Assembly (NCBI RefSeq): GCF_055900595.2
Contig: NZ_CM148325.1
Reading direction: 5' to 3' (one strand)
Length of the DNA stretch: 64,000 bases
In this document: piece after piece, positions 1 to 64,000 of the stretch
Layout of the letters: each line of letters begins with the position of its first letter
How positions within the stretch are numbered: the first letter of the stretch is position 1
Position numbers and translations under genes: made by a program
Notes under the pieces: model-generated
Told to the model about the DNA's origin: nothing
What the model saw: the letters and a program-made list of their open reading frames with translations, nothing else
Database searches by the model: none

Positions 1-89
1 ACGTTATGACCAGAAGACAACAGCGCGTCGAGATGACGCGCTGCAAAGTCAGGTGTACCCGCAAAAATAATACGTAGTGATTCTGACAC
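1..89 (-). CDS. fmt: methionyl-tRNA formyltransferase, N-terminal fragment cut by window edge
   Basis: Reverse-strand reading from a GTG at 87-89 gives [29 protein letters not shown], the Fmt N-terminus as recalled; sits directly downstream of def as in the def-fmt operon. Confidence 0.75.
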
Positions 90-103
90 GTTAATTCTTA
101 TCC

Positions 104-613
104 TTAAGCCCGGGCTTTCAGACGATCCAGTTTTTCAACTTTCTGACGAATACGTTGTTGTTTCAGCGGTGACAGATAATCCATAAACAGTTTGCCGACC
201 AGGTGATCCATCTCATGCTGAATACAGATGGCTAACAGACCGTCTGCTTCCAGTTCAAATGGTTTACCGTCGCGGTCCAGGGCGCGAATTTTAACTTTCT
301 CTGCGCGTGGCACTAAAGCACGTTGTTCAGGGATCGACAGGCAACCTTCTTCAATGCCTGTTTCGCCGCTTTTTTCTAAAAGCTCCGGATTGATTAACAC
401 CAGCCGTTCGTCACGGTTTTCCGAAACATCAATAACAATGATACGTTGATGGATATCAACTTGGGTTGCCGCCAGGCCAATACCTTCTTCTGCGTACATC
501 GTCTCGAACATATCATCGACGATACGCTGAATTTCTGCATTCACTTCTTCTACCGGTTTAGCAACTTTGCGAAGCCGCTCGTCCGGAATATGTAACACTT
601 GCAAAACTGACAT
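104..613 (-). CDS. def: peptide deformylase
   Basis: 169-aa ORF with [13 protein letters not shown] and HEMDH (HEXXH) metal-binding motifs; full-length match to E. coli Def by recall. Confidence 0.95.
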
Positions 614-742
614 AAATCTCCAGAGATGTGTTCAGGAGTTAGAAAGATTATTTCTTCTATTCTAGACAAATCCCCCTCTGATTGACAGCATCACTGACCA
701 ATCGCAAAGATTGCTAAGACTGCTTATGGCAGGGAGATAAGG

Positions 743-1867
743 ATGGTCGATACAGAAATTTGGCTGCGTTTAATGAGCGTCAGCAGCTTGTACGGCGATG
801 ATATGGTCCGTATAGCTCACTGGCTGGCAAAACAGTCGCATATTGATGCGGTTGTATTGCAGCAAACAGGGCTTACATTGCGGCAGGCACAACGCTTTCT
901 TTCATTTCCGCCAAAGAGTATTGAGAGCTCACTTTGTTGGTTGAATCAACCAAACCATCATTTAATCTCAGCGGATAGTGAATTTTATCCTTCCCAACTT
1001 CTGGCGACAGCAGATTACCCCGGTGCGCTGTTTGTTGCTGGAGAACTGCGCGCATTGCATTCATTTCAGCTTGCTGTAGTGGGGAGTCGGGCGCATTCAT
1101 GGTATGGCGAACGCTGGGGACGATTATTTTGCGAAACTCTGGCGACGCGTGGAGTGACAATTACGAGTGGACTGGCGCGAGGAATCGATGGTGTGGCGCA
1201 TAAAGCGGCCTTGCAGGTGAATGGCGTCAGCATTGCTGTATTGGGGAATGGACTTAATACCATTCATCCCCGCCGCCATGCCCGGCTGGCTACCAGTCTG
1301 CTTGAACATGGCGGAGCTCTCGTCTCGGAATTTCCCCTCGATGTTCCACCTCTTGCTTACAATTTCCCGCGAAGAAATCGCATTATCAGTGGTCTAAGTA
1401 AAGGTGTACTTGTGGTGGAAGCTGCTTTGCGCAGTGGTTCGCTGGTGACAGCGCGTTGTGCGCTTGAACAGGGGCGAGAAGTTTTTGCCTTGCCAGGTCC
1501 AATAGGGAATCCGGGAAGCGAAGGGCCTCACTGGTTAATAAAACAAGGTGCGATTCTTGTGACGGAACCGGAAGAAATTCTGGAAAACTTGCAATTTGGA
1601 TTGCACTGGTTGCCAGACGCGCCTGAAAATTCATTTTATTCACCAGATCAGGAAGACGTGGCATTGCCATTTCCTGAGCTCCTGGCTAACGTAGGAGATG
1701 AGGTAACACCTGTTGACGTCGTCGCTGAACGTGCCGGCCAACCTGTGCCAGAGGTAGTTACTCAACTACTCGAACTGGAGTTAGCAGGATGGATCGCAGC
1801 TGTACCCGGCGGCTATGTCCGATTGAGGAGGGCATGCCATGTTCGACGTACTAATGTATTTGTTTGA
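743..1867 (+). CDS. dprA: DNA processing protein A (DprA/Smf)
   Basis: 374-aa ORF, divergent from def and overlapping smg as in K-12; sequence recalled as Smf. Confidence 0.9.
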
Positions 1868-2312
1868 AACCTATATTCACACAGAAGCTGAGTTGCGTGT
1901 GGATCAAGACAAACTTGAACAGGATCTTACCGACGCAGGATTTGATCGAGAAGATATCTACAATGCCCTGCTTTGGCTGGAAAAGCTTGCGGATTATCAG
2001 GAAGGACTGGCAGAACCGATGCAACTGGCCTCTGATCCACTCTCCATGCGTATTTATACCCCTGAAGAGTGTGAAAGACTGGATGCCAGCTGTCGTGGTT
2101 TTCTGCTTTTCCTTGAGCAAATTCAGGTGCTTAACCTTGAAACCCGTGAAATGGTGATAGAGCGAGTGCTCGCGCTGGATACCGCTGAGTTCGACCTGGA
2201 AGACCTGAAATGGGTAATCCTGATGGTGTTGTTCAATATTCCGGGCTGCGAAAATGCGTACCAGCAAATGGAAGAATTACTCTTTGAAGTGAATGAAGGT
2301 ATGCTGCATTAA
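1839..2312 (+). CDS. smg: Smg protein (DUF494)
   Basis: 157-aa ORF overlapping the dprA 3' end; conserved synteny. Confidence 0.85.
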
Positions 2313-2340
2313 TCATTTCTTTAATTCAGCATAAGTTGTT

Positions 2341-2883
2341 ATGGCGAAATCAGCACTGTTCACGGTGCGTAATAATGAGTCCTGCCCAAAGTGCGGGGCT
2401 GAACTGGTTATTCGATCCGGGAAACACGGTCCGTTTCTTGGATGCTCACAGTATCCGGCGTGTGACTACGTCCGTCCTCTGAAATCTTCAGCGGATGGAC
2501 ATATCGTCAAAGTTCTGGAGGGGCAGATTTGCCCTGCATGCGGCGCAAATCTGGTCTTACGCCAGGGGCGCTTTGGTATGTTTGTTGGTTGCAGTAACTA
2601 TCCTGAATGCGATCATACCGAACTTATCGATAAACCGGACGAAACAGCAATTACCTGTCCTCAATGTCGGACGGGCCATCTGGTCCAGCGCCGCTCCCGT
2701 TATGGCAAAACATTTCATTCCTGTGATCGCTACCCGGAGTGTCAATTTGCCATTAACTTCAAACCTATAGCCGGAGAATGCCCTGAGTGTCATTATCCGC
2801 TACTCATCGAAAAGAAAACCGCGCAGGGTGTAAAACACTTTTGTGCCAGTAAACAATGTGGAAAGCCGGTTTCGGCGGAATAA
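2341..2883 (+). CDS. yrdD: topoisomerase-type zinc-ribbon domain protein YrdD
   Basis: 180-aa ORF with repeated Cys-x2-Cys zinc-ribbon modules ([33 protein letters not shown]). Confidence 0.85.
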
Positions 2884-2887
2884 TAAC

Positions 2888-3460
2888 GTGAATAATAACC
2901 TGCAAGGAGACGCTATCGCAGCTGCGATAGATGTCCTCAATGAAGAACGTGTCATCGCCTATCCCACGGAAGCCGTTTTCGGTGTCGGGTGCGATCCTGA
3001 TAGCGAAACAGCAGTGATGAGACTGTTGGAACTAAAACAGCGTCCGGTTGATAAGGGGCTGATTTTAATCGCGGCAAATTACGAGCAGCTTAAACCCTAT
3101 ATTGATGACTGCATGCTGACTGATGCGCAGCGTGAAACCATTTTTTCTCGCTGGCCAGGTCCCGTCACCTTTGTCTTTCCCGCGCCTGCGACAACACCGC
3201 GCTGGTTGACAGGCCGCTTTGATTCGCTTGCTGTACGAGTCACCGACCATCCGTTGGTGGTTGCTTTGTGCCAGGCTTATGGTAAACCGCTGGTTTCTAC
3301 CAGTGCCAACTTGAGTGGATTGCCGCCTTGTCGAACAGTAGACGAAGTTCGCGCACAATTTGGCGCAGCGTTTCCGGTTGTGCCTGGTGAAACGGGAGGG
3401 CGTTTAAATCCTTCAGAAATCCGCGATGCCCTGACGGGTGAACTGTTTCGACAGGGGTAA
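2888..3460 (+). CDS. tsaC: threonylcarbamoyl-AMP synthase TsaC (YrdC)
   Basis: GTG start at 2888 gives a 190-aa protein beginning [14 protein letters not shown], matching K-12 TsaC by recall; the track ORF extends upstream from an alternative start. Confidence 0.85.
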
Positions 3461-3464
3461 CATA

Positions 3465-4283
3465 ATGGAAAACTATGCTGTTTTTGGTAATCCAATAGCC
3501 CACAGCAAATCGCCATTCATTCATCAGCAATTTGCTCAGCAATTGAATATTGAACATCCCTATGGGCGCGTGCTGGCACCTATCAATGATTTCATTAACA
3601 CACTGAACGCTTTCTTTAGTGCTGGTGGTAAAGGAGCGAATGTGACGGTGCCTTTTAAAGAAGAGGCCTTTGCCAGAGCTGATGAACTTACTGAACGGGC
3701 AGCGTTGGCTGGTGCTGTTAATACCCTCAAGCGGTTAGAAGATGGACGCCTGCTGGGTGACAATACCGATGGCGTAGGCTTGTTAAGCGATCTGGAACGT
3801 CTGTCTTTTATCCGCCCAGGTTTACGTATTCTACTCATCGGCGCTGGTGGGGCGTCTCGTGGTGTATTACTTCCACTCCTTTCTCTGGACTGCGCGGTGA
3901 CAATCACTAATCGGACGGTATCCCGCGCGGAAGAGTTGGCTAAATTGTTTGCGCACACGGGCAGTATTCAGGCGTTGGGTATGGACGAACTGGAGGGGCA
4001 TGAGTTCGATCTCATTATTAATGCAACATCCAGTGGCATCAGTGGTGATATTCCCGCGATCCCGGCATCGCTCATTCATTCAGGCATGTGTTGCTATGAC
4101 ATGTTCTATCAGAAAGGAAAAACACCTTTTCTGGCATGGTGTGAGCTGCGAGGTTCAAAGCGTAATGCGGATGGATTGGGGATGCTGGTGGCACAGGCGG
4201 CTCATGCCTTTCTTCTCTGGCACGGTGTTCTGCCTGACATAGAACCAGTTATAAAGCAATTGCAGGAGGAGTTGTCCGCGTGA
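3465..4283 (+). CDS. aroE: shikimate dehydrogenase
   Basis: ATG at 3465 gives a 272-aa protein ([20 protein letters not shown]...), with the NTDGVG motif and GAGGASRG Rossmann loop. Confidence 0.95.
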
Positions 4284-4537
4284 ATCAGGCCATCCAGTTT
4301 CCGGACAGGGAAGAGTGGAACGAGAGTAAAAAATGCGTTTGTTTTCCCGCTCTTGTAAATGGTATGCAGCTCACTTGCGCTATTACTGGAGAGAGTCTGG
4401 CGAACCGCTTTGCAGGAGATACGCCAGAACAGTGGTTAGCGAGTTTTCGTCAGCATCGCTGGGACCTGGAAGAAGAAGCAGAAAGCTTGATTCAGGATCA
4501 AAGCGAAGATGATCAAGGTTGGGTTTGGTTACCCTGA
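4280..4537 (+). CDS. yrdB: DUF1488 protein YrdB
   Basis: 85-aa ORF overlapping the aroE stop by 4 nt; conserved synteny. Confidence 0.8.
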
Positions 4538-5067
4538 TCCAGATACTCGTCCTTCCATTTCACGTAGTTATTCGCGGAATAGCGTAACCCGGCCTTCTCT
4601 TCATCACTTAACGGGCGGATCTGTTTGACGGGGCTACCGAGATACAGATATCCGCTCTCCAGCCGTTTATTTTGTGGGACCAGGCTACCCGCACCAATCA
4701 TCACATCATCTTCTACTATTGCACCATCAAGTAAAATTGATGCCATCCCAACCAACACTCGATTGCCAATGGTACAGCCGTGGAGCATCACCTTATGACC
4801 AACAGTGACATCTTCGCCAATGGTTAATGGGTTGCCATCTGGGTTGTATGAGGACTTATGGGTGACATGCAACATACTGCCATCCTGGATATTGGTGCGT
4901 GCTCCAATCTGTACATAATGTACATCACCACGAATCACAACGAGTGGCCAGATCCCCACATCATCAGCCAAACGAACGTCACCGATCACTACACTACTAT
5001 CGTCGATCATTACGCGCTGACCGATTTGTGGAAAAAGATCGCGGTATGGGCGTAAAACATCAGACAT
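4513..5067 (-). CDS. yrdA: hexapeptide-repeat (gamma-carbonic anhydrase-like) protein YrdA
   Basis: 184 aa from MSDVLRPY; left-handed beta-helix hexapeptide repeats visible (IGxxV periodicity). Confidence 0.9.
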   Translation of the reverse strand: MSDVLRPYRDLFPQIGQRVMIDDSSVVIGDVRLADDVGIWPLVVIRGDVHYVQIGARTNIQDGSMLHVTHKSSYNPDGNPLTIGEDVTVGHKVMLHGCTIGNRVLVGMASILLDGAIVEDDVMIGAGSLVPQNKRLESGYLYLGSPVKQIRPLSDEEKAGLRYSANNYVKWKDEYLDQGNQTQP

Positions 5068-5219
5068 ACTCACCTCAACAATAAATGATTTCCTAATGAC
5101 TTTGGGTGCATTATTGGCCTAGTGCAAGTCTTTTAGTATGCAAAAAAGCACCGTTTTGTGTGCGAATGCAGCAAAAAGGGTGAAAAAACAACAAACAGAA
5201 AAAAAGATCAAAAAAGTAC

Positions 5220-5247
5220 TTGTGCAAAAAATTGGGATCCCTATAAT
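5220..5247 (+). promoter_or_regulatory. rRNA operon promoter P1 (-35 TTGTGC, 16-bp spacer, -10 TATAAT), preceded by an A/T-rich UP-element-like tract
   Basis: Hexamers read directly in sequence; an A-rich tract at about 5180-5219 lies upstream; the arrangement resembles rrn P1 promoters. Confidence 0.7.
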
Positions 5248-5327
5248 GCGCCTCCGTTGAGACGACAACGTGAAACACTTCACAAGATGGTCGTAACAAC
5301 AAAGAGAAAAAATCCTGAAATTCAGGG

Positions 5328-5355
5328 TTGACTCTGAAAGAGGAAAGCGTAATAT
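5328..5355 (+). promoter_or_regulatory. rRNA operon promoter P2 (-35 TTGACT, 16-bp spacer, -10 TAATAT, GC-rich discriminator)
   Basis: Consensus-like hexamers about 110 bp downstream of P1, followed by the discriminator ACGCCACC. Confidence 0.7.
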
Positions 5356-5405
5356 ACGCCACCTCGCGACAGTGAGCTGAAAGCCGCGTCGCAACTGCTC
5401 TTTAA

Positions 5406-5417
5406 CAATTTATCAGA
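5406..5417 (+). promoter_or_regulatory. boxA antitermination element of the rRNA leader
   Basis: TGCTCTTTAACA matches the rrn boxA consensus, between P2 and the 16S gene. Confidence 0.8.
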
Positions 5418-5539
5418 CAATCTGTGTGGGCACTCGAAGATACGGATTCTTAACGTCGCAAGACGAAAAATGAATACCAAGTCTCAAGAGTGAACACGTA
5501 ATTCATTACGAAGTTTAATTCTTTGAGCATCAAACTTTT

Positions 5540-7081
<1,542 letters not shown>

Positions 7082-7149
7082 CCTGAAAGAACTGTGCTTT
7101 GCAGTGCTCACACAGATTGTCTGATGAAAATGAGCAGTAAAACCTCTAC

Positions 7150-7226
<77 letters not shown>

Positions 7227-7268
7227 AATTTGCACCGCAAATTTGAAGAGGTTTTAACTACATGTTAT

Positions 7269-7344
7269 GGGGCTATAGCTCAGCTGGGAGAGCGCCTGCT
7301 TTGCACGCAGGAGGTCTGCGGTTCGATCCCGCATAGCTCCACCA
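7269..7344 (+). tRNA. alaU: tRNA-Ala (TGC anticodon)
   Basis: GGGGCTATAGCTCAGCTGGGAGAGCGCCTGCTTTGCACGCAGGAGGTCTGCGGTTCGATCCCGCATAGCTCCACCA in the spacer. Confidence 0.95.
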
Positions 7345-7527
7345 TCTCTGTAGTGATTAAATAAAAAATACTTCAGAGTGTACCTGCAAAGGTTCACTGC
7401 GAAGTTTTGCTCTTTAAAAATCTGGATCAAGCTGAAAATTGAAACACTGAACAACGAAAGTTGTTCGTGAGTCTCTCAAATTTTCGCAACACGATGATGA
7501 ATCTCAAGAAACATCTTCGGGTTGTGA

Positions 7528-10432
<2,905 letters not shown>

Positions 10433-10525
10433 ACAACGCCGAAGGTGTTTTGGCGGATTGAGAGAAGATTTTCAGCCTGATACAGATTAAATCAGAACGC
10501 AGATGCGGTCTGATGAAACAGAATT

Positions 10526-10645
10526 TGCCTGGCGGCCTTAGCGCGGTGGTCCCACCTGACCCCATGCCGAACTCAGAAGTGAAACGCCGTAGCGCCGATG
10601 GTAGTGTGGGGTCTCCCCATGCGAGAGTAGGGAACTGCCAGGCAT
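10526..10645 (+). rRNA. rrfD: 5S ribosomal RNA (first copy)
   Basis: TGCCTGGCGGCCTTAGCGCGGTGG...GGAACTGCCAGGCAT; 120 nt. Confidence 0.97.
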
Positions 10646-10796
10646 CAAATTACGAAGAATGGCACTGACCTTTGAGGCAGTTCACTACTCGATAAGAGAG
10701 TAGGACAAAAGCGAAAGCTTTTGAACGTTGCGAAGCAACGGCCCGAAGGGTGAATCGCGAAGTGATTCATAAACTGCCAGGCATCAAATTAAGCGT

Positions 10797-10872
10797 GCTG
10801 ATATGGCTCAGTTGGTAGAGCGCACCCTTGGTAAGGGTGAGGTCCCCAGTTCGACTCTGGGTATCAGCACCA
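10797..10872 (+). tRNA. thrV: tRNA-Thr (GGT anticodon)
   Basis: GCTGATATGGCTCAGTTGGTAGAGCGCACCCTTGGTAAGGGTGAGGTCCCCAGTTCGACTCTGGGTATCAGCACCA between the two 5S genes. Confidence 0.95.
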
Positions 10873-10909
10873 CTTTTTAGGTTAAAGTTCGGCAGATTAG
10901 AAAAGAATT

Positions 10910-11029
10910 TGTCTGGCGGCAGTAGCGCGGTGGTCCCACCTGACCCCATGCCGAACTCAGAAGTGAAACGCCGTAGCGCCGATGGTAGTGTGGGGTCTCC
11001 CCATGCGAGAGTAGGGAACTGCCAGACAT
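10910..11029 (+). rRNA. rrfF: 5S ribosomal RNA (second, distal copy)
   Basis: TGTCTGGCGGCAGTAGCGCGGTGG...GGAACTGCCAGACAT; 120 nt; differs from the first copy by paired changes in helix I. Confidence 0.95.
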
Positions 11030-11042
11030 CAAATAAAACAAA

Positions 11043-11074
11043 AGGCTCAGTCGGAAGACTGGGCCTTTTGTTTT
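11043..11074 (+). terminator. rRNA operon terminator T1 (Rho-independent hairpin plus T-tract)
   Basis: AGGCTCAGTCGGAAGACTGGGCCT stem-loop followed by TTTTGTTTT. Confidence 0.85.
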
Positions 11075-11210
11075 ATCTGTTGTTTGTCGGTGAACACTCT
11101 CCCGAGTAGGACAAATCCGCCGGGAGCGGATTTGAACGTTGCGAAGCAACGGCCCGGAGGGTGGCGGGCAGGACGCCCGCCATAAACTGCCAGACATCAA
11201 ATCAAGCGAA

Positions 11211-11237
11211 AGGCCATCCGAAAGGATGGCCTTTTTG
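11211..11237. terminator. rRNA operon terminator T2, probably also terminating convergent yhdZ
   Basis: AGGCCATCCGAAAGGATGGCCT hairpin followed by TTTTTGCTTTT; yhdZ ends about 20 nt further on. Confidence 0.8.
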
Positions 11238-11257
11238 CTTTTCGAACTTACATTCAA

Positions 11258-12016
11258 TTAATGGATCACCTGCGATAAAAATGCCCTCGTACGCTCTGAT
11301 TTAGGATGCGCAAAAAACTCATCCGGTGCAGCTTGTTCCACTATCTCCCCACGATCCATAAAAATCACCCGATCAGCGACGGTTCGCGCAAACCCCATCT
11401 CGTGCGTTACGCACAACATTGTCATACCTGACTGCGCCAGCCCAATCATTGTATCCAGCACTTCTTTCACCATCTCCGGATCGAGCGCAGACGTAGGTTC
11501 GTCAAACAGCATGATCTTTGGTTTCATACAAAGTGAACGTGCTATGGCAACACGTTGCTGCTGACCACCAGAAATCTGTCCCGGAAACTTCTGGGCATGT
11601 TCGGCAATTCTCACCCGCTCAAGGTAATGTATCGCCAGAGCTTCAGCCTCTTTCTTAGGCATCTTGCGTACCCAAATCGGTGCCAGGGTACAGTTCTGTA
11701 GAACGGTCAGATGAGGGAAGAGATTGAAATGCTGAAAGACCATTCCCACTTCCTGCCTGACGCGCTCAATATTGCGGATATCTTCATTAAGTTCGATGCC
11801 ATCCACCACGATCCGTCCCTGTTGATGTTCTTCCAGATGATTAATACAACGAATGGTTGTCGATTTACCGGAACCAGAAGGGCCACACAGAACGATCCGT
11901 TCTCCCGGTTGCACGGTTAAATTTATATTTTTCAAAACATGGAATTGCCCATACCATTTATTGACGTTTTCCAGCGTAATCATCGCGTTAGCAGGTTGCA
12001 GTAAAATTTGGCTCAT
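11258..12016 (-). CDS. yhdZ: polar amino acid ABC transporter ATP-binding protein
   Basis: 252 aa; Walker [13 protein letters not shown] signature [13 protein letters not shown], Walker [13 protein letters not shown]. Confidence 0.93.
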
Positions 12017-12023
12017 AGTGTCC

Positions 12024-13127
12024 TCAATGCGGTGTACGCCCGGTGTTAAAACGTTTTTCCAGATGTTGGCTATAACGTGACATGCTGAAACAGAAGATCC
12101 AGTAGATCAGCGCGGCGAAAACATACCCTTCCGTCGACATACCCAACCAGGCGGGATCAACGGTTGCCTGCTGAACGCTACTGAAAAGATCGAACAACCC
12201 GATGATGATCACCAGGCTGGTATCTTTGAAGAGTGCGATGATGGTATTTACCAGCCCAGGAATCACCAGCTTCAACGCCTGTGGCAGAATAACCAGCCCC
12301 TGGGTTTTCCAGTAACCCAACGCCAGCGACTCTGCCGCTTCATATTGCCCTTTAGGCAGCGCCTGTAATCCGCCTCGCACGACTTCCGCAACATATGCTG
12401 ACTGAAACAGGATCACGCCAACCAGCGCGCGGATCAATTTGTCGATACTGGTGCCTTCTGCCATAAACAACGGCAGCATGACCGAAGACATAAACAGAAC
12501 GGTAATCAGCGGTACACCGCGCCAGAACTCGATAAAAATGACCGATAAGATACGCACAATCGGCATATGGGAGCGGCGACCTAACGCCAGTAAGATCCCC
12601 CACGGCAGCGCCCCCGCAATCCCAACTGATGCAATAATTAAAGTGAGCGTCAGCCCGCCCCATTGCCTGGTTTCAACCCGTTCAAGACCAAGAAACCCGC
12701 CATACATCAGCCACCAGACAATCAGTGGGTAAATCACCGCCCAGACCGCAATATAGCGACCGCGATGCGGGAGTATTTTCCAGAACATTGGTGCGATAGA
12801 AACAAGGCCAATCAGTAATGCCAGGTTAATTCGCCAGCGTTGGTCGTGTGGGTAAAGCCCATACATAAACTGACCAAATCGTTCGTGGATGAAGACCCAA
12901 CAGGCACCTGCTTTTGTGCAGTCGGCACGCGTTGAGCCAACCCAGTTAGCCTGCAAAAATGCCCAGTTCAGCAATGGTGGGATCAGTTCCCACATCAACC
13001 ATATGCAGCCAATAGTCAGCAGGCTATTGCTCCAGCTGGAGAACAGATTTTTCCGCACCCACACCATCGCGCGGCTTGTGTTATGGCTCGCCGGGCGCGG
13101 GGGATGAGACAGCAATACTTTTGTCAT
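12024..13127 (-). CDS. yhdY: amino acid ABC transporter permease
   Basis: About 367 aa, hydrophobic, within the yhdWXYZ operon. Confidence 0.88.
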
Positions 13128-13136
13128 CATGACTCC

Positions 13137-14318
13137 TTAGCGTTCAACGATCGCGATGCGGCGGTTATAGATATTCATCAGCAGCGAGATAGTCAGGCTG
13201 ATAATCAGATAGACCGACATGGTCATGGCTATAGTCTCGATGGCTTGCCCCGTCTGGTTTAGTACGGTGCCAGCAAACAGCGAAACCATATCCGGATAGC
13301 CAATAGCGGCGGCAAGAGAGGAGTTTTTGACGATGTTGAGATACTGGCTGGTTAATGGAGGAATAATCACTCGCAGTGCCTGAGGAATAATGACCTGGCG
13401 TAGCGTAACCGGGTTGGGCAATCCCAGTGACCTGGCAGCTTCATGTTGACCATAAGGCACCGCCTGAATCCCGGCGCGGATAATCTCGGCGATAAATGCA
13501 GAGGTATAAACCGAAAGCGCCAGCGTTAAGGCTGCCAGTTCAGGAATTAAAACCATCCCGCCGCGGAAATTAAAACCTTGTAGGGCTGGAACATCCCAGT
13601 GCAGTGCCGCGCCAAAAAGCCATTGCGCCAGTAAAGGCAAGCCAATGATTAATCCAACGGCGAACGGCCAGGTTCGGCGCAGTTGTCCGGTCTTTATCTG
13701 GTGTTTTTTATTAAAGCGATATAGCCCAACAGAAAGGGCTATAGCCATAACAACAGCCAGGATAAATGCAAGGAACCCGTCTCCCAGCTGCGGCGACGGA
13801 ATATAAAGCCCACGATTGCTTAAAAAGGCCAGATCAAACGCACTCACTGCCTGGCGTGGTCCGGGCAAATTGCGCAACACGGCAAAGTACCAGAAGAAGA
13901 TTTGCAGTAGCGGCGGAATATTACGGAAGATCTCAATATAAATTGTGGAAAGCTTTCGTAGCAGCCAGTTATCCGAAAGTCGTGCCAGACCGATAAAGAA
14001 GCCCAGAACAGAAGCGAATACAATACACAATGCAGAAACCAGCAGCGTATTGAGTAAGCCAACAATGAAAACGCGTCCGTAGGTATCACCCTGCTGGTAA
14101 TCGATCAAATGCTGGACAATACCGAAGCCAGCGCCGCGATCCAGAAAGGCAAAACCCGAAGTAATGCCACGATTACTGAGATTCGTCACAGTGTTGTGAA
14201 ATAGCCAACCAACAATGCCGACAACAGCAACAACGGCAAGGATCTGGAATAACCAGGCGCGAACCGTAGGGTTGGCAAAGGAGAGTGAGCCTTTAACGGT
14301 TGAGCGGCGATGAGACAT
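13137..14318 (-). CDS. yhdX: amino acid ABC transporter permease
   Basis: About 393 aa from MSHRRSTVKG (the track ORF extends 6 codons upstream); multi-pass membrane protein. Confidence 0.88.
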   Translation of the reverse strand: MSHRRSTVKGSLSFANPTVRAWLFQILAVVAVVGIVGWLFHNTVTNLSNRGITSGFAFLDRGAGFGIVQHLIDYQQGDTYGRVFIVGLLNTLLVSALCIVFASVLGFFIGLARLSDNWLLRKLSTIYIEIFRNIPPLLQIFFWYFAVLRNLPGPRQAVSAFDLAFLSNRGLYIPSPQLGDGFLAFILAVVMAIALSVGLYRFNKKHQIKTGQLRRTWPFAVGLIIGLPLLAQWLFGAALHWDVPALQGFNFRGGMVLIPELAALTLALSVYTSAFIAEIIRAGIQAVPYGQHEAARSLGLPNPVTLRQVIIPQALRVIIPPLTSQYLNIVKNSSLAAAIGYPDMVSLFAGTVLNQTGQAIETIAMTMSVYLIISLTISLLMNIYNRRIAIVER

Positions 14319-14385
14319 AGAAACCTCGGAAAGCATAACGCTGAAGAGAGCGCCGCCGTAGCGACGCTCGTTACCTCACACCGAC

Positions 14386-15411
14386 TTAACGCACGGGCGG
14401 CGCGTACTGAATACCGCCGTTATTCCAGAGATTATTTTGCCCACGTTTAATCTTCAGGGGGCTTTCTGAACCTACGTTACGCTCAAAAATTTCCGAGTAA
14501 TTACCCACCTGTTTGATGATGTTGTAAGCCCATTTATTATCCAGCTTCAGATCTTTACCGTAATCGCCCTCTTTACCCAGCAGATGCGCCATATCAGGCG
14601 TTGCAGGATTAGCCGCTTTTTCATCAACGTTTTGCGAATTAACGCCCATCTCTTCAGCATTCAGCATGGCGAAAAGCGTCCAGCGCACTATAGAGAACCA
14701 TTCATCATCGCCACGACGAACTACCGGCCCAAGCGGTTCTTTAGAGATAACTTCCGGTAAAACAATCCATTCAGCTGGGTTGCTTAATTTGATGCGCAGG
14801 GCATACAGTTGTGATTGATCCGAGGCCAGCGTATCGCAGCGACCAGATTCCAGTGCCTTCGCGGATTCGTCAGAGCGATCGAAAGTCACTGGTGTGTACT
14901 TCATATTGTTTGCCTTGAAGTAATCGGCGACGTTGAGTTCGGTATCAGTACCCGCCTGAATACAGACTGTTGCGCCATCCAGTTCTTTCGCGCTTTTTAA
15001 TCCCGCTTTATCGTGCGTCAGGAAACCAATGCCGTCATAATAAGTGACGCCAGTAAATGCCATTCCCATACCGGCATCGCGAGAGGAAGTCCAGGTCGTA
15101 TTACGGGAGAGCAAATCCACCTCCCCTGACTGTAAAGCCGTGAAGCGTTCTTTTGCAGTGAGCGGGGTATATTTCACTTTCGTGTCGTCACTAAATACAG
15201 CTGCCGCAACACCACGACAAACATCTACATCAATACCTGAAAACTTACCGTCAGCATCGGCATAAGAGAACCCAGGTAATCCATCACTGATCCCGCATTG
15301 CACAAAACCTTTTTTCTGAACGGCATCAAGCGTCGCGCCAGCATGCGCCTGATTTGCAACGGCAAGCAGCACGCTGGCGGCAGCCAGTGTGGCTATCATC
15401 ATCTTTTTCAT
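14386..15411 (-). CDS. yhdW: periplasmic amino acid-binding protein
   Basis: 341 aa with N-terminal signal peptide (MKKMMIATLAAASVLLAVANQAHA); first gene of the yhdWXYZ operon. Confidence 0.9.
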   Translation of the reverse strand: MKKMMIATLAAASVLLAVANQAHAGATLDAVQKKGFVQCGISDGLPGFSYADADGKFSGIDVDVCRGVAAAVFSDDTKVKYTPLTAKERFTALQSGEVDLLSRNTTWTSSRDAGMGMAFTGVTYYDGIGFLTHDKAGLKSAKELDGATVCIQAGTDTELNVADYFKANNMKYTPVTFDRSDESAKALESGRCDTLASDQSQLYALRIKLSNPAEWIVLPEVISKEPLGPVVRRGDDEWFSIVRWTLFAMLNAEEMGVNSQNVDEKAANPATPDMAHLLGKEGDYGKDLKLDNKWAYNIIKQVGNYSEIFERNVGSESPLKIKRGQNNLWNNGGIQYAPPVR

Positions 15412-27169: not shown

Positions 27170-28180
27170 TCAGTGCTGCCGCAAAAAGTCTTCAATGTCA
27201 GTCAGTGAGGATACCCCTTCCATCGGACCTTGTCGCATTACGGCGAGCGCGCCGCTGGCATTTGCATATTGCAGCGCCTTGTGTGCCGGGATACCGGATA
27301 AGAAAAGAGTGACAAACGTTGCGCCAAAGCAGTCGCCTGCACCCGTTGGATCGATTATTTCGATATCGTGGCCTGCAACATGCTGGGCGTGTAATGTTCC
27401 GTTTTTAAGCTTGTAATAGCTGGCCCCACGCTGGGCGCGTTTTATCGCCACATGTTTTACGCCGCCGTGGAGAAGATCGCTAACAATCTGTTCTTCTGAC
27501 AGATTTTTGTGACGCGCGAAGAAAGGGAGTTCGCTTTCGCTGGGGATAAAAATATCCGTATATTCAATCAAATAATCGAGAGCCTGCGCCATTTCAGGAA
27601 TACTCAGCATCTCTTTGCGAATATTGGGATCGAAAGAAACGGTGCCGCCAGCCGATTTGATCGTCGTTATTGCTTTACGCATGACATCGATCATGCGAAA
27701 TGAGAACAATGATGAGCCCACAATATGCAGATGGTTACACTGTTTTAGCAGATCCTTATCAATGTGCTCGGCAGTAAACAAACCGCAGGCGCTGTTAGGG
27801 ATATTAAAGACGAAATCCCGCTGCTGGGGATTTTGATAACTCACGAATGCCGTACCTGTTACGGCATTGTTCATAACATGGATCCCATCGGTAATGACAC
27901 CTTCATGACGGAGGCGCTCTATAATGAGTCGGCCAAAATCATCATTACCAACACATCCGAAGAAGATGGCCCGATGGGACAGTTTTGCCACCTGAGCAGC
28001 AAAAATTGCTGGTGCACCGCTGGGAAATGGCCCGATAAACTCCCCAGGCTGAGTGAATTTTTGATGTGGGTTGCGGGACAAAAACTCGGCCAGCAATTCG
28101 CCCATAGCGCAGATAGTTATTGTCACAAAACCCCTCTCATTCCTGAAGCCTTTCGCGATTGGACCAGGTAAAGCACTCAT
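27170..28180 (-). CDS. PfkB-family carbohydrate kinase (island kinase A)
   Basis: 336-aa ORF; PfkB signature DPTGAGDCFG and the GG dipeptide region; paralogous to 33661-34623; true start may lie at an internal GTG or ATG 18-25 codons downstream (alignment with the paralog starts near TITICAMGELL). Confidence 0.85.
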   Translation of the reverse strand: MSALPGPIAKGFRNERGFVTITICAMGELLAEFLSRNPHQKFTQPGEFIGPFPSGAPAIFAAQVAKLSHRAIFFGCVGNDDFGRLIIERLRHEGVITDGIHVMNNAVTGTAFVSYQNPQQRDFVFNIPNSACGLFTAEHIDKDLLKQCNHLHIVGSSLFSFRMIDVMRKAITTIKSAGGTVSFDPNIRKEMLSIPEMAQALDYLIEYTDIFIPSESELPFFARHKNLSEEQIVSDLLHGGVKHVAIKRAQRGASYYKLKNGTLHAQHVAGHDIEIIDPTGAGDCFGATFVTLFLSGIPAHKALQYANASGALAVMRQGPMEGVSSLTDIEDFLRQH

Positions 28181-28967
28181 TACTGGTATAAAGGATAACG
28201 AAATCAGCCGACTGCAATTGTTGCTGATATTGTTCGTTAATGCTGCGGCTGACGATCACATTTTCTGCCTGATGCAAATGTCCAATGGCAGCCGTTGATG
28301 GCGCAGGATCGGCGGCAACGATAACTGTCTTATTCTGGGCATGATCGAAACAGAGCTGCCAGGCAGCGGCAAGTCTGGGAACGTTGATATTTAAAGTACC
28401 ATCAGCATCCAGATGGCTGATTTCCAGAATGCTGTGTGTAATGGTGAAATGCTGAAGTGCCTGTTCGAGCGGTTTTCCGGCCAGTGCGGTGTCGGGGCGC
28501 AGCATTTCACTGCCAGCCAGTATTATTTCGCCATCAATAAACTGATTTGCCAGCAGCGCATGTTCGGGATCGTTGGTGATCAGACGCAGTTTTTTCACTT
28601 CGCTGAGCAATGGAATGATCTTACGGCAGATTGTCCCATGTCCAAGAAATAGCGTGTCACGATCGCGAATTAACCGTGCGCAATGTCGTGCTATTTCCAT
28701 TTGTTGTGCCAGAGACAATGGCGCGATCGGTTGTATCGCTTCTGGTTCAGAGGAGAGGGGGGTCGCAATAGCACCGCCAAATGATCGCTTTAAATATCCC
28801 TGTTGCTCCAGATAACTGAGATCGCCGCGGATCGTCACGCCAGAGACACCAAGTTGCGCAGATAAGTCATCAACTTTGATTTCACCCTGGGCGGCAACAA
28901 TTTCTGCAATTTTTAATCTGCGTTTCAGTAGGTTAGACGATTTTCTCGGCACGTTAACACTCTTCAT
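28137..28967 (-). CDS. DeoR-family transcriptional regulator
   Basis: 276 aa; N-terminal DeoR-type winged HTH (RRLKIAEIVAAQGEIKVDDLSAQLGVSGVTIRGDLSYLEQQGYL), C-terminal sugar-phosphate-binding-like domain; upstream of kinase A and divergent from the aldolase-transporter operon. Confidence 0.85.
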   Translation of the reverse strand: MKSVNVPRKSSNLLKRRLKIAEIVAAQGEIKVDDLSAQLGVSGVTIRGDLSYLEQQGYLKRSFGGAIATPLSSEPEAIQPIAPLSLAQQMEIARHCARLIRDRDTLFLGHGTICRKIIPLLSEVKKLRLITNDPEHALLANQFIDGEIILAGSEMLRPDTALAGKPLEQALQHFTITHSILEISHLDADGTLNINVPRLAAAWQLCFDHAQNKTVIVAADPAPSTAAIGHLHQAENVIVSRSINEQYQQQLQSADFVILYTSNECFTWSNRERLQE

Positions 28968-29281
28968 TGGCCTTTAATGCGTAACACTATAGCCCCTTGT
29001 ATTTTTCTTTGAAAGTTATCCTTCAATAATATCGACAATTCGAAAAGGAAATCATGGGCCAGAAATCGCAACGAAAATAGCTTAATGCATTGAAAAATAG
29101 ATGAATTAATTCATATTTATGCAGAGGTGTTATTGGTTTCACTTGCAAAGTGAAAAACAAATTAAGTTATTTTTTGTAAGTTATTTTGATGATATTCGAC
29201 ATGTATCACGCTTTTTACCGCTTTTGCTGTGCTAGTTTGCTTTCAAAATGAAAGTGAAGATTCTCTTTCTTCATTTTGTAA

Positions 29282-30163
<882 letters not shown>

Positions 30164-30198
30164 GACGTTGTACCCTACAAAAACAATGAGGATTGTTT

Positions 30199-31089
30199 AT
30201 GAAAAATATTAAATTACTTGGTTCCGCTATGATGGTGAGCCTGGCATTGTTCTCGCAAAGTTCATTGGCAAAAGAGTATAAAATTGGAGCTTCATTATTA
30301 ACACAGCAACACCCTTTTTATATCGACCTCGCAAATGCAATGAAAGAAGAGGCGAAAAAAGACAATGTCAATTTAAGTGTCTCTATTGCCAATCAGGATT
30401 TAAACAAACAGCTTTCTGATGTTGAGGATTTTATTACTAAAAAGGTAGATGCCATTATTATCTCTCCGGTCGATTCGAAAGGTGTCCAGGCAGCGATAAT
30501 TAAAGCCGATAAGGCTGGTATTCCCGTTATCACCGTTGACGTTGCCGCGGAAGGCGTTCCGGTCGTATCGCATGTTGCGACCGATAATTACGCGGGTGGC
30601 GTTGAAGCTGGTAAGTTAATGGGCAAACTTTTGAATGGTAAAGGTACTGTAGCCATTATTTCTTATCCTGCACTACAATCGGTGGTTGCACGCGTTGATG
30701 GCTTTAAGAAAGGATTAAGCGATACGCCGGATATTAAAATTGTTGCTGAACAGCCGGGTATAACGCGGGCTGAAGCGTTAACGACTGCGCAAAACATTAT
30801 GCAGGCCAACGCCAACCTGAATGGTCTGTTTGGCTTTGGTGATGATGCGGCGCTGGCGGCGGTTATAGCGGCGAAATCTGCGCATAACGACAACATCAAA
30901 ATCATTGGTTTTGATGGTATGAAAGAAGCGCGAGATGCCGTTGATAGTGAAAAAACGTTTGCGGCCGTGATTCGGCAATATCCCGATCAAATGGGTGCTA
31001 AAGCCATTGATGCCGCTGTTGATCACCTCAATGGTAAACCGGTAGAGAAAATGATCCCGGTACAACCCGGCGTTTATACAGGTAAATAA
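30199..31089 (+). CDS. periplasmic sugar-binding protein of ABC transporter (RbsB-like)
   Basis: ATG at 30199 with GAGGA Shine-Dalgarno; signal peptide MKNIKLLGSAMMVSLALFSQSSLA then KEYKIGAS...; the track ORF starts 2 codons upstream at an alternative codon. Confidence 0.85.
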   Translation: MKNIKLLGSAMMVSLALFSQSSLAKEYKIGASLLTQQHPFYIDLANAMKEEAKKDNVNLSVSIANQDLNKQLSDVEDFITKKVDAIIISPVDSKGVQAAIIKADKAGIPVITVDVAAEGVPVVSHVATDNYAGGVEAGKLMGKLLNGKGTVAIISYPALQSVVARVDGFKKGLSDTPDIKIVAEQPGITRAEALTTAQNIMQANANLNGLFGFGDDAALAAVIAAKSAHNDNIKIIGFDGMKEARDAVDSEKTFAAVIRQYPDQMGAKAIDAAVDHLNGKPVEKMIPVQPGVYTGK

Positions 31090-31104
31090 TAAACATCTTC
31101 ATTT

Positions 31105-31135
31105 CACAACAAAACGTTATCGACGTTTTGTTGTG
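31105..31135 (+). other. intercistronic stem-loop between binding-protein and ATPase genes
   Basis: 13-bp perfect inverted repeat CACAACAAAACGT / ACGTTTTGTTGTG with a 5-nt loop, read directly. Confidence 0.7.
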
Positions 31136-31149
31136 ACACCGAGGTCATT

Positions 31150-32649
31150 ATGACGGATGTTATTCTTGATGTTTCGCATATTGCGAAGACATTTGGTCAT
31201 GTTCAGGCATTAAAAGATATTACACTCTCTTTACGTAAAGGGCGGGTACATACTTTATTAGGTGAGAATGGTGCCGGTAAATCGACATTAATGAAAATAT
31301 TGGCCGGTGTTTATCCGCCAACCCAGGGAACAATAAAACTACGTGGTGAAACTATCACAATTAATAATCCGCAGCATTCACGTCAGTTAGGGATTGCTAT
31401 TATTTTTCAGGAACTGAGCCTGAGTAATAATATGACAGTGGCGGAAAATATTTATGCCAATAATGAACCGCGACGTTTTGGCATTATTAACGATAAAAAA
31501 ATGCTCGCAGATTGCCAGAATCTCCTCGCGGAACTGGGCATCCCACTGGATCCGCTGGAAATGGTCGGCAATATGTCGATGGCACATAGGCAACTGGTAG
31601 AAATTGCCAAAGCCTTAAGCTATGCAGCAGATGTCGTGATTATGGATGAACCGACATCTTCGCTAAGTGATAATGAAGCAGAGATTCTGTTTAACATTAT
31701 TGAGAAATTAAAGCAGCGAGGTTGTGCGGTTATTTATATCTCTCATCGCATGGATGAAATTATGCGGATTTCAGATGATATTTCGGTGATCCGCGACGGT
31801 GAGTATATCGCTACGCATGAAAAGAAAAACAGTGATATCCAGCATTTGATTGCCCAAATGGTTGGTCGGGAAATGAAAAATATTTGGCCAGCACGTCTTG
31901 GGGAAAAGCCGGATGAAAATGTTCCTGCAAAACTGGAAGTAAAAAACCTTTCCCATCCTTCGCTTTTTAAAGAGGTCAGTTTCGCTGTGCGTCCGGGGGA
32001 AGTCCTCGGATTTTTTGGCCTGGTGGGGGCCGGGCGTTCCGATGTGATGAAGGCGCTATTTGGCCTCGTTTCGTATCACGGGACTGTGTTGATTGATGGT
32101 AAGGAAGTCAGGATCGCTAATCCCAAACAGGCTATTGATCATGGCATTGCTTTTGTGACCGAAAACCGCAAGGAAGAAGGGTTAGTGCTGATGCACGACG
32201 TCAATATGAACACGCACCATGTGGCGTTTCAATATAACGCTTCGCGGATGGGACTCATCAATCACCGACAAGAAGAGGCGAAGACGCTGCAATCTATTGC
32301 CAGAATGAACACTAAAGTGAGTTCTGTACATCAGGCAGTGGGAGCGCTGAGCGGCGGTAATCAACAGAAAATCGTGTTATCCAAGTGGCTGGAGAAAACT
32401 CCGCGTATTTTATTGCTCGATGAGCCAACGCGCGGAGTGGATGTCGGCGCAAAATTTGAAATCTATAACGTGATACGTCAACTGGCTGCGGCAGGGACAG
32501 CAATTATTCTGGTGTCCTCTGAACTGCCAGAGGTCATGGCACTTAGCGATCGTCTGGTGGTAATGCGTAATAAAACGATTGCCGATATTTATTCATGTGA
32601 AAATTTAACGCAGACACAGGTAATGACCGCTGCAACAGGAGTACGTTAA
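31150..32649 (+). CDS. sugar ABC transporter ATP-binding protein with tandem ABC domains (CUT2 type, RbsA-like)
   Basis: 499 aa; Walker A GENGAGKST (N-domain) and GLVGAGRS (C-domain), signature LSGGNQQK, Walker B LLLDEPTRGVD. Confidence 0.9.
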   Translation: MTDVILDVSHIAKTFGHVQALKDITLSLRKGRVHTLLGENGAGKSTLMKILAGVYPPTQGTIKLRGETITINNPQHSRQLGIAIIFQELSLSNNMTVAENIYANNEPRRFGIINDKKMLADCQNLLAELGIPLDPLEMVGNMSMAHRQLVEIAKALSYAADVVIMDEPTSSLSDNEAEILFNIIEKLKQRGCAVIYISHRMDEIMRISDDISVIRDGEYIATHEKKNSDIQHLIAQMVGREMKNIWPARLGEKPDENVPAKLEVKNLSHPSLFKEVSFAVRPGEVLGFFGLVGAGRSDVMKALFGLVSYHGTVLIDGKEVRIANPKQAIDHGIAFVTENRKEEGLVLMHDVNMNTHHVAFQYNASRMGLINHRQEEAKTLQSIARMNTKVSSVHQAVGALSGGNQQKIVLSKWLEKTPRILLLDEPTRGVDVGAKFEIYNVIRQLAAAGTAIILVSSELPEVMALSDRLVVMRNKTIADIYSCENLTQTQVMTAATGVR

Positions 32650-33639
32650 ATGACAGAGAAAACTCTTGCCAGTCCGAAACCTTCGGAAATTCCCATTGCA
32701 AATAATTTTAAAAAAGTCTTCAGGCAATATGGCGGTATCCTCAGTGGAATGGTGGTGTTAATCATTCTGTTCAGTCTTATTAATGACAGTTTTTTTACTG
32801 CCAATAACATTACTAATATTATTCTTCAGGTTTCGATAATTGCAATTACCGCCTATGGAATGACTTATGTACTTTTGCTTGGCGATATTGATTTATCAGT
32901 CGGTTCAACCATTGCATTGATTGGCACATTTGCTGCGCTTGGGGCTTCATGGGGAATTCCATTTATTTTATTGGTCCCATTATCCATTATTGCAGCCCTG
33001 GCTCTGGGGATGATAAATGGTGGCTTGACGGCTATAGCGGGTATCCCTTCGTTTATTGTCACCGTTGCTACAATGGGGATCTTCCGTGGTATCGCTTATA
33101 TAGTGACCGATGGTATGCCCATCATGATTAAAGATGATGCCTTTCTGGCGCTGGGGAATGGAGAATTTCTCTATATACCTATTCCTATCTGGATATTAAT
33201 CATCTTATTGCTGATTAACCACTTCATTCTTACTAAAACAACCTTTGGACGAAAAATTTATATCACTGGTGGTAATAAAGAAGCGGCAGTTTATTCAGGG
33301 ATAAATGTCACCCGCTTGAAAATTAAAGTCTTTATGATTACTGCAGTGCTGGCAGGTATCAGCGGGATGATCCTCGCCTCACGCCTCTATTCCGGGCAAC
33401 CGAATTCCGCGTTGAGCTACGAACTGGATGCTATTGCCGCGGCTGTACTGGGAGGCACCAGCCTGAACGGCGGCTATGGAACGGTGGTGGGGACGGTAAT
33501 CGGGGCATTAACCATCGGCGTTATTAATAATGGCATGAACTTAATGAACGTTCCCTATTTCTATCAGATGGTGGTTAAAGGATTAGTCATTCTTGTAGCC
33601 GTTTATTTTGACGTAAGAAATAAAAGAAAACGTAGCTAA
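32650..33639 (+). CDS. sugar ABC transporter permease (RbsC-like)
   Basis: 329-aa hydrophobic multi-pass protein; the ATG directly abuts the ATPase stop (TAAATG). Confidence 0.88.
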   Translation: MTEKTLASPKPSEIPIANNFKKVFRQYGGILSGMVVLIILFSLINDSFFTANNITNIILQVSIIAITAYGMTYVLLLGDIDLSVGSTIALIGTFAALGASWGIPFILLVPLSIIAALALGMINGGLTAIAGIPSFIVTVATMGIFRGIAYIVTDGMPIMIKDDAFLALGNGEFLYIPIPIWILIILLLINHFILTKTTFGRKIYITGGNKEAAVYSGINVTRLKIKVFMITAVLAGISGMILASRLYSGQPNSALSYELDAIAAAVLGGTSLNGGYGTVVGTVIGALTIGVINNGMNLMNVPYFYQMVVKGLVILVAVYFDVRNKRKRS

Positions 33640-33660
33640 TCATTTCAAGGAATTAATTAT

Positions 33661-34623
33661 ATGAGTAAGGTCTTCACAATTGGAGAAATTCTGGTTGAAA
33701 TTATGGCGAGTAAAATCGGCCAGCCATTTGATCAACCAGGTATCTGGAACGGCCCTTATCCCAGTGGTGCGCCCGCTATTTTTATCGACCAGGTGACACG
33801 TCTTGGTGTTCCGTGCGGCATCATTAGCTGTGTGGGGAATGATGGCTTTGGTGATATTAATATACATCGTCTGGCTGCTGATGGTGTGGATATCAGGGGG
33901 ATTTCAGTCTTACCTCTGGAAGCCACCGGGAGTGCCTTTGTTACTTATCATAACTCTGGCGATCGCGATTTTATTTTTAATATCAAGAATGCCGCTTGCG
34001 GTAAATTATCGGCGCAGCATGTTGATGAAAATATACTGAAAGACTGTACCCATTTTCATATTATGGGCTCATCCCTGTTTTCATTTCATATGGTAGACGC
34101 AGTAAAAAAAGCAGTAACCATCGTTAAAGCAAATGGTGGCGTTATTTCTTTCGACCCGAATATTCGTAAAGAGATGCTCGATATTCCAGAAATGCGTGAC
34201 GCCCTCCACTTTGTTCTTGAGTTAACAGATATCTATATGCCCAGCGAGGGAGAAGTGTTGCTCTTGTCGCCACACTCGACACCGGAGCGTGCAATCGCTG
34301 GTTTTCTTGAAGAAGGTGTTAAAGAGGTGATTGTGAAGCGCGGCAATCAAGGTGCCAGTTACTACTCCGCGAATGAGCAGTTTCATGTTGAGAGCTATCC
34401 GGTGGAAGAAGTTGACCCGACCGGTGCGGGAGACTGCTTTGGTGGCGCGTGGATTGCCTGCCGCCAGCTAGGGTTTGACGCCCATCGGGCATTACAATAT
34501 GCCAACGCCTGCGGTGCACTGGCGGTAACCCGACGTGGCCCAATGGAGGGAACGTCTCGCCTTGCGGAAATCGAAGCGTTCATCCAGCGCCATGACATGT
34601 CCATTCGGGAAGCAGCACAATGA
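33661..34623 (+). CDS. PfkB-family carbohydrate kinase (island kinase B)
   Basis: 320 aa; DPTGAGDCFG signature; shares long identical stretches with kinase A (PYPSGAPAIF, GSSLFSF, SFDPNIRKEML, ALQYANA, GPMEG). Confidence 0.9.
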   Translation: MSKVFTIGEILVEIMASKIGQPFDQPGIWNGPYPSGAPAIFIDQVTRLGVPCGIISCVGNDGFGDINIHRLAADGVDIRGISVLPLEATGSAFVTYHNSGDRDFIFNIKNAACGKLSAQHVDENILKDCTHFHIMGSSLFSFHMVDAVKKAVTIVKANGGVISFDPNIRKEMLDIPEMRDALHFVLELTDIYMPSEGEVLLLSPHSTPERAIAGFLEEGVKEVIVKRGNQGASYYSANEQFHVESYPVEEVDPTGAGDCFGGAWIACRQLGFDAHRALQYANACGALAVTRRGPMEGTSRLAEIEAFIQRHDMSIREAAQ

Positions 34624-35666
34624 AAAACGAAATTTGGTCGTGGATTGGCGATCTCTCGCAGGTTGCCGGAATTAAACACTATGAGTTACGCAGTGGCAGA
34701 TCAAAGGGGACAGAAGCGTTTGATGTCCGTACTGGTGCGGGATTGGCATTTACGGTGGTAAAAGATCGCGCGCTGGATATTGCATGGGCCAGCTACAAGG
34801 ACACTGCGCTCTCTTTTATCACCCCCAACGGCATTGTCGCCCCCGCTTTTTTTGAGTCTCAGGGCAACGGGTTTTTACGTAGCTTCTACGCGGGGTTACT
34901 GACTACCTGCGGACTTAGCTACATTGGCACGCCCTGTGAGGATAACGGAGAAACGCTGGGGTTACACGGGCGTTTGGCTGCGACTCCAGCAGAAGAGGTG
35001 GGGTATCGCACAGAACGGACCGACGACGGCATTGAATTTGTCATCAATGGCAAAGTACGGGAAACACGATTGTTCGGTGAAAATCTGACGCTGGAAAGGA
35101 CCATTCGCTGCCGTTATGGCGAAAATGTGCTGCGCATTGAAGACAAGGTGACTAATCATGGTTTCACCCGCCAGCCGCTGCAAATTCTTTATCACTTTAA
35201 TTACGGCTGGCCTTTATTATCGCCACAGGCAGAAATCTTGCTGTCGGCTAAAAGCGTAACGCCACGAACCCCGCATGCGGCGGAAGGGTTAACCAGTCAT
35301 CTGGAGATTTGTACCCCACAGCCCAGTTTTGACGAGCAGGTTTACTATCTCACGTTGAATAGCGACAGTCAGGGGATGAGTAAAGTTGCGCTGGTGAACG
35401 CCGAACTGGGGTGGGGAATTTACGAGAAATTCGACACCATGCAGCTACCCAACTTTATCCAGTGGAAAAATTTAGGCGCGGGTGAATATGTTATGGGGCT
35501 GGAGGTCAGCAATAGTTTTCCTGACGGTCGTGATAAAGAACGAGCGCAGGGGCGTCTGCCCTTTATAGAGCCAGGGGAAACAAAGACATACTGCTTTGAG
35601 CTGGGAATTGTTGATGGCGATGCTGAAATTAGCGCGTTGAAAGCGGAAATTGCAAGCTACCGTTAG
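34620..35666 (+). CDS. conserved protein of unknown function; possibly an aldose-epimerase-like fold (DUF4432-type), not verified
   Basis: 348-aa ORF whose ATG overlaps the kinase B stop (ATGA); no recognisable catalytic motif by eye; the family assignment is a guess from memory. Confidence 0.6.
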   Translation: MKNEIWSWIGDLSQVAGIKHYELRSGRSKGTEAFDVRTGAGLAFTVVKDRALDIAWASYKDTALSFITPNGIVAPAFFESQGNGFLRSFYAGLLTTCGLSYIGTPCEDNGETLGLHGRLAATPAEEVGYRTERTDDGIEFVINGKVRETRLFGENLTLERTIRCRYGENVLRIEDKVTNHGFTRQPLQILYHFNYGWPLLSPQAEILLSAKSVTPRTPHAAEGLTSHLEICTPQPSFDEQVYYLTLNSDSQGMSKVALVNAELGWGIYEKFDTMQLPNFIQWKNLGAGEYVMGLEVSNSFPDGRDKERAQGRLPFIEPGETKTYCFELGIVDGDAEISALKAEIASYR

Positions 35667-35682
35667 CTAACGGCAATAAAAA

Positions 35683-35709
35683 CGCCGGGCAGCGTTAACA
35701 GGCCCGGCG
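35683..35709. terminator. hairpin between the convergent island operon and accC; likely bidirectional terminator
   Basis: CGCCGGGC / GCCCGGCG inverted repeat, an A-tract on one side and TT on the other. Confidence 0.6.
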
Positions 35710-35757
35710 TTGATTACGTTCTTTGCTAAGCGCGATGAAAACACCGCGCGTCACAAA

Positions 35758-37107
35758 TTATTTTTCCTGAAGACCGAGTTTTTTCTCCAGATAGTGGATG
35801 TTAGTGCCACCATGCTGGAAGTTCTCGTCATTCATGATGCGGATCTGCAGATCAACGTTGGTTTTGATACCGTCGATGATCAGCTCCTGCAGCGCATTCT
35901 TCATGCGGGCAATCGCCACGTCACGGTTTTCACCGTAGCAAATCAGCTTACCGATCATTGAGTCATAGTACGGCGGTACGGTGTAGCCCGCGTAGATATG
36001 AGACTCCCAACGCACGCCAAAACCGCCAGGTGCATGGAAACGGGTGATTTTGCCCGGGCTTGGCAGGAAGGTGTTAGGATCCTCGGCGTTAATACGGCAT
36101 TCCACCGCATGGCCGCGAACGTGAACTTCTTCTTGCTTGATCGACAGCGGCTGACCAGCAGCAATACGCAGTTGTTCTTTGATCAGGTCAACACCGGTGA
36201 TCATTTCAGTAACCGGGTGTTCTACCTGAATACGGGTGTTCATTTCGATGAAATAGAACTCGCCGTTTTCGAACAGAAACTCGAAAGTACCTGCACCGCG
36301 ATAGCCGATATCAACACACGCTTTAGCACAACGTTCACCGATGTAGCGACGCAGTTCCGGGGTAATGCCCGGTGCTGGCGCTTCTTCGACCACTTTCTGG
36401 TGACGACGCTGCATAGAGCAGTCACGTTCCGCCAGATAGATAGCGTTGCCCTGACCGTCCGCCAGTACCTGGATCTCGACGTGGCGAGGATTTTCCAGGT
36501 ATTTCTCCATGTAAACCATGTCGTTATTGAAAGCGGCTTTCGCTTCCGCACGGGTCATGGAGATGGATTGCGCCAGTTCAGCGTCGCCGCGTACTACACG
36601 CATACCACGACCGCCGCCGCCGCCGGAGGCTTTGATAATCACCGGGTAACCAATGCGTTTTGCAATGGCGCGGTTTTTATCCATATCGTCGCCCAGCGGG
36701 CCGTCAGAACCTGGTACGCAAGGAACGCCCGCTTTTTTCATCGCCGCGATTGCTGATACTTTATCGCCCATCAGGCGAATGGTTTCGGCTTTCGGGCCGA
36801 TGAAGATAAAGCCGGAGCGTTCAACCTGCTCGGCAAAATTGGCGTTCTCGGAGAGGAAGCCGTAACCCGGATGGATTGCTACTGCGCCGGTGATTTCAGC
36901 GGCGCTGATGATTGCCGGGATGTTCAGATAACTTTTTACTGACGGAGCAGGGCCGATACAGACCGTTTCGTCTGCCAGTAATACGTGTTTTAGATCGCGA
37001 TCCGCACTGGAGTGCACAGCGACAGTCTTGATGCCCAGTTCTTTACAGGCACGAAGAATACGCAATGCAATCTCGCCGCGGTTGGCAATAACAATTTTAT
37101 CCAGCAT
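35758..37107 (-). CDS. accC: biotin carboxylase subunit of acetyl-CoA carboxylase
   Basis: 449 aa from [33 protein letters not shown]; the track ORF carries a 13-codon upstream extension. Confidence 0.97.
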
Positions 37108-37117
37108 GTTCGCCTCG

Positions 37118-37588
37118 TTACTCGATGACGACCAGCGGCTCGTCAAATTCTACCGGTTGTCCACTTTCGACCAGAATTGCTTTCACGGTACCGGATTTGT
37201 CCGCTTCGATCTGGTTCATCATTTTCATGGCTTCAACGATGCACAGGGTATCGCCCACGTTGACTTTCTGACCCACTTCGATGAACGCTTTTGCGTCCGG
37301 GCTTGGGGTGCGGTAGAAAGTACCAACCATCGGGGAACGTACGATGTGACCACTGATTTCCGCTGCTGCTGGCGCTTCCATGGAAGGAACGGTCGCCGGA
37401 GCGGCTGCGTTAGATTGAGCTGGCTGCTGCATCATTGGTGCAGCGTAAGCTTGTTGCATCACAGGGAAACTTGCGGCAGGAGCTGCACGGCTGATGCGTA
37501 CTGACTCTTCGCCTTCGGAGATTTCCAGTTCGGAGATGCCTGATTCTTCAACCAGCTCGATCAGTTTTTTAATCTTACGAATATCCAT
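37118..37588 (-). CDS. accB: biotin carboxyl carrier protein
   Basis: 156 aa; Ala/Pro-rich linker and biotinylation motif EAMKM. Confidence 0.97.
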
Positions 37589-38597
37589 GAGTGGGTTCCG
37601 TACTCTTTGTTTAGTGTGATTGTGACAGGCGTTTCACCGCCGTCTGTAAAGCGTATGCCCCGACAGCTGTATGCATAGCGATAAATTCCAGCAGGCCGGG
37701 ACGCCGGTCTATTTTGCCCCAGAGTGTCAATGTTTAGACTTGACGGACATTGTGCAGCGATCTGCTGCTATCCTCCGGCAAAAAACAAAATATACCTTCG
37801 TTGCGCCAATGTCACCTTTTCCGCAGCGCAAAAACTGCGTCAGGGAGGACGAGGTCGCACATTATAACGATTTCGTAGCAATTGGCAGCTAAATACTGGT
37901 CTTATCAGGGAAGATAATCAACAGCTAACATGTAAATAACCTTCAACACCGTGTAATTTGCAACAAGCCGCACAATTCACGAAATTAGCGCTATCGTCGA
38001 CGGAACTTCTTATAACGTAAGGCTAAAAGCTGTAAAGCCAGCTCTGCGAAGATGAGGGGCTGCAATGAGATGATCCTCACAGACCACAAATAATGTAGGG
38101 TTGCCAGGATCGCGACAAGATAGACGACATTACGCAGCGGTTGCTGGGGATTACTCAATTTTCACGGCATCGTCCGGATAGACGTCAATGCTAAAGCACG
38201 CAAAATCAACAAACTGACAATGCTCAGCATCAAATAGTTTTGAGTGGTTAATTTATAATCTAATAAAATCAGATTATTCACCCCTGGGATCAGAGTTAAG
38301 GTACAGATTAAGCGTAGCGTCACCCAGGCAAAGCGCCTTAAACCTAACAGACGACGGGACGTATCAATAATGACTATTTAGTGGAGTATCAAGGGTGTTT
38401 TCCACCGTTTGGTGACCCGTATCAATGCGCATCAATTTATGGTCAGTCGAAATCATGACTTTCCAGTTTGGATTATGTTGTACAACTTTCTGACCAAGGT
38501 GTTCGACGAAAGCTGTCCGGCTAACCGCTTTTCCCGTTAATCGATGGAATAATGATTTCAAAATGAGTTCCCTCTCTTATTAATCCTTGCTAAATGG

Positions 38598-39572
38598 TTA
38601 ATTAATCTTCACCAGCGTGCGACCCTGGATCTGGTTATTAATGATGGCTTCGGCAAACTTTGGTGCTTCTGCCAGAGATATCTCTTTTGCTGCCTGGGTA
38701 TAGAATGATTCCGGTAAATCGGCGACCAGTCGCTGCCAGGCTTGTGCGCGGCGTGCTGGTGGCGTCATCACTGAATCCACCCCTTGTAAACGGACATTAC
38801 GCAGAATAAATGGCATGACCGTTGTTGGCAGAGTAAAACCACCCGCCAGACCACAAGCTGCCACGCAGCCTCCGTAATTCATTTGCGCCAGCACTTTCGC
38901 CAGCACTTTGTCGCCAACGGTGTCAATTGCCCCAGCCCAGAGTTGTTTTTCCAGAGGACGGGATTCGGCAAACTCATCGCGAGGGAGAATACGGCTGGCA
39001 CCTAAACTTTTCAGATATTCATGGGTACTTTCGCGACCGGAAACGGCAACGACCTGATAACCCAACTTATGCAGCAGCGCCACGGCGGTACTGCCGACGC
39101 CACCACTGGCACCCGTTACGACAATCTCGCCGTCCTGCGGGCGAACACCGGCATCTTCCAGCGCCATCACACACAGCATGGCGGTAAAACCGGCAGTACC
39201 GATAATCATTGCTTTACGCGCGTCCAGCCCTTGCGGCATGGCAACCAGCCAGTCACCTTTCACTCGCGCCTGCTCCGCCAGCCCACCCCAGTGGTTTTCA
39301 CCAACGCCCCAGCCAGTGAGTAATACGTCCTGACCGGCATGAAAACGCGGATCTTCGCTGGTGCGTACAGTTCCGGCAAAATCGATCCCAGGAATCATCG
39401 GAAAATTACGGATGATTTTTCCCTTACCGGTAATTGCCAGCGCATCTTTGTAGTTCAGGCTCGACCAGTGAACATCAACCGTGACATCGCCCTCCGGCAG
39501 GCGACTTTCGTCCAGAGTCTGTACCGATGCGAGAGTTTTGCCGTCCTGCTGTTCTAAAAGTAACGCCTGCAT
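38598..39572 (-). CDS. acuI: acrylyl-CoA reductase AcuI (YhdH), MDR-family NADPH-dependent oxidoreductase
   Basis: 324 aa; nucleotide-binding motif TGASGGVG. Confidence 0.9.
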   Translation of the reverse strand: MQALLLEQQDGKTLASVQTLDESRLPEGDVTVDVHWSSLNYKDALAITGKGKIIRNFPMIPGIDFAGTVRTSEDPRFHAGQDVLLTGWGVGENHWGGLAEQARVKGDWLVAMPQGLDARKAMIIGTAGFTAMLCVMALEDAGVRPQDGEIVVTGASGGVGSTAVALLHKLGYQVVAVSGRESTHEYLKSLGASRILPRDEFAESRPLEKQLWAGAIDTVGDKVLAKVLAQMNYGGCVAACGLAGGFTLPTTVMPFILRNVRLQGVDSVMTPPARRAQAWQRLVADLPESFYTQAAKEISLAEAPKFAEAIINNQIQGRTLVKIN

Positions 39573-39723
39573 AAGTGGTCCTCATGTGCATGATGGATTG
39601 GAAAATAATTTCTGAAGACTATACTCGCTAATGGAAAAGCAAAGCCGATGAAGCGCAATAAATTGCGAGATAAATCTGATTTGCTAGTATGCCCGCTTCC
39701 TCACTATCGGAGTTAACACAAGG

Positions 39724-41664
39724 ATGAGATTAACGACGAAATTTTCGGCCTTTGTTACGCTGCTCACCGGGTTAACAATTTTTGTGACTTTGTTGGGCTG
39801 TTCGCTAAGTTTCTACAACGCCATTCAGTATAAGTTTAGTCATCGCGTTCAGGCGGTGGCGACGGCGATTGATACCCACCTTGTGTCGAATGACTTCAGC
39901 GCATTAAGGCCACAAATTACCGAATTAATGATGTCAGCAGATATCGTTCGTGTAGACCTGCTACATGGTGATAAACAGGTTTATACCCTCGCCAGAAATG
40001 GTAGTTATCGTCCGGTTGGCACCAGCGATCTGTTTCGCGAACTGAGCGTTCCGTTGATAAAGCATCCGGGGATGTCGCTGCGTCTGGTTTATCAGGATCC
40101 GATGGGCAACTATTTCCATTCGTTGATGACCACCGCGCCGCTCACGGGGGCGATTGGCTTTATCATTCTTATGCTCTTCCTGGCGGTACGCTGGTTACAA
40201 CGGCAACTTGCCGGGCAAGAATTGCTGGAAACCCGGGCTACTCGTATCTTAAACGGTGAGCGTGGCTCTAATGTGTTGGGAACCATCTATGAATGGCCGC
40301 CCAGAACCAGCAGTGCGCTGGATACGCTGCTTCGTGAAATTCAGAACGCACGCGAACAACACAGCCGTCTTGATACGCTGATCCGCTCTTATGCCGCCCA
40401 GGACATGAAAACCGGCCTCAATAACCGACTCTTCTTCGATAATCAGTTGGCAACGTTACTGGAAGATCAGGAGAAAGTAGGTACCCACGGGATCGTGATG
40501 ATGATTCGTCTACCGGATTTCAATATGTTGAGCGATACCTGGGGGCACAGCCAGGTTGAAGAACAGTTCTTCACTCTGACGAATCTGCTGTCGACATTTA
40601 TGATGCGCTACCCTGGCGCACTGCTGGCGCGTTACCACCGCAGTGATTTTGCTGCGCTGTTGCCGCACCGGACGTTAAAAGAGGCTGAGAGCATAGCCAG
40701 TCAGTTAATCAAAGCCGTCGATACCTTGCCGAACAATAAAATGCTCGATCGCGACGATATGATCCACATTGGTATCTGTGCCTGGCGTAGTGGTCAGGAT
40801 ACCGAGCAGGTAATGGAACATGCAGAGTCTGCCACGCGTAATGCGGGATTGCAGGGCGGCAATAGCTGGGCTATTTACGATGACTCGTTGCCTGAAAAAG
40901 GACGCGGTAATGTTCGCTGGCGTACGCTTATCGAGCAAATGCTCAGTCGCGGCGGCCCGCGCCTTTATCAAAAACCGGCGGTTACTCGCGAAGGTCAGGT
41001 TCATCATCGAGAACTCATGTGCCGCATCTTCGATGGTAATGAAGAGGTTAGCTCGGCGGAGTATATGCCGATGGTCTTGCAGTTTGGCTTATCGGAAGAG
41101 TATGACCGCCTGCAAATCAGCCGTCTGATTCCACTATTGCGTTACTGGCCGGAGGAAAATCTGGCGATTCAGGTTACCGTTGAGTCGCTGATTCGCCCGC
41201 GTTTTCAGCGTTGGCTGCGCGATACGTTAATGCAATGTGAAAGATCGCAACGAAAACGCATAATTATTGAACTTGCAGAGGCCGATGTAGGTCAACATAT
41301 CAGTCGTTTACAACCTGTTATTCGTTTAGTGAATGCTTTAGGGGTACGGGTAGCCGTCAACCAGGCTGGTTTGACGCTGGTAAGCACCAGTTGGATCAAA
41401 GAACTTAATGTTGAGTTACTCAAGCTCCATCCGGGGCTGGTCAGAAACATTGAGAAGCGAACGGAGAATCAGCTGCTGGTTCAAAGCCTGGTGGAAGCCT
41501 GCTCCGGGACCAGCACCCAGGTTTACGCCACCGGCGTGCGTTCGCGAAGCGAGTGGCAGACCCTGATTCAGCGCGGTGTTACAGGTGGGCAAGGGGATTT
41601 TTTCGCGTCCTCACAGCCACTTGATACTAACGTGAAAAAATATTCACAAAGATACTCGGTTTAA
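39724..41664 (+). CDS. csrD: CsrD, regulator of CsrB/CsrC sRNA decay (degenerate GGDEF-EAL protein)
   Basis: 646 aa; N-terminal TM segments, HRSDF in place of GGDEF and ELM in place of EAL. Confidence 0.93.
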   Translation: MRLTTKFSAFVTLLTGLTIFVTLLGCSLSFYNAIQYKFSHRVQAVATAIDTHLVSNDFSALRPQITELMMSADIVRVDLLHGDKQVYTLARNGSYRPVGTSDLFRELSVPLIKHPGMSLRLVYQDPMGNYFHSLMTTAPLTGAIGFIILMLFLAVRWLQRQLAGQELLETRATRILNGERGSNVLGTIYEWPPRTSSALDTLLREIQNAREQHSRLDTLIRSYAAQDMKTGLNNRLFFDNQLATLLEDQEKVGTHGIVMMIRLPDFNMLSDTWGHSQVEEQFFTLTNLLSTFMMRYPGALLARYHRSDFAALLPHRTLKEAESIASQLIKAVDTLPNNKMLDRDDMIHIGICAWRSGQDTEQVMEHAESATRNAGLQGGNSWAIYDDSLPEKGRGNVRWRTLIEQMLSRGGPRLYQKPAVTREGQVHHRELMCRIFDGNEEVSSAEYMPMVLQFGLSEEYDRLQISRLIPLLRYWPEENLAIQVTVESLIRPRFQRWLRDTLMQCERSQRKRIIIELAEADVGQHISRLQPVIRLVNALGVRVAVNQAGLTLVSTSWIKELNVELLKLHPGLVRNIEKRTENQLLVQSLVEACSGTSTQVYATGVRSRSEWQTLIQRGVTGGQGDFFASSQPLDTNVKKYSQRYSV

Positions 41665-41842
41665 CCTGCCGTTTAATCCGTTTTCACGTAGAATAACGCG
41701 CGCTGCGTCTCATGGGAGTGTGCTTGTCTGCTCGCCAGATTGTTGCAGCACATATGCAGATGAATGACCTTACGCGGTTGCAAACAGGCGAGGAATGCTG
41801 CTGATGCATTAAGCCTTTCTGGACTCAGGCAGAGATTTGTAA

Positions 41843-43012
<1,170 letters not shown>

Positions 43013-43077
43013 TCGGATACAGGCAGGGGAAGCGTCTGTTTACCCTGCCTGGTCTGATACGAGAATACGCATAACTT

Positions 43078-44669
<1,592 letters not shown>

Positions 44670-44677
44670 AGGTTTCT

Positions 44678-45271
44678 ATGACTTCTCTGTATTTAGCTTC
44701 CGGTTCTCCGCGTCGTCACGAGTTACTTGCGCAACTTGGCGTGACCTTTGAACGTATTGTTACGGGCATTGAGGAGCAGCGTCAGCCGCAGGAGAGCGCG
44801 CAGCAATATGTTGTGCGTCTGGCGCGCGAGAAAGCACAGGCGGGTGTCACGCACACGGCGCAGGATCTCCCGGTGCTGGGTGCGGATACTATCGTTATCC
44901 TGAATGGAGAAGTGCTGGAGAAACCGCGCGACGCAGATCATGCGGCGCAGATGTTGCGCAAACTATCGGGTCAGACCCATCAGGTGATGACGGCAGTGGC
45001 GTTGGCCGACAGTCAGCACATTCTCGATTGCCTGGTGGTCACCGATGTGACGTTCAGAACGTTAACAGACGAAGACATCGCGGGCTATGTCGCCAGCGGA
45101 GAACCGTTAGATAAAGCAGGTGCATACGGTATTCAGGGGTTGGGTGGCTGTTTTGTCAGGAAGATAAATGGCAGCTATCACGCCGTAGTCGGCTTACCGC
45201 TGGTTGAAACGTATGAATTATTAAGTAATTTTAACGCACTGCGTGAGAAAAGGGATAAACATGACGGCTGA
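44678..45271 (+). CDS. yhdE: Maf-like nucleoside triphosphate pyrophosphatase YhdE
   Basis: 197 aa [21 protein letters not shown]... (Maf family). Confidence 0.93.
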
Positions 45272-46730
45272 ATTGTTGGTAAACGTAACGCCTTCGGAAA
45301 CGCGAGTGGCGTATATTGATGGCGGTATTCTGCAGGAAATTCATATTGAACGTGAGGCGCGACGCGGAATAGTAGGCAATATCTACAAGGGTCGTGTAAG
45401 TCGTGTACTTCCGGGTATGCAGGCGGCTTTTGTAGATATTGGGCTGGATAAAGCCGCGTTTCTTCATGCATCCGACATCATGCCGCATACTGAGTGTGTG
45501 GCGGGTGAAGAGCAAAAGCAATTCACGGTGCGCGACATCTCGGAACTGGTCCGTCAGGGGCAAGATCTGATGGTGCAGGTGGTGAAAGATCCGCTTGGTA
45601 CTAAAGGTGCGCGCCTGACCACCGATATCACTCTGCCATCTCGCTATCTGGTTTTTATGCCAGGTGCTTCTCATGTTGGGGTTTCCCAACGTATCGAAAG
45701 CGAATCCGAACGTGAACGCCTGAAAAAAGTGGTCGCGGAGTATTGCGACGAGCAGGGCGGGTTTATCATCCGTACTGCAGCGGAAGGTGTTGGTGAGGCT
45801 GAACTGGCCTCCGATGCCGCTTATCTGAAACGTGTCTGGACCAAAGTCATGGAGCGTAAAAAGCGCCCGCAGACCCGTTATCAGCTATACGGCGAACTGG
45901 CGTTGGCGCAGCGTGTTCTGCGTGATTTCGCCGACGCCGAGCTGGACCGCATTCGCGTTGACTCGCGCCTGACTTACGAAGCATTGCTGGAGTTTACCTC
46001 GGAGTACATTCCCGAGATGACCAGCAAGCTGGAGCATTACACAGGCCGCCAACCGATTTTCGATCTCTTTGATGTTGAAAACGAAATCCAGCGGGCGCTG
46101 GAACGCAAAGTTGAACTAAAATCCGGTGGCTATCTGATTATCGACCAGACCGAAGCGATGACCACCGTGGACATCAATACCGGGGCGTTTGTCGGTCATC
46201 GCAATCTGGACGACACCATCTTCAATACCAATATTGAAGCGACGCAGGCTATTGCTCGCCAGTTACGGTTGCGTAACCTGGGCGGGATCATCATTATTGA
46301 TTTCATCGACATGAATAATGAAGATCACCGTCGCCGCGTGTTGCATTCGCTGGAGCAGGCGTTGAGCAAAGACCGGGTGAAAACCAGCGTTAATGGTTTT
46401 TCGGCGCTGGGGCTGGTGGAGATGACGCGTAAACGCACTCGCGAAAGCATTGAACACGTATTGTGTAACGAATGTCCGACTTGCCACGGTCGCGGAACGG
46501 TGAAAACTGTGGAAACCGTATGTTATGAAATCATGCGCGAGATTGTTCGTGTACACCATGCTTACGATTCCGACCGTTTCCTGGTCTATGCTTCTCCGGC
46601 AGTAGCCGAAGCCTTGAAAGGCGAAGAGTCACACTCGCTGGCGGAAGTGGAAATTTTCGTTGGCAAACAGGTTAAAGTACAAATTGAACCGCTCTATAAC
46701 CAGGAGCAGTTTGACGTCGTAATGATGTAA
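45261..46730 (+). CDS. rng: ribonuclease G
   Basis: 489 aa from [23 protein letters not shown]1 domain and RNase E/G catalytic core. Confidence 0.95.
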
Positions 46731-46797
46731 ACAGATGCTGGGCCGCCATCCGGCAAAGGGTTTTTGAGTCACATTTTTAGCAGACAAGGAGTGACGG

Positions 46798-49700
46798 GTG
46801 AGGCGATTGCCGGGGATTTTACTGCTTACTGGAGCCGCGCTCGTTGTGATAGCTGCCCTGCTGGTTAGCGGCCTGCGTATTGCTTTACCGCATCTTGACG
46901 CCTGGCGTCCGGAAATCCTCAACAAAATAGAATCCGCGACTGGCATGCCGGTTGAAGCCAGTCAGCTCTCAGCCAGCTGGCAGAATTTTGGCCCGACGCT
47001 TGAAGCGCACGACATCCGTGCAGAACTAAAAGATGGCGGCGAATTTTCGGTTAAACGCGTTACTCTGGCGCTGGATGTCTGGCAAAGCCTGTTACATATG
47101 CGCTGGCAGTTTCGTGACCTCACTTTCTGGCAGCTGCGCTTTCGCACCAACACTCCTATCACCAGCAGCGGTGGTAATGATAGCCTGGAAGCTAGTCACA
47201 TCAGCGATCTGTTTCTTCGTCAATTCGACCATTTCGATCTCCGCGACAGTGAAGTCAGTTTCCTGACGCCATCCGGTCAGCGCGCCGAGCTGGCGATCCC
47301 ACAACTCACCTGGCTGAACGATCCACGTCGACACCGTGCGGAAGGCCTGGTAAGCCTCTCCAGCCTTACCGGACAGCACGGCGTGATGCAGGTGCGCATG
47401 GATTTGCGCGATGATGAGGGGTTGTTAAGCAATGGTCGCGTCTGGCTCCAGGCGGATGACATCGACCTGAAGCCGTGGCTCGGTAAATGGATGCAGGACA
47501 ATATTGCGCTGGAAACGGCACAGTTCTCCCTTGAAGGCTGGATGACGATCGACAAAGGCGATGTAACCGGCGGTGACGTCTGGCTGAAACAGGGCGGTGC
47601 CAGCTGGTTGGGCGAGAAGCAAACGCATACGCTGTCGGTGGATAATCTGACCGCGCATATTACGCGTGAAAACCCGGGCTGGCAGTTCTCTATTCCCGAC
47701 ACACGGATCACGATGGACGGCAAACCCTGGCCGAGCGGAGCATTGACGCTGGCCTGGATACCGGAACAGAACGTCGGCGGCAAAGACAATAAACGCAGTG
47801 ACGAACTCCGGATTCGCGCCAGTAATCTGGAGCTGGCAGGCCTGGAGGGCGTACGCCCGCTGGCCGCGAAACTTTCACCTGCACTTGGTGATGTTTGGCG
47901 CTCCACACAACCGAGCGGCAAGATAAACACGCTGGCGCTGGATATCCCGCTTCAGGCGGCAGACAAGACCCGTTTTCAGGCATCGTGGAGCGATCTGGCC
48001 TGGAAGCAATGGAAATTATTACCGGGTGCGGAACACTTCTCCGGGACGCTTTCCGGCAGCGTAGAAAATGGTTTGCTTACCGCGTCGATGAAGCAGGCAA
48101 AGATGCCTTACGAAACGGTATTCCGTGCGCCACTGGAAATCGCCGACGGCCAGGCTACGATAAGCTGGCTGAACAATGACAAAGGTTTCCAGCTGGATGG
48201 GCGTAATATTGACGTTAAAGCTAAAGCCGTCCATGCGCGCGGCGGTTTTCGTTACCTGCAACCTGCTAACGATGAACCCTGGCTGGGTATTCTGGCTGGC
48301 ATCAGTACCGATGATGGTTCACAAGCCTGGCGCTATTTCCCGGAAAACCTGATGGGTAAAGACCTGGTTGATTACTTAAGTGGCGCGATTCAGGGCGGTG
48401 AAGCGGATAACGCGACGCTGGTTTATGGTGGCAATCCGCAACTCTTCCCCTATAAACACAACGAAGGTCAGTTTGAAGTGCTGGTGCCGCTACGCAACGC
48501 GAAGTTTGCCTTCCAGCCGGACTGGCCTGCATTAACTAACCTTGATATTGAACTGGATTTTATTAACGACGGTTTATGGATGAAAACCGATGGCGTTAAT
48601 CTGGGCGGCGTGCGCGCGAGTAATCTCACCGCAGTGATCCCTGACTACTCAAAAGAAAAACTGCTGATTGACGCTGACATTAAAGGTCCGGGTAAAGCCG
48701 TTGGCCCTTACTTTGATGAGACACCGCTGAAAGATTCCCTGGGTGCGACCCTGCAAGAACTCCAGCTCGACGGCGATGTGAATGCTCGCTTACATCTTGA
48801 TATCCCGCTGAACGGCGAGTTGGTAACCGCGAAAGGGGAAGTGACGCTGCGTAATAACAGTCTGTTTATCAAACCACTCGACAGCACCCTGAAAAATTTG
48901 AGCGGTAAATTCAGCTTTATCAATGGCGATCTGCAAAGTGAACCACTGACAGCAAGCTGGTTTAATCAGCCGTTGAACGTGGATTTCTCCACCAAAGAAG
49001 GGGCAAAAGCCTACCAGGTCGCGTTGAATCTCAACGGTAACTGGCAACCAGCGAAAACCGGCGTTCTGCCTGCAGCGGTGAACGAAGCATTAAGTGGCAG
49101 CGTGGCGTGGGATGGTAAAGTGGGCATTGAGCTGCCTTATCAAGCTGGCGCGACGTATAACGTAGAGCTAAACGGCGATTTGAAGAATGTGAGCAGTCAC
49201 TTACCTTCACCGTTAGCCAAACCTGCGGGTGAACCACTGCCGGTAAACGTTAAGGTTGATGGCAATCTCAACAGTTTTGATTTAACCGGACAGGCTGGTG
49301 CGGATAACCATTTCAATAGCCGCTGGTTGCTCGGTCAAAAGCTGACGCTCGATCGTGCTATTTGGGCGGCAGACAGTAAAACGCTCCCGCCGTTGCCGGA
49401 ACAAAGTGGCGTTGAACTCAATATGCCGCCGATGAATGGTGCCGAGTGGCTGGCCCTGTTCCAGAAAGGCGCGGCGGAGAGTGTCGGTGGTGCAGCGAGT
49501 TTCCCACAACACATAACGTTACGTACGCCTATGTTGTCGCTGGGAAATCAGCAATGGAATAACCTGAGTATTGTTTCGCAACCGACGGCAAATGGCTCCC
49601 AGGTTGAGGCGCAAGGGCGTGAAATCAACGCCACGCTGGCGATGCGTAATAACGCACCGTGGCTGGCGAATATCAAATATCTTTATTACAACCCAAGCGT

Positions 49701-50598
49701 GGCGAAAACTCGTGGTGATTCAACACAGTCATCATCTTTCCCGACAACGGAACGCATTAACTTCCGTGGCTGGCCAGACGCACAAATACGATGCGCAGAG
49801 TGCTGGTTTTGGGGGCAAAAATTCGGTCGCATTGACAGTGATATCACTATTTCTGGCGATACGTTAACACTGACTAATGGACTGATTGATACTGGCTTTT
49901 CGCGGCTCACTGCCGATGGTGAATGGGTTAACAATCCGGGAAATGAACGCACCTCGCTGAAAGGAAAACTGCGCGGGCAGAAAATTGATGCCGCCGCAGA
50001 GTTTTTTGGTGTCACGACGCCCATACGCCAGTCGTCATTTAATGTGGATTACGATTTACACTGGCGCAAAGCACCCTGGCAGCCAGATGAGGCGACGTTG
50101 AATGGCATCATTCATACTCAACTGGGCAAAGGCGAAATTACCGAAATCAACACCGGACATGCAGGGCAATTGCTGCGCCTACTGAGCGTTGATGCCCTGA
50201 TGCGTAAGCTGCGTTTTGATTTCAGAGACACCTTTGGCGAAGGGTTCTATTTTGACTCTATTCGCAGCACCGCGTGGATTAAAGACGGCGTTATGCACAC
50301 CGACGACACGCTGGTGGATGGCCTGGAGGCGGACATCGCTATGAAAGGGTCGGTAAATCTGGTACGTCGCGACCTGAATATGGAAGCGGTTGTCGCACCA
50401 GAGATTTCTGCGACGGTGGGTGTGGCTGCGGCCTTTGCGGTTAACCCCATTGTTGGCGCGGCAGTGTTTGCCGCCAGTAAAGTGCTGGGACCGTTGTGGA
50501 GCAAAGTCTCCATTTTGCGCTATCACATTTCGGGTCCGCTGGACGATCCGCAAATCAACGAAGTGTTGCGCCAACCGCGTAAAGAAAAAGCGCAATGA
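46798..50598 (+). CDS. yhdP: AsmA-like envelope protein YhdP (inner-to-outer-membrane phospholipid transport)
   Basis: 1266-aa ORF with a single N-terminal TM anchor and a long beta-rich periplasmic body. Confidence 0.93.
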   Translation: MRRLPGILLLTGAALVVIAALLVSGLRIALPHLDAWRPEILNKIESATGMPVEASQLSASWQNFGPTLEAHDIRAELKDGGEFSVKRVTLALDVWQSLLHMRWQFRDLTFWQLRFRTNTPITSSGGNDSLEASHISDLFLRQFDHFDLRDSEVSFLTPSGQRAELAIPQLTWLNDPRRHRAEGLVSLSSLTGQHGVMQVRMDLRDDEGLLSNGRVWLQADDIDLKPWLGKWMQDNIALETAQFSLEGWMTIDKGDVTGGDVWLKQGGASWLGEKQTHTLSVDNLTAHITRENPGWQFSIPDTRITMDGKPWPSGALTLAWIPEQNVGGKDNKRSDELRIRASNLELAGLEGVRPLAAKLSPALGDVWRSTQPSGKINTLALDIPLQAADKTRFQASWSDLAWKQWKLLPGAEHFSGTLSGSVENGLLTASMKQAKMPYETVFRAPLEIADGQATISWLNNDKGFQLDGRNIDVKAKAVHARGGFRYLQPANDEPWLGILAGISTDDGSQAWRYFPENLMGKDLVDYLSGAIQGGEADNATLVYGGNPQLFPYKHNEGQFEVLVPLRNAKFAFQPDWPALTNLDIELDFINDGLWMKTDGVNLGGVRASNLTAVIPDYSKEKLLIDADIKGPGKAVGPYFDETPLKDSLGATLQELQLDGDVNARLHLDIPLNGELVTAKGEVTLRNNSLFIKPLDSTLKNLSGKFSFINGDLQSEPLTASWFNQPLNVDFSTKEGAKAYQVALNLNGNWQPAKTGVLPAAVNEALSGSVAWDGKVGIELPYQAGATYNVELNGDLKNVSSHLPSPLAKPAGEPLPVNVKVDGNLNSFDLTGQAGADNHFNSRWLLGQKLTLDRAIWAADSKTLPPLPEQSGVELNMPPMNGAEWLALFQKGAAESVGGAASFPQHITLRTPMLSLGNQQWNNLSIVSQPTANGSQVEAQGREINATLAMRNNAPWLANIKYLYYNPSVAKTRGDSTQSSSFPTTERINFRGWPDAQIRCAECWFWGQKFGRIDSDITISGDTLTLTNGLIDTGFSRLTADGEWVNNPGNERTSLKGKLRGQKIDAAAEFFGVTTPIRQSSFNVDYDLHWRKAPWQPDEATLNGIIHTQLGKGEITEINTGHAGQLLRLLSVDALMRKLRFDFRDTFGEGFYFDSIRSTAWIKDGVMHTDDTLVDGLEADIAMKGSVNLVRRDLNMEAVVAPEISATVGVAAAFAVNPIVGAAVFAASKVLGPLWSKVSILRYHISGPLDDPQINEVLRQPRKEKAQ

Positions 50599-50672
50599 TT
50601 TGACGAGGGCGCGTAATTGCCCCAATCTCATATGATAATCGTTGCCAAAGGCCAACGAGCCGGAACATAACC

Positions 50673-50708
50673 GTAGGCCGGACAGGGCGTTCACGCCGCA
50701 TCCGGCAG
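50673..50708. repeat. REP (repetitive extragenic palindromic) element
   Basis: GTAGGCCGGACAGGGCGTTCACGCCGCATCCGGCAG, the canonical E. coli REP consensus type, between yhdP and tldD. Confidence 0.85.
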
Positions 50709-50738
50709 CCGTAAAAAATCCTCTACTGCAGTAACTAA

Positions 50739-52199
<1,461 letters not shown>

Positions 52200-52326
52200 T
52201 AATTTCAGTATTTTCAGAAGGATAATTAATCCTTCTCCGTGTACGAACGGTCCCCTTGCCCCTCTGTGGAGAAGGTTAGGGGAACCCGTTGGCACAGGTT
52301 TGTACAACGTAACAGTACAATATGAA

Positions 52327-53256
52327 TTACTTCTCTTTCCCGCGCCCGTGCATTTCCTGAAACAATTTACCGACCTCAACAAAATAATCCGTCAGTGAGT
52401 TGATCACGACCTGCACCTTCAGCGGCAGTTTATCTTTTTCAGTATACAACGCATAAACCGGGCGTGGATCTGACTGGTAACGCGGCAGCAGGATCTCAAG
52501 CTCACCTCGATTGATCTCGTTGATCACCCACATCAGCGGCACGTAGGCAATCCCGGCACCTGCCGTCAGCCAGCGCACCAGCGTCATCGGATCATTAGTC
52601 ACAAATCTCCCTTGCGGGATCAAGCGAGTCGAGATCCCTTCCGGTGCGATCAGTTCAAATTCATTGTCCGGACGCACGCTGTATTCAAGCCATGAATGGC
52701 TACTTAAATCGGCGGGTTTTTCCGGTATGCCGTATTGTGTGAGATAGCCTTTCGCGGCGCACACCACCATTGGCATCGCGCCCAGACGGCGGGAAAACAG
52801 GCTGGAATCCTGCAACGCGCCGACGCGGATCACCACATCCAGACCGTCGGCAATCAGGTCGGGGGCAGGAATTCCGGTAACCAGATTAACGCTCAAACCT
52901 GGGTATTCTTTCAGCATTTTGGCTGTTAGCCCGGCGAGAACATTTTGTGCCATAGTTGAAGAACAGCCAATGCGCAGCGTCCCGATGGGGGTGTTATTGA
53001 AGGCATACAGTTGCTCATGAACATCCTGCACTTCATGAAGCATCCGACGGCAGCCCTGGTAGTAAATTCTACCGGCTTCGGTCAGGCCAATGCTGCGTGT
53101 GCTACGGTTTAACAGCTTTACCTGCAACTCATCTTCCAATTTTGACACCGTCTGACTGATGGACGAAACGCTCATCTGTAGCTGTCTGGCGGCGGCGGTA
53201 AAAGAGCCAAATTCAACTACTTTGGCAAACACCGACATGCGTTTTAGTCGTTCCAT
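52327..53256 (-). CDS. aaeR: LysR-family transcriptional activator AaeR
   Basis: 309 aa; N-terminal LysR HTH (FGSFTAAARQLQMSVSSISQTVSKLE); divergent from aaeXAB. Confidence 0.93.
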   Translation of the reverse strand: MERLKRMSVFAKVVEFGSFTAAARQLQMSVSSISQTVSKLEDELQVKLLNRSTRSIGLTEAGRIYYQGCRRMLHEVQDVHEQLYAFNNTPIGTLRIGCSSTMAQNVLAGLTAKMLKEYPGLSVNLVTGIPAPDLIADGLDVVIRVGALQDSSLFSRRLGAMPMVVCAAKGYLTQYGIPEKPADLSSHSWLEYSVRPDNEFELIAPEGISTRLIPQGRFVTNDPMTLVRWLTAGAGIAYVPLMWVINEINRGELEILLPRYQSDPRPVYALYTEKDKLPLKVQVVINSLTDYFVEVGKLFQEMHGRGKEK

Positions 53257-53438
53257 TATTCACTCTGACTTAAAAGTGATTTAGATCACATAATATAGAT
53301 AACAGCATAACAGTTACGTTAATATATTAAATATCAATCTACAGCAATGTTGCTCTCGCCCGGCTTTCCATGCCCTTCTCTGCGGCGACAGATGCTGAAA
53401 ATAATAACGCCTGCTCTCTCTATACAACCAAGGTCAAC

Positions 53439-64000: not shown

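What the first reader, a model, noticed from the sequence alone, without database searches (positions are those of the whole stretch)
5180..5420. Complete rrn control region: UP-like A-tract, P1, P2 and boxA
This is the well-known tandem promoter architecture of E. coli rRNA operons and is fully readable here: an A-rich tract, P1 (TTGTGC/TATAAT), P2 (TTGACT/TAATAT with GC-rich discriminator) and boxA TGCTCTTTAACA. It confirms the operon is intact and transcribed on the plus strand, away from yrdA.
Basis: partly seen in the sequence, partly recalled or inferred. Interest (0 to 1): 0.2.

Follow-up and report, generated by a model that had tools for sequence, protein, structure and literature searches.

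The report
E. coli rrnD promoter and leader
This is the ordinary, well-studied control region (two tandem promoters plus the boxA antitermination signal) of the Escherichia coli rrnD ribosomal RNA operon, nearly identical to the K-12 copy, so it is correct but not new.

Summary
P1 has -35 TTGTGC (5220-5225), a 16-bp spacer and -10 TATAAT (5242-5247). P2 has -35 TTGACT (5328-5333), a 16-bp spacer and -10 TAATAT (5350-5355). boxA TGCTCTTTAACA is at 5396-5407. A tract that is 67.5% A lies upstream of P1.

The segment is 97.9% identical to the K-12 rrnD leader and 57-74% identical to the other six K-12 leaders. It sits between divergent yrdA and a complete operon (16S, tRNA-Ile, tRNA-Ala, 23S, 5S, tRNA-Thr, 5S), which is the rrnD layout.

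Published Cappable-seq start sites for K-12 rrnD correspond to G5256 (P1) and C5362 (P2).

None of the five differences from K-12 inside the finding touches a hexamer, a discriminator or boxA.

"Complete" is an overstatement. The Fis-site region upstream of -60 lies mostly before 5180, and boxC (5423-5430) lies just after 5420. Consensus scanning alone detects only P2. P1 is identified by orthology, not by statistics.

Verdict: already known, correctly interpreted, low interest.

The parts
4513..5067 (-). yrdA (gamma carbonic anhydrase family / hexapeptide-repeat protein). It is transcribed divergently from the rrn operon.
   Evidence: ORF 4513-5073 on the minus strand. The annotated CDS in the collinear genome NZ_CP027579.1 maps to 4513-5067. 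K-12 has the same neighbour.
5104..5196 (.). Candidate Fis-site region upstream of P1. Best-scoring 15-mers are centred at about 5111 (-145), 5156 (-100) and 5185-5189 (-71/-67). This part is inferred only.
   Evidence: A crude Fis consensus scorer gave its three highest scores in the scanned rrnB region to the three positions I recall as the rrnB P1 Fis sites (-143, -102, -71). It gave weaker hits at equivalent positions here. The background hit rate is high, 44 per kb. PMC5110994 places the rrnD Fis sites between -397 and -60.
5197..5218 (+). UP element (-59 to -38 of P1). The proximal subsite AAAAAAGTA (5210-5218) matches AAAAAARNR at 9 of 9 positions. The distal subsite (5197-5209) matches NNAWWWWWTTTTN at 7 of 10 specified positions.
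   Evidence: Sequence. Consensus sequences are quoted in PMC4132738. The window has G at 5216 (-40) where K-12 has A; both are R and fit the consensus.
5220..5225 (+). P1 -35 hexamer TTGTGC
   Evidence: It aligns with TTGTCA of rrnA/B/C/G and is identical to K-12 rrnD.
5242..5247 (+). P1 -10 hexamer TATAAT, 16 bp after the -35
   Evidence: It is invariant in all seven K-12 leaders. PMC5110994 names TATAAT as the rrnD P1 -10 hexamer.
5248..5256 (+). P1 GC-rich discriminator GCGCCTCC and the inferred start site G5256
   Evidence: The K-12 Cappable-seq P1 start (U00096.2 position 3427069) maps to the G nine bases after the -10. The window sequence is identical there. rrnD P1 is the GTP-responsive P1 promoter (PMC9239199).
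5328..5333 (+). P2 -35 hexamer TTGACT
   Evidence: Invariant in all seven K-12 leaders.
5350..5355 (+). P2 -10 hexamer TAATAT, 16 bp after the -35
   Evidence: Shared with rrnH and rrnE; the other class (rrnA/B/C/G) has TATTAT.
5356..5362 (+). P2 discriminator ACGCCA and the inferred start site C5362, 106 nt downstream of the P1 start
   Evidence: The K-12 Cappable-seq P2 start (3426962) maps to the C seven bases after the -10.
5366..5392 (+). boxB-like stem-loop in the leader RNA, ending 3 nt before boxA
   Evidence: RNAfold predicts a hairpin here, and at the equivalent place in all seven K-12 leaders even though the two leader classes differ in sequence. This is a prediction only. The z-score of the wider segment is not significant.
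5396..5407 (+). Leader boxA TGCTCTTTAACA (binding site for NusB and NusE/S10)
   Evidence: Exact match. Invariant in all seven K-12 leaders. The rrn boxA is UGCUCUUUA followed by the spacer acaauuua (PMC2724277).
5423..5430 (+). boxC TGTGTGGG, just outside the finding's range
   Evidence: The column is invariant in the alignment. The TGTGTGGG sequence of boxC is from memory; the boxB-boxA-boxC order is described in PMC2724277.
5540..11027 (+). The structural genes controlled by this region: 16S 5540-7081, tRNA-Ile 7150-7226, tRNA-Ala 7269-7344, 23S 7528-10432, 5S 10528-10643, tRNA-Thr 10797-10872, 5S 10912-11027
   Evidence: Full-length Rfam matches and ARAGORN. The order is the same in NZ_CP027579.1.
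11033..11235 (+). Two terminator-like hairpins after the second 5S gene (11033-11076 and 11208-11235)
   Evidence: PMC5110994 refers to rrnD terminators next to yhdZ.

Best explanation
The segment is the promoter and leader of the rrnD ribosomal RNA operon of a non-K-12 Escherichia coli strain.

RNA polymerase with sigma-70 starts at two tandem promoters. P1 has a poor -35 (TTGTGC), a 16-bp spacer, a consensus -10 and an 8-bp GC-rich discriminator, and starts at G5256. Its open complex is short-lived, so its output depends on the concentration of the initiating nucleotide (GTP for rrnD) and on ppGpp/DksA. P1 is boosted by alpha-CTD contacts with the A-rich UP element (5197-5218) and by Fis bound further upstream. 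P2 starts at C5362 and is less strongly regulated than P1.

Both transcripts carry a boxB-like hairpin, boxA and boxC. boxA RNA recruits NusB/NusE and the other Nus factors, which makes elongation fast and resistant to Rho through 16S and 23S.

Shown here: the sequence elements, their spacing, the orthology with K-12 rrnD and the intact operon. Taken from the literature on the K-12 ortholog: the start sites, the Fis, UP and iNTP control, and antitermination. Inferred: that the same holds in this strain.
For: - Motifs and spacing.
- Identity to the seven K-12 leaders over 5180-5420: 97.9% to rrnD and 57-74% to the others.
- Synteny is aroE-yrdB-yrdA, then the rrn operon, then yhdZ. The operon has Ile/Ala spacer tRNAs and a distal tRNA-Thr followed by a second 5S gene.
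- The leader is 100% identical in three complete E. coli genomes and is present in 5395 of 5426.
- The Cappable-seq start sites for all 14 K-12 rrn promoters map to one consistent register: nine bases after the P1 -10 and seven bases after the P2 -10. The rrnD P1 start is a G.
- PMC5110994: rrnD has P1 and P2, Fis sites and a TATAAT -10.
- PMC9239199: GTP dependence of rrnD P1.
- PMC2724277: rrn boxA/boxB/boxC and Nus factor binding.
- The differences from K-12 avoid every functional element. The one change between -89 and +29 is A to G at -40, which still fits the UP consensus. There is no change from +52 to the 16S 5' end.
Against: - No transcript data exist for this strain.
- P1 is not detected by a generic sigma-70 consensus scan.
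- The Fis-site predictions are not above background.
- Leader folding is not more stable than shuffled sequence.
- None of these points contradicts the explanation. They only mean that function rests on orthology.
Confidence: 0.97

Rival explanations
1. The leader is a chimera. It would belong to another rrn operon (the rrnH/rrnE class) or be a gene-conversion product, rather than a true rrnD ortholog.
For: From the palindrome upstream of P2 to the 16S gene, the rrnD, rrnH and rrnE leaders are almost identical. That part therefore cannot discriminate between operons.
Against: The P1 region and everything upstream match only rrnD, including the TTGTGC -35, the +1 G and the A-tract. The flanking genes yrdA and yhdZ and the distal tRNA-Thr with a second 5S gene are the rrnD context.
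Confidence: 0.02
2. The elements are present, but the strain-specific changes make this copy functionally different from K-12 rrnD, for example with altered P1 strength or P1/P2 balance. The changes are G at -40 in the UP element and three substitutions plus a 1-nt deletion between P1 and P2.
For: There are five differences inside 5180-5420, one of them in the proximal UP subsite. Only 429 genome records carry a leader at least 99% identical to this one.
Against: The -40 change is purine to purine and still matches AAAAAARNR at 9 of 9 positions. The other changes lie at +30 to +51 of the P1 transcript, outside any known element. The hexamers, discriminators, start sites and boxA are unchanged.
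Confidence: 0.08
3. The motif matches are chance resemblances in an AT-rich intergenic region.
For: Generic consensus scans are not enriched.
Against: The segment is 97.9% identical to an experimentally characterised locus. The sequence TCCCTATAATGCGCC and the 233 bases from boxA to the 16S gene are identical to K-12 rrnD, and all but two positions of that stretch are invariant across all seven K-12 leaders. The boxA pattern has two matches against 0.26 expected.
Confidence: 0.01

Closest known systems
E. coli K-12 MG1655 rrnD P1-P2 promoter/leader (upstream of rrsD, b3278)
   Same: - Same flanking genes, same element order and same spacing.
- Identical -35 and -10 hexamers, discriminators, start-site bases (G for P1, C for P2), boxB-like hairpin, boxA and boxC.
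- 97.9% identity over 5180-5420.
   Different: In the 475-bp intergenic region the window differs from K-12 at:
- 5078, 5092, 5107, 5121 and 5166, all upstream of the finding;
- 5216 (G for A at -40);
- 5285, 5294 and 5301;
- a 1-nt shorter A-run at about 5306, so the two starts are 106 nt apart instead of 107.
K-12 rrnH and rrnE leaders (the same leader class)
   Same: The P2 promoter, the palindrome CCTGAAATTCAGG upstream of it, the TAATAT -10, the leader hairpin, boxA and boxC are all shared.
   Different: The P1 -35 differs (TTGTCT in rrnH, TTGCGG in rrnE). The UP region is T-rich rather than A-rich. P1 starts with A, not G. Identity over the finding is 70-74%.
rrnB P1/P2, the paradigm rRNA promoter
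   Same: The architecture is the same: UP element, 16-bp spacer, TATAAT, GC-rich 8-bp discriminator, start 9 nt after the -10, Fis sites upstream, P2 downstream, then boxA.
   Different: The -35 is TTGTCA, the UP element is A/T-mixed, the P2 -10 is TATTAT and the P1-P2 distance is 117 nt. Identity over the finding's range is about 57%.
Phage lambda nutL/nutR antitermination sites
   Same: They have boxA, boxB and boxC elements that nucleate a Nus-factor complex on RNA polymerase (PMC2724277).
   Different: The order is boxA then boxB in lambda, and boxB then boxA in rrn. Lambda boxA is CGCUCUUA and needs the N protein. The rrn boxA is UGCUCUUUA, works without N and acts only against Rho-dependent terminators.

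Membership tests
E. coli rrn tandem-promoter control region | Lies directly upstream of a complete 16S-tRNA-23S-5S operon on the same strand | tested here: met
   Full-length Rfam matches: 16S 5540-7081 and 23S 7528-10432 (model positions 1 to end), and two 5S genes. Three tRNAs were also found.
E. coli rrn tandem-promoter control region | P1 core: -35-like hexamer, 16-bp spacer, TATAAT, GC-rich 8-bp discriminator GCGCC(A/T)CC | tested here: met
   TTGTGC, 16 bp, TATAAT, GCGCCTCC. The core from CCCTATAAT to GCGCC is invariant across the seven K-12 operons.
E. coli rrn tandem-promoter control region | Transcription starts 9 nt after the P1 -10 and 7 nt after the P2 -10 | not testable with these tools
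   Measured in K-12 by Cappable-seq (PMC4782308, supplementary table 2). The window sequence is identical at and around both sites. There are no data for this strain.
E. coli rrn tandem-promoter control region | A+T-rich UP element at -40 to -60 of P1 | tested here: met
   The proximal subsite matches AAAAAARNR at 9 of 9 positions, at -46 to -38. The distal subsite matches at 7 of 10. alpha-CTD binding was not tested.
E. coli rrn tandem-promoter control region | Fis binding sites upstream of -60 | tested here: inconclusive
   Motif hits near -145, -100 and -71/-67 mirror the rrnB positions, but their scores are within background. The literature places the rrnD Fis sites between -397 and -60.
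E. coli rrn tandem-promoter control region | Second promoter P2 about 105-120 bp downstream of P1 | tested here: met
   The two starts are 106 nt apart. The distance is 107-108 nt in K-12 rrnD, rrnE and rrnH and 116-117 nt in the others.
E. coli rrn tandem-promoter control region | Leader antiterminator with boxB hairpin, boxA UGCUCUUUA and boxC | tested here: met
   boxA is an exact match at 5396-5407. boxC is at 5423-5430. A hairpin is predicted at 5366-5392 in this leader and in all seven K-12 leaders.
rrnD specifically (versus rrnA, B, C, E, G, H) | Flanked by yrdA and yhdZ; Ile/Ala spacer tRNAs; distal tRNA-Thr plus a second 5S gene; P1 starts with G | tested here: met
   Best identity is to K-12 rrnD.
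rrn P1 regulation class (control by ppGpp/DksA and initiating NTP) | Short-lived open complex, sensitive to iNTP and ppGpp | not testable with these tools
   Only the sequence determinants are seen: the GC-rich discriminator, the 16-bp spacer and the non-consensus -35. The behaviour is taken from the literature.

The most novel reading that the evidence does not exclude
The minority haplotype of this leader measurably changes rrnD P1 strength or the P1/P2 balance in this E. coli lineage. The haplotype has G at -40 in the proximal UP subsite, three substitutions and a 1-nt deletion between P1 and P2, and five changes in the Fis-site region. If true, this would be natural regulatory variation in an rRNA promoter.
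Probability: 0.07. Interest if true: 0.15.

Novelty: already known. Interest (0 to 1): 0.05.

Why it matters
It matters only as annotation. It fixes the operon as rrnD, sets its orientation, gives base-level coordinates for P1, P2, the start sites, boxA and boxC, and shows that the strain's rRNA control signals are intact. It opens no new question. The rrn P1/P2 and boxA system is one of the most thoroughly characterised regulatory regions in bacteria.

Tried and rejected
- Generic sigma-70 scan. It finds P2 only, and the number of sites is not above the shuffled expectation, so consensus matching cannot carry the claim.
- UP proximal consensus search. The motif is as frequent as chance in the window; only its position relative to P1 is informative.
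- Fis-site scoring. It gave its three highest scores in the scanned rrnB region to the three rrnB site positions I recall, but the window hits score lower and the background is 44 per kb, so I treat them as suggestive only.
- Folding of the leader 5362-5440. The z-score is -0.13, so there is no thermodynamic signal. The boxB-like hairpin is supported only by its recurrence in all the leaders. I did not count column-wise covariation, because the hairpin is out of register between the two leader classes in alignment A1.
- Hirvonen et al. 2001, the reference for the UP and Fis contributions at the seven P1 promoters, is not held in the library. Its content is cited only through PMC5110994.
- A bioRxiv paper on insulation of ribosomal promoters does not mention rrnD or yrdA.
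- Rfam found nothing in 11000-64000.
- The minus-strand ORFs across the leader (5111-5394) were dismissed as mechanical ORFs inside a non-coding leader.

Full report
**Observation.**
- The stretch 5180-5219 is 67.5% A, against 25% for the window. AT skew peaks at 0.75 in 5160-5219.
- P1 has -35 TTGTGC at 5220-5225, a 16-bp spacer, -10 TATAAT at 5242-5247 and the discriminator GCGCCTCC.
- P2 has -35 TTGACT at 5328-5333, a 16-bp spacer, -10 TAATAT at 5350-5355 and the discriminator ACGCCA.
- boxA TGCTCTTTAACA lies at 5396-5407.

**Is it more than chance?** Consensus matching alone is not.
- The generic sigma-70 scan finds only P2, and the number of sites is below the shuffled mean.
- P1 is missed because TTGTGC matches TTGACA at only 3 of 6 positions.
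- The proximal UP consensus is as common in the window as chance predicts.

Homology carries the claim.
- The 15-mer TCCCTATAATGCGCC occurs once in the window.
- The boxA pattern has two matches against 0.26 expected. The second match is the known spacer boxA upstream of 23S.

**Identity of the locus.**
- Rfam finds full-length 16S (5540-7081), 23S (7528-10432) and two 5S genes.
- ARAGORN finds tRNA-Ile and tRNA-Ala in the spacer, and tRNA-Thr between the two 5S genes.
- Upstream, on the minus strand, lies yrdA (4513-5067), preceded by yrdB and aroE. Downstream lies yhdZ.
- This is the rrnD layout of K-12.

I fetched the seven K-12 MG1655 leaders and aligned them with the window.
- Over 5180-5420 the window is 97.9% identical to rrnD, 74% to rrnH, 70% to rrnE and 57-58% to rrnA, B, C and G.
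- The leader is 100% identical in three complete E. coli genomes and is present at at least 80% coverage in 5395 of 5426.
- The whole window is collinear with strain 2013C-4282 at 98.98% identity. The source is therefore an E. coli strain other than K-12 and other than 2013C-4282.

**Start sites.**
- Supplementary table 2 of the Cappable-seq paper (PMC4782308) lists triphosphorylated 5' ends for P1 and P2 of all seven K-12 operons.
- After conversion to NC_000913.3 coordinates, all 14 fall in one register. P1 starts nine bases after TATAAT, at an A in six operons and a G in rrnD. P2 starts at a C seven bases after its -10.
- The window is identical to K-12 rrnD from -39 to +8 of P1 and around P2. 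The equivalents are G5256 and C5362, 106 nt apart (107 nt in K-12).
- Gaal et al. 2016 (PMC5110994) state that rrnD has P1 and P2, that Fis sites upstream activate P1, and that the -10 is TATAAT.

**Other elements.**
- The proximal UP subsite at -46 to -38 (5210-5218, AAAAAAGTA) fits AAAAAARNR at 9 of 9 positions. The distal subsite fits at 7 of 10 (consensus from PMC4132738).
- Between the P2 start and boxA, every leader folds into a hairpin that ends 3 nt before boxA, although the two leader classes differ in sequence. In the window this boxB-like hairpin is 5366-5392.
- boxC TGTGTGGG is at 5423-5430 (the boxC sequence is from memory). The order of the boxes and the binding of Nus factors are described in PMC2724277.
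- A crude Fis scorer gave its three highest scores in the scanned rrnB region to the three positions I recall as the rrnB sites. It gave weaker hits at -145, -100 and -71/-67 here. The background is high, so this is only suggestive.

**Differences from K-12.**
- Inside the finding, the window has G for A at 5216 (-40, still a purine as the consensus requires), substitutions at 5285, 5294 and 5301, and an A-run one base shorter at about 5306.
- Upstream there are five more substitutions.
- No hexamer, discriminator, start site, hairpin or box is touched. From +52 of P1 to the 16S 5' end there is no difference at all.
- I infer purifying selection on these elements, plus homogenisation of the P2-leader segment among operons.

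**How it works.** The steps below are taken from the literature on the ortholog and are not shown here.
- Sigma-70 RNA polymerase initiates at P1. Its poor -35, 16-bp spacer and GC-rich discriminator make the open complex unstable.
- P1 activity therefore tracks the initiating NTP and ppGpp/DksA. The UP element and Fis raise it.
- P2 is less strongly regulated than P1.
- boxA RNA nucleates the Nus-factor antitermination complex that carries polymerase through the operon.

- "Complete" is overstated. The Fis region (-397 to -60, window 4859-5196) mostly precedes 5180, and boxC follows 5420.
- Operon integrity is shown by the rRNA and tRNA matches, not by the promoters.

**Novelty.**
- The feature is already known.
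- The only reading with any novelty is that the minority leader haplotype changes promoter strength. I rate that unlikely.

Noticed in passing
window 27173-35700: A cluster lies between yhdT and accC that encodes two sugar kinases, a DeoR regulator, a tagatose-bisphosphate-family aldolase, an ABC sugar transporter and an aldose 1-epimerase. From memory, these two genes are adjacent in K-12. At least 80% of the cluster is covered in only 1419 of 5426 complete E. coli genomes, so it is an accessory island.
   Followed up: partly
window 7408-7520: The spacer boxA (TGCTCTTTAAAA, one mismatch to the leader boxA) sits at the 5' edge of the Rfam 'StyR-44' match (7412-7520), immediately upstream of 23S. 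That Rfam family therefore appears to cover the 23S leader of the rrn spacer rather than an independent gene.
   Followed up: no
window 5314-5326: A perfect 13-bp palindrome CCTGAAATTCAGG lies 1 bp upstream of the P2 -35. It is present only in the rrnD/E/H class of leaders. On the minus strand it is followed by a T-run and is flagged as terminator-like. I know of no assigned function.
   Followed up: no
window 22888-23184 (minus strand): The fis gene, whose product activates rrn P1 promoters, lies about 17.6 kb downstream of this P1 in the same window, in the dusB-fis operon.
   Followed up: no
window 10432-10530: The window is 2 bp shorter than strain 2013C-4282 between 23S and the first 5S gene: 5S starts at 10528 here and at 10530 there. 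The window is 98.98% identical to that strain overall, although the promoter/leader is 100% identical.
   Followed up: no
K-12 loci L003-L008 (rrn leaders): In the Cappable-seq table the P1 read counts are about 100-fold lower for rrnA, B and C than for rrnD, E and H. The P1 leaders of rrnA, B and C are identical in sequence, so this may be a multi-mapping artefact rather than biology.
   Followed up: no

What the first reader, a model, noticed from the sequence alone, without database searches (positions are those of the whole stretch)
30199..33639. AT-rich codon usage of the island transporter genes suggests horizontal origin, with no mobility genes
By eye the binding-protein, ATPase and permease genes are much richer in A/T codons (AAA, ATT, TTA, AAT) than the flanking core genes accC and panF. 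This fits acquisition from a lower-GC donor. No integrase, transposase, tRNA target or long direct repeat is visible at either border, so the insertion is either old or arrived by homologous recombination of flanking core DNA.
Basis: seen in the sequence. Interest (0 to 1): 0.4.

Follow-up and report, generated by a model that had tools for sequence, protein, structure and literature searches.

The report
Known E. coli D-tagatose gene cluster
The AT-rich transporter genes belong to the already published D-tagatose utilisation cluster that about a quarter of E. coli strains carry between accC and yhdT; the AT-richness is real but modest, and the cluster looks like an old, mobility-gene-free alternative version of this site shared with several other enteric genera, not a fresh import.

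Summary
SBP, ATPase and permease genes (30199-33639) have GC 0.42-0.45 and GC3 0.40-0.43, against 0.58 (accC) and 0.65 (panF). This is the lowest-GC 3.4-kb stretch of the window. There is no tRNA, border repeat, integrase or transposase.

The deviation is modest: an undisputed core block (def..yrdA) deviates from other core genes just as much.

The 8.7-kb insert (27078-35757) is the published 'EcN tag cluster' for D-tagatose uptake and catabolism (Ha et al. 2022, PMC9720028). That paper already reports the accC/yhdT site, a -4.9% GC offset and a horizontal-transfer reading.

New here:
- E. coli is cleanly two-state: 4004 genomes have a 108-bp spacer and 1419 have the full cluster.
- Cluster alleles differ between lineages as much as the flanking core genes do.
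- The cluster sits at the same site, with homologous junctions, in Trabulsiella, Klebsiella spallanzanii, Superficieibacter and two 'Enterobacter' species; Serratia sp. H1w has it between yhdT and accC too, but with no detectable junction homology.
- The empty spacer is likewise conserved in Salmonella, Klebsiella, Enterobacter and Cronobacter.
- Cluster GC3 tracks each host (r=0.99).

So the cluster is old and probably moves by flanking homologous recombination, not as a recent import from a low-GC donor. It is already known and of low interest.

The parts
26835..27077 (-). yhdT (core flank). It starts with GTG preceded by AGGAGG in this island-bearing form; the K-12 empty form starts with ATG.
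   Evidence: Annotation of the 99.9%-identical genome mapped onto the window; sequence read directly.
27078..27169 (.). Left junction spacer of the 'full' form (92 bp). It holds a candidate yhdT-panF promoter (TAGAAT on the - strand) and is conserved across genera.
   Evidence: Local alignment with Trabulsiella, K. spallanzanii and Enterobacter sp. BIGb0383 gives z=22-28, with 0/300 shuffles reaching the score. It is not alignable with the K-12 spacer (z=1.2). The promoter assignment is an inference from the sequence.
27170..28105 (-). PfkB-family sugar kinase, a paralogue (about 50% identity) of the tagatose kinase. It corresponds to ECOLIN_RS18705; its role is unknown.
   Evidence: Pfam PF00294. 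NCBIfam TagKinase 343 bits against a cut-off of 420. 98.1% identical to the EcN protein. The paper found it dispensable for the plasmid-conferred phenotype.
28137..28967 (-). DeoR/GlpR-family transcription regulator (ECOLIN_RS18700 orthologue).
   Evidence: Pfam HTH_DeoR and DeoRC. 99.3% identical to EcN.
28968..29308 (.). 341-bp divergent control region between the regulator operon and the six-gene tag operon. It is 37-39% GC and carries repeated TTTCA/TGAAA motifs that may be operators.
   Evidence: Composition and sequence. The 341-bp spacing is the same as in EcN. Operator function is inferred, not tested.
29309..30163 (+). Class II tagatose-1,6-bisphosphate aldolase (GatY-like; ECOLIN_RS18695 orthologue).
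   Evidence: NCBIfam TIGR01858 473 bits against a cut-off of 444; PRK12737 521 against 383. Pfam PF01116. 97.2% identical to EcN.
30199..31089 (+). Periplasmic sugar-binding protein of the ABC transporter (first gene of the finding).
   Evidence: Pfam Peripla_BP_4. Best NCBIfam hit is RbsB, below its cut-off. 99.3% identical to EcN RS18690. GC3 0.397.
31150..32649 (+). Fused two-domain ABC ATPase.
   Evidence: Two ABC_tran stretches. XylG/AraG/RbsA-like, below their cut-offs. 99.4% identical to EcN RS18685. GC3 0.428.
32650..33639 (+). ABC transporter permease (last gene of the finding).
   Evidence: Pfam BPD_transp_2. 99.1% identical to EcN RS18680. GC 0.419, GC1 0.448, CAI 0.267.
33661..34623 (+). 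D-tagatose kinase TagK (orthologue of ECOLIN_RS18675, whose deletion abolishes growth on tagatose in EcN).
   Evidence: 99.4% identical to EcN. NCBIfam TagKinase 414 bits against a cut-off of 420. PDB 3IQ0/3K9E at E=3e-218. Genetics from PMC9720028.
34620..35666 (+). [quoted passage not shown] Its function is untested. It is missing from the cluster in Trabulsiella, Serratia sp. H1w and Enterobacter sp. BIGb0383.
   Evidence: Pfam PF14486, E=4e-104. PDB 3TY1 'hypothetical aldose 1-epimerase', E=1e-32. Cross-genus presence and absence.
35667..35757 (.). Right junction spacer of the 'full' form (91 bp), with a GC-rich hairpin (about 35681-35711) that can terminate both the tag operon and accC.
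   Evidence: Sequence. Terminator-like hit on the - strand at 35696-35681. Homologous with Superficieibacter (z=14), Enterobacter sp. ENT03 (z=10.7) and BIGb0383 (z=8.2). Not alignable with the K-12 spacer.
35758..37107 (-). accC (core flank, highly expressed type: CAI 0.63).

Best explanation
Positions 27078-35757 are the published E. coli D-tagatose utilisation cluster ('EcN tag cluster').

How it works (known from the literature): the finding's three genes are its ABC importer (binding protein, fused ATPase, permease). Imported D-tagatose is phosphorylated by TagK to tagatose-6-phosphate. The chromosomal PfkA converts that to tagatose-1,6-bisphosphate. The cluster's class II aldolase cleaves it to DHAP and G3P. 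A divergently transcribed DeoR-family regulator probably controls the operon.

Composition (shown here): the AT-rich codon usage is real but moderate.

Origin (inferred here): the cluster is not a mobile-element island. It is one of two old alternative versions of the accC-yhdT interval. The 'full' version is 8.7 kb and the 'empty' version is a 108-bp terminator-promoter spacer. Each has its own junction sequences conserved across several enteric genera. Lineages gain or lose the cluster by homologous recombination in the flanking core genes (allelic replacement). This explains the absence of integrase, tRNA and repeats, and the clean two-state pattern in E. coli.

Cause of the low GC3 (inferred here): it is largely a host-tracking property of these weakly codon-adapted genes, one of which encodes a membrane protein. 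It is not a fresh fingerprint of a low-GC donor.
For: Identity:
- Eight genes in the same order and orientation, with the same 341-bp divergent spacer as EcN, between accC and yhdT.
- 96.9% nucleotide identity and 96.8-99.4% protein identity to EcN.
- Domains fit the pathway.
- The pathway was tested genetically in EcN and K-12 (PMC9720028).

Composition.

No mobility apparatus:
-.
- No enteric-type copy on 72,556 plasmids; only 60-80% matches to rhizobial megaplasmids.

Two states in E. coli: 4004 genomes carry the K-12-type spacer at 98% identity or more, 1419 carry the full cluster, and only 3 others match the island query, at under 80% coverage.

Old within E. coli: island divergence equals flank divergence in every lineage pair (for example window-EcN 2.58% vs 2.68%; four-fold sites 8.4% vs 9.3%).

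Same site elsewhere: between yhdT and accC in Superficieibacter, two Trabulsiella species, K. spallanzanii, Enterobacter sp. BIGb0383 and Serratia sp. H1w. In Enterobacter sp. ENT03 the contig ends inside the cluster, so only the accC side is seen.

Junctions:
- 'Full' junctions are homologous across genera (z up to 28).
- The 'empty' spacer is homologous in Salmonella, K. variicola, E. asburiae and Cronobacter (z 15-39).

Trees and distances:
- Flank trees follow taxonomy, not island status.
- Island and flank protein distances correlate (r=0.87). There is no anomalously close inter-genus pair.
- Cluster GC3 against host flank GC3 gives r=0.99.
Against: - Homologous-recombination exchange is inferred from the pattern. 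No recombination tract linking island status to the flanks was seen between genera. This fits old events, but is also what pure vertical descent would give.
- The island and flank trees disagree at deep nodes: K. spallanzanii groups with Trabulsiella in the island tree. The trees are small neighbour-joining trees without support values.
- Only five E. coli lineages and about ten other species were compared. The species search used peptide patterns, so counts are lower bounds.
- The r=0.99 rests on phylogenetically non-independent taxa.
- The island is still the lowest-GC stretch of the window, so an ancient lower-GC origin with incomplete amelioration cannot be excluded.
- Growth on tagatose was not shown for this strain.
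Confidence: 0.8

Rival explanations
1. Recent horizontal import from a lower-GC donor. The AT-rich codon usage is the un-ameliorated signature of that donor. This is the first reader's main reading and the published 'recent horizontal gene transfer' reading.
For: - The island is 4.6 GC points below the rest of the window and is its lowest-GC stretch.
- GC3, CAI and Nc are shifted.
- It is present in only 26% of E. coli genomes, concentrated in B2 and F (PMC9720028).
Against: - Island alleles are as diverged between E. coli lineages as the core genes are, so the cluster is not recent.
- No low-GC relative was found; the next relatives after Enterobacterales are high-GC rhizobia and Acetobacteraceae at about 61% identity.
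- The same cluster in higher-GC hosts has a proportionally higher GC3.
- A core block deviates equally.
Confidence: 0.07
2. Strict vertical inheritance. The cluster was at accC-yhdT in the ancestor of Enterobacteriaceae (perhaps Enterobacterales) and was lost independently by deletion in most lineages, including most E. coli.
For: - Same site and homologous junctions in several genera.
- SBP identity falls with taxonomic distance: 94 > 91 > 90 > 87 > 79%.
- Island and flank distances correlate.
- Flanks are host-typical.
Against: - Independent deletions should leave different scars. Instead the empty spacer is one conserved 105-110-bp sequence in E. coli, Salmonella, Klebsiella, Enterobacter and Cronobacter.
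- Within E. coli, only 3 of 5426 genomes match the island at under 80% coverage.
- Dozens of precise losses would be needed.
- The divergent Escherichia genome E69 has an island about 10% diverged, against 3-7% for its flanks.
Confidence: 0.1
3. The composition difference is ordinary within-genome heterogeneity and says nothing about origin. On this view the genes are AT-rich only because they are weakly expressed and one encodes a membrane protein.
For: - The core block def..yrdA shows equal heterogeneity.
- Island CAI values (0.27-0.38) lie inside the core range of 0.25-0.63.
- Permease GC1 of 0.448 reflects its amino-acid content.
- The offset persists in every host.
Against: - All eight adjacent genes are shifted in the same direction.
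- The stretch is the window's GC minimum.
- The segment is demonstrably accessory.
- So composition and accessory status coincide, which is unlikely to be pure coincidence.
Confidence: 0.3

Closest known systems
EcN tag cluster (D-tagatose utilisation cluster of E. coli Nissle 1917 / phylogroup B2; Ha et al., iScience 2022, PMC9720028). It is also listed as genomic region 'GR 23 accC..yhdT' of APEC strain BEN2908 (PMC12928451).
   Same: - Same site, the same eight genes in the same order, and the same 341-bp divergent spacer.
- 96.9% nucleotide and 96.8-99.4% protein identity.
- The GC deficit (-4.6 points here, -4.9 in the paper) and the absence from K-12 are as published.
   Different: - The window carries a rare allele: only 8 of 1422 records are 99% identical or more, and most are 96.9-98%.
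- It has an unusually divergent aldolase-SBP segment.
- The paper reads the cluster as 'recent' horizontal transfer and does not discuss cross-genus synteny. The data here point to an old two-form locus.
Sinorhizobium meliloti / Agrobacterium tumefaciens tagatose ABC-transporter cluster (SBP, ATPase, permease, TagK and a Tag-6-P epimerase)
   Same: Four shared genes (SBP, ATPase, permease, TagK) in the same order. Rhizobium, Agrobacterium and Acidisoma loci show 56-62% identity for the transporter proteins and about 50% for TagK. Weak DNA matches to Sinorhizobium megaplasmids.
   Different: - The rhizobial pathway converts Tag-6-P to fructose-6-P by an epimerase. The enteric cluster has a class II aldolase and a DUF4432 protein instead (PMC9720028).
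- The rhizobial copies are high-GC (GC3 0.62-0.87) and are often on megaplasmids.
Classical genomic / pathogenicity islands (tRNA-associated, integrase-bearing, flanked by direct repeats)
   Same: Strain-variable presence, below-average GC and a metabolic fitness function.
   Different: No tRNA, integrase, transposase or flanking repeats. The cluster replaces a spacer between two core genes, and its junctions are conserved across genera.
gatYZABCD / kbaYZ (aga) PTS-dependent galactitol and N-acetylgalactosamine pathways of E. coli
   Same: Both end in a class II tagatose-1,6-bisphosphate aldolase. The cluster's aldolase matches the GatY family model and is 63.7% identical to GatY according to the paper.
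   Different: Uptake here is by an ABC transporter followed by a kinase, not by a PTS. There is no GatZ/KbaZ partner in the cluster.

Membership tests
EcN tag cluster (ABC-type D-tagatose utilisation cluster of E. coli) | Located between accC and yhdT, replacing the K-12 spacer | tested here: met
EcN tag cluster (ABC-type D-tagatose utilisation cluster of E. coli) | Six-gene operon (aldolase, SBP, ATPase, permease, TagK, aldose-1-epimerase-family protein) plus a divergent DeoR regulator and second kinase | tested here: met
   Gene order and orientation are identical to the E. coli Nissle 1917 locus L006. Domains confirmed.
EcN tag cluster (ABC-type D-tagatose utilisation cluster of E. coli) | Orthology to the experimentally tested EcN genes | tested here: met
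   96.8-99.4% protein identity without gaps for all eight genes. 96.9% DNA identity over 8651 bp.
EcN tag cluster (ABC-type D-tagatose utilisation cluster of E. coli) | Confers growth on D-tagatose as sole carbon source | not testable with these tools
   Shown for EcN and for K-12, B and W strains carrying the operon on a plasmid (PMC9720028). Not shown for this strain.
NCBIfam NF049991 tagatose kinase (equivalog) | Whole-protein score at or above the curated cut-off (420 bits) | tested here: not met
   Kinase 33661-34623 scores 414.2 bits and kinase 27170-28105 scores 343.4 bits. The first misses by 6 bits, yet it is 99.4% identical to the EcN gene whose deletion abolishes growth. The model is therefore slightly too strict for this clade.
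Carbohydrate-uptake ABC transporter of the ribose/xylose/arabinose type (one SBP, one fused double ATPase, one permease) | Peripla_BP_4 binding protein, roughly 500-aa ATPase with two ABC domains, BPD_transp_2 permease | tested here: met
   No equivalog cut-off for ribose, xylose, arabinose or allose is reached, so the transporter is a distinct specificity within that type.
Classical mobile genomic island | Integrase or transposase gene | tested here: not met
   All eight ORFs have metabolic, transport or regulator domains only. The spacers of 92, 341 and 91 bp leave no room for another gene.
Classical mobile genomic island | Insertion next to a tRNA/tmRNA gene with flanking direct repeats | tested here: not met
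   No tRNA in 20000-42000. There are no repeats at the borders; the longest families are 14-22 nt at 71-100% identity and lie away from the junctions.
Classical mobile genomic island | Atypical composition and patchy strain distribution | tested here: met
   -4.6 GC points. Present in 26% of complete E. coli genomes.

The most novel reading that the evidence does not exclude
The accC-yhdT interval may be a long-lived two-form locus across Enterobacteriaceae. The 'full' form carries the tagatose cluster and the 'empty' form is a 108-bp spacer. Each has junctions conserved across genera. The forms would be exchanged within and occasionally between species purely by homologous recombination in flanking core genes. 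On this reading the published 'recent horizontal transfer into B2' is wrong, and the low GC3 is a stable, host-tracking property of the genes rather than a donor signature.
Probability: 0.5. Interest if true: 0.3.

Novelty: already known. Interest (0 to 1): 0.15.

Why it matters
The cluster itself matters because it lets B2/F-type E. coli, which include many extraintestinal pathogens and adherent-invasive strains, grow on the sweetener D-tagatose. That point is already published.

What this re-analysis adds is small:
- Low GC alone was not a reliable sign of recent foreign origin here.
- The cluster appears to be an old alternative allele of a core interval shared by several enteric genera.
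- This is a clean example of accessory genes moving without any mobile element.

These points refine the published evolutionary reading. They open no new question.

Tried and rejected
- Deletion or insertion scars. The K-12 108-bp spacer was aligned to the two island-end spacers. No significant similarity was found (z=1.2 and 0.6). Only a weak shared core remains around the putative -10 box (GTAsAAT..CCCG.TTTCT).
- Border repeats and tRNA: none.
- Rfam families in 26500-38700: none at gathering thresholds.
- Plasmid vehicles. No enteric-type copy was found; there were only 60-80% matches to rhizobial megaplasmids and unrelated 80-90% partial hits.
- Promoter and terminator consensus scans. Counts were no higher than in shuffles (16 vs 15.8; 15 vs 10.6), so they are used only to note the hairpin at the accC end.
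- Co-transferred flanks. I expected island-bearing genera to share them, but proximal and distal flank trees follow taxonomy, so no inter-genus recombination tract could be shown.
- A suspected SBP indel against EcN. I suspected this when the SBP comparison with EcN, O26 and P15-25 returned no value. At protein level there is no gap, so it was an artefact of my full-length, gap-free BLAST filter.
- The idea that the divergent aldolase-SBP segment came from the E69-like lineage. It is rejected, because E69 is 11-14% diverged there.


Full report
**What the window is.** The window is an E. coli chromosome segment. It runs def..rrnD..acrEF..fis-dusB-prmA-panF-yhdT-[insert]-accC-accB-acuI-csrD-mreBCD..mdh..zapE. 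It is 99.9% identical to strain Z0117EC0005 over the insert and flanks.

In K-12, accC and yhdT are separated by a 108-bp spacer. In the window that whole spacer is replaced by 8680 bp (27078-35757). Similarity resumes exactly at the accC stop codon and at the yhdT start codon, which is ATG in K-12 and GTG after an AGGAGG in the window.

The insert holds eight genes:
- a PfkB kinase (27170-28105, - strand)
- a DeoR regulator (28137-28967, - strand)
- a class II tagatose-bisphosphate aldolase (29309-30163)
- a periplasmic binding protein (30199-31089)
- a fused ABC ATPase (31150-32649)
- a permease (32650-33639)
- a second PfkB kinase (33661-34623)
- a DUF4432 / aldose-1-epimerase-family protein (34620-35666)

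**Checking the observation.** I computed per-gene statistics for 54 intact genes of the window. CAI weights came from 29 ribosomal-protein, tuf and fusA genes of the near-identical genome.
- The three transporter genes have GC 0.44/0.45/0.42, GC3 0.40/0.43/0.43 and CAI 0.38/0.32/0.27.
- accC has GC3 0.58 and CAI 0.63. panF has GC3 0.65 and CAI 0.37.
- The core genes have mean GC3 0.530 (sd 0.060).
- All eight island genes together differ from core: GC3 p=0.0016, CAI p=0.008, Nc p=0.0002.

Per 1000 codons, transporter against core: ATT 65 vs 30, TTA 26 vs 13, AAT 37 vs 18, AAA 50 vs 31.5. The Lys AAA/AAG ratio is unchanged (0.81 vs 0.78), so the AAA excess reflects amino-acid content.

The island is 46.1% GC against 50.7% for the rest of the window. 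The transporter stretch, at 43.6%, is the lowest-GC 3.4-kb stretch of the window; the next lowest outside the island is 45.2%.

It is only moderate, for three reasons:
- accC and panF are GC3-rich comparators.
- Island CAI values lie inside the core range.
- The undisputed core block def..yrdA (GC3 0.42-0.47) is as heterogeneous against the other core genes as the island is (chi2 161 vs 163, df 41).

**Checking the negative statement.** There is no tRNA or tmRNA within 20000-42000. There are no direct or inverted repeats at the borders. No integrase or transposase domain is present in any ORF, and the three spacers (92, 341 and 91 bp) leave no room for another gene. No Rfam family reaches threshold. 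No enteric-type copy exists in the plasmid collection.

**What it is.** The insert is the 'EcN tag cluster' described by Ha et al. (iScience 2022, PMC9720028).
- That paper describes the same accC/yhdT site, an 8.5-kb region, eight genes in two divergent units separated by 341 bp, and absence from K-12.
- The window's proteins are 96.8-99.4% identical to those of E. coli Nissle 1917 (EcN).
- The DNA is 96.9% identical.

The paper showed the following:
- The six-gene operon is required for growth of EcN on D-tagatose.
- The operon is sufficient to confer that growth on K-12, B and W strains.
- Deleting the kinase orthologous to 33661-34623 abolishes growth.
- Host PfkA supplies the Tag-6-P to Tag-1,6-BP step.

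The mechanism of the finding's three genes is therefore known. They form the ABC importer that feeds TagK, then PfkA, then the class II aldolase, yielding DHAP and G3P.

The regulator, the second kinase and the DUF4432 protein remain untested. TagK has a solved structure (3IQ0/3K9E), and the DUF4432 protein resembles 3TY1.

The paper already reports a -4.9% GC offset for the enteric clusters and concludes horizontal transfer. The region is also listed as 'GR 23 accC..yhdT' in a 2026 APEC genome paper. The finding is thus already known.

**Distribution in E. coli.** Of 5426 complete genomes, 1419 carry at least 80% of the island. Another 4004 carry the K-12-type spacer at 98% identity or more. 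Only 3 further genomes match the island query, at under 80% coverage. The locus is therefore two-state.

Most island copies are 96.9-98% identical to the window. Only 8 records are 99% identical or more, so the window carries a rare allele.

**How old is it in E. coli?** I compared the window with EcN (B2), O26:H11 (B1), MS1718 and P15-25, gene by gene.
- Pooled island divergence is 1.85-2.58% (four-fold sites 6.0-10.1%).
- Pooled flanking-core divergence in the same pairs is 1.86-2.68% (6.5-9.3%).

The island alleles are therefore as old as the core diversity of the species. A recent sweep into B2 would give near-identical islands.

A sliding-window comparison shows internal mosaicism. The aldolase-SBP segment (about 29500-31500) is roughly 6% diverged from all four other alleles.

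**Other genera.** I scanned one genome per GTDB species with the SBP as query, followed by tblastn of island and flank proteins. The cluster lies between yhdT and accC in:
- Superficieibacter electus
- Trabulsiella odontotermitis (two strains) and T. guamensis
- Klebsiella spallanzanii
- Enterobacter sp. BIGb0383
- Serratia sp. H1w

It is next to accC in Enterobacter sp. ENT03, where the contig ends. It is also present in a divergent 'E. coli' species representative, E69. Budvicia diplopodorum has it, with no accC, yhdT, panF or prmA found within the 20.9-kb locus.

Gene content varies:
- The DUF4432 gene is absent in Trabulsiella, Serratia and BIGb0383.
- The second kinase is absent in BIGb0383.
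- The aldolase is absent in K. spallanzanii.

**The junctions.**
- The 92-bp yhdT-side spacer of the window aligns with those of Trabulsiella, K. spallanzanii and BIGb0383 (z=22-28; 0/300 shuffles reach the score).
- The accC-side spacer aligns with Superficieibacter, ENT03 and BIGb0383 (z=8-14).
- Serratia's left spacer shows no similarity (z=0.2), and its right junction was not compared.
- Conversely, the empty spacer of K-12 is conserved in Salmonella enterica, Klebsiella variicola, Enterobacter asburiae and Cronobacter dublinensis. It is 105-110 bp in each and has the same terminator and the same 'GTACAAT-CCCGCTTTCTTCA' promoter-like core (z=15-39).
- The full and empty junctions are not alignable with each other beyond a weak match at that core.

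So both forms are old and each has a single origin. Both occur within one genus (Klebsiella) and within one species (E. coli).

**What this implies.**
- Independent deletions cannot regenerate the same empty spacer, so pure vertical descent with many losses is unlikely.
- Independent insertions without a recombinase cannot regenerate the same junctions. The full form must therefore spread, or be replaced, as an allele through homologous recombination in the flanking core genes.

I could not show the recombination tracts. Trees of accC (proximal and distal parts), yhdT, panF and prmA group taxa by taxonomy, not by island status.

Island and flank protein distances correlate (r=0.87), with ratios of 1.5-2.9 between genera and no anomalously close inter-genus pair. 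Sampled inter-genus events, if any, are therefore old.

In E69 the island is about 10% diverged from E. coli alleles, while its flanks are 3-7% diverged. This fits a deeper coalescence of the island than of its more freely recombining flanks.

**Composition revisited.** Across eleven genomes, GC3 of the transporter genes follows GC3 of the local flanks (r=0.99). It ranges from 0.42 in E. coli to 0.66 in Serratia sp. H1w, and is always 0.08-0.16 lower. The taxa are not independent, but the pattern is what long residence in each host predicts. It is not what a shared recent low-GC donor predicts.

The nearest relatives outside Enterobacterales are high-GC alpha-proteobacteria. The AT-richness is therefore best read as a persistent property of weakly codon-adapted genes, one encoding a membrane protein, possibly on top of a very old foreign origin. 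It is not evidence for a recent lower-GC donor.

**Verdict.**
- Observation: confirmed, with a moderate effect size.
- Interpretation: partly supported. 'Accessory, no mobile element, old and/or exchanged by flanking recombination' holds. 'Codon usage indicates a lower-GC donor' does not.
- Novelty: the object is a published, functionally characterised cluster, so it is already known.
- What is added: the clean two-state pattern, conserved full and empty junctions across genera, island divergence equal to core divergence, and host-tracking GC3. These modestly correct the published 'recent transfer' reading.

Noticed in passing
window 37589-38597 (between accB and acuI): This roughly 1-kb low-GC non-coding gap holds gene remnants. 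There are the last 16 codons of aroQ (about 37611-37658), an msrQ/yedZ-like pseudogene fragment (about 38006-38359, 56% identical to Salmonella residues 76-193), and the first 58 codons of an 831-bp gene that is intact in O26:H11 and MS1718 (about 38388-38561). Salmonella, Klebsiella, Enterobacter and Cronobacter have an intact msrQ-like gene here; the last three also have aroQ, and Salmonella also shows msrP.
   Followed up: partly
window 29500-31500 (aldolase 3' half, SBP, start of ATPase): This segment is about 4-7% diverged from the EcN, O26 and P15-25 island alleles (from MS1718 only over roughly 30000-31000), against 1-3% for the rest of the island. EcN and O26 differ by only about 1% there. 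It looks like an internal recombination import from an unsampled allele class. It is not from E69, which is 11-14% diverged there.
   Followed up: partly
L010 (E. coli strain E69, CP089930.1) 6176-14850: This separate GTDB species representative, labelled E. coli, carries the cluster at the same site. Its island is about 5-15% diverged in nucleotides from all E. coli alleles, while its flanks are only about 3-7% diverged (and up to 8% in panF). Its lineage (possibly a cryptic clade) was not identified.
   Followed up: no
window 11258-13127 (yhdZ, yhdY): These two genes are only 94.6% and 98.0% identical to the otherwise 99.9-100% identical genome Z0117EC0005. This looks like a local recombination patch next to rrnD. 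Several genes downstream (acuI, yhdP, tldD, degQ at 97-98%) show the same mosaic pattern.
   Followed up: no
window 27075-27100: In island-bearing genomes yhdT starts with GTG, eight bases after a strong AGGAGG. In the K-12 empty form it starts with ATG after GGGACAAAAA. An in-frame upstream ATG at 27095 makes mechanical ORF callers extend yhdT to 86 aa.
   Followed up: partly
window 28968-29308: The 341-bp divergent control region is 37-39% GC and contains several TTTCA(N)TGAAA-like repeats, for example ggtttcacttgcaaagtgaaaaac and ctttcaaaatgaaagtgaag. These are plausible DeoR-type operators and have not been tested.
   Followed up: no
window 31089-31151: An imperfect 29-nt inverted repeat (76% complementary, 5-nt loop) fills the SBP-ATPase intercistronic gap. 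It may be an mRNA hairpin that sets the binding-protein to membrane-component expression ratio, as in other ABC operons.
   Followed up: no
window 104-5067 (def, dprA, smg, yrdD, tsaC, aroE, yrdB, yrdA): This block of universally conserved core genes has GC3 of only 0.42-0.47. Its synonymous codon usage is as far from the other core genes as the island's is. It is a useful warning against reading GC3 alone as foreign origin.
   Followed up: partly
window 33661-34623: The orthologue of the experimentally validated tagatose kinase scores 414.2 bits against NCBIfam NF049991 'tagatose kinase', just under its curated cut-off of 420. This explains why RefSeq annotates it only as 'sugar kinase'.
   Followed up: no

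What the first reader, a model, noticed from the sequence alone, without database searches (positions are those of the whole stretch)
31105..31135. 13-bp perfect stem-loop between the binding-protein gene and the ATPase gene
CACAACAAAACGT-TATCG-ACGTTTTGTTGTG sits in the 60-nt gap after the periplasmic binding-protein gene. Such intra-operon hairpins in ABC importer operons often act as 3' stabilisers or partial terminators that raise binding-protein transcript abundance relative to the membrane components.
Basis: seen in the sequence. Interest (0 to 1): 0.35.

Follow-up and report, generated by a model that had tools for sequence, protein, structure and literature searches.

The report
Conserved mRNA hairpin after tagatose binding-protein gene
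A stable RNA hairpin just after the sugar-binding-protein gene of the E. coli tagatose transporter operon is kept by evolution through matching base changes, and it most likely shields that part of the mRNA from degradation so that more binding protein than pump is made, which is a well-known trick in a newly characterised operon.

Summary
A perfect 13-bp palindrome (14 Watson-Crick bp, 31104-31136) lies in the 60-nt gap between the binding-protein and ATPase genes. It is the longest perfect hairpin in the window, and no shuffle of the window matched it. The locus is the D-tagatose operon tagYABCDE of E. coli (Nissle/B2 type); the gap separates tagA (binding protein) from tagB (ATPase).

Thirteen distinct versions from about eight lineages, whose synonymous sites are near saturation, all keep the stem. 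Five base pairs change on both sides. Every one-sided change gives a G·U pair that works only on the mRNA strand. Loop length varies. So it is a selected RNA structure, not a DNA operator.

It is single-copy, so not a REP element. No version has a U-tract, so it is not an intrinsic terminator. Published dRNA-seq finds no internal promoter.

Orthologous operons in other bacterial classes carry unrelated hairpins at the same junction, typically about 14 nt after the binding-protein stop codon.

The best reading is a protective 3' stem-loop for differential operon decay, as in malE-malF. It is a new member of a known kind. Function is inferred, not measured.

The parts
31104..31136 (+). RNA stem-loop in the tagA-tagB spacer of the tagYABCDE mRNA: 14 Watson-Crick pairs (5' arm 31104-31117, 3' arm 31123-31136) plus a U·G closing pair (31118·31122), loop ATC/TATCG
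   Evidence: Sequence. Fold -22.6 kcal/mol in context, about -18.4 for the isolated stem. 182/182 cells paired over 14 pairs in 13 variants, 5 pairs with changes on both sides, 0/500 shuffles reaching that count. Covariance model scores 86 bits on + and 37 bits on -.
31095..31103 (+). Conserved pyrimidine-rich 5' flank of the hairpin (ATCTTCATT here; ATCTTCACC in most lineages), in the 3' untranslated tail of tagA. Role unknown.
   Evidence: Alignment A4 columns 9-17: T10, C11 and T13 invariant, C14, A15 and C17 nearly invariant, at saturating synonymous divergence. Pairing with the tagB Shine-Dalgarno is possible but has no covariation support and is no better than shuffled flanks.
31141..31144 (+). 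Shine-Dalgarno GAGG of tagB, 4 nt after the hairpin and 5 nt before the ATG at 31150
   Evidence: Sequence. GAGG or GGAG is conserved at this position in all 13 variants, with fixed spacing to the hairpin.
30199..31089 (+). tagA, periplasmic substrate-binding protein (296 aa): the upstream segment presumed to be protected
   Evidence: NCBIfam RbsB-like hit. RefSeq annotation of an identical locus. Naming from PMC12226905.
31150..32649 (+). tagB, sugar ABC transporter ATP-binding protein (499 aa): the first gene of the downstream segment
29309..30163 (+). tagY, class II tagatose-bisphosphate aldolase, first gene of the operon. The only TSS of the operon lies 64 nt upstream (about 29245).
   Evidence: TSS from dRNA-seq in PMC12226905.
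32650..35666 (+). tagC (permease, 32650-33639), tagD (tagatose kinase, 33661-34623), tagE (aldose 1-epimerase family, 34620-35666): the rest of the polycistron
28137..28967 (-). tagR, DeoR-family repressor, divergently transcribed. Considered and rejected as the binder of the palindrome.

Best explanation
The palindrome is transcribed as part of the single tagYABCDE mRNA and folds into a 14-15 bp stem-loop starting 15 nt after the tagA stop codon. That is probably just outside the footprint of a terminating ribosome, so the hairpin can stay folded while tagA is translated. When endonucleases cut the poorly protected downstream part (tagB-E), 3'-to-5' exonucleases (PNPase, RNase II) degrade back to the base of the stem and stall there. 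The tagY-tagA segment then outlives tagBCDE, which raises the ratio of binding protein (and aldolase) to ATPase and permease. This is the differential-operon-decay mechanism known from malE-malF. Shown here: the structure exists, is selected as RNA on the mRNA strand, is not a terminator, REP element or operator, and is functionally replaced by unrelated hairpins in other taxa. Inferred: the exonuclease-barrier function and its effect on stoichiometry.
For: (1) Selected RNA structure. In 13 distinct sequences from about 8 lineages with 4-fold-site divergence of 0.52-0.69, all 182 cells of the 14 core pairs are paired. Five pairs change on both sides (A-U to G-C and C-G to U-A in L105, basal U-A to A-U in L016, apical pairs). 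0/500 shuffles reach that count, and slid controls are 38-51% paired. (2) mRNA strand. All 8 one-sided cells are G·U or U·G on the + strand and would be A·C mismatches on the - strand. The covariance model scores 68-86 bits on + against 17-38 bits on -. (3) Loop length varies between 3 and 5 nt, so arm spacing varies. (4) One transcript. dRNA-seq found only two TSSs in the 8.5-kb region, upstream of tagY and of tagR (PMC12226905). (5) No U-tract: 0 T in the 8 nt after the stem here and at most 3 in any variant. (6) Convergence. 44 of 65 one-per-species orthologous loci with a gap of at least 40 nt have a significant hairpin of unrelated sequence, at a median of 14 nt after the binding-protein stop against 72.5 nt before the ATPase start (34 against 9 closer to the stop). 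Only 5 have T-rich tails. (7) Precedent. In five E. coli ABC importer operons the stabilised segment is always the binding-protein gene, bounded by stable hairpins without U-tracts that show raised sequence conservation (PMC5927463). (8) All 1420 E. coli complete genomes that carry the cluster retain the element at 91.7% identity or more.
Against: There is no direct measurement: no 3'-end mapping, half-lives or coverage values could be obtained. Published qRT-PCR reports more than 1000-fold induction for tagY, tagA and tagB alike and more than 40-fold for tagC-E. If anything this places the visible step after tagB rather than after tagA, but these are fold-changes relative to glucose, not absolute levels. 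The stem is AU-rich (about -18 to -20 kcal/mol), which is less stable than REP-type stabilisers. The fixed 59-60 nt spacer, the fixed 4-nt distance to the tagB Shine-Dalgarno and the conserved 5' flank suggest additional constraints that a simple exonuclease barrier does not require.
Confidence: 0.6

Rival explanations
1. Translation throttle or 5' protector for tagB. The hairpin ends 4 nt before the tagB Shine-Dalgarno (position -14 relative to the ATG). It may occlude the ribosome standby site, or, together with the pyrimidine-rich 5' flank, sequester the SD and lower ATPase translation. Alternatively, after cleavage 5' of it, it may act as a 5'-terminal stem that protects tagBCDE from RNase E (papBA-type). 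Either could act alongside the 3' protector role.
For: Spacer length (59-60 nt), hairpin-to-SD distance (4 nt) and the 5' flank (A)TCTTCACC are conserved at saturating divergence. The SD is predicted to be mostly paired, with P(unpaired) of 0.02-0.30. Dar & Sorek report fewer ribosomes on the unstable genes.
Against: Neither candidate SD-pairing helix shows any change on both sides, and only 85-86% of cells pair. Native flanks do not occlude the SD more than shuffled flanks: 18-60% of shuffles do as well. In other taxa the analogous hairpins sit near the binding-protein stop and far from the ATPase start (median 14 against 72.5 nt), which argues for a role tied to the upstream gene.
Confidence: 0.15
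2. Partial intrinsic terminator (attenuator) that stops a fraction of RNA polymerases after tagA.
For: A stable hairpin sits in an intergenic gap inside an operon. Five of the 44 analogous hairpins in other taxa (the Pleomorphomonas group) do have T-rich tails.
Against: There is no U-tract. The stem is followed by CACCGAGG (0 T in 8 nt), and none of the 13 variants has more than 3 T. The stem has only 5 G-C pairs out of 14. The terminator scan did not report it. By contrast, three of the four other long perfect hairpins in the window carry the A and T tracts of bidirectional terminators.
Confidence: 0.06
3. Double-stranded DNA operator: an auxiliary binding site for the DeoR-family repressor TagR (DNA looping to the promoter 1.9 kb upstream) or for another dimeric regulator.
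For: It is a perfect palindrome. Each arm contains ACAAAACG, an 8-mer also present in the predicted operator tagO2 (CTTACAAAACGAAG in most lineages). DeoR-family repressors are known to use remote auxiliary operators (established knowledge: deo and glpD).
Against: Arm spacing varies by 1-2 bp between lineages. All one-sided substitutions break the dyad symmetry but keep G·U pairing on the mRNA strand. The non-conserved apical positions covary to stay complementary, which a dsDNA site does not require. L105 changes the shared 8-mer to GTAAGGCG in one arm. The hairpin lacks the CTTTC/GAAAG inverted repeat that dominates the conserved promoter blocks.
Confidence: 0.04
4. Recognition site for a specific trans-acting RNA factor, such as RNase III processing of the 15-bp stem (possibly stacked on the weak outer helix) or ProQ, Hfq or sRNA binding. 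This would explain the near-invariant stem sequence.
For: The 12-bp core is identical in 7 of about 8 lineages although 4-fold sites differ by about 0.6.
Against: L105 shows that the core sequence can change while pairing is kept. Unrelated hairpin families at the same junction in other clades show the same pattern of conserved stem sequence and variable loop at 4-fold divergence up to 0.64, so this is generic to the class. A 15-bp stem is shorter than typical RNase III substrates (established knowledge). There is no Rfam match.
Confidence: 0.08

Closest known systems
malE-malF intercistronic stabiliser of the malEFG operon (Newbury et al. 1987, as summarised in PMC5927463)
   Same: It lies in the spacer directly after the substrate-binding-protein gene of an ABC importer operon, as a stable stem-loop inside a polycistronic mRNA. 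The proposed role is the same: to block 3'-5' exonucleases so that the binding-protein segment outlives the membrane and ATPase genes.
   Different: The mal element is made of REP sequences, which are GC-rich and present in hundreds of copies per genome. The tag hairpin is a unique, AU-rich, single-copy sequence. Here the protected segment would carry two genes (tagY-tagA). The function of the tag hairpin has not been measured.
Protective 3' hairpins of differentially decaying operons (Dar & Sorek 2018, PMC5927463; ABC examples pot, art, his, met, mal)
   Same: It is a stable hairpin without a U-tract at the 3' boundary of the segment needed in higher amounts. The binding-protein gene is the favoured one. 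It is conserved across related genera with raised sequence conservation.
   Different: Most of their structures lie inside the coding region of the downstream gene, on average 107 nt in. This one is intergenic. The tag operon is absent from K-12, so it was not in their data.
Intercistronic hairpins of the Rhodobacter capsulatus puf operon
   Same: Non-REP, operon-specific stem-loops set segmental mRNA half-lives and so subunit stoichiometry (established knowledge; cited in PMC5927463).
   Different: A different organism and gene class, with GC-rich stems.
Rho-independent terminators
   Same: A stem-loop at the end of a gene.
   Different: There is no U-tract, the stem is AU-rich, and the operon's downstream genes are needed and are induced.

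Membership tests
Protective 3' stem-loop of differential operon decay (malE-malF / Dar & Sorek type) | Stable stem-loop inside a polycistronic transcript, at the 3' boundary of the gene needed in higher amount | tested here: met
   The hairpin starts 15 nt after the tagA stop. The operon has a single TSS according to dRNA-seq in PMC12226905. dG is -18 to -23 kcal/mol, z = -4.2.
Protective 3' stem-loop of differential operon decay (malE-malF / Dar & Sorek type) | [quoted passage not shown] | tested here: met
   0 T in the 8 nt after the stem, and at most 3 in any of the 13 variants.
Protective 3' stem-loop of differential operon decay (malE-malF / Dar & Sorek type) | Structure conserved between related species | tested here: met
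   182/182 cells paired, 5 pairs with changes on both sides, 0/500 shuffles reaching that count, at 4-fold divergence of 0.52-0.69.
Protective 3' stem-loop of differential operon decay (malE-malF / Dar & Sorek type) | A stable RNA 3' end maps at the foot of the hairpin, and the upstream segment has the longer half-life | not testable with these tools
   This needs Term-seq or 3' RACE and a rifampicin chase. The dRNA-seq data are in GEO GSE280463, but reads cannot be accessed here.
Protective 3' stem-loop of differential operon decay (malE-malF / Dar & Sorek type) | The effect depends on 3'-5' exonucleases stalling at the stem | not testable with these tools
   This requires pnp and rnb mutants.
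REP / BIME elements | Dispersed repeat with many copies per genome and a shared consensus | tested here: not met
   It occurs only at the tag locus in 1420 genomes. The two 'places' per genome are the palindrome matching its own reverse strand. There is no other copy in the window or the fetched loci.
Rho-independent terminator / attenuator | G+C-rich stem immediately followed by a U-tract | tested here: not met
   5 G-C pairs out of 14, no T-run, and not reported by the scan.
TagR (DeoR-family) operator | Match to the conserved operator blocks of the tagR-tagY region, with dyad symmetry and spacing kept as dsDNA | tested here: not met
   It shares only the 8-mer ACAAAACG with tagO2 and lacks CTTTC/GAAAG. 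Spacing varies, and substitutions are asymmetric but G·U-compatible. Binding itself was not tested.
Any curated Rfam family | Covariance-model match | tested here: not met
   No match with E up to 1 in 28000-37000.

The most novel reading that the evidence does not exclude
The hairpin, its conserved 5' flank (A)TCTTCACC and the fixed 4-nt distance to the tagB Shine-Dalgarno form one composite module. The module would both cap the tagY-tagA segment and set tagB translation, or serve as a sequence-specific docking or processing site for a trans-acting factor. On this reading the near-invariant 12-bp core reflects recognition rather than stability alone.
Probability: 0.12. Interest if true: 0.5.

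Novelty: new member of a known kind. Interest (0 to 1): 0.3.

Why it matters
The tagatose operon was characterised only in 2022-2025 and is being developed as an inducible expression system for the probiotic E. coli Nissle 1917. The two papers describe its promoter, CRP site and operators, but nothing downstream of them. This hairpin is a further conserved cis element with clean covariation support, and it probably sets the binding-protein to transporter ratio. It would need to be kept or deliberately altered when the cluster is moved to other hosts. It could also serve as a compact, non-repetitive mRNA stabiliser or insulator part. More generally, orthologous operons from several bacterial classes have unrelated hairpins about 14 nt after the binding-protein stop. 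This extends the 'stabilise the binding-protein segment' rule well beyond the E. coli K-12 operons where it was measured.

Tried and rejected
(1) REP-like repeat. Rejected: single-copy in the window, in E. coli genomes and in all loci.

(2) Intrinsic terminator. Rejected on sequence.

(3) TagR or other dsDNA operator. I compared the hairpin with the conserved blocks of the tagR-tagY region. Only an 8-mer is shared, and the substitution pattern argues for RNA.

(4) CRP site. TCACA...TGTGA is in the wrong orientation and spacing (by inspection).

(5) SD-sequestering outer helix, in two registers. No covariation and no better than shuffled flanks.

(6) Spot 42 pairing. An 8-nt complementarity between AACATCTT in the 5' flank and Spot 42, recalled from memory, is not conserved in other lineages. 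I did not pursue it.

(7) The near-invariant stem core looked like evidence for sequence-specific recognition (note). L105 and the benchmark in other clades show it is generic for this class.

(8) A terminator-like hairpin inside tagB (31991-32011) as an explanation for the reported drop after tagB. Its stem is not conserved and the T-run encodes GFFG.

(9) Five contig look-ups returned only E. coli or K. spallanzanii types and added no new lineages.

(10) Rfam: no hits.

(11) The metagenome scan was not run. It was judged unnecessary after the ATPase-guided look-ups gave enough lineages.

Full report
OBSERVATION. CACAACAAAACGT lies at 31105-31117, the loop TATCG at 31118-31122, and ACGTTTTGTTGTG at 31123-31135. 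T31104 and A31136 add a fourteenth Watson-Crick pair. RNAfold closes the loop with U31118·G31122, giving a 15-bp stem with a 3-nt loop. The 71-nt context folds at -22.6 kcal/mol, z = -4.2, and 1 of 200 dinucleotide shuffles folds as well. It is the longest perfect hairpin in the 64-kb window. None of 60 dinucleotide-preserving shuffles of the window had a perfect stem of 13 bp or more. Three of the four other long hairpins in the window carry the A and T tracts of bidirectional terminators; this one does not.

CONTEXT. The flanking ORFs are an RbsB-like periplasmic binding protein (30199-31089) and a 499-aa sugar ABC ATPase (31150-32649), separated by 60 nt. The neighbourhood reads: DeoR regulator, class II tagatose-bisphosphate aldolase, binding protein, ATPase, permease, tagatose kinase, aldose-1-epimerase-like protein. 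It is inserted between yhdT-panF and accBC. This is the D-tagatose utilisation cluster of E. coli Nissle 1917 and the B2 phylogroup (PMC9720028), later named tagK, tagR and tagYABCDE (PMC12226905). It is present in 1420 of 5426 complete E. coli genomes. dRNA-seq of tagatose-grown Nissle found only two transcription start sites in the whole 8.5-kb region, upstream of tagY and of tagR. The spacer is therefore internal to one polycistronic mRNA and holds no promoter. Neither paper mentions a hairpin, stem-loop or the tagA-tagB spacer. Rfam has no match.

IS IT A REPEAT? No. A 60-nt query of the spacer hits only the genomes that carry the cluster. Each has two 'places', which are the palindrome and its own reverse strand. 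No genome has lost it: all 1420 are at 91.7% identity or more. A covariance model built from the family finds no other copy in the window or in 37 other loci.

COMPARATIVE EVIDENCE FOR THE STRUCTURE. I collected the tagA-tagB spacer from these sources:
- E. coli haplotypes;
- a one-genome-per-species scan with a binding-protein alignment;
- Citrobacter farmeri;
- five unnamed lineages reached through ATPase homologues.

Thirteen distinct sequences carry the same element (alignment A4). They come from about eight lineages whose four-fold degenerate sites in tagA plus tagB differ by 0.52-0.69, which is close to saturation. Over the 14 core pairs, all 182 cells are paired. Five pairs show changes on both sides, and 0 of 500 shuffles reach that count. 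Sliding the 3' partner by 1-3 columns drops pairing to 38-51%.

The most informative variant is L105, with CACAGTAAGGCGC-TTCG-GCGTTTTACTGTG. It has two full compensatory exchanges in the stem core (A-U to G-C and C-G to U-A) and two A-to-G changes that give G·U pairs. Enterobacter sp. ENT03 flips the basal pair from U-A to A-U. The apical pairs take the forms U-A, U·G, C-G and A-U.

All eight one-sided cells are G·U or U·G on the + strand. On the - strand, or as a dyad-symmetric DNA site, they would be mismatches. The loop is 3, 4 or 5 nt, so the spacing of the arms is not fixed. The model scores 68-86 bits on the + strand and 17-38 on the - strand. Together these results show selection on an RNA stem-loop in the mRNA, not on a double-stranded operator.

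THE INVARIANT CORE. Seven of the eight or so lineages keep the 12-bp core CACAACAAA(A/G)CG / CGTTTTGTTGTG unchanged at saturating synonymous divergence. At first this looked like evidence for sequence-specific recognition (note). Two results defuse it. First, L105 shows the sequence can change if pairing is kept. Second, the unrelated hairpin families at the same junction in other clades behave the same way, with conserved stems and variable loops: Brevibacillus at four-fold divergence 0.64, Gilliamella at 0.49, Trabulsiella at 0.34-0.45. Dar & Sorek also reported raised sequence conservation over protective structures. The substitutions seen (A-U to G·U to G-C) follow the wobble-intermediate path expected for a strongly selected stem.

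THE SAME JUNCTION IN OTHER TAXA. The binding-protein-then-ATPase order holds in nearly all 80 loci. More distant Enterobacterales carry different hairpins in the gap: Trabulsiella, Klebsiella spallanzanii, Serratia (a REP-like element), Budvicia, Sodalis and Gilliamella. So do alpha- and beta-proteobacteria and Brevibacillus. Of 65 one-per-species loci with a gap of at least 40 nt, 44 have a perfect-stem hairpin significant against shuffles at p of 0.05 or less. Several more have bulged stems that the simple search missed. These hairpins sit at a median of 14 nt after the binding-protein stop codon and 72.5 nt before the ATPase start. 34 are closer to the stop and 9 closer to the start; for gaps of at least 80 nt the split is 27 against 6. 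Only 5 are followed by 5 or more T in 8 nt. Where the gap is only 13-20 nt (Cardiobacterium, Caballeronia) there is no hairpin. Repeated independent acquisition, anchoring to the end of the binding-protein gene and the lack of U-tracts all point to a role at the 3' end of the upstream segment.

MECHANISM. The best-supported explanation is a protective 3' stem-loop for differential operon decay. After endonucleolytic cleavage in tagB-E, 3'-5' exonucleases stall at the stem, and the tagY-tagA segment persists. This is the malE-malF mechanism. Dar & Sorek 2018 generalised it: in five E. coli ABC importer operons the stabilised gene was always the binding-protein gene. In 26 of 34 operons where the upstream gene is the stabilised one, the stable 3' end lay just after a hairpin that lacked a U-tract. 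The tag hairpin meets every sequence-level criterion of that class. The start of the stem, 17 nt from the first base of the stop codon, probably lies outside a terminating ribosome's footprint; this is an inference. What is not shown is the function itself. The published qRT-PCR gives only induction ratios relative to glucose: above 1000-fold for tagY, tagA and tagB, and above 40-fold for tagC-E. Those ratios neither confirm nor exclude a tagA:tagB step. I put 0.6 on this mechanism, and about 0.9 on the narrower statement that this is a selected mRNA structure.

RIVALS.
- Partial intrinsic termination is unlikely. There is no U-tract in any variant, the stem is AU-rich, and the scan did not flag it.
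- A TagR operator is unlikely. The arms share only ACAAAACG with the predicted tagO2 and lack the CTTTC/GAAAG repeats of the conserved promoter blocks. The substitution pattern is RNA-like.
- A translational role on tagB remains possible as an add-on. The spacer length, the 4-nt hairpin-to-SD distance and the 5' flank (A)TCTTCACC are all conserved. However, two candidate SD-pairing helices show no covariation, and native flanks occlude the SD no better than shuffled ones.
- A trans-factor or RNase III site cannot be excluded, but nothing requires it.

VERDICT. The element is a new, well-supported member of a known kind. It is modestly interesting because the operon is newly characterised and used in probiotic engineering, and because hairpins recur at this junction across phyla.

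Noticed in passing
window 31991-32020 (+), inside tagB: A terminator-like hairpin (9-bp stem GTCCGGGGG...CCTCGGAT followed by TTTTTTGG) was flagged by the scan, 840 nt into the ATPase gene. The T-run encodes the conserved GFFG of GEVLGFFGLVG, and the stem is not kept in the ten other sequences compared, so it is most likely a by-product of coding.
   Followed up: yes
window 29171-29179 and 29006-29014 (tagR-tagY intergenic region): Besides the two published operators (tagO1 at 29239-29257, tagO2 at 29263-29281), two further blocks are invariant across the aligned genera: TTTTGTAAGTT, a third copy of the tagO2 core about 100 bp upstream, and CTTTGAAAG near the tagR start. They may be additional TagR sites not described in PMC12226905.
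   Followed up: partly
L009-L013, L017 (Trabulsiella, K. spallanzanii, Serratia, Budvicia), binding-protein/ATPase spacer: Binding proteins 79-91% identical to tagA are followed by longer spacers (92-188 nt) with quite different hairpins. Trabulsiella and Klebsiella share a TTCAGG.../...CCTGAA stem base, and Serratia has a REP-like CCCTCTCCC/GGGAGAGGG element. So the structure turns over at a fixed junction.
   Followed up: partly
L007 (E. coli E69, CP089930.1) against the window and L002: The tag cluster exists in E. coli as deeply diverged alleles. Four-fold sites differ by 0.10 between the window and the common B2-type allele, but by 0.34-0.37 for strain E69. This suggests separate acquisitions or an origin in another Escherichia lineage. 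Only 9 of the 1420 genomes match the window's allele at 99% or more over 801 nt.
   Followed up: no
L006 (E. coli N61, NZ_CM165883.1), positions 951-1793: tagB is truncated after 342 nt by an IS1A insertion and annotated as a pseudogene, so the tagatose transporter is inactivated in this CSF isolate.
   Followed up: no
window 27170-28105 (-) and 33661-34623 (+): The locus carries two tagatose-kinase paralogues: tagK next to tagR, and tagD in the operon. Both hit NF049991, at 347 and 414 bits against a cutoff of 420. The role of tagK is untested according to the papers.
   Followed up: no
window 15700-15728 (+): Another 11-bp perfect hairpin without flanking A/T tracts (GCGTTATTTCG-AAAGCAG-CGAAATAACGC) lies inside a 111-aa ORF (15596-15931). 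It was not examined further.
   Followed up: no

What the first reader, a model, noticed from the sequence alone, without database searches (positions are those of the whole stretch)
34620..35666. 348-aa protein of unknown function translationally coupled to kinase B
This is the last gene of the island operon and its start codon overlaps the kinase stop (ATGA), implying a fixed stoichiometry with the kinase. It has no signal peptide and no motif I can assign by eye. Its place in a sugar-phosphate pathway suggests an isomerase, epimerase or mutarotase-like step that makes the imported sugar a substrate for the kinases or aldolase. It is the least understood component of the locus.
Basis: inference. 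Interest (0 to 1): 0.6.

Follow-up and report, generated by a model that had tools for sequence, protein, structure and literature searches.

The report
Mutarotase-like TagE of tagatose operon
This is tagE, the last gene of the already published E. coli D-tagatose operon; it encodes a galactose-mutarotase-fold (DUF4432) protein of untested activity that probably opens the ring of imported tagatose so the neighbouring kinase can phosphorylate it.

Summary
There is a 348-aa ORF at 34620-35666 whose ATG overlaps the stop of the upstream PfkB kinase (ATGA), and it is the last gene of an island between yhdT and accC.

The island is not new. It is the D-tagatose utilisation cluster of E. coli Nissle 1917 (tagK-tagR / tagYABCDE; PMC9720028, PMC12226905). 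This ORF is tagE, named there "putative aldose 1-epimerase" and stated to be functionally untested.

Evidence gathered here:
- TagE is a full-length DUF4432 protein (Pfam E 5e-104).
- It keeps the mutarotase acid/base residues H192 and E295, and probably H116.
- It is under purifying selection (dN/dS about 0.06).
- It is inherited all-or-none with the island (1419 of 1422 genomes).
- DUF4432 genes elsewhere sit in free-sugar catabolic clusters, next to the first cytoplasmic enzyme. Three or four independent lineages pair them with tagatose-kinase-like PfkB genes.

Best explanation (inferred, about 0.55): TagE catalyses ring opening and mutarotation of free D-tagatose. This supplies the furanose or open form, the only forms with a free 6-OH, to the 6-kinase TagD, as RbsD does for ribokinase and GalM for GalK.

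Verdict: a known gene with a plausible mechanism and modest interest.

The parts
34620..35666 (+). tagE: 348-aa DUF4432 protein with a galactose-mutarotase-like fold (the finding)
34620..34623 (+). ATGA: the tagE start codon overlaps the tagD stop codon (translational coupling)
   Evidence: Sequence read; ORF ends and starts.
34607..34612 (+). Shine-Dalgarno-like GGGAAG, 7 nt upstream of the tagE ATG, inside the 3' end of tagD
   Evidence: Read directly. No functional test.
34965..34967 (+). Codon of His116 (motif GLHGR), candidate first mutarotase histidine
   Evidence: 99% conserved in 145 family representatives and invariant in A1. Equivalence to GalM His104 (HGG motif) rests on motif and spacing only.
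35193..35195 (+). Codon of His192 (motif LYHFNYGWP), candidate general acid
   Evidence: 99% conserved. The DUF4432 profile aligns it to the YH(T/S)xF histidine of B. subtilis aldose 1-epimerase (4BZE/3MWX) and of 3OS7.
35502..35507 (+). Codons of Glu295-Val296 (motif GLEVSN). Glu295 is the candidate general base. Val296 replaces a Pro that is 99% conserved in the family.
   Evidence: E295 is 99% conserved. The profile aligns it to the EP glutamate of solved mutarotase-like proteins. V296 is seen only in the enterobacterial tag-cluster clade.
33661..34623 (+). tagD: PfkB-family D-tagatose kinase, upstream partner of tagE
   Evidence: NCBIfam TagKinase NF049991, 414 bits (cut-off 420). Deleting the EcN orthologue abolishes growth on tagatose (PMC9720028).
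30193..33639 (+). tagA, tagB, tagC: RbsB-type substrate-binding protein, ATPase and permease of the sugar ABC importer
   Evidence: ORFs. NCBIfam RbsB/AlsB-like binding protein. RefSeq annotation.
29309..30163 (+). tagY: GatY-like class II tagatose-1,6-bisphosphate aldolase, first gene of the operon
   Evidence: NCBIfam PRK12737 GatY, 521 bits, above cut-off.
27170..28967 (-). tagR (DeoR repressor, 28137-28967) and tagK (second PfkB kinase, 27170-28105 in RefSeq), the divergent operon
   Evidence: Naming from PMC12226905.
35681..35711 (.). 10-bp GC-rich hairpin between convergent tagE and accC, a likely bidirectional terminator
   Evidence: RNA fold -21.6 kcal/mol, z -2.73. A smaller version was found on the - strand by the pattern scan. 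Not tested functionally.

Best explanation
TagE is a cofactor-independent sugar mutarotase of the galactose-mutarotase superfamily (family DUF4432) that has been recruited to the D-tagatose pathway.

Proposed mechanism (inferred):
- The RbsB-type ABC transporter TagABC delivers free D-tagatose, which in water is mostly pyranose.
- In a 2-ketohexopyranose, O6 is the ring oxygen. The 6-kinase TagD can therefore act only on the minor furanose or open-chain forms.
- TagE uses Glu295 as general base on the anomeric C2-OH and His192 (helped by His116) as general acid on the ring oxygen. This opens the ring and speeds interconversion of the ring forms.
- The kinase-competent form is thus replenished as fast as TagD consumes it.
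- Tagatose 6-phosphate then goes through PfkA to tagatose 1,6-bisphosphate, and TagY cleaves it.

TagE would be a rate-enhancing accessory enzyme rather than an essential one. It would be the functional counterpart of RbsD in rbsDACBK and of GalM after GalK in galETKM.

Shown: gene, family, fold, conserved catalytic residues, selection, synteny. Inferred: the substrate (free tagatose) and the pyranose-to-furanose purpose.

For: 2. Catalytic residues. H116, H192, N194 and E295 are 99% conserved over 145 representatives of 32-45% identity. The family profile aligns YH192 and E295 to the conserved His and Glu of solved aldose 1-epimerases. The motifs parallel E. coli GalM LH104GG, NH175VYFN and LE309S.

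3. The gene is functional. dN/dS is 0.056-0.060. It is co-inherited with the island in 1419 of 1422 E. coli genomes. EcN induces it more than 40-fold on tagatose (PMC9720028).

4. The family acts on free sugars, next to the first cytoplasmic enzyme.
- In 80 genomic and 5 metagenomic loci the neighbours are ABC, SSF or MFS importers, aldose-ketose isomerases, sugar 1-dehydrogenases with lactonase, and PfkB or FGGY kinases.
- No Man, Fru or Gat PTS component was found.

5. Independent recurrence of the pair 'tagatose-kinase-like PfkB + DUF4432'.
- Clostridiales L033: kinase, then DUF4432 after a 16-nt gap. The same cluster holds an rbs-type ABC importer, a class II aldolase and its own PfkA-type kinase.
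- Eubacteriales L070: DUF4432, then kinase after a 3-nt gap, together with GolD-type polyol dehydrogenases.
- Blautia L077: the kinase lies 4 kb downstream.

6. PfkB 6-kinases bind the furanose form: beta-D-fructofuranose in V. cholerae fructokinase (PMC6240065).

7. Precedents. galK and galM of K-12 also overlap (GTGCTGA). The cytoplasmic anomerase YhcH feeds a minor sugar form to NanA (PMC8141875).

8. K. spallanzanii keeps tagD-tagE but lacks tagY. TagE is therefore tied to the transport and kinase end of the pathway, not to the aldolase.
Against: - No enzymatic or single-gene genetic test of TagE exists.
- No member of DUF4432 has a characterised activity.
- No galactose-mutarotase-fold enzyme that I know of has been shown to act on a ketose or to catalyse pyranose-furanose conversion.
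- Alpha- and beta-proteobacterial tagatose clusters use the same kinase and ABC system without a DUF4432 gene (PMC9720028). The step can therefore be dispensable.
- The ring form bound by TagA and used by TagD was not determined.
- The statement that tagatose is mainly pyranose rests on my own knowledge of carbohydrate chemistry. I found no source for it in the library.
- The profile alignments to solved mutarotases are weak (E 0.007-0.13).
- hhalign against single-sequence GalM failed.
- The Pfam Aldose_epim model does not match TagE.
- TagE carries an unusual Val in place of the near-invariant Pro after the catalytic Glu. The meaning of this is unknown.
Confidence: 0.55

Rival explanations
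1. TagE is a sugar-phosphate anomerase. It would interconvert the alpha and beta furanose anomers of D-tagatose 6-phosphate made by TagD, so that PfkA receives its preferred anomer. The model enzymes are the hexose-6-phosphate mutarotases (yeast Ymr099c, YeaD).
For: - tagE follows the kinase gene and is translationally coupled to it.
- Several conserved basic residues (R50, R160, K283) could in principle bind phosphate.
- From my own knowledge, the Gram-positive tagatose-6-phosphate lac operons also end in a mutarotase-like gene (lacX) of unknown role.
Against: - Family-wide, DUF4432 sits beside enzymes that use unphosphorylated sugars: isomerases, 1-dehydrogenases plus lactonase, and GH38-like mannosidase plus mannose-isomerase-like cupin. 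The importers nearby deliver free sugar, and no PTS was found.
- The conserved residues are the same in those contexts and in TagE.
- In L070 the DUF4432 gene precedes the kinase.
- Gene order after the kinase is also seen for GalM, which acts before GalK.
Confidence: 0.15
2. TagE is an ordinary aldose mutarotase for another substrate of the same transporter and regulon, for example a galacto- or talo-configured aldose. It would be irrelevant to tagatose itself.
For: - Most DUF4432 contexts involve aldoses that are isomerised or oxidised.
- RefSeq names it an aldose 1-epimerase family protein.
- Alpha- and beta-proteobacterial tagatose clusters lack it.
Against: - The E. coli island has no aldose isomerase or dehydrogenase; the only enzymes are two ketohexokinase-like PfkB proteins and a ketose-bisphosphate aldolase.
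- The six-gene cluster is induced by tagatose and confers growth on it.
- The pairing with tagatose-kinase-like PfkB recurs in distant Firmicutes.
- The enterobacterial clade has its own active-site-proximal substitutions, which suggest a changed specificity.
Confidence: 0.1
3. TagE is a true epimerase or isomerase that changes configuration, for example tagatose to fructose or sorbose, or Tag-6-P to Fru-6-P. It would occupy the operon position that Tag-6-P 4-epimerase holds in S. meliloti.
For: - It sits at the position of the unrelated S. meliloti tagE, a Tag-6-P epimerase (PMC9720028).
Against: - Its only Pfam match is DUF4432. It does not match the GatZ/KbaZ-type or other epimerase families.
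- The fold and the His/Glu pair are those of cofactor-free ring-opening catalysts.
- The genetic dependence on pfkA and the presence of a dedicated tagatose-bisphosphate aldolase show that carbon flows through tagatose 1,6-bisphosphate without epimerisation.
Confidence: 0.05
4. TagE is non-catalytic. It would be a chaperone or activity-modulating partner of the aldolase TagY (a GatZ-like role) or of the kinase, or a sugar-binding regulator.
For: - GatY needs GatZ, and the island has a GatY-like aldolase but no GatZ.
- tagE is translationally coupled to the kinase gene.
Against: - The catalytic His/His/Glu set is 99% conserved and under purifying selection.
- K. spallanzanii keeps tagE without tagY.
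- Most DUF4432 genes have no class II aldolase nearby (8 of 80 loci do).
- No GatZ similarity was found in the loci scan.
Confidence: 0.03

Closest known systems
TagE (ECOLIN_RS18670 / HW372_RS02470) of the E. coli Nissle 1917 tag cluster (Ha et al. 2022, PMC9720028; PMC12226905)
   Same: Same gene. It has the same position between yhdT and accC, the same eight-gene organisation and the same length. The dominant E. coli cluster P0001 is 98% identical and B7N130 is 97% identical.
   Different: The window carries a minority allele of the island. The whole 8.5-kb island is >=99% identical in only 8 genomes and 95-99% identical in 1413. The literature gives no function beyond 'putative aldose 1-epimerase'.
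3TY1, KPN_04629 of Klebsiella pneumoniae (structural-genomics 'hypothetical aldose 1-epimerase', DUF4432)
   Different: It is only 27% identical, so it belongs to a different subfamily. It keeps the Pro after the catalytic Glu. Its function is also unknown, and I did not examine its genomic context.
Galactose mutarotase GalM / aldose 1-epimerase (PF01263; L. lactis 1L7J, B. subtilis 3MWX/4BZE, E. coli GalM)
   Different: TagE gives no PF01263 HMM match, and sequence identity is 10-15%. GalM acts at C1 of aldopyranoses. TagE is proposed to act at C2 of a ketohexose and to expose O6.
RbsD D-ribose pyranase in rbsDACBK (and FucU)
   Same: Same proposed logic. An rbs-type ABC importer delivers a pyranose, a small accessory enzyme converts it to the furanose, and a PfkB-family kinase then phosphorylates the terminal OH. 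TagA, TagB, TagC and TagD are RbsB-, RbsA-, RbsC- and RbsK-like.
   Different: RbsD belongs to an unrelated fold and family, and TagE matches only DUF4432. The analogy is functional only and rests on my own knowledge of RbsD.
Pathway-dedicated cytoplasmic anomerases: YhcH (Neu5Ac 'openase', PMC8141875) and YihR (sulfoquinovose mutarotase)
   Same: These are accessory enzymes encoded in a catabolic cluster. They supply a minor ring or open form to the first committed enzyme, and they give a competitive advantage rather than being essential.
   Different: YhcH is a DUF386 metalloprotein. YihR is a PF01263 member acting on an aldose. Neither acts on tagatose.
S. meliloti / A. tumefaciens TagE (D-tagatose-6-phosphate 4-epimerase)
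   Same: Same gene name and the same operon position, after an orthologous tagABCD transport and kinase module.
   Different: It is an unrelated protein with a different reaction (Tag-6-P to Fru-6-P). The shared name is a collision and not homology.

Membership tests
Pfam DUF4432 (PF14486) | Significant full-length match to the family HMM | tested here: met
   E 5.1e-104, query 29-329 against model 2-303 of 304. All listed homologues carry PF14486.
E. coli tag cluster TagE orthologue | Last gene of tagYABCDE, in the island between yhdT and accC, with near-identical sequence | tested here: met
   Synteny. Papers. 97-98% identity to the common E. coli protein.
Galactose mutarotase-like superfamily | Mutarotase beta-sandwich fold | tested here: met
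   [not shown]
Galactose mutarotase-like superfamily | Catalytic general acid His and general base Glu at the equivalent positions | tested here: met
   The profile alignment places YH192 on YH(T/S) and E295 on the EP Glu of 3OS7, 4BZE and 3MWX (weak E-values of 0.007-0.13). Both residues are 99% conserved.
Galactose mutarotase-like superfamily | First (substrate-positioning) His of the HGG motif | tested here: inconclusive
   H116-G117 is 97-99% conserved and resembles GalM LH104GG. No residue-level alignment covering it was obtained, and hhalign to single-sequence GalM failed.
Aldose 1-epimerase, Pfam PF01263 / EC 5.1.3.3 | Match to the Aldose_epim HMM | tested here: not met
   hmmscan reports only DUF4432, even at independent E <= 10. 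No NCBIfam model matches.
Aldose 1-epimerase, Pfam PF01263 / EC 5.1.3.3 | Measured mutarotase activity on an aldose | not testable with these tools
   No biochemical data exist for any DUF4432 protein.
RbsD/FucU pyranase family | Sequence or fold membership in the RbsD_FucU family | tested here: not met
   The Pfam scan shows only DUF4432, and the fold is a GalM-type beta-sandwich. The analogy is functional only.
Tagatose-6-phosphate 4-epimerase (rhizobial TagE; GatZ/KbaZ-related) | Sequence membership | tested here: not met
   There is no such Pfam hit. The paper states that the sequences are highly divergent. No GatZ similarity was found in the DUF4432 loci.
Hexose-6-phosphate mutarotase (Ymr099c/YeaD) | Phosphate-binding site and activity on sugar 6-phosphates | not testable with these tools
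   [not shown]

The most novel reading that the evidence does not exclude
TagE, and with it part of the large uncharacterised DUF4432 family, is a ketose-specific ring-form converter. It would be a galactose-mutarotase-fold enzyme that works at C2 of a 2-ketohexose and drives pyranose-to-furanose (or open-chain) conversion to expose O6 to a PfkB kinase. This activity has not been described for the superfamily. The enterobacterial Glu-Val (instead of Glu-Pro) active-site signature would mark the tagatose-specific clade.
Probability: 0.4. Interest if true: 0.5.

Novelty: already known. Interest (0 to 1): 0.3.

Why it matters
The cluster lets B2-phylogroup and other E. coli, including the probiotic Nissle 1917 and many extraintestinal pathogens, grow on the food sweetener D-tagatose. 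It is present in 26% of complete E. coli genomes. tagE is its only enzyme without an assigned reaction.

Showing what TagE does would complete the pathway and could improve tagatose-inducible expression systems and engineered tagatose catabolism. It would also give the first experimentally anchored function for DUF4432. That family has about 3,200 clusters at 50% identity, spread across Bacillota, Bacteroidota, Planctomycetota, candidate phyla and archaea.

The gain is incremental. It concerns an accessory, rate-enhancing enzyme in a known pathway.

Tried and rejected
- **hhalign of the DUF4432 alignment against the single E. coli GalM sequence** gave no meaningful alignment.
- **A database search with GalM**, meant to build a diverse mutarotase profile, returned only >=76% identical enterobacterial sequences. 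It was useless for that purpose. I used a DUF4432 profile against PDB sequences instead.
- **NCBIfam** has no model for TagE.
- **Literature searches.** 'DUF4432' gave two irrelevant papers. Tagatose with mutarotase/lacX gave nothing on this protein.
- **A citable tautomer composition of D-tagatose** was not found in four papers. That premise rests on my own knowledge.
- **PMC4661409** (A. tumefaciens tagatose kinase) is not held.
- **First-pass neighbour classification** by single-sequence phmmer left many neighbours unclassified. I improved it with locally built HMMs and NCBIfam. About a third of loci still have no classified neighbour, and some DUF4432 genes sit next to unrelated housekeeping genes (argS, ftsZ, spoVB).
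- **Pocket analysis.** The model coordinates are not exposed to scripts, so I could not do pocket or phosphate-site analysis.
- **Recent horizontal acquisition of the island.** I rejected this because a divergent Escherichia genome has the island at the same site, with divergence similar to its flanks.
- **A natural kinase-TagE fusion (P0017, 493 aa).** I rejected this as a real architecture because it is 97% identical to E. coli TagE. It most likely reflects a frameshift at the ATGA junction (not followed up).
Full report
**1. The observation**

The ORF is exactly as described. It runs from 34620 to 35666 on the + strand, starts with ATG and encodes 348 aa. The upstream PfkB kinase ORF ends at 34623, so the two genes share ATGA. 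GGGAAG lies 7 nt upstream of the ATG.

Downstream lies a 10-bp GC-rich hairpin at 35681-35711 (-21.6 kcal/mol, z -2.7). After it comes accC on the opposite strand. This makes the ORF the last gene of the + strand operon. An identical RefSeq genome annotates the same CDS as 'aldose 1-epimerase family protein'.

**2. Where we are**

The window is E. coli chromosome: dusB, prmA, panF, yhdT | island | accC, accB, acuI, csrD.

The 8.5-kb island has these parts (NCBIfam):
- a PfkB kinase and a DeoR regulator on the - strand;
- a GatY-like class II aldolase;
- an RbsB-like binding protein, an ABC ATPase and a permease;
- a PfkB kinase that scores 414 bits on the 'tagatose kinase' model (cut-off 420);
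- the ORF in question.

This is the published D-tagatose cluster of E. coli Nissle 1917. It lies between accC and yhdT and is absent from K-12 (PMC9720028). The genes were later named tagK-tagR and tagYABCDE (PMC12226905).

The papers show the following:
- The six-gene operon is induced by tagatose (more than 40-fold to more than 1000-fold) and is necessary and sufficient for growth on tagatose.
- tagD is required.
- pfkA supplies the Tag-6-P to Tag-1,6-BP step.

Both papers call the last gene a putative aldose 1-epimerase and state that its function was not tested. The finding is therefore a known gene whose biochemical role is open.

**3. What the protein is**

- Pfam gives one full-length match, DUF4432 (E 5e-104). 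NCBIfam has no model for it.
- The only solved relative by sequence is 3TY1, a structural-genomics 'hypothetical aldose 1-epimerase' from K. pneumoniae (E 1e-32).
- An AlphaFold model built on 36 homologues has mean pLDDT 90.
- Foldseek against AFDB50 finds only uncharacterised DUF4432 or 'aldose 1-epimerase family' entries.
- The family is large, with 3190 representatives at 50% identity and E<=1e-3.

Across 145 representatives that are 32-45% identical to TagE, the nearly invariant residues include H116-G117, R160, D175, N179, Y191-H192-x-N194-x-G196-x-P198, W282-K283, Y290 and E295-P296.

A profile of these sequences aligns YH192 and E295 to the conserved His and Glu of solved aldose 1-epimerases 3OS7, 4BZE and 3MWX. 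The E-values are weak (0.007-0.13), but the alignment agrees with the fold match. The motifs also parallel E. coli GalM LH104GG, NH175VYFNL and LE309S.

TagE therefore has the machinery of a cofactor-free ring-opening (mutarotase) catalyst. It is not a member of Pfam Aldose_epim.

The enterobacterial tag-cluster clade alone has Val instead of the 99%-conserved Pro after the catalytic Glu. It also has Asp61 for Gly and Gln188 for Met. These may be specificity changes.

**4. Is it functional and linked to the pathway?**

- dN/dS against orthologues in a divergent Escherichia and in Klebsiella spallanzanii is 0.056-0.060. This is similar to tagY and somewhat higher than for the transporter and kinase genes.
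- In 5426 complete E. coli genomes, tagE is present in 1421.
- Of the 1422 genomes with any island sequence, 1419 carry at least 80% of the island. tagE is not being lost separately.
- K. spallanzanii keeps tagA-E but has no tagY within 10 kb. This argues against TagE being an aldolase partner.

**5. What the family does elsewhere**

I surveyed 80 loci from species-representative genomes and five metagenomic loci. Neighbours were classified with locally built HMMs and with NCBIfam.

DUF4432 genes lie in sugar catabolic clusters, typically beside the importer and the first cytoplasmic enzyme. Counts of loci with each neighbour within 6 kb (of 80):

| Neighbour | Loci |
|---|---|
| PfkB | 18 |
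| rbs-type binding protein | 14 |
| FGGY kinase | 11 |
| mannitol-dehydrogenase family | 11 |
| class II aldolase | 8 |
| lyxose/mannose-isomerase-like cupin | 8 |
| SDR | 8 |
| fucose-isomerase-like | 6 |
| Zn-ADH | 6 |

Example clusters:
- ABC importer > DUF4432 > SDR > lactonase (L006, L032).
- SSF > DUF4432, overlapping a Gfo/Idh/MocA sugar dehydrogenase (L044).
- Isomerase > DUF4432 > class II aldolase > FGGY kinase (L008, L020, L085).
- A recurrent Bacteroidota set: GH38-like mannosidase > DUF4432 > MFS > mannose-isomerase-like cupin > PfkB-like > Mannitol_dh.

No Man-, Fru- or Gat-type PTS component was detected in any locus. That scan has limited sensitivity and covered only three PTS families. 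All of this points to free sugars, not sugar phosphates, as substrates.

The most relevant result is that the pairing with a tagatose-kinase-like PfkB recurs independently.
- **Clostridiales MAG L033** has an rbs-type ABC importer, a ROK kinase, a class II ketose-bisphosphate aldolase, a PfkA-type 6-phosphofructokinase, a TagKinase-like PfkB (279 bits) and then DUF4432 16 nt later. This is a self-contained version of the E. coli route, and it includes the step E. coli borrows from pfkA.
- **Eubacteriales MAG L070** has GolD/DthD-type polyol dehydrogenases, an rbs-type ABC importer, DUF4432 and, 3 nt later, a TagKinase-like PfkB (264 bits).
- **Blautia schinkii L077** has such a kinase 4 kb downstream.

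**6. Mechanism proposed (inferred)**

TagD is a 6-kinase. Its orthologues in rhizobia make Tag-6-P, and E. coli needs PfkA next.

In a 2-ketohexopyranose, O6 closes the ring, so only furanose or open-chain tagatose has a free 6-OH. PfkB fructokinase indeed binds beta-D-fructofuranose (PMC6240065). Tagatose in water is predominantly pyranose. This last point is my own knowledge, and I could not find a source in the library.

A ring-opening catalyst placed between the importer and the kinase would keep the kinase-competent form replenished. This is the logic of RbsD in rbsDACBK. The tag transporter and kinase are RbsB-, RbsA-, RbsC- and RbsK-like. It is also the logic of GalM with GalK. In K-12, galK and galM overlap as well (GTGCTGA), which shows that 'kinase gene first, mutarotase gene coupled behind it' is an established arrangement. 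YhcH is another precedent: a cytoplasmic anomerase that feeds a minor sugar form to the first pathway enzyme and gives a competitive advantage rather than being essential (PMC8141875).

I put this explanation at about 0.55.

**7. Rivals**

- **(a) Tag-6-P anomerase feeding PfkA (0.15).** The fold is equally close to hexose-6-phosphate mutarotases, but the family-wide contexts argue for free sugars.
- **(b) Aldose mutarotase for a different substrate (0.10).** The island lacks any aldose-using enzyme.
- **(c) True epimerase or isomerase (0.05).** The protein family is wrong for this, and the pathway needs no configurational change.
- **(d) Non-catalytic partner (0.03).** The catalytic residues are conserved, and tagE persists without tagY.

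Against the best explanation:
- There are no biochemical data for any DUF4432 protein.
- No GalM-fold enzyme is known to act on ketoses.
- Alpha- and beta-proteobacterial tagatose clusters manage without the gene.

**8. Novelty and score**

The gene, its operon, its induction and its putative assignment are published, so I rate it 'already known'.

What is added here:
- residue-level and fold support for a mutarotase-type active site;
- evidence of purifying selection and all-or-none inheritance;
- a family-wide context survey pointing to free-sugar substrates;
- independent recurrence of the kinase-DUF4432 pair;
- a specific, testable rationale (exposing O6 of tagatose).

Interest is modest (0.3). 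A specialist would not be surprised. However, TagE is a tractable entry point to an uncharacterised family.

Noticed in passing
window 27170-28105 (-), with tagR at 28137-28967 (-): tagK is a second PfkB kinase, reported as 51% identical to TagD. It scores 347 bits on the tagatose-kinase model and is co-transcribed with the DeoR repressor TagR. Its role is unknown. DeoR-family repressors often sense sugar phosphates (my own knowledge), so a low-level kinase encoded with the repressor might make the true inducer, Tag-6-P. The 2025 paper instead assumes that tagatose itself is the inducer.
   Followed up: no
window 34620-35666; literature: There is a gene-name collision. 'tagE' in S. meliloti is a tagatose-6-phosphate epimerase, while 'tagE' in E. 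coli Nissle is this unrelated DUF4432 protein at the same operon position. This could propagate wrong annotations.
   Followed up: partly
window 35505-35507 (Val296); also Asp61 and Gln188: The enterobacterial tag-cluster clade replaces the Pro that follows the catalytic Glu (99% conserved in the family) with Val. It also differs at two other conserved positions. These may be specificity determinants.
   Followed up: partly
L033 582-9152 (Clostridiales MAG JAJUJH010000033.1): This cluster is a self-contained tagatose-type route: rbs-type ABC importer, ROK kinase, class II aldolase, a PfkA-type 6-phosphofructokinase, an unassigned 189-aa ORF, a TagKinase-like PfkB and DUF4432. It encodes the PfkA step that E. 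coli borrows from its core genome.
   Followed up: partly
L013 (Klebsiella spallanzanii NZ_CABGGS010000010.1): The orthologous cluster has tagK, tagR, tagA, tagB, tagC, tagD and tagE. No tagY aldolase was detected within 10 kb.
   Followed up: partly
L011 (strain E69, CP089930.1) against window 25394-39572: The island sits at the same yhdT-accC site in a divergent Escherichia genome. Its synonymous divergence (dS 0.40-0.76) is similar to, or only somewhat above, that of the flanking core genes (dS 0.08-0.53). This suggests an old resident that many E. coli lineages lost, rather than a recent import.
   Followed up: partly
[not shown]
   Followed up: no
L024, L027, L031, L034, L036, L037, L041, L052 (Bacteroidota MAGs): A recurrent cluster reads GH38-like mannosidase > DUF4432 > MFS sugar transporter > lyxose/mannose-isomerase-like cupin > PfkB-like (about 400 aa) > mannitol-dehydrogenase family. 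It suggests a mannoside or mannose route in which DUF4432 would be a mannose mutarotase.
   Followed up: partly
L044, L051, L064: DUF4432 overlaps by a few nucleotides (listed as -3) a downstream 333-337-aa ORF. In L044 this ORF matches Gfo/Idh/MocA-type sugar dehydrogenases (inositol 2-dehydrogenase and xylose 1-dehydrogenase models). This is another tightly coupled pair of mutarotase-like gene and first enzyme.
   Followed up: no
protein P0017 (NCBI, 493 aa): This protein carries both PfkB and DUF4432 domains and is 97% identical to TagE. It is most likely a frameshift at the ATGA junction that fuses tagD and tagE in one E. coli assembly, not a natural fusion.
   Followed up: no
L002 3832-3838 (E. 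coli K-12 galK/galM): The galM GTG start overlaps the end of galK (GTGCTGA). This is the same kinase-then-mutarotase coupled arrangement as tagD/tagE.
   Followed up: yes

What the first reader, a model, noticed from the sequence alone, without database searches (positions are those of the whole stretch)
35661..35709. Palindrome and hairpin at the right-hand island junction
Directly after the last island gene there is a 12-bp perfect palindrome CGTTAGCTAACG (35661-35672) spanning the stop codon, then an A-tract and the CGCCGGGC/GCCCGGCG hairpin that probably terminates accBC on the other strand. Comparing this junction with the K-12 accC-yhdT intergenic region would show where the insertion point lies and whether the terminator is ancestral or was brought in with the island.
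Basis: seen in the sequence. Interest (0 to 1): 0.3.

Follow-up and report, generated by a model that had tools for sequence, protein, structure and literature searches.

The report
Island-linked terminator hairpin downstream of accC
The hairpin is an ordinary transcription stop signal for the essential accBC genes that came in together with a known 8.7-kb sugar-utilisation island and replaced the ancestral stop signal, and the neighbouring palindrome is a chance sequence.

Summary
The palindrome is in fact 14 bp (CCGTTAGCTAACGG, 35660-35673). It is no more frequent than chance and is not conserved, even within E. coli.

The hairpin (35681-35711, 10-bp stem) is real. On the minus strand it is followed by UUUUUAUU, 46 nt after the accC stop. 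It is conserved in eight island-bearing sequences from at least three genera, and 4 of its 10 pairs carry compensatory changes. It is the intrinsic terminator of accBC.

It is not the ancestral terminator. About 65 island-free Enterobacterales species, K-12 included, share a 108-bp accC-yhdT spacer with the terminator AAAAGGCCGG-N5-CCGGCCTTTTTT. In island-bearing genomes similarity to K-12 stops exactly at the accC stop codon (35758) and the yhdT start codon (27077).

The island (27078-35757) is the known CFT073 c4013-c4018 region (GR 23 of strain BEN2908). It has no integrase, tRNA or flanking repeats. It sits at the same site in Citrobacter farmeri, Superficieibacter and Trabulsiella.

This is an ordinary finding. 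The one minor curiosity is a second hairpin between accC and the terminator.

The parts
35681..35711 (-). Intrinsic terminator hairpin of accBC. The stem is 35702-35711 paired with 35681-35690 (AACGCCGGGC / GCCCGGCGUU), with an 11-nt loop.
   Evidence: Fold -20.8 kcal/mol, z -3.8. The lower stem is conserved in eight island-bearing sequences, and 4 of 10 pairs carry compensatory changes.
35675..35682 (-). U-tract (UUUUUAUU) following the hairpin on the accC strand.
   Evidence: Sequence. A T-run on the accC strand is present in every island-bearing lineage examined.
35660..35673 (.). 14-bp perfect palindrome CCGTTAGCTAACGG spanning the TAG stop (35664-35666). It is a chance feature and not part of the terminator.
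   Evidence: Its frequency equals chance. It is broken by a G>A change in CFT073 and Ecol_732, lacks 4 bp in E69, and is absent in C. farmeri and Superficieibacter.
35722..35757 (.). Second hairpin between the accC stop and the terminator. The inner stem is 35730-35737 paired with 35742-35749 (GCGCGGUG-UUUU-CAUCGCGC on the minus strand). A weak outer stem pairs 35722-35726 with 35753-35757. Its role is unknown. It may be the plus-strand terminator of the island operon, using UUAUUUUUCC, the complement of accC's last codons.
   Evidence: The 106-nt spacer folds at -45.9 kcal/mol, z -4.5. A hairpin is present at this position in 7 of 8 island-bearing lineages although the sequences cannot be aligned.
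35758..37107 (-). accC (biotin carboxylase). Its stop codon at 35758-35760 is the right-hand limit of similarity to island-free genomes.
   Evidence: PGAP annotation of a strain identical over the 301-bp junction query. The megablast break is at query base 199, which is window 35758.
34620..35666 (+). Last island gene: aldose 1-epimerase family / DUF4432 protein (c4013 of CFT073), convergent with accC.
   Evidence: PF14486; CDD Aldose_epim_Ec_c4013.
27078..35757 (.). The segment that replaces the ancestral 108-bp accC-yhdT spacer. It holds an 8-gene sugar uptake and catabolism island plus both junction spacers.
   Evidence: GC content is 46.1% against about 50% in the flanks.
27078..27169 (-). 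Left junction: the island-type upstream region of yhdT (TTGCCGTAGAATTGCCCGTTTCT...AGGAGGA...GTG). It is shared with C. farmeri and Trabulsiella and is not significantly similar to the K-12 spacer.
   Evidence: Identity between E. coli and C. farmeri is 90% here, against 77-85% in neighbouring genes.
26835..27077 (-). yhdT. It has a GTG start in island-bearing alleles where K-12 has ATG. This is the left-hand limit of similarity to island-free genomes.

Best explanation
The hairpin at 35681-35711, with its minus-strand U-tract at 35675-35682, is the Rho-independent terminator of the accB-accC operon in genomes that carry the accC-yhdT sugar island. RNA polymerase leaving accC transcribes a 46-nt spacer, then the 10-bp GC-rich stem, then UUUUUAUU, and releases the transcript just before it would run antisense into the island's last gene. 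This terminator is not the ancestral accC terminator. The ancestral 108-bp spacer held the terminator AAAAGGCCGG-N5-CCGGCCTTTTTT and the yhdT upstream box TACAATCCCCGCTTTCT. That whole spacer is replaced by 8,680 bp, and the new terminator is part of the replacing segment, so it travels with the island. The anatomy, the conservation, the covariation and the absence of the ancestral sequence are shown here. Termination itself, and the order of historical events, are inferred. The 14-bp palindrome over the stop codon is a chance by-product of a lineage-specific 4-bp indel and has no role.
For: Anatomy: the 10-bp stem folds at -20.8 kcal/mol with z = -3.8, followed by UUUUUAUU on the accC strand. 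The built-in consensus scan flags a minus-strand terminator-like site here, though it used a shorter alternative stem because its loop limit is 8. Population: 1,414 of 5,425 E. coli genomes carry this junction. In all the others the match stops at window 35758, the accC stop, and at 27076-27077, the yhdT start. There is a median of one copy per genome. Ancestral state: 67 species from Escherichia to Yersinia have a 93-115-bp spacer. Of these, 65 hold GGCCGG-N-CCGGCCTTT and 66 hold the TACAATCCCC box. Linkage to the island: the same gene order lies between accC and yhdT in C. farmeri and Superficieibacter and next to accC in the Logan contigs L093-L095; L092 was not gene-called there, but its downstream sequence reads as the complement of the accC 3' end. 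The lower stem ACGCCGG/CCGGCGU plus a T-run on the accC strand is kept in eight sequences. Compensatory G-C to A-U changes occur at four stem positions. No homology to the ancestral spacer: Smith-Waterman against K-12 gives p = 0.10 for the right junction and 0.20 for the left against shuffles. A profile of 67 ancestral spacers scores the hairpin at E = 6.6, worse than unrelated terminators elsewhere in the window.
Against: No transcript 3' end was measured. The 11-nt loop is long for a canonical terminator, and CFT073-type alleles lose the top pair. Two island variants use a different terminator sequence: Trabulsiella, which lacks the epimerase, and L095. So the hairpin is linked to one form of the island's right end, not to every form. 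The short shared string CCGGC-TTTTT(T)ATT means very distant homology with the ancestral terminator cannot be formally excluded.
Confidence: 0.85

Rival explanations
1. The hairpin is a bidirectional terminator that stops both convergent units, accBC on the minus strand and the island operon on the plus strand. This does not exclude the main explanation.
For: It lies between two convergent stop codons, 16 nt after the epimerase stop. It has an A-tract on its plus-strand 5' side, as bidirectional terminators do, and it folds equally well on the plus strand at -20.0 kcal/mol.
Against: On the plus strand the stem is followed by UUGAUUACG in E. coli, UUUAACG in C. farmeri and UUAAUCAG in Superficieibacter. 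That is only 2-3 U in every lineage, so no U-tract is conserved on that side. The consensus scan reports nothing on the plus strand here.
Confidence: 0.3
2. The hairpin is the ancestral accC terminator, strongly diverged in place. The island would then have inserted downstream of it, between the terminator and the yhdT promoter.
For: Both terminators share a GCCGG/CCGGC core and TTTTT(T)ATT after the stem. The left junction has a loose resemblance to the ancestral yhdT box: GTAGAATTGCCCGTTTCT against GTACAATCCCCGCTTTCT.
Against: The resemblances are not significant (p = 0.10 and 0.20). The ancestral-spacer profile scores unrelated terminators in the window higher than this one, and does not report the left junction of the window at E <= 100. 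The ancestral terminator is nearly invariant from Escherichia to Yersinia, in 65 of 67 species. In-place divergence to this degree would therefore be exceptional. The flanking accC sequence is 100% identical to island-free strains over its last 103 bp. The spacing also differs, 46 nt against 18 nt from the stop.
Confidence: 0.1
3. The palindrome and the hairpin mark the end of a mobile element: an attachment site, a terminal inverted repeat, or a REP-like element.
For: The position is at an island boundary. A 9-bp inverted match, ATTGCCGTT, occurs just outside both terminal stop codons at 27162-27170 and 35669-35677.
Against: The 9-bp match is within chance (p = 0.12) and is not kept in C. farmeri. 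There is no tRNA. No integrase or transposase is among the eight annotated genes. The junction occurs at a median of one copy per genome. The palindrome is not conserved. Rfam gives no match.
Confidence: 0.03
4. The palindrome is a protein-binding site, for example an operator for the island's DeoR-type regulator, or a translational stop-codon hairpin.
For: It has perfect 14-bp dyad symmetry, and it forms a small stem on either strand.
Against: Its frequency is at chance level. CFT073 and Ecol_732 carry a G>A change that breaks it, E69 lacks 4 bp of it, and other genera have unrelated sequence there. It lies at the 3' end of the operon, far from the divergent promoter region at 28968-29308.
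Confidence: 0.03

Closest known systems
Rho-independent (intrinsic) transcription terminators of Enterobacteria
   Same: It has a GC-rich stem-loop followed directly by a U-tract on the transcribed strand. It lies a few tens of nt after the stop codon of the last gene of an operon. The stem is maintained by compensatory changes.
   Different: The loop is rather long at 11 nt. The hairpin sits between convergent genes but has a U-tract on one side only.
The K-12-type accC terminator (AAAAGGCCGG-N5-CCGGCCTTTTTT), conserved from Escherichia to Yersinia
   Same: It has the same job at the same locus, downstream of accC, and a similar short GCCGG/CCGGC core.
   Different: The sequence is different, with no significant alignment. 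It lies 46 nt rather than 18 nt from the stop. It lacks the A-tract/U-tract symmetry of the K-12 terminator. It occurs only in island-bearing genomes.
The CFT073 c4013-c4018 gene set (SAC No. 8, PMC2831201), also listed as GR 23 accC..yhdT of strain BEN2908 (PMC12928451)
   Same: It is the same island, with the same flanking genes and the same size. GR 23 spans 3563686..3572367, about 8.68 kb.
   Different: The passages retrieved from those papers (term searches, not full readings) list gene content and distribution. They do not mention the junctions, the replaced spacer or the terminators.

Membership tests
Intrinsic (Rho-independent) terminator | Stable GC-rich stem-loop in the transcript | tested here: met
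   10-bp stem with 8 G-C pairs, -20.8 kcal/mol, z = -3.8.
Intrinsic (Rho-independent) terminator | U-rich tract immediately 3' of the stem on the transcribed strand | tested here: met
   UUUUUAUU on the minus (accC) strand. A T-run is present on that strand in every lineage.
Intrinsic (Rho-independent) terminator | Position downstream of the last gene of a transcription unit | tested here: met
   The stem starts 46 nt after the accC stop, and accB-accC are co-oriented upstream.
Intrinsic (Rho-independent) terminator | Structure conserved by compensatory substitutions | tested here: met
   4 of 10 pairs show changes on both sides among 8 sequences.
Intrinsic (Rho-independent) terminator | Transcript 3' ends map to the U-tract | not testable with these tools
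   This needs Term-seq, 3' RACE or a reporter assay.
Bidirectional terminator | U-tract after the stem on both strands (A-tract 5' and U-tract 3') | tested here: not met
   The plus-strand tail is UUGAUUACG, with 2-3 U only in all genera.
Ancestral K-12-type accC terminator | Sequence homology to AAAAGGCCGG-N5-CCGGCCTTTTTT and its flanks | tested here: not met
   p = 0.10 against shuffles. The profile gives E = 6.6, below unrelated terminators. Megablast breaks at the accC stop codon.
Mobile genomic island (integrative element) | Integrase or transposase, tRNA target, flanking direct repeats | tested here: not met
   There are no such genes and no tRNA. The longest direct match between the junctions is 7 bp and the longest inverted match is 9 bp, p = 0.12.
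REP/BIME or other dispersed repeat | Multiple copies per genome | tested here: not met
   There is a median of one place per genome across 5,425 genomes. Of the two 8-mer arms, CGCCGGGC has three other copies and GCCCGGCG one other copy in the window, but they lie adjacent as a hairpin only here.
Known RNA family (Rfam) | Match to a curated covariance model | tested here: not met
   No match at E <= 1 in 26700-38200.

The most novel reading that the evidence does not exclude
The accC-epimerase spacer may be a back-to-back pair of one-way terminators that evolved because the island created convergent transcription into an essential operon. Hairpin 2 (35681-35711) would stop accBC. Hairpin 1 (35722-35757) would stop the island operon, borrowing its U-tract (UUAUUUUUCC) from the complement of accC's last codons GAA-AAA-TAA. 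Together with the swapped yhdT upstream region, this would make the island a self-contained cassette. The cassette would replace both regulatory ends of the ancestral spacer and would have persisted as a presence/absence polymorphism across at least four genera.
Probability: 0.25. Interest if true: 0.35.

Novelty: new member of a known kind. Interest (0 to 1): 0.15.

Why it matters
The practical value is small. The analysis gives an exact boundary for a known ExPEC-associated metabolic island. It shows that island carriage changes both the terminator of the essential accBC operon and the upstream region of yhdT-panF. That could matter for anyone comparing expression of these genes between K-12 and B2-type strains. 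It is also a clean example of an island that replaces a conserved intergenic region from one coding sequence to the next, and that sits at the same site in several genera without any mobility genes.

Tried and rejected
1. I tested for a K-12 remnant by direct alignment, by Smith-Waterman with dinucleotide shuffles, and by an nhmmer profile of 67 ancestral spacers. None was significant. The eye-catching matches GTAGAATTGCCCGTTTCT / GTACAATCCCCGCTTTCT and CCGGC-TTTTTATT are therefore treated as unproven.

2. An Rfam scan of 26700-38200 at E <= 1 found nothing.

3. I looked for attachment-site or target-duplication repeats between the two junctions. Only a 9-bp inverted match turned up, at chance level.

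4. A tRNA scan of 20000-42000 found none.

5. I looked for foreign, inter-genus sequence in the flanking genes. The window's yhdT is 96-97% identical to other Escherichia and 79-86% to other genera. The last approximately 230 bp of accC are identical to K-12. There is therefore no recombination tract from another genus.

6. I asked whether the epimerase travels with the hairpin at other loci. The closest homologues (81-85% identity) are all next to accC. The next tier (56%, P0016) lies in an unrelated context in an unidentified metagenome contig, and its downstream sequence was not examined. No donor locus was found.

7. A literature search for a described accBC terminator in island strains found nothing specific.

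Full report
**Observation.** The window around 35661-35709 reads ...AGCTACCGTTAGCTAACGGCAATAAAAACGCCGGGCAGCGTTAACAGGCCCGGCGTTGATTACG....
- CGTTAGCTAACG is at 35661-35672. The TAG stop of the ORF 34620-35666 lies inside it.
- The dyad extends one base on each side, giving the 14-bp palindrome CCGTTAGCTAACGG at 35660-35673.
- CGCCGGGC (35683-35690) and GCCCGGCG (35702-35709) are present. With the flanking A and T bases they form a 10-bp stem, 35681-35690 paired with 35702-35711.
- The palindrome is at chance level. The window holds 19 perfect 12-bp palindromes against 17.5 +/- 3.9 in Markov simulations, and four 14-bp ones.
- The hairpin is beyond chance. It is one of only two distinct GC-rich perfect 8-bp-stem hairpins in 64 kb; the scan lists three overlapping hits against 0.6 expected. 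It folds at -20.8 kcal/mol with z = -3.8.

**Context.** The window is E. coli. A strain identical over the 301-bp junction query is annotated by PGAP as follows, converted to window coordinates:

| Gene or product | Coordinates | Strand |
|---|---|---|
| prmA, panF | left of yhdT | - |
| yhdT | 26835-27077 | - |
| sugar kinase | 27170-28105 | - |
| DeoR regulator | 28137-28967 | - |
| class II tagatose-bisphosphate aldolase | 29309-30163 | + |
| sugar-binding protein | 30199-31089 | + |
| ABC ATPase | 31150-32649 | + |
| permease | 32650-33639 | + |
| second sugar kinase | 33661-34623 | + |
| aldose 1-epimerase / DUF4432 protein | 34620-35666 | + |
| accC | 35758-37107 | - |
| accB | 37118-37588 | - |

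The last island gene and accC are therefore convergent, separated by 91 bp. The island is already described. It is CFT073 c4013-c4018, 'SAC No. 8' of PMC2831201, and 'GR 23 accC..yhdT' (3563686..3572367) of strain BEN2908 in PMC12928451.

**What the hairpin is.** On the minus (accC) strand the transcript reads, after the accC stop:
- a 46-nt spacer;
- then AACGCCGGGC-CUGUUAACGCU-GCCCGGCGUU;
- then UUUAUU, so the full run after the G-C core is UUUUUAUU.

That is the anatomy of a Rho-independent terminator. On the plus strand the same stem is followed by UUGAUUACG, which is a poor U-tract. The built-in consensus scan flags a minus-strand terminator-like site here and none on the plus strand.

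**Comparison with K-12 and with E. coli at large.**
- In K-12 accC and yhdT are 108 bp apart. That spacer holds a different terminator, AAAAGGCCGGATTTTCCGGCCTTTTTT.
- Across 5,425 complete E. coli genomes there are two discrete classes. 1,414 carry the window's right junction over at least 80% of the query. In all the others the match begins at query base 199, which is window 35758, the last base of the accC stop codon.
- At the left junction 1,421 genomes carry the island type. In the others the match ends at query base 127, which is window 27076, inside the yhdT start codon. That codon is GTG here and ATG in K-12.
- So 8,680 bp (27078-35757) stand in place of the whole 108-bp spacer.

**Which state is ancestral.** A scan of one genome per species with YhdT returned 80 loci.
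- In 67 of them accC and yhdT are 93-115 bp apart.
- 65 of these 67 hold the core GGCCGG-N-CCGGCCTTT, and 66 hold the TACAATCCCC box upstream of yhdT.
- The taxa include E. albertii, Salmonella, Citrobacter, Enterobacter, Kluyvera, Kosakonia and Yersinia.
- The K-12-type spacer is therefore ancestral and strongly conserved.

**Is anything of the ancestral spacer left at the junctions?** Not detectably.
- Local alignment of the right spacer (35667-35757) against the K-12 spacer finds only CCGG-CGTTTTTATT, with p = 0.10 against dinucleotide shuffles. The left spacer (27078-27169) gives p = 0.20.
- An nhmmer profile built from the 67 ancestral spacers scores the window's hairpin region at E = 6.6 and C. 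farmeri's at E = 1.6. Unrelated terminators elsewhere in the window score better, for example 11013-11074 at E = 6e-4.
- The same profile does not report the window's left junction at all.
- The visible resemblance between GTAGAATTGCCCGTTTCT and the ancestral GTACAATCCCCGCTTTCT is suggestive only.

**The hairpin travels with the island.**
- The same eight genes in the same order lie between accC and yhdT in Citrobacter farmeri (L083-L085) and Superficieibacter electus (L086, L087).
- They also do so in a divergent Escherichia lineage (L004) and, without the epimerase, in two Trabulsiella species (L059, L060).
- In unnamed Logan contigs the epimerase is followed by the accC 3' end, gene-called in L093-L095 and visible as sequence in L092.
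- In E. coli, E69, C. farmeri, Superficieibacter, L092, L093 and L094 the lower stem ACGCCGG/CCGGCGU and a T-run on the accC strand are kept. The upper stem and the loop vary.
- RNAalifold on eight sequences predicts the same 10 pairs. Four pairs have changes on both sides that keep the pairing, for example G-C to A-U in E69, Superficieibacter and L093.
- Trabulsiella and L095 use a different terminator of the type AAAAGGGAAGCGC...GCGCTTCCCTTTTTT. The right end of the island therefore exists in more than one form.

**The palindrome is not conserved.** CFT073 and Ecol_732 carry a G>A change inside it. E69 lacks 4 bp of it. C. farmeri and Superficieibacter have unrelated sequence there.

**There are no signs of a mobile element.**
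- No integrase or transposase is present, and no tRNA.
- The best inter-junction matches are 7 bp direct and 9 bp inverted, with p = 0.12.
- The junction occurs at a median of one copy per genome, and Rfam gives no match.
- The flanking genes are native. yhdT is 96-97% identical to other Escherichia and 79-86% to other genera. The last approximately 230 bp of accC are identical to K-12.
- Island genes differ between E. coli, C. farmeri and Superficieibacter by about as much as the flanking core genes do: 76-82% against 80-85% for yhdT, panF and prmA. The island has therefore been at this site for a long time in these lineages. The history itself (one gain plus spread or loss by flanking homology) is inference.

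**Mechanism and rivals.**
- Most likely (0.85): the hairpin is the accBC terminator of the island-type allele. It is functionally analogous to the ancestral terminator but not detectably homologous to it, and it came in as part of the segment that replaced the ancestral spacer.
- It may give some plus-strand termination as well (0.3), but no lineage has a proper U-tract on that side.
- In-place divergence of the ancestral terminator (0.1), a mobile-element end (0.03) and a functional palindrome (0.03) are disfavoured, for the reasons given above.

**An unexplained extra.** Between the accC stop and the terminator, every epimerase-bearing lineage has a second hairpin.
- In the window it is GCGCGGUG-UUUU-CAUCGCGC, at 35730-35749, with a weak outer stem reaching 35722-35757.
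- The sequences cannot be aligned between genera. Even so, the spacer folds better than shuffles in 7 of 8 lineages, with z from -2.1 to -3.9.
- The ancestral spacer has only 18 nt in this position.
- On the plus strand, in 5 of 8 lineages, this hairpin ends 0-1 nt before UUAUUUUUCC, the complement of accC's last codons.
- It could therefore be the terminator of the island operon. In the other three lineages the gap is 7-13 nt, so this remains a hypothesis.

**Verdict.** The terminator reading is right. The palindrome is noise. This is an ordinary intrinsic terminator at the edge of a known island, and its interest is low.

Noticed in passing
window 35722-35757 (inner stem 35730-35749): A second hairpin lies between the accC stop and the terminator. 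It is present in 7 of 8 island-bearing lineages although the sequences cannot be aligned, and it is absent from the ancestral 18-nt spacer. On the plus strand it abuts UUAUUUUUCC, the complement of accC's last codons, in 5 of 8 lineages. It may be the terminator of the island operon.
   Followed up: partly
window 27078-35757; L083-L087, L004, L059, L060: The same island sits between accC and yhdT in Citrobacter farmeri, Superficieibacter electus, a divergent Escherichia lineage (E69) and two Trabulsiella species. Its nucleotide divergence (76-82%) is close to that of the flanking core genes. No mobility genes are present.
   Followed up: partly
window 27075-27095: Island-type yhdT alleles start with GTG where island-free genomes have ATG. 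They all have an in-frame ATG six codons upstream: MRRTPS-V in E. coli, MIRKPS-V in C. farmeri, MKRTSS-M in Trabulsiella. The true start codon of YhdT in island strains may differ from the annotation.
   Followed up: no
window 27078-27169: The left junction spacer is 90% identical between E. coli and C. farmeri, higher than every other island segment and than yhdT, panF and prmA (77-85%), though below accB (94%). The shared block TTGCCGTAGAATTGCCCGTTTCT also occurs in Trabulsiella. It probably holds the replacement yhdT-panF promoter or 5' UTR.
   Followed up: partly
L059:2446-2487, L060:2446-2487, L095:2216-2293: Some island variants use a different terminator next to accC. Trabulsiella, which lacks the epimerase gene, has AAAAGGGAAGCGC...GCGCTTCCCTTTTTT. 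L095 has AAGGGAGGCC...CCTCCCTTTTTT.
   Followed up: partly
L076 (242-bp spacer), L017 (1.8 kb), L081 Yersinia pestis (1.36 kb), L032, L028, L079: Other species have unrelated insertions in the accC-yhdT spacer. L076 carries what looks like an ERIC/IRU element between the accC stop and the terminator. In Siccibacter the terminator loop is expanded. The spacer seems to tolerate insertions repeatedly.
   Followed up: no
window 27162-27170 and 35669-35677: A 9-bp inverted match, ATTGCCGTT / AACGGCAAT, lies just outside the stop codons of the two terminal island genes. It is within chance (p = 0.12) and is not kept in C. farmeri.
   Followed up: yes
E. coli genome collection: 1,421 genomes carry the left island junction but only 1,414 carry the right one. 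A few genomes may therefore have a rearranged or truncated right end of the island.
   Followed up: no
window 11013-11076 and 11206-11244: The profile of the ancestral accC-yhdT spacer picked up strong symmetric terminator-like hairpins here (AAAAGGCC...GGCCTTTT), with E = 6e-4 for the best. They are generic terminators unrelated to this locus.
   Followed up: no

Follow-up and report, generated by a model that had tools for sequence, protein, structure and literature searches.

The 1009-bp gap between acuI and accB most probably consists of decayed genes around a working accBC promoter, and the long leader of accBC appears to derive from a collapsed aroQ gene; we put the probability of this reading at about 85%. 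Throughout, the window is the whole stretch of 64,000 nucleotides that was analysed. The sequence and the list of its open reading frames (ORFs) place acuI at 38598..39572 and accB at 37118..37588, both on the minus strand and with accC after accB, and the gap spans 37589..38597.

The gap as a constant feature of E. coli

The gap holds no intact gene. The first-pass annotation, made from the sequence alone, had described about 1 kb without a convincing gene at this place, and the description holds in this sense: the longest ORF in the 1009 bp has at most 73 codons. The further statement that the short ORFs use non-ATG starts and lack Shine-Dalgarno sequences is true in part. The 65-codon ORF at 38364..38561 (minus strand) does start with TTG and is preceded by GAGAGGG, 8 nt before the start codon, and an ORF on the plus strand (37671..37892) starts with ATG. 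For the remaining short ORFs of the gap, on both strands, we found neither a credible family match nor conservation.

At least 80% of the gap could be matched in 5420 of 5426 complete E. coli genomes, showing that it is a constant feature of the species. The corresponding gap of an MG1655 derivative measures 977 bp and carries no RefSeq features. The gap of the window is 99% identical to that of strain N96, 95–99% identical to that of 796 genomes and 90–95% identical to that of 4628 other E. coli genomes; the window represents a divergent lineage of Escherichia. Pseudogene sequence can be recognised in about 60% of the gap. The view that most of it is unassigned could thus not be upheld, since the distal ~600 bp can be traced to a DUF1444-like gene and to msrQ, and the leader appears to be a collapsed aroQ (Table 1).

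Table 1 Features assigned between acuI and accB, ordered from acuI to accB (positions in the window)
Feature	Position	Strand	Description and basis
Spacer after the acuI stop, 36 nt	38562..38597	minus	Carries the GAGAGGG Shine-Dalgarno sequence of the truncated DUF1444-like ORF; read from the sequence
65-codon TTG ORF, equivalent of K-12 yrdF'	38364..38561	minus	Alignment with the intact allele L003
msrQ relic, equivalent of K-12 yrdE	37991..38377	minus	One frame, 128 residues, corresponding to MsrQ residues ~76–195
Spacer from the msrQ stop to the promoter block	37911..37990	minus	Collinear with the msrQ-downstream spacer of other genera; partly conserved
FadR-operator-like box CCCTGATAAGACCAGTA	37894..37910	minus	~47 bp upstream of the predicted P1 start; near-invariant in ~55 loci
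Candidate promoter P1	37861..37888	minus	-35 CTGCCA 37888..37883, 16-nt spacer, -10 TATAAT 37866..37861; scan 10/12
Former aroQ 5'UTR, 5' part of the putative accBC leader	37751..37855	minus	In register with the msrQ–aroQ spacer of genera that keep aroQ
Candidate promoter P2	37787..37815	minus	-35 GTGACA 37815..37810, 17-nt spacer, -10 TATTTT 37792..37787; scan 9/12
Collapsed aroQ (type II 3-dehydroquinase) relic	37611..37750	minus	140 bp instead of 453; homology at both ends
aroQ–accB intercistronic spacer, 22 nt	37589..37610	minus	accB ribosome-binding region AAGAGTACGGAACCCACTC

Ancestral gene order in Enterobacterales

We scanned one genome per species for AccB and analysed the resulting 80 loci, from Enterobacterales and other Gammaproteobacteria, by tblastn and ORF calling. 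Nearly all Enterobacterales have the order acuI – msrP – msrQ – ~235 bp – aroQ (150 aa) – 22 bp – accB – accC; in tblastn searches of the 80 genomes, acuI, then ~1.3 kb, msrQ and accB were found in nearly all those of Enterobacterales. The intervening ORFs encode MsrP (Oxidored_molyb), MsrQ (Ferric_reduct) and AroQ (DHquinase_II). In most of the 80 loci, including those of Vibrio, Aeromonas and Pasteurellaceae, aroQ lies directly upstream of accB, and an intact aroQ is missing in Escherichia, Citrobacter, Superficieibacter and Phytobacter.

In other genera msrP stands immediately upstream of msrQ, whereas the msrQ relic of the window has no adjacent msrP; tblastn with MsrP detected no msrP remnant in the gap. 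Since the stop codon of the relic and the DNA following it are collinear with those of other genera, the relic marks the ancestral site. The working msrPQ of K-12 adjoins hiuH/hprRS, and its MsrQ shares 81–84% identity with the MsrQ that Citrobacter and Enterobacter have in the syntenic position. This synteny and identity suggest that the working msrPQ by hiuH is the copy that was relocated, the original having decayed in place.

Relics of msrQ and of a DUF1444-like gene beside acuI

The msrQ relic lacks the N-terminal 75 codons, has an in-frame TGA at 38162..38164 and ends with a stop at 37991..37993; it is not a complete uninterrupted coding sequence of ~199–211 aa. The NCBIfam profile NF003831 (MsrQ) matched it over profile positions 76–195 of 212 (E=2.5e-21, 76 bits). 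This falls short of the 130-bit full-length cut-off since only a fragment is left, and Pfam Ferric_reduct (PF01794) was not detected on this fragment. Intact MsrQ proteins share 57–61% identity with the relic. When it is aligned with MsrQ of K-12, ATLHL is paired with VTLRL and QQLHNF with QPLRNV, so that two conserved histidines are replaced by arginine, and of the conserved MsrQ histidines, which we take to be the heme ligands, only that of IHYLW is kept. In other strains RefSeq calls the same sequence a "cytochrome b family / YedZ / MsrQ" pseudogene. We conclude that the msrQ relic is a pseudogene and not a functional member of the MsrQ family.

Between this relic and acuI lies the fragment of a second gene. 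The 65-codon ORF begins with the N-terminal 58 codons of a DUF1444-like gene for 276 aa; seven out-of-context codons and a stop come next, with the deletion junction at about 38388/38387. All 58 of 58 residues of the fragment were aligned by tblastn in the near-identical strain N96, and the spacer that precedes the ORF also stands before the intact 276-aa gene in L003. The body of the DUF1444-like gene is found in 669 of 5426 E. coli genomes and is intact in E. albertii (L005). In a minority of strains, where the gap measures 1732 bp, RefSeq has an intact "DUF1444 domain-containing" gene of 831 bp; in others, N96 among them, it has a "hypothetical protein" ORF directly after acuI. The family assignment of the intact 276-aa homologue is below threshold in both databases: its alignment with DUF1444 (PF07285) in Pfam spans nearly the whole profile at 17.1 bits (cut-off 23.8), and its match to the PRK13668 family in NCBIfam scores 22.6 bits (cut-off 221). 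No informative PDB match and no PADLOC match was obtained for the intact protein, and the 65-aa fragment alone had no Pfam match.

Both relics have counterparts in K-12, where yrdF' and yrdE have been described as pseudogenes between acuI and accB (J Bacteriol, PMC7648144). The likeness extends to position, order and content: the N-terminal part of one gene adjoins acuI, and a yedZ/msrQ-like pseudogene follows. The distal ~600 bp are therefore already annotated biology. The allele of the window is ~91% identical to that of K-12 in this part and differs from it in two respects. It keeps 33 bp that are absent from K-12, where they were lost in frame between two TTGATAC direct repeats, leaving an ORF of 54 codons instead of 65. 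In addition, the frame of its msrQ relic is continuous over residues 76–195, whereas the K-12 relic has frameshifts upstream of residue ~101.

Two types of allele occur in E. coli: in one, the DUF1444-like gene is intact and the msrQ relic is shorter; in the other, the gene is truncated and the msrQ relic is longer. One deletion each would suffice to produce them from an ancestral arrangement acuI – DUF1444-like gene – msrP – msrQ. In the intact-gene allele, ~17 N-terminal codons of msrP seem to be kept past the DUF1444 stop, a weak match with E=0.22.

The accBC leader and the remains of aroQ

The AroQ relic was identified from its two ends. It keeps the start codon (37750..37748), which is in register with the aroQ ATG of other genera in the cross-genus alignment and after which the aroQ frame is lost, as well as the last 15 codons (37658..37614) and the stop (37613..37611). 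Residues 136–150 of Enterobacter AroQ matched this tail in tblastn with 14 of 15 identities (E=1e-6), and with Enterobacter aroQ as the query every E. coli genome matched at nt 407–453 only. The middle ~70–80 nt of the relic have no significant homology to aroQ. In total ~313 bp of the gene are gone; the class II dehydroquinase domain (PF01220) is no longer encoded, and a Pfam search with the ORF of 39 aa ending in the AroQ tail gave no match. The dehydroquinase of E. coli is AroD, an unrelated type I enzyme.

The 69 nt before accB (37589..37657) are 94–98.5% identical to the corresponding sequence of genera with an intact aroQ (E=1e-21 to 1e-24). The last 22 nt of this block, the junction upstream of accB, line up with those of more than 50 loci in which aroQ persists, which places the relic at the position of AroQ, and the ribosome-binding motif of accB, GAGTACGGAA, is conserved throughout Enterobacterales. 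The window thus shares with the aroQ–accB–accC cluster of Gammaproteobacteria a collinear promoter block, 5'UTR, aroQ start, last 15 codons and 22-nt junction. The internal deletions of aroQ differ among Escherichia, Citrobacter, Superficieibacter and Phytobacter; therefore, aroQ decayed more than once, with both ends being kept.

From this collinearity, the accBC leader would be composed of the former aroQ 5'UTR, the 140-bp aroQ relic and the old intercistronic junction. A collapse of aroQ in place, behind a promoter that served aroQ-accBC, would also give a natural reason why the promoter is far from accB. In the literature on aroQ with accB in E. coli we found no mention of an aroQ origin of the long leader. 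This origin is apparently the sole undescribed point of our analysis, the remainder being known biology.

The promoter region and the FadR-like box

That the gap must contain the accBC promoter and leader had been proposed in the first-pass annotation, and the sequence agrees with it: in the 402 bp adjoining accB, a promoter block was near-invariant across ~50 genera. An anchor search and the cross-genus alignment showed that the block CTGATAAGACCAGTATTTAGCTGCC...TATAAT is conserved in ~55 loci. The block CTGATAAGACCAGTATTTAGCTGCCAATTGCTACGAAATCGTTATAATG, which contains the FadR-like box and P1, is invariant or nearly so in ~55 loci.

P1 combines a weak -35 hexamer with a perfect -10 hexamer; its predicted start at ~37855 would give a leader of ~266 nt. 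As Li and Cronan are said to have noted in 1993, the accBC promoter lies unusually far upstream of accB, and P1 matches this. Downstream of it, the alignment of 51 sequences has TGACA and TA(T)nTT columns that are invariant or at least 90% conserved, and the 17 nt between them vary. Conserved hexamers around a free spacer look like the signature of a second promoter, P2, and not of an RNA helix; transcription from P2 is predicted to start at ~37780, with a leader of ~191 nt. Both predicted promoters have sigma-70 hexamers at a spacing of 16–18 nt that are conserved in the orthologous regions. The supplements of Kim et al. 2012 have no start-site entry for accB, and the literature text gave no start coordinates for accBC. 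A terminator scan of the minus strand of the gap detected no terminators.

The loci in which the FadR-like box is near-invariant belong to Enterobacterales and some other Gammaproteobacteria. Its CTGATAAGACCAG differs at two positions from the core of the fadB operator (palindromic CTGGT-N3-ACCAG), and two such matches were found in the window, with 0.8 expected. Since the core match is not rarer than chance, it is the conservation of the box and the literature, rather than the match itself, that point to a FadR site; activation of accBC by FadR has been reported (PMC7041290; bioRxiv 10.64898/2026.06.26.734639). FadR would then probably bind at 37894..37910. The arrangement resembles the control of accBC known from the literature, where AccB autoregulation is described besides FadR activation, in having a promoter a few hundred bp upstream of accB and an adjoining FadR-type box. 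It differs in that the starts given here are predicted ones and in that P2, a second conserved promoter-like element, is proposed.

Divergence and constraint

The two parts of the gap diverge at very different rates (conservation across genomes was one of the checks suggested beforehand). Between the window and K-12, the 402 bp of promoter and leader have no substitutions and one 1-nt indel, whereas the relics differ by 9.1%; third codon positions differ by 7.1% in acuI, 9.3% in accC and 1.9% in accB. Compared with these genes, the distal relics appear to drift at a nearly neutral rate. Every one of the 5425 E. coli genomes with a match shares at least 99% identity with the window over the 402 bp; for the relic part, identity is 90–95% in 5410 genomes. 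Against E. albertii, the 402 bp have 20 mismatches and six gap positions (~6%), and third positions differ by 26.8% in acuI and 5.7% in accB. Nine of the 26 differences between E. coli and E. albertii in the 402 bp are located in the spacer that leads from the msrQ stop to the promoter block.

We do not ascribe the zero divergence of the leader to purifying selection alone. From ~37990 on, the divergence of the window from K-12 stays low not only across the leader but also throughout accB and ~300 bp into accC, and the third positions of accB change slowly as well (1.9%). Part of the leader's apparent constraint may thus come from recombination, from linkage to a highly expressed gene or from hitch-hiking with accB. 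That the promoter blocks and the 69-nt junction are conserved across genera is independent of the comparison between the window and K-12.

RNA elements and small proteins as alternatives

The long leader might instead be a structured cis-regulatory RNA, or give rise to a short attenuated transcript like Ysr190, that serves AccB autoregulation, growth-rate control or control by an sRNA. The mechanism of AccB autoregulation is unsettled in the literature (PMC11602165), overproduction of OmrA is reported to lower accBC mRNA, and the 402 bp are highly conserved within Escherichia, the interior of the aroQ relic included. Furthermore, the Rfam family Ysr190 (RF02764, Yersinia sRNA 190) occupies the homologous position in Yersinia and Serratia, where it reaches the gathering score in the msrQ–aroQ spacer, ~35–40 nt upstream of the aroQ ATG. 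The window has a weak match to it at 37787..37886, and the Rfam structure ends in a U-run for which the window has TATATTTTGTTTTTT at the equivalent place. Still, this match reaches 25.3 bits, where the gathering score is 66 (E=0.57). Beyond it, a permissive Rfam search returned only a noise match to ssnA, and no family reached its threshold. What the window and Ysr190 share is the position between msrQ and aroQ-accB, from the P1 promoter to the T-run; the structure is conserved nowhere beyond Yersinia and Serratia. The Ysr190 model includes the -10 box of P1, so its boundaries are imprecise, and because of this overlap we infer that Ysr190 itself is probably the 5' leader of the operon and not an independent sRNA gene. 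Its expression in Y. ruckeri, high in planktonic cells and lower early in biofilm formation (PMC12112432), would be compatible with a growth-linked leader. As for structure in the leader, RNAalifold found no conserved pair in 51 aligned leaders, the predicted fold of the E. coli leader does not surpass that of shuffled sequence (z = -1.18), and the conserved blocks resemble promoter hexamers with a variable spacer more than paired RNA. A riboswitch or attenuator was thus dropped as the main explanation, and we regard a structured or attenuated leader RNA as unlikely.

The same conservation of the relic interior could mean that the aroQ relic is under selection and that the whole leader of ~270 nt, interior included, is a cis-element for AccB feedback or for growth-rate or OmrA control, acting as RNA or through a leader ORF of 62 codons. 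No DNA-binding motif is known in AccB. The relic ATG of K-12 and E. albertii does open an ORF of 62 codons, which terminates 27 nt into accB, and in E. albertii its frame is preserved by two compensating indels. In the window, however, an extra A (AAA at 37735..37733 instead of AA) reduces this ORF to seven codons, in Citrobacter it has nine, and the Shine-Dalgarno-like GGAGGA is ~20 nt away from the ATG. We consider selection on the whole leader improbable. Less probable still is that the gap encodes a functional small protein, either from the relic aroQ ATG at 37750 or from the 65-codon ORF beside acuI. The latter has a start codon and a Shine-Dalgarno sequence, is annotated as a "hypothetical protein" in N96 and stays open in K-12 despite the 33-bp deletion, because that deletion is in frame. 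Against this, it is the head of a 276-aa gene within the segment of 9.1%, about neutral, divergence, it has no Pfam match, and we counted by eye ~5 non-synonymous and ~4 synonymous changes in the alignment. A junk peptide might be translated from this truncated ORF. The suggestion that the gap might hold a new small RNA or small protein thus found no computational support: Rfam matches were sub-threshold, the leader showed neither conserved pairing nor unusual folding, and the ORFs were unconserved.

Origin and meaning of the gap

We therefore favour gene decay around a working accBC promoter, with a leader made from aroQ. The ancestor would have had the order acuI – msrP – msrQ – promoter – aroQ – accB – accC. 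In the Escherichia lineage, a DUF1444-like gene would have been inserted after acuI, and msrP and the 5' part of msrQ deleted, with the working msrPQ situated elsewhere, by hiuH/hprRS. A further deletion in most E. coli, including the source of the window, would have left 58 codons of the DUF1444-like gene, and aroQ would have shrunk to its start codon, ~70–80 nt without assignable homology and its last 15 codons. Transcription of accBC is predicted to start at P1, ~266 nt before accB, aided by FadR just upstream, and possibly also at P2, ~191 nt before accB. The transcript would pass through the aroQ relic, and accB would be translated from the old aroQ–accB ribosome-binding site. On this model, the ancestral promoter region and the aroQ–accB junction are probably still functional, and the distal ~600 bp of relics are presumably inert.

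To summarize, the region can be set aside in the search for new genes or RNAs. For annotation, the three relics and the conserved control region now have exact limits, and the FadR-like box, P1, P2 and the 69-nt block make up a short list of elements for dissecting AccB autoregulation and FadR control.

The leader of accBC

The Rfam Ysr190 model, which matches Yersinia/Serratia loci, was compared with the two candidate promoters P1 and P2 in the gap between acuI and accB. The 5' start of the model lies within the P1 promoter, with the TATAAT box inside its 5' part, and its 3' end falls on a T-run at the position of the candidate P2 -10 box. Therefore, the Ysr190 'sRNA' is probably the aroQ-accBC 5' leader with imprecise ends.

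The only leader open reading frame (ORF) with any persistence across species starts at the ATG of the aroQ relic. In K-12 and E. albertii it has 62 codons and ends 27 nt into accB, and in E. albertii its frame is preserved by two compensating indels. In the window, one additional A (37733..37735, minus strand) shortens this ORF to 7 codons. We consider the 62-codon ORF to be probably a product of chance.

Coordinates of the features in the window and in the compared loci
Feature	Location	Strand	Remark
Working msrPQ, E. coli	L085 10256..11896		K-12 derivative, hiuH/hprRS locus
Rfam Ysr190 matches	L039 4380..4481; L041 4238..4339; L061 4380..4481; L026 4379..4480
62-codon ORF from relic aroQ ATG	L002 3317..3505 (K-12); L005 4840..5028 (E. 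albertii)
33 bp kept in the window, missing from K-12-type strains	window 38409..38441	-	comparison with L002
Motif TGTGCGG...(T)TGCAAA / TGTGCGGTTTGCCGCA	window 37945..37975	-	directly after the msrQ relic stop
Aldose 1-epimerase family gene, 348 aa	window 34620..35666	+	convergent to accC

Divergence around accBC

The divergence between the window and K-12 was uneven. It was close to zero in two tracts, one reaching from the promoter through accB and 300 bp into accC (36800..37990), the other at the 3' end of accC (35758..35999); the middle of accC showed 4-7 differences per 100 bp, and acuI 0-8 per 100 bp. This patchiness suggests mosaic recombination around accBC. Directly downstream of accC, the window and the near-identical E. 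coli strain N96 carry the aldose 1-epimerase family gene in convergent orientation, in the place occupied by yhdT-panF in a K-12 derivative, which suggests an insertion or replacement 3' of accC in the lineage of the window.

Decay of msrPQ and the DUF1444-like gene

The working msrPQ genes of E. coli lie away from the usual Enterobacterales site, which in most members is upstream of aroQ-accB. The identity of the msrQ relic at this ancestral site was 61-68% to the MsrQ of E. coli itself, slightly above the 54-63% for the Citrobacter protein. This fits a scenario in which msrPQ was duplicated in the Escherichia lineage and the original copy was then lost. The motif past the relic's stop is partially conserved between genera in a cross-genus alignment, and could be a former msrQ terminator stem or a putative binding site.

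In the DUF1444-like pseudogene, the 33 bp absent from K-12-type strains are flanked in the window by TTGATAC direct repeats; their loss is a repeat-mediated in-frame deletion. In L003, an E. coli locus with the intact DUF1444-like gene, about 17 apparent msrP N-terminal codons were found at ~3420..3475, 160 bp past the stop of this gene (KLTEADFATKSAFLLSRG versus FTEADVTAESAFFMQRR; a weak match, tblastn E=0.22). If this trace is real, insertion of the DUF1444-like gene, with acuI on one side and msrP on the other, preceded the decay of msrPQ.

What the first reader, a model, noticed from the sequence alone, without database searches (positions are those of the whole stretch)
39724..41664. CsrD carries visibly degenerate GGDEF and EAL signatures
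Where active diguanylate cyclases have GGDEF the protein reads HRSDF, and where phosphodiesterases have EAL it reads ELM. This fits the established view that CsrD is not a c-di-GMP enzyme but an RNA-decay specificity factor for CsrB and CsrC.
Basis: partly seen in the sequence, partly recalled or inferred. Interest (0 to 1): 0.2.

Follow-up and report, generated by a model that had tools for sequence, protein, structure and literature searches.

The report
E. coli csrD, catalytically dead GGDEF-EAL
This is the ordinary Escherichia coli csrD gene, whose two c-di-GMP enzyme-like domains have lost their catalytic residues and which is already known to help RNase E degrade the regulatory RNAs CsrB and CsrC.

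Summary
Window 39724-41664 (+) is an intact 646-aa ORF. It scores 976.7 bits against NCBI's CsrD equivalog model (cutoff 663), is 640/646 identical to E. coli K-12 CsrD, and sits in the K-12 context acuI | csrD-mreBCD-yhdE-rng.

HRSDF (aa 305-309) aligns under the GGDEF/GGEEF of the active cyclases DosC, DgcZ and MorA. ELM (aa 430-432) aligns under the EAL of DosP and MorA. No intact GGDEF or EAL motif occurs elsewhere in the protein.

One refinement. The GGDEF site is badly degraded: four of five motif residues are changed, and the metal, guanine and phosphate ligands and the I-site are lost. The tripeptide ELM is only mildly degenerate. The catalytic Glu and the Arg of ExLxR are kept, and the active E. 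coli phosphodiesterase PdeH reads ELL. EAL inactivity is really shown by losses elsewhere: the Asn is absent, DDFGTG reads NQAGLT, K-x-D reads K-L-H, and EGVE reads TGVR.

Published pull-downs show that K-12 CsrD does not bind c-di-GMP, and that Leu-to-Met at this position abolishes binding in Erwinia CsrD.

Verdict: already known, low interest.

The parts
39724..41664 (+). csrD coding sequence (646 aa plus stop)
   Evidence: ORF. NCBIfam CsrD equivalog at 976.7 bits. 640/646 identical to K-12 CsrD. Annotated csrD in the listed E. coli genomes.
39739..39816 (+). predicted transmembrane segment 1 (about aa 6-31)
   Evidence: Kyte-Doolittle 19-aa windows above 1.6 starting at aa 6-13. Boundaries are approximate.
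39823..40113 (+). periplasmic GAPES4 sensor domain (aa 34-130)
   Evidence: Pfam PF17157, E 2.4e-36. It is the most variable part among Enterobacteriaceae orthologs, with mean column entropy 0.93 bits.
40120..40200 (+). predicted transmembrane segment 2 (about aa 133-159)
   Evidence: Kyte-Doolittle windows above 1.6 starting at aa 133-141. Boundaries are approximate.
40393..40863 (+). degenerate GGDEF domain (aa 224-380)
   Evidence: Pfam PF00990, E 3.2e-33, profile positions 1-160/161. Aligned with DosC and DgcZ.
40636..40650 (+). HRSDF, the A-site pentapeptide in place of GG(D/E)EF (aa 305-309)
   Evidence: Found in 115 of 117 Enterobacteriaceae sequences, the query included.
40930..41607 (+). 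degenerate EAL domain (aa 403-628), the published EIIA-Glc binding domain
   Evidence: Pfam PF00563, E 5.8e-38, profile positions 4-234/236. EIIA-Glc binding to the EAL domain is taken from PMC5027483.
41011..41025 (+). ELMCR in place of E-x-L-x-R (aa 430-434). Glu and Arg are kept and Leu is replaced by Met432.
   Evidence: Found in 113 of 117 sequences, with ELLCR in the other 4.
41359..41385 (+). NQAGLTLVS in place of the DDFG(T/A)GYSS metal-binding / loop 6 motif (aa 546-554)
   Evidence: Aligned with DDFGTGFSG of DosP and DDFGMGYAG of PdeK.

Best explanation
The ORF is the E. coli csrD gene. It encodes an inner-membrane protein with the order TM, periplasmic GAPES4 domain, TM, linker, GGDEF domain, EAL domain. 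Both cytoplasmic domains keep their fold-level sequence signatures but have lost the residues needed to make or break c-di-GMP.

Shown here: identity, domain architecture, and a residue-by-residue account of which catalytic positions are lost.

Taken from the literature on the 99%-identical K-12 protein: CsrD neither synthesizes, hydrolyzes nor binds c-di-GMP. It is required for RNase E-initiated decay of the CsrA-sequestering sRNAs CsrB and CsrC. It is activated when unphosphorylated EIIA-Glc binds its EAL domain. [quoted passage not shown]

Inferred: this allele behaves the same way, because its six substitutions (V60A, S100T, V149L, V228M, G326S, K507R) avoid every motif position. How CsrD exposes the RNA to RNase E remains unsolved in the literature.
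For: Identity. NF008281 CsrD equivalog at 976.7 bits against a cutoff of 663. 640/646 identical to K-12 with no gaps. Present once in 5425 of 5426 complete E. coli genomes. Flanked by acuI and mreBCD-yhdE-rng as in K-12.

GGDEF domain, with PleD numbering taken from my own knowledge and mapped through the DosC/DgcZ alignment:
- G368 G369 E370 E371 F372 correspond to H305 R306 S307 D308 F309.
- The Mg ligand D327 is R262.
- The guanine-binding N335 is S270, and D344 is E279.
- The phosphate-binding K442 is G375 and R446 is G379.
- No RxxD lies at the I-site position. The only two RxxD motifs in the protein are at aa 262 and 434.

EAL domain:
- Kept: E430, R434, E516, E519, K567, Q623.
- Lost: the Asn of the (S/A)VN(L/V)S motif, since QVTVESL at 483-489 contains no Asn.
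- Lost: DD of DDFGTG, which reads N546 Q547.
- Lost: the Asp of K-x-D, which is H569.
- Lost: both Glu of EGVE, which are T603 and R606.

Conservation. HRSDF occurs in 115/117 and ELMCR in 113/117 Enterobacteriaceae sequences of about 78-98% identity, the query included. Six more distant representatives that still pass the CsrD equivalog cutoff read FRRDL/VVI, YHSDF/EIS, FHSNF/QII, FDGDF/EMF, FDSTF/EIF and YDADF/EMF. None is catalytic-type.

The two 'dead' domains are more conserved than the periplasmic sensor: mean column entropy is 0.31 and 0.27 bits against 0.93. This fits a retained non-enzymatic function.

Literature: PMC5027483, PMC9276943, PMC12910134.
Against: Nothing found here contradicts it. 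The caveats are these:
- No biochemistry exists for this exact allele.
- The primary papers (Suzuki 2006, Leng 2016) are not in the held library, so their results are cited second-hand through.
- The alignment around the missing EAL Asn is ambiguous. Different aligners put E487, S488 or a gap under it. No Asn is available in that stretch under any of them.
- The EAL domain keeps six of the eleven or so canonical residues, and the closest solved structure is the c-di-GMP receptor LapD. Sequence alone would therefore not exclude nucleotide binding.
Confidence: 0.95

Rival explanations
1. CsrD here is a c-di-GMP receptor. The inactive EAL domain still binds c-di-GMP, as in LapD, FimX and Erwinia amylovora CsrD, and the ligand modulates CsrB decay.
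For: The best solved-structure match is the c-di-GMP receptor LapD (E 8.9e-33), and the LapD equivalog is the second NCBIfam hit (168 bits, far below its 1020 cutoff). E430, R434, E516, E519, K567 and Q623 are retained. E. amylovora CsrD (FRSDF / EIL) binds c-di-GMP with a Kd of about 4 uM through its EAL motif (PMC9276943).
Against: The same paper reports no detectable c-di-GMP binding by E. coli K-12 CsrD, and shows that L435M alone abolishes binding in the Erwinia protein. The window protein has that Met (M432), and its EAL domain differs from K-12 only by K507R. PMC5027483 states that CsrD does not appear to mediate a response to c-di-GMP.
Confidence: 0.04
2. The protein keeps a cryptic enzymatic activity, either diguanylate cyclase or phosphodiesterase, despite non-canonical motifs.
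For: Both domains are full length with strong Pfam scores. The tripeptide ELM differs by one residue from the ELL of the active PdeH. The EAL Glu, the ExxE pair, the Lys and the Gln are retained.
Against: On the cyclase side, both Gly and the metal-binding Glu of GGEEF, the D327-equivalent Mg ligand, the guanine-binding Asn, and both phosphate-binding Lys/Arg are replaced. On the phosphodiesterase side, the metal-binding Asn, both Asp of DDFGTG, and both Glu of EGVE (one the proposed general base, from my own knowledge) are replaced. The literature reports no synthesis or hydrolysis.
Confidence: 0.01
3. The EAL-equivalent position was misread. The true counterpart of EAL would be E446-Y-M ('SSAEYMPM'), as the default MAFFT alignment places it.
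For: The default MAFFT alignment puts E446 in an invariant column under the Glu of ELL, EAL and EVL in PdeH, DosP and PdeK.
Against: That alignment needs a 7-column and a 19-column gap. Five independent HMMER alignments agree on E430-L-M: LapD, FimX and MorA, and DosP and the 3-sequence HMM. They also align LYQKPAV with the (Y)QP motif, and SAEYMPMVLQFGL with the downstream PSEFIPVLEEIGL segment of MorA. Under either alignment the tripeptide is not EAL.
Confidence: 0.01

Closest known systems
E. coli K-12 CsrD (YhdA, b3252), RNase E specificity factor for CsrB/CsrC
   Same: Same length and 640/646 identical. HRSDF, ELMCR and every other motif position examined are identical. Same neighbours, acuI and mreB.
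   Different: Six substitutions (V60A, S100T, V149L, V228M, G326S, K507R), none at a catalytic-equivalent position. The DNA falls in the allele group that 218 of 5425 genomes share at 99% or more, while the rest are 95-99%.
Erwinia amylovora CsrD (FRSDF / EIL)
   Same: Orthologous architecture of GAPES4, GGDEF and EAL. It is also enzymatically inactive and also acts on CsrB with RNase E.
   Different: The Erwinia protein keeps the canonical ExLxR Leu and binds c-di-GMP with a Kd of about 4 uM. The window protein has Met at that position, and this change abolishes binding.
LapD (Pseudomonas fluorescens; PDB 3pjw/3pjx), a degenerate GGDEF-EAL c-di-GMP receptor
   Same: Closest solved structure (E 8.9e-33 over aa 211-632). 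It is a membrane protein with a periplasmic domain and degenerate GGDEF (RGGEF) and EAL (KVL) motifs at the same aligned positions.
   Different: It scores 168 bits against a 1020-bit cutoff for the LapD equivalog, so it is not a LapD. The periplasmic domain differs (GAPES4). LapD binds c-di-GMP and controls the protease LapG, whereas CsrD acts on sRNA decay.
Active E. coli enzymes DosC and DgcZ (cyclases) and PdeH, DosP and PdeK (phosphodiesterases)
   Same: Homologous domains that can be aligned end to end.
   Different: 19-24% identity. The catalytic residues listed under Best explanation are replaced in CsrD.

Membership tests
CsrD (NCBIfam NF008281, RNase E specificity factor) | Full-length match to the equivalog model above its curated cutoff | tested here: met
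   976.7 bits against a cutoff of 663, covering aa 2-633 over profile positions 1-632/633.
CsrD (NCBIfam NF008281, RNase E specificity factor) | Architecture TM, GAPES4, TM, GGDEF, EAL | tested here: met
   Pfam GAPES4 34-130, GGDEF 224-380 and EAL 403-628. Two hydrophobic segments at about aa 6-31 and 133-159.
CsrD (NCBIfam NF008281, RNase E specificity factor) | Orthologous chromosomal position next to mreBCD | tested here: met
   The order acuI | csrD, mreB, mreC, mreD, yhdE, rng matches K-12 and EC42405.
CsrD (NCBIfam NF008281, RNase E specificity factor) | Required for RNase E-dependent CsrB/CsrC turnover and activated by EIIA-Glc | not testable with these tools
   Known for the 99%-identical K-12 protein (PMC5027483). 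Inferred for this allele.
Active diguanylate cyclases (GGDEF domain) | GG(D/E)EF A-site motif | tested here: not met
   HRSDF lies under GGDEF of DosC and GGEEF of DgcZ. No such motif occurs elsewhere in the protein.
Active diguanylate cyclases (GGDEF domain) | Mg2+ ligand Asp (PleD D327), guanine-binding Asn/Asp (N335/D344) and phosphate-binding Lys/Arg (K442/R446) | tested here: not met
   These positions are R262, S270, E279, G375 and G379 in the alignment. PleD numbering is from my own knowledge.
Active EAL phosphodiesterases | E-x-L-x-R motif | tested here: inconclusive
   ELMCR keeps Glu and Arg but replaces Leu with Met. The active PdeH reads ELL. Leu-to-Met abolishes c-di-GMP binding in Erwinia CsrD.
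Active EAL phosphodiesterases | Metal-binding Asn, the DDFG(T/A)GYSS loop 6 motif, the Asp of K-x-D, and both Glu of EGVE | tested here: not met
   QVTVESL has no Asn. The other motifs read NQAGLTLVS, K567-L-H569 and T603-G-V-R606.
Degenerate EAL c-di-GMP receptors (LapD / FimX type) | Binds c-di-GMP through the EAL domain | not testable with these tools
   LapD equivalog at 168 bits against a 1020 cutoff. A published pull-down with K-12 CsrD was negative (PMC9276943).

The most novel reading that the evidence does not exclude
HRSDF and ELMCR are almost invariant across Enterobacteriaceae, while other members of the CsrD family carry different pentapeptides and tripeptides. Both 'dead' domains are also better conserved than the periplasmic sensor. 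One reading of this is that the former active-site pockets have been repurposed as a lineage-specific binding surface. The partner could be a ligand other than c-di-GMP (another nucleotide, or an RNA 3' segment) or a protein such as EIIA-Glc, RNase E or DgcT. That would supply the missing mechanistic step in CsrD-dependent CsrB decay.
Probability: 0.15. Interest if true: 0.5.

Novelty: already known. Interest (0 to 1): 0.07.

Why it matters
It matters little as a discovery. It confirms a textbook example of GGDEF-EAL domains repurposed for a non-enzymatic role, in a gene that nearly every E. coli carries.

The useful by-product is a caution for motif-reading scans. The EAL tripeptide alone is a poor activity predictor: the active PdeH reads ELL and the inactive CsrD reads ELM. 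Activity calls should use the full set of metal-binding and loop 6 residues.

The single Leu/Met position also separates c-di-GMP-binding from non-binding CsrD orthologs in published experiments. A few Citrobacter CsrD proteins carry the Leu form.

Tried and rejected
- The default MAFFT alignment of the EAL domains placed E446 ('AEYM') under the EAL Glu. I rejected this after five HMMER alignments agreed on E430-L-M.
- Suzuki et al. 2006 (PMC1578682) and Leng et al. 2016 (PMC4888959) are not in the held library. Their conclusions are cited second-hand.
- Two Python calls failed because loci L003-L005 were not copied to /data. I used the align_proteins tool on DNA references instead.
- The search for homologous proteins listed only relatives at about 78% identity or more. 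More distant family members came from the 50%-cluster representative search.
- The promoter and terminator consensus scan around csrD found no more sites than shuffled sequence gives: 3 against 3.7 expected promoters, and 2 against 2.8 terminators. I draw no conclusion from it.
- I did not run a structure prediction or fold search. The sequence alignments and the published biochemistry already settle the question.

Full report
**What is there.** Window 39724-41664 (+) is a single intact ORF of 646 codons plus stop.
- Pfam finds three full-length domains: GAPES4 (aa 34-130, E 2.4e-36), GGDEF (aa 224-380, E 3.2e-33, profile 1-160/161) and EAL (aa 403-628, E 5.8e-38, profile 4-234/236).
- Hydropathy shows two hydrophobic segments, at about aa 6-31 and 133-159, that bracket the GAPES4 domain.
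- NCBI's equivalog model for 'RNase E specificity factor CsrD' (NF008281) matches end to end at 976.7 bits against a curated cutoff of 663. Every other model falls far below its own cutoff, including LapD at 168 against 1020.
- The DNA is present in 5425 of 5426 complete E. coli genomes and is annotated csrD in the rows listed.
- The protein is 640/646 identical to K-12 CsrD (b3252) with no gaps. The substitutions are V60A, S100T, V149L, V228M, G326S and K507R.
- The neighbours are those of K-12: acuI divergently upstream, then mreB, mreC, mreD, yhdE, rng and yhdP downstream.
- Rfam and the annotation of the closest genome place the window in the rrnD-to-yhdP region of an E. coli chromosome.

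**The GGDEF observation.** HRSDF is at aa 305-309 (nt 40636-40650). In the alignment with the active E. coli cyclases it sits in the same columns as RYGGDEF of DosC and RYGGEEF of DgcZ. HMMER aligns it with GGDEF of the active MorA and RGGEF of LapD.

The degeneracy goes well beyond the pentapeptide. PleD numbering below is from my own knowledge, mapped through DosC and DgcZ.

| PleD residue | Role | CsrD |
|---|---|---|
| D327 | Mg2+ ligand | R262 |
| N335 | guanine binding | S270 |
| D344 | guanine binding | E279 |
| K442 | phosphate binding | G375 |
| R446 | phosphate binding | G379 |

There is no RxxD at the I-site position. The only RxxD motifs in the protein are at aa 262 and 434. The cyclase site is comprehensively gone.

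**The EAL observation.** ELM is at aa 430-432 (nt 41011-41019). Five HMMER alignments put it under the EAL-type tripeptide of each reference: LapD KVL, FimX EVL and MorA EAL, and DosP EAL plus the corresponding position of a three-sequence HMM of PdeH, DosP and PdeK.

The default MAFFT run instead placed E446 under the motif, at the price of 7-column and 19-column gaps. I reject that placement. The HMMER alignments also match LYQKPAV to the (Y)QP motif and SAEYMPMVLQFGL to the downstream PSEFIPVLEEIGL segment.

As a signature, ELM is only mildly degenerate. The catalytic Glu (E430) and the Arg (R434) of ExLxR are kept, and the active phosphodiesterase PdeH reads ELL at this position. The real evidence for inactivity lies elsewhere in the domain:
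- The metal-binding Asn is missing, since QVTVESL at 483-489 contains no Asn.
- DDFGTGxS(G/S) reads N546-Q-A-G-L-T-L-V-S.
- K-I-D reads K567-L-H569.
- EGVE reads T603-G-V-R606.
- E516, E519, K567 and Q623 are retained.

The second ELM, at aa 67-69, is periplasmic and coincidental.

**Relatives.** Among 117 aligned Enterobacteriaceae sequences, the query plus 116 full-length clusters of about 78-98% identity, HRSDF occurs in 115 and ELMCR in 113. The four exceptions at the EAL position, Citrobacter tructae and allies, read ELLCR.

The two 'dead' domains are more conserved than the periplasmic GAPES4 domain. Mean column entropy is 0.31 and 0.27 bits against 0.93. That argues for a retained, non-enzymatic function rather than decay.

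Among 50%-identity cluster representatives, six more distant proteins (30-49% identity) still pass the CsrD equivalog cutoff. They carry FRRDL/VVI, YHSDF/EIS, FHSNF/QII, FDGDF/EMF, FDSTF/EIF and YDADF/EMF at the two sites. None of the 110 nearest full-length representatives has GG(D/E)EF at the A-site. Degeneracy is therefore shared across the whole neighbourhood sampled, which suggests it is ancestral to the CsrD / LapD-like group, and the exact residues are fixed lineage by lineage.

**Mechanism.** This section rests on the literature for the K-12 protein.
- Vakulskas et al. 2016 (PMC5027483) describe CsrD as a predicted inner-membrane GGDEF-EAL protein. [quoted passage not shown]
- CsrB/C decay needs RNase E and PNPase.
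- Unphosphorylated EIIA-Glc binds the EAL domain and activates decay when glucose is being transported.
- How it does so is unknown. RNA binding by CsrD is non-specific in vitro, and CsrD plus EIIA-Glc did not restore cleavage in vitro.
- Kharadi and Sundin 2022 (PMC9276943) show that E. amylovora CsrD (FRSDF / EIL) binds c-di-GMP with a Kd of about 4 uM through the EAL motif. L435M abolishes binding, and E. coli K-12 CsrD does not bind.
- The window protein has that Met (M432), and its EAL domain differs from K-12 only at K507R. Absence of c-di-GMP binding is therefore a strong inference.
- A 2026 review (PMC12910134) already describes the HRSDF motif and the variation at the Leu/Met/Phe position.

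**Verdict.** The one correction is that the EAL tripeptide alone is weak evidence. The feature is already known, and this is an ordinary allele of a near-universal E. coli gene. Interest is low.

Noticed in passing
window 27170-35666: An eight-ORF sugar-utilisation cluster lies between yhdT/panF and accC. By the annotation of the closest genome it encodes a sugar kinase, a DeoR-type regulator, a tagatose-bisphosphate-type class II aldolase, an ABC transporter (binding protein, ATPase, permease), a second sugar kinase and an aldose 1-epimerase. From my own knowledge of K-12 gene order, accC and yhdT are adjacent there; I did not check this here. The epimerase ORF is intact in the window (34620-35666, 348 aa) but is annotated as frameshifted in the closest genome, EC42405.
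   Followed up: partly
proteins P0038, P0039, P0041, P0042 (Citrobacter tructae / Citrobacter sp. RHB25-C09 CsrD clusters): These CsrD orthologs read ELLCR instead of ELMCR, so the canonical ExLxR Leu is present. Published work links that Leu to c-di-GMP binding in Erwinia CsrD. They may be c-di-GMP-responsive CsrD variants within Enterobacteriaceae.
   Followed up: no
csrD aa 34-130 compared with aa 224-628 (window 39823-40113 and 40393-41607): Among Enterobacteriaceae orthologs the periplasmic GAPES4 sensor is about three times more variable than the catalytically dead GGDEF and EAL domains. Mean column entropy is 0.93 bits against 0.31 and 0.27.
   Followed up: partly
representatives P0123-P0269: None of the 110 nearest full-length 50%-cluster representatives of CsrD has a GG(D/E)EF pentapeptide at the A-site. 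The whole CsrD / MshH / LapD-like neighbourhood appears to be degenerate at the cyclase site.
   Followed up: partly
window 39700-39726: The csrD start codon is immediately preceded by ACAAGGAUG, and a GGAG lies 13 nt upstream. The A(N)GGA-like motif overlaps the ribosome-binding region. This would fit the published modest repression of csrD by CsrA, but I did not test it.
   Followed up: no
window 5540-11027: A complete rrnD-type ribosomal operon: 16S, tRNA-Ile, tRNA-Ala, 23S, 5S, tRNA-Thr and a second 5S. There is also a StyR-44 Rfam match in the 23S leader at 7412-7520.
   Followed up: no
window 39724-41664: The csrD DNA is at least 99% identical in only 218 of 5425 E. coli genomes and 95-99% identical in the rest. 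The window therefore comes from a minority allele group, with the closest match the bovine strain EC42405 at 99.7%.
   Followed up: no
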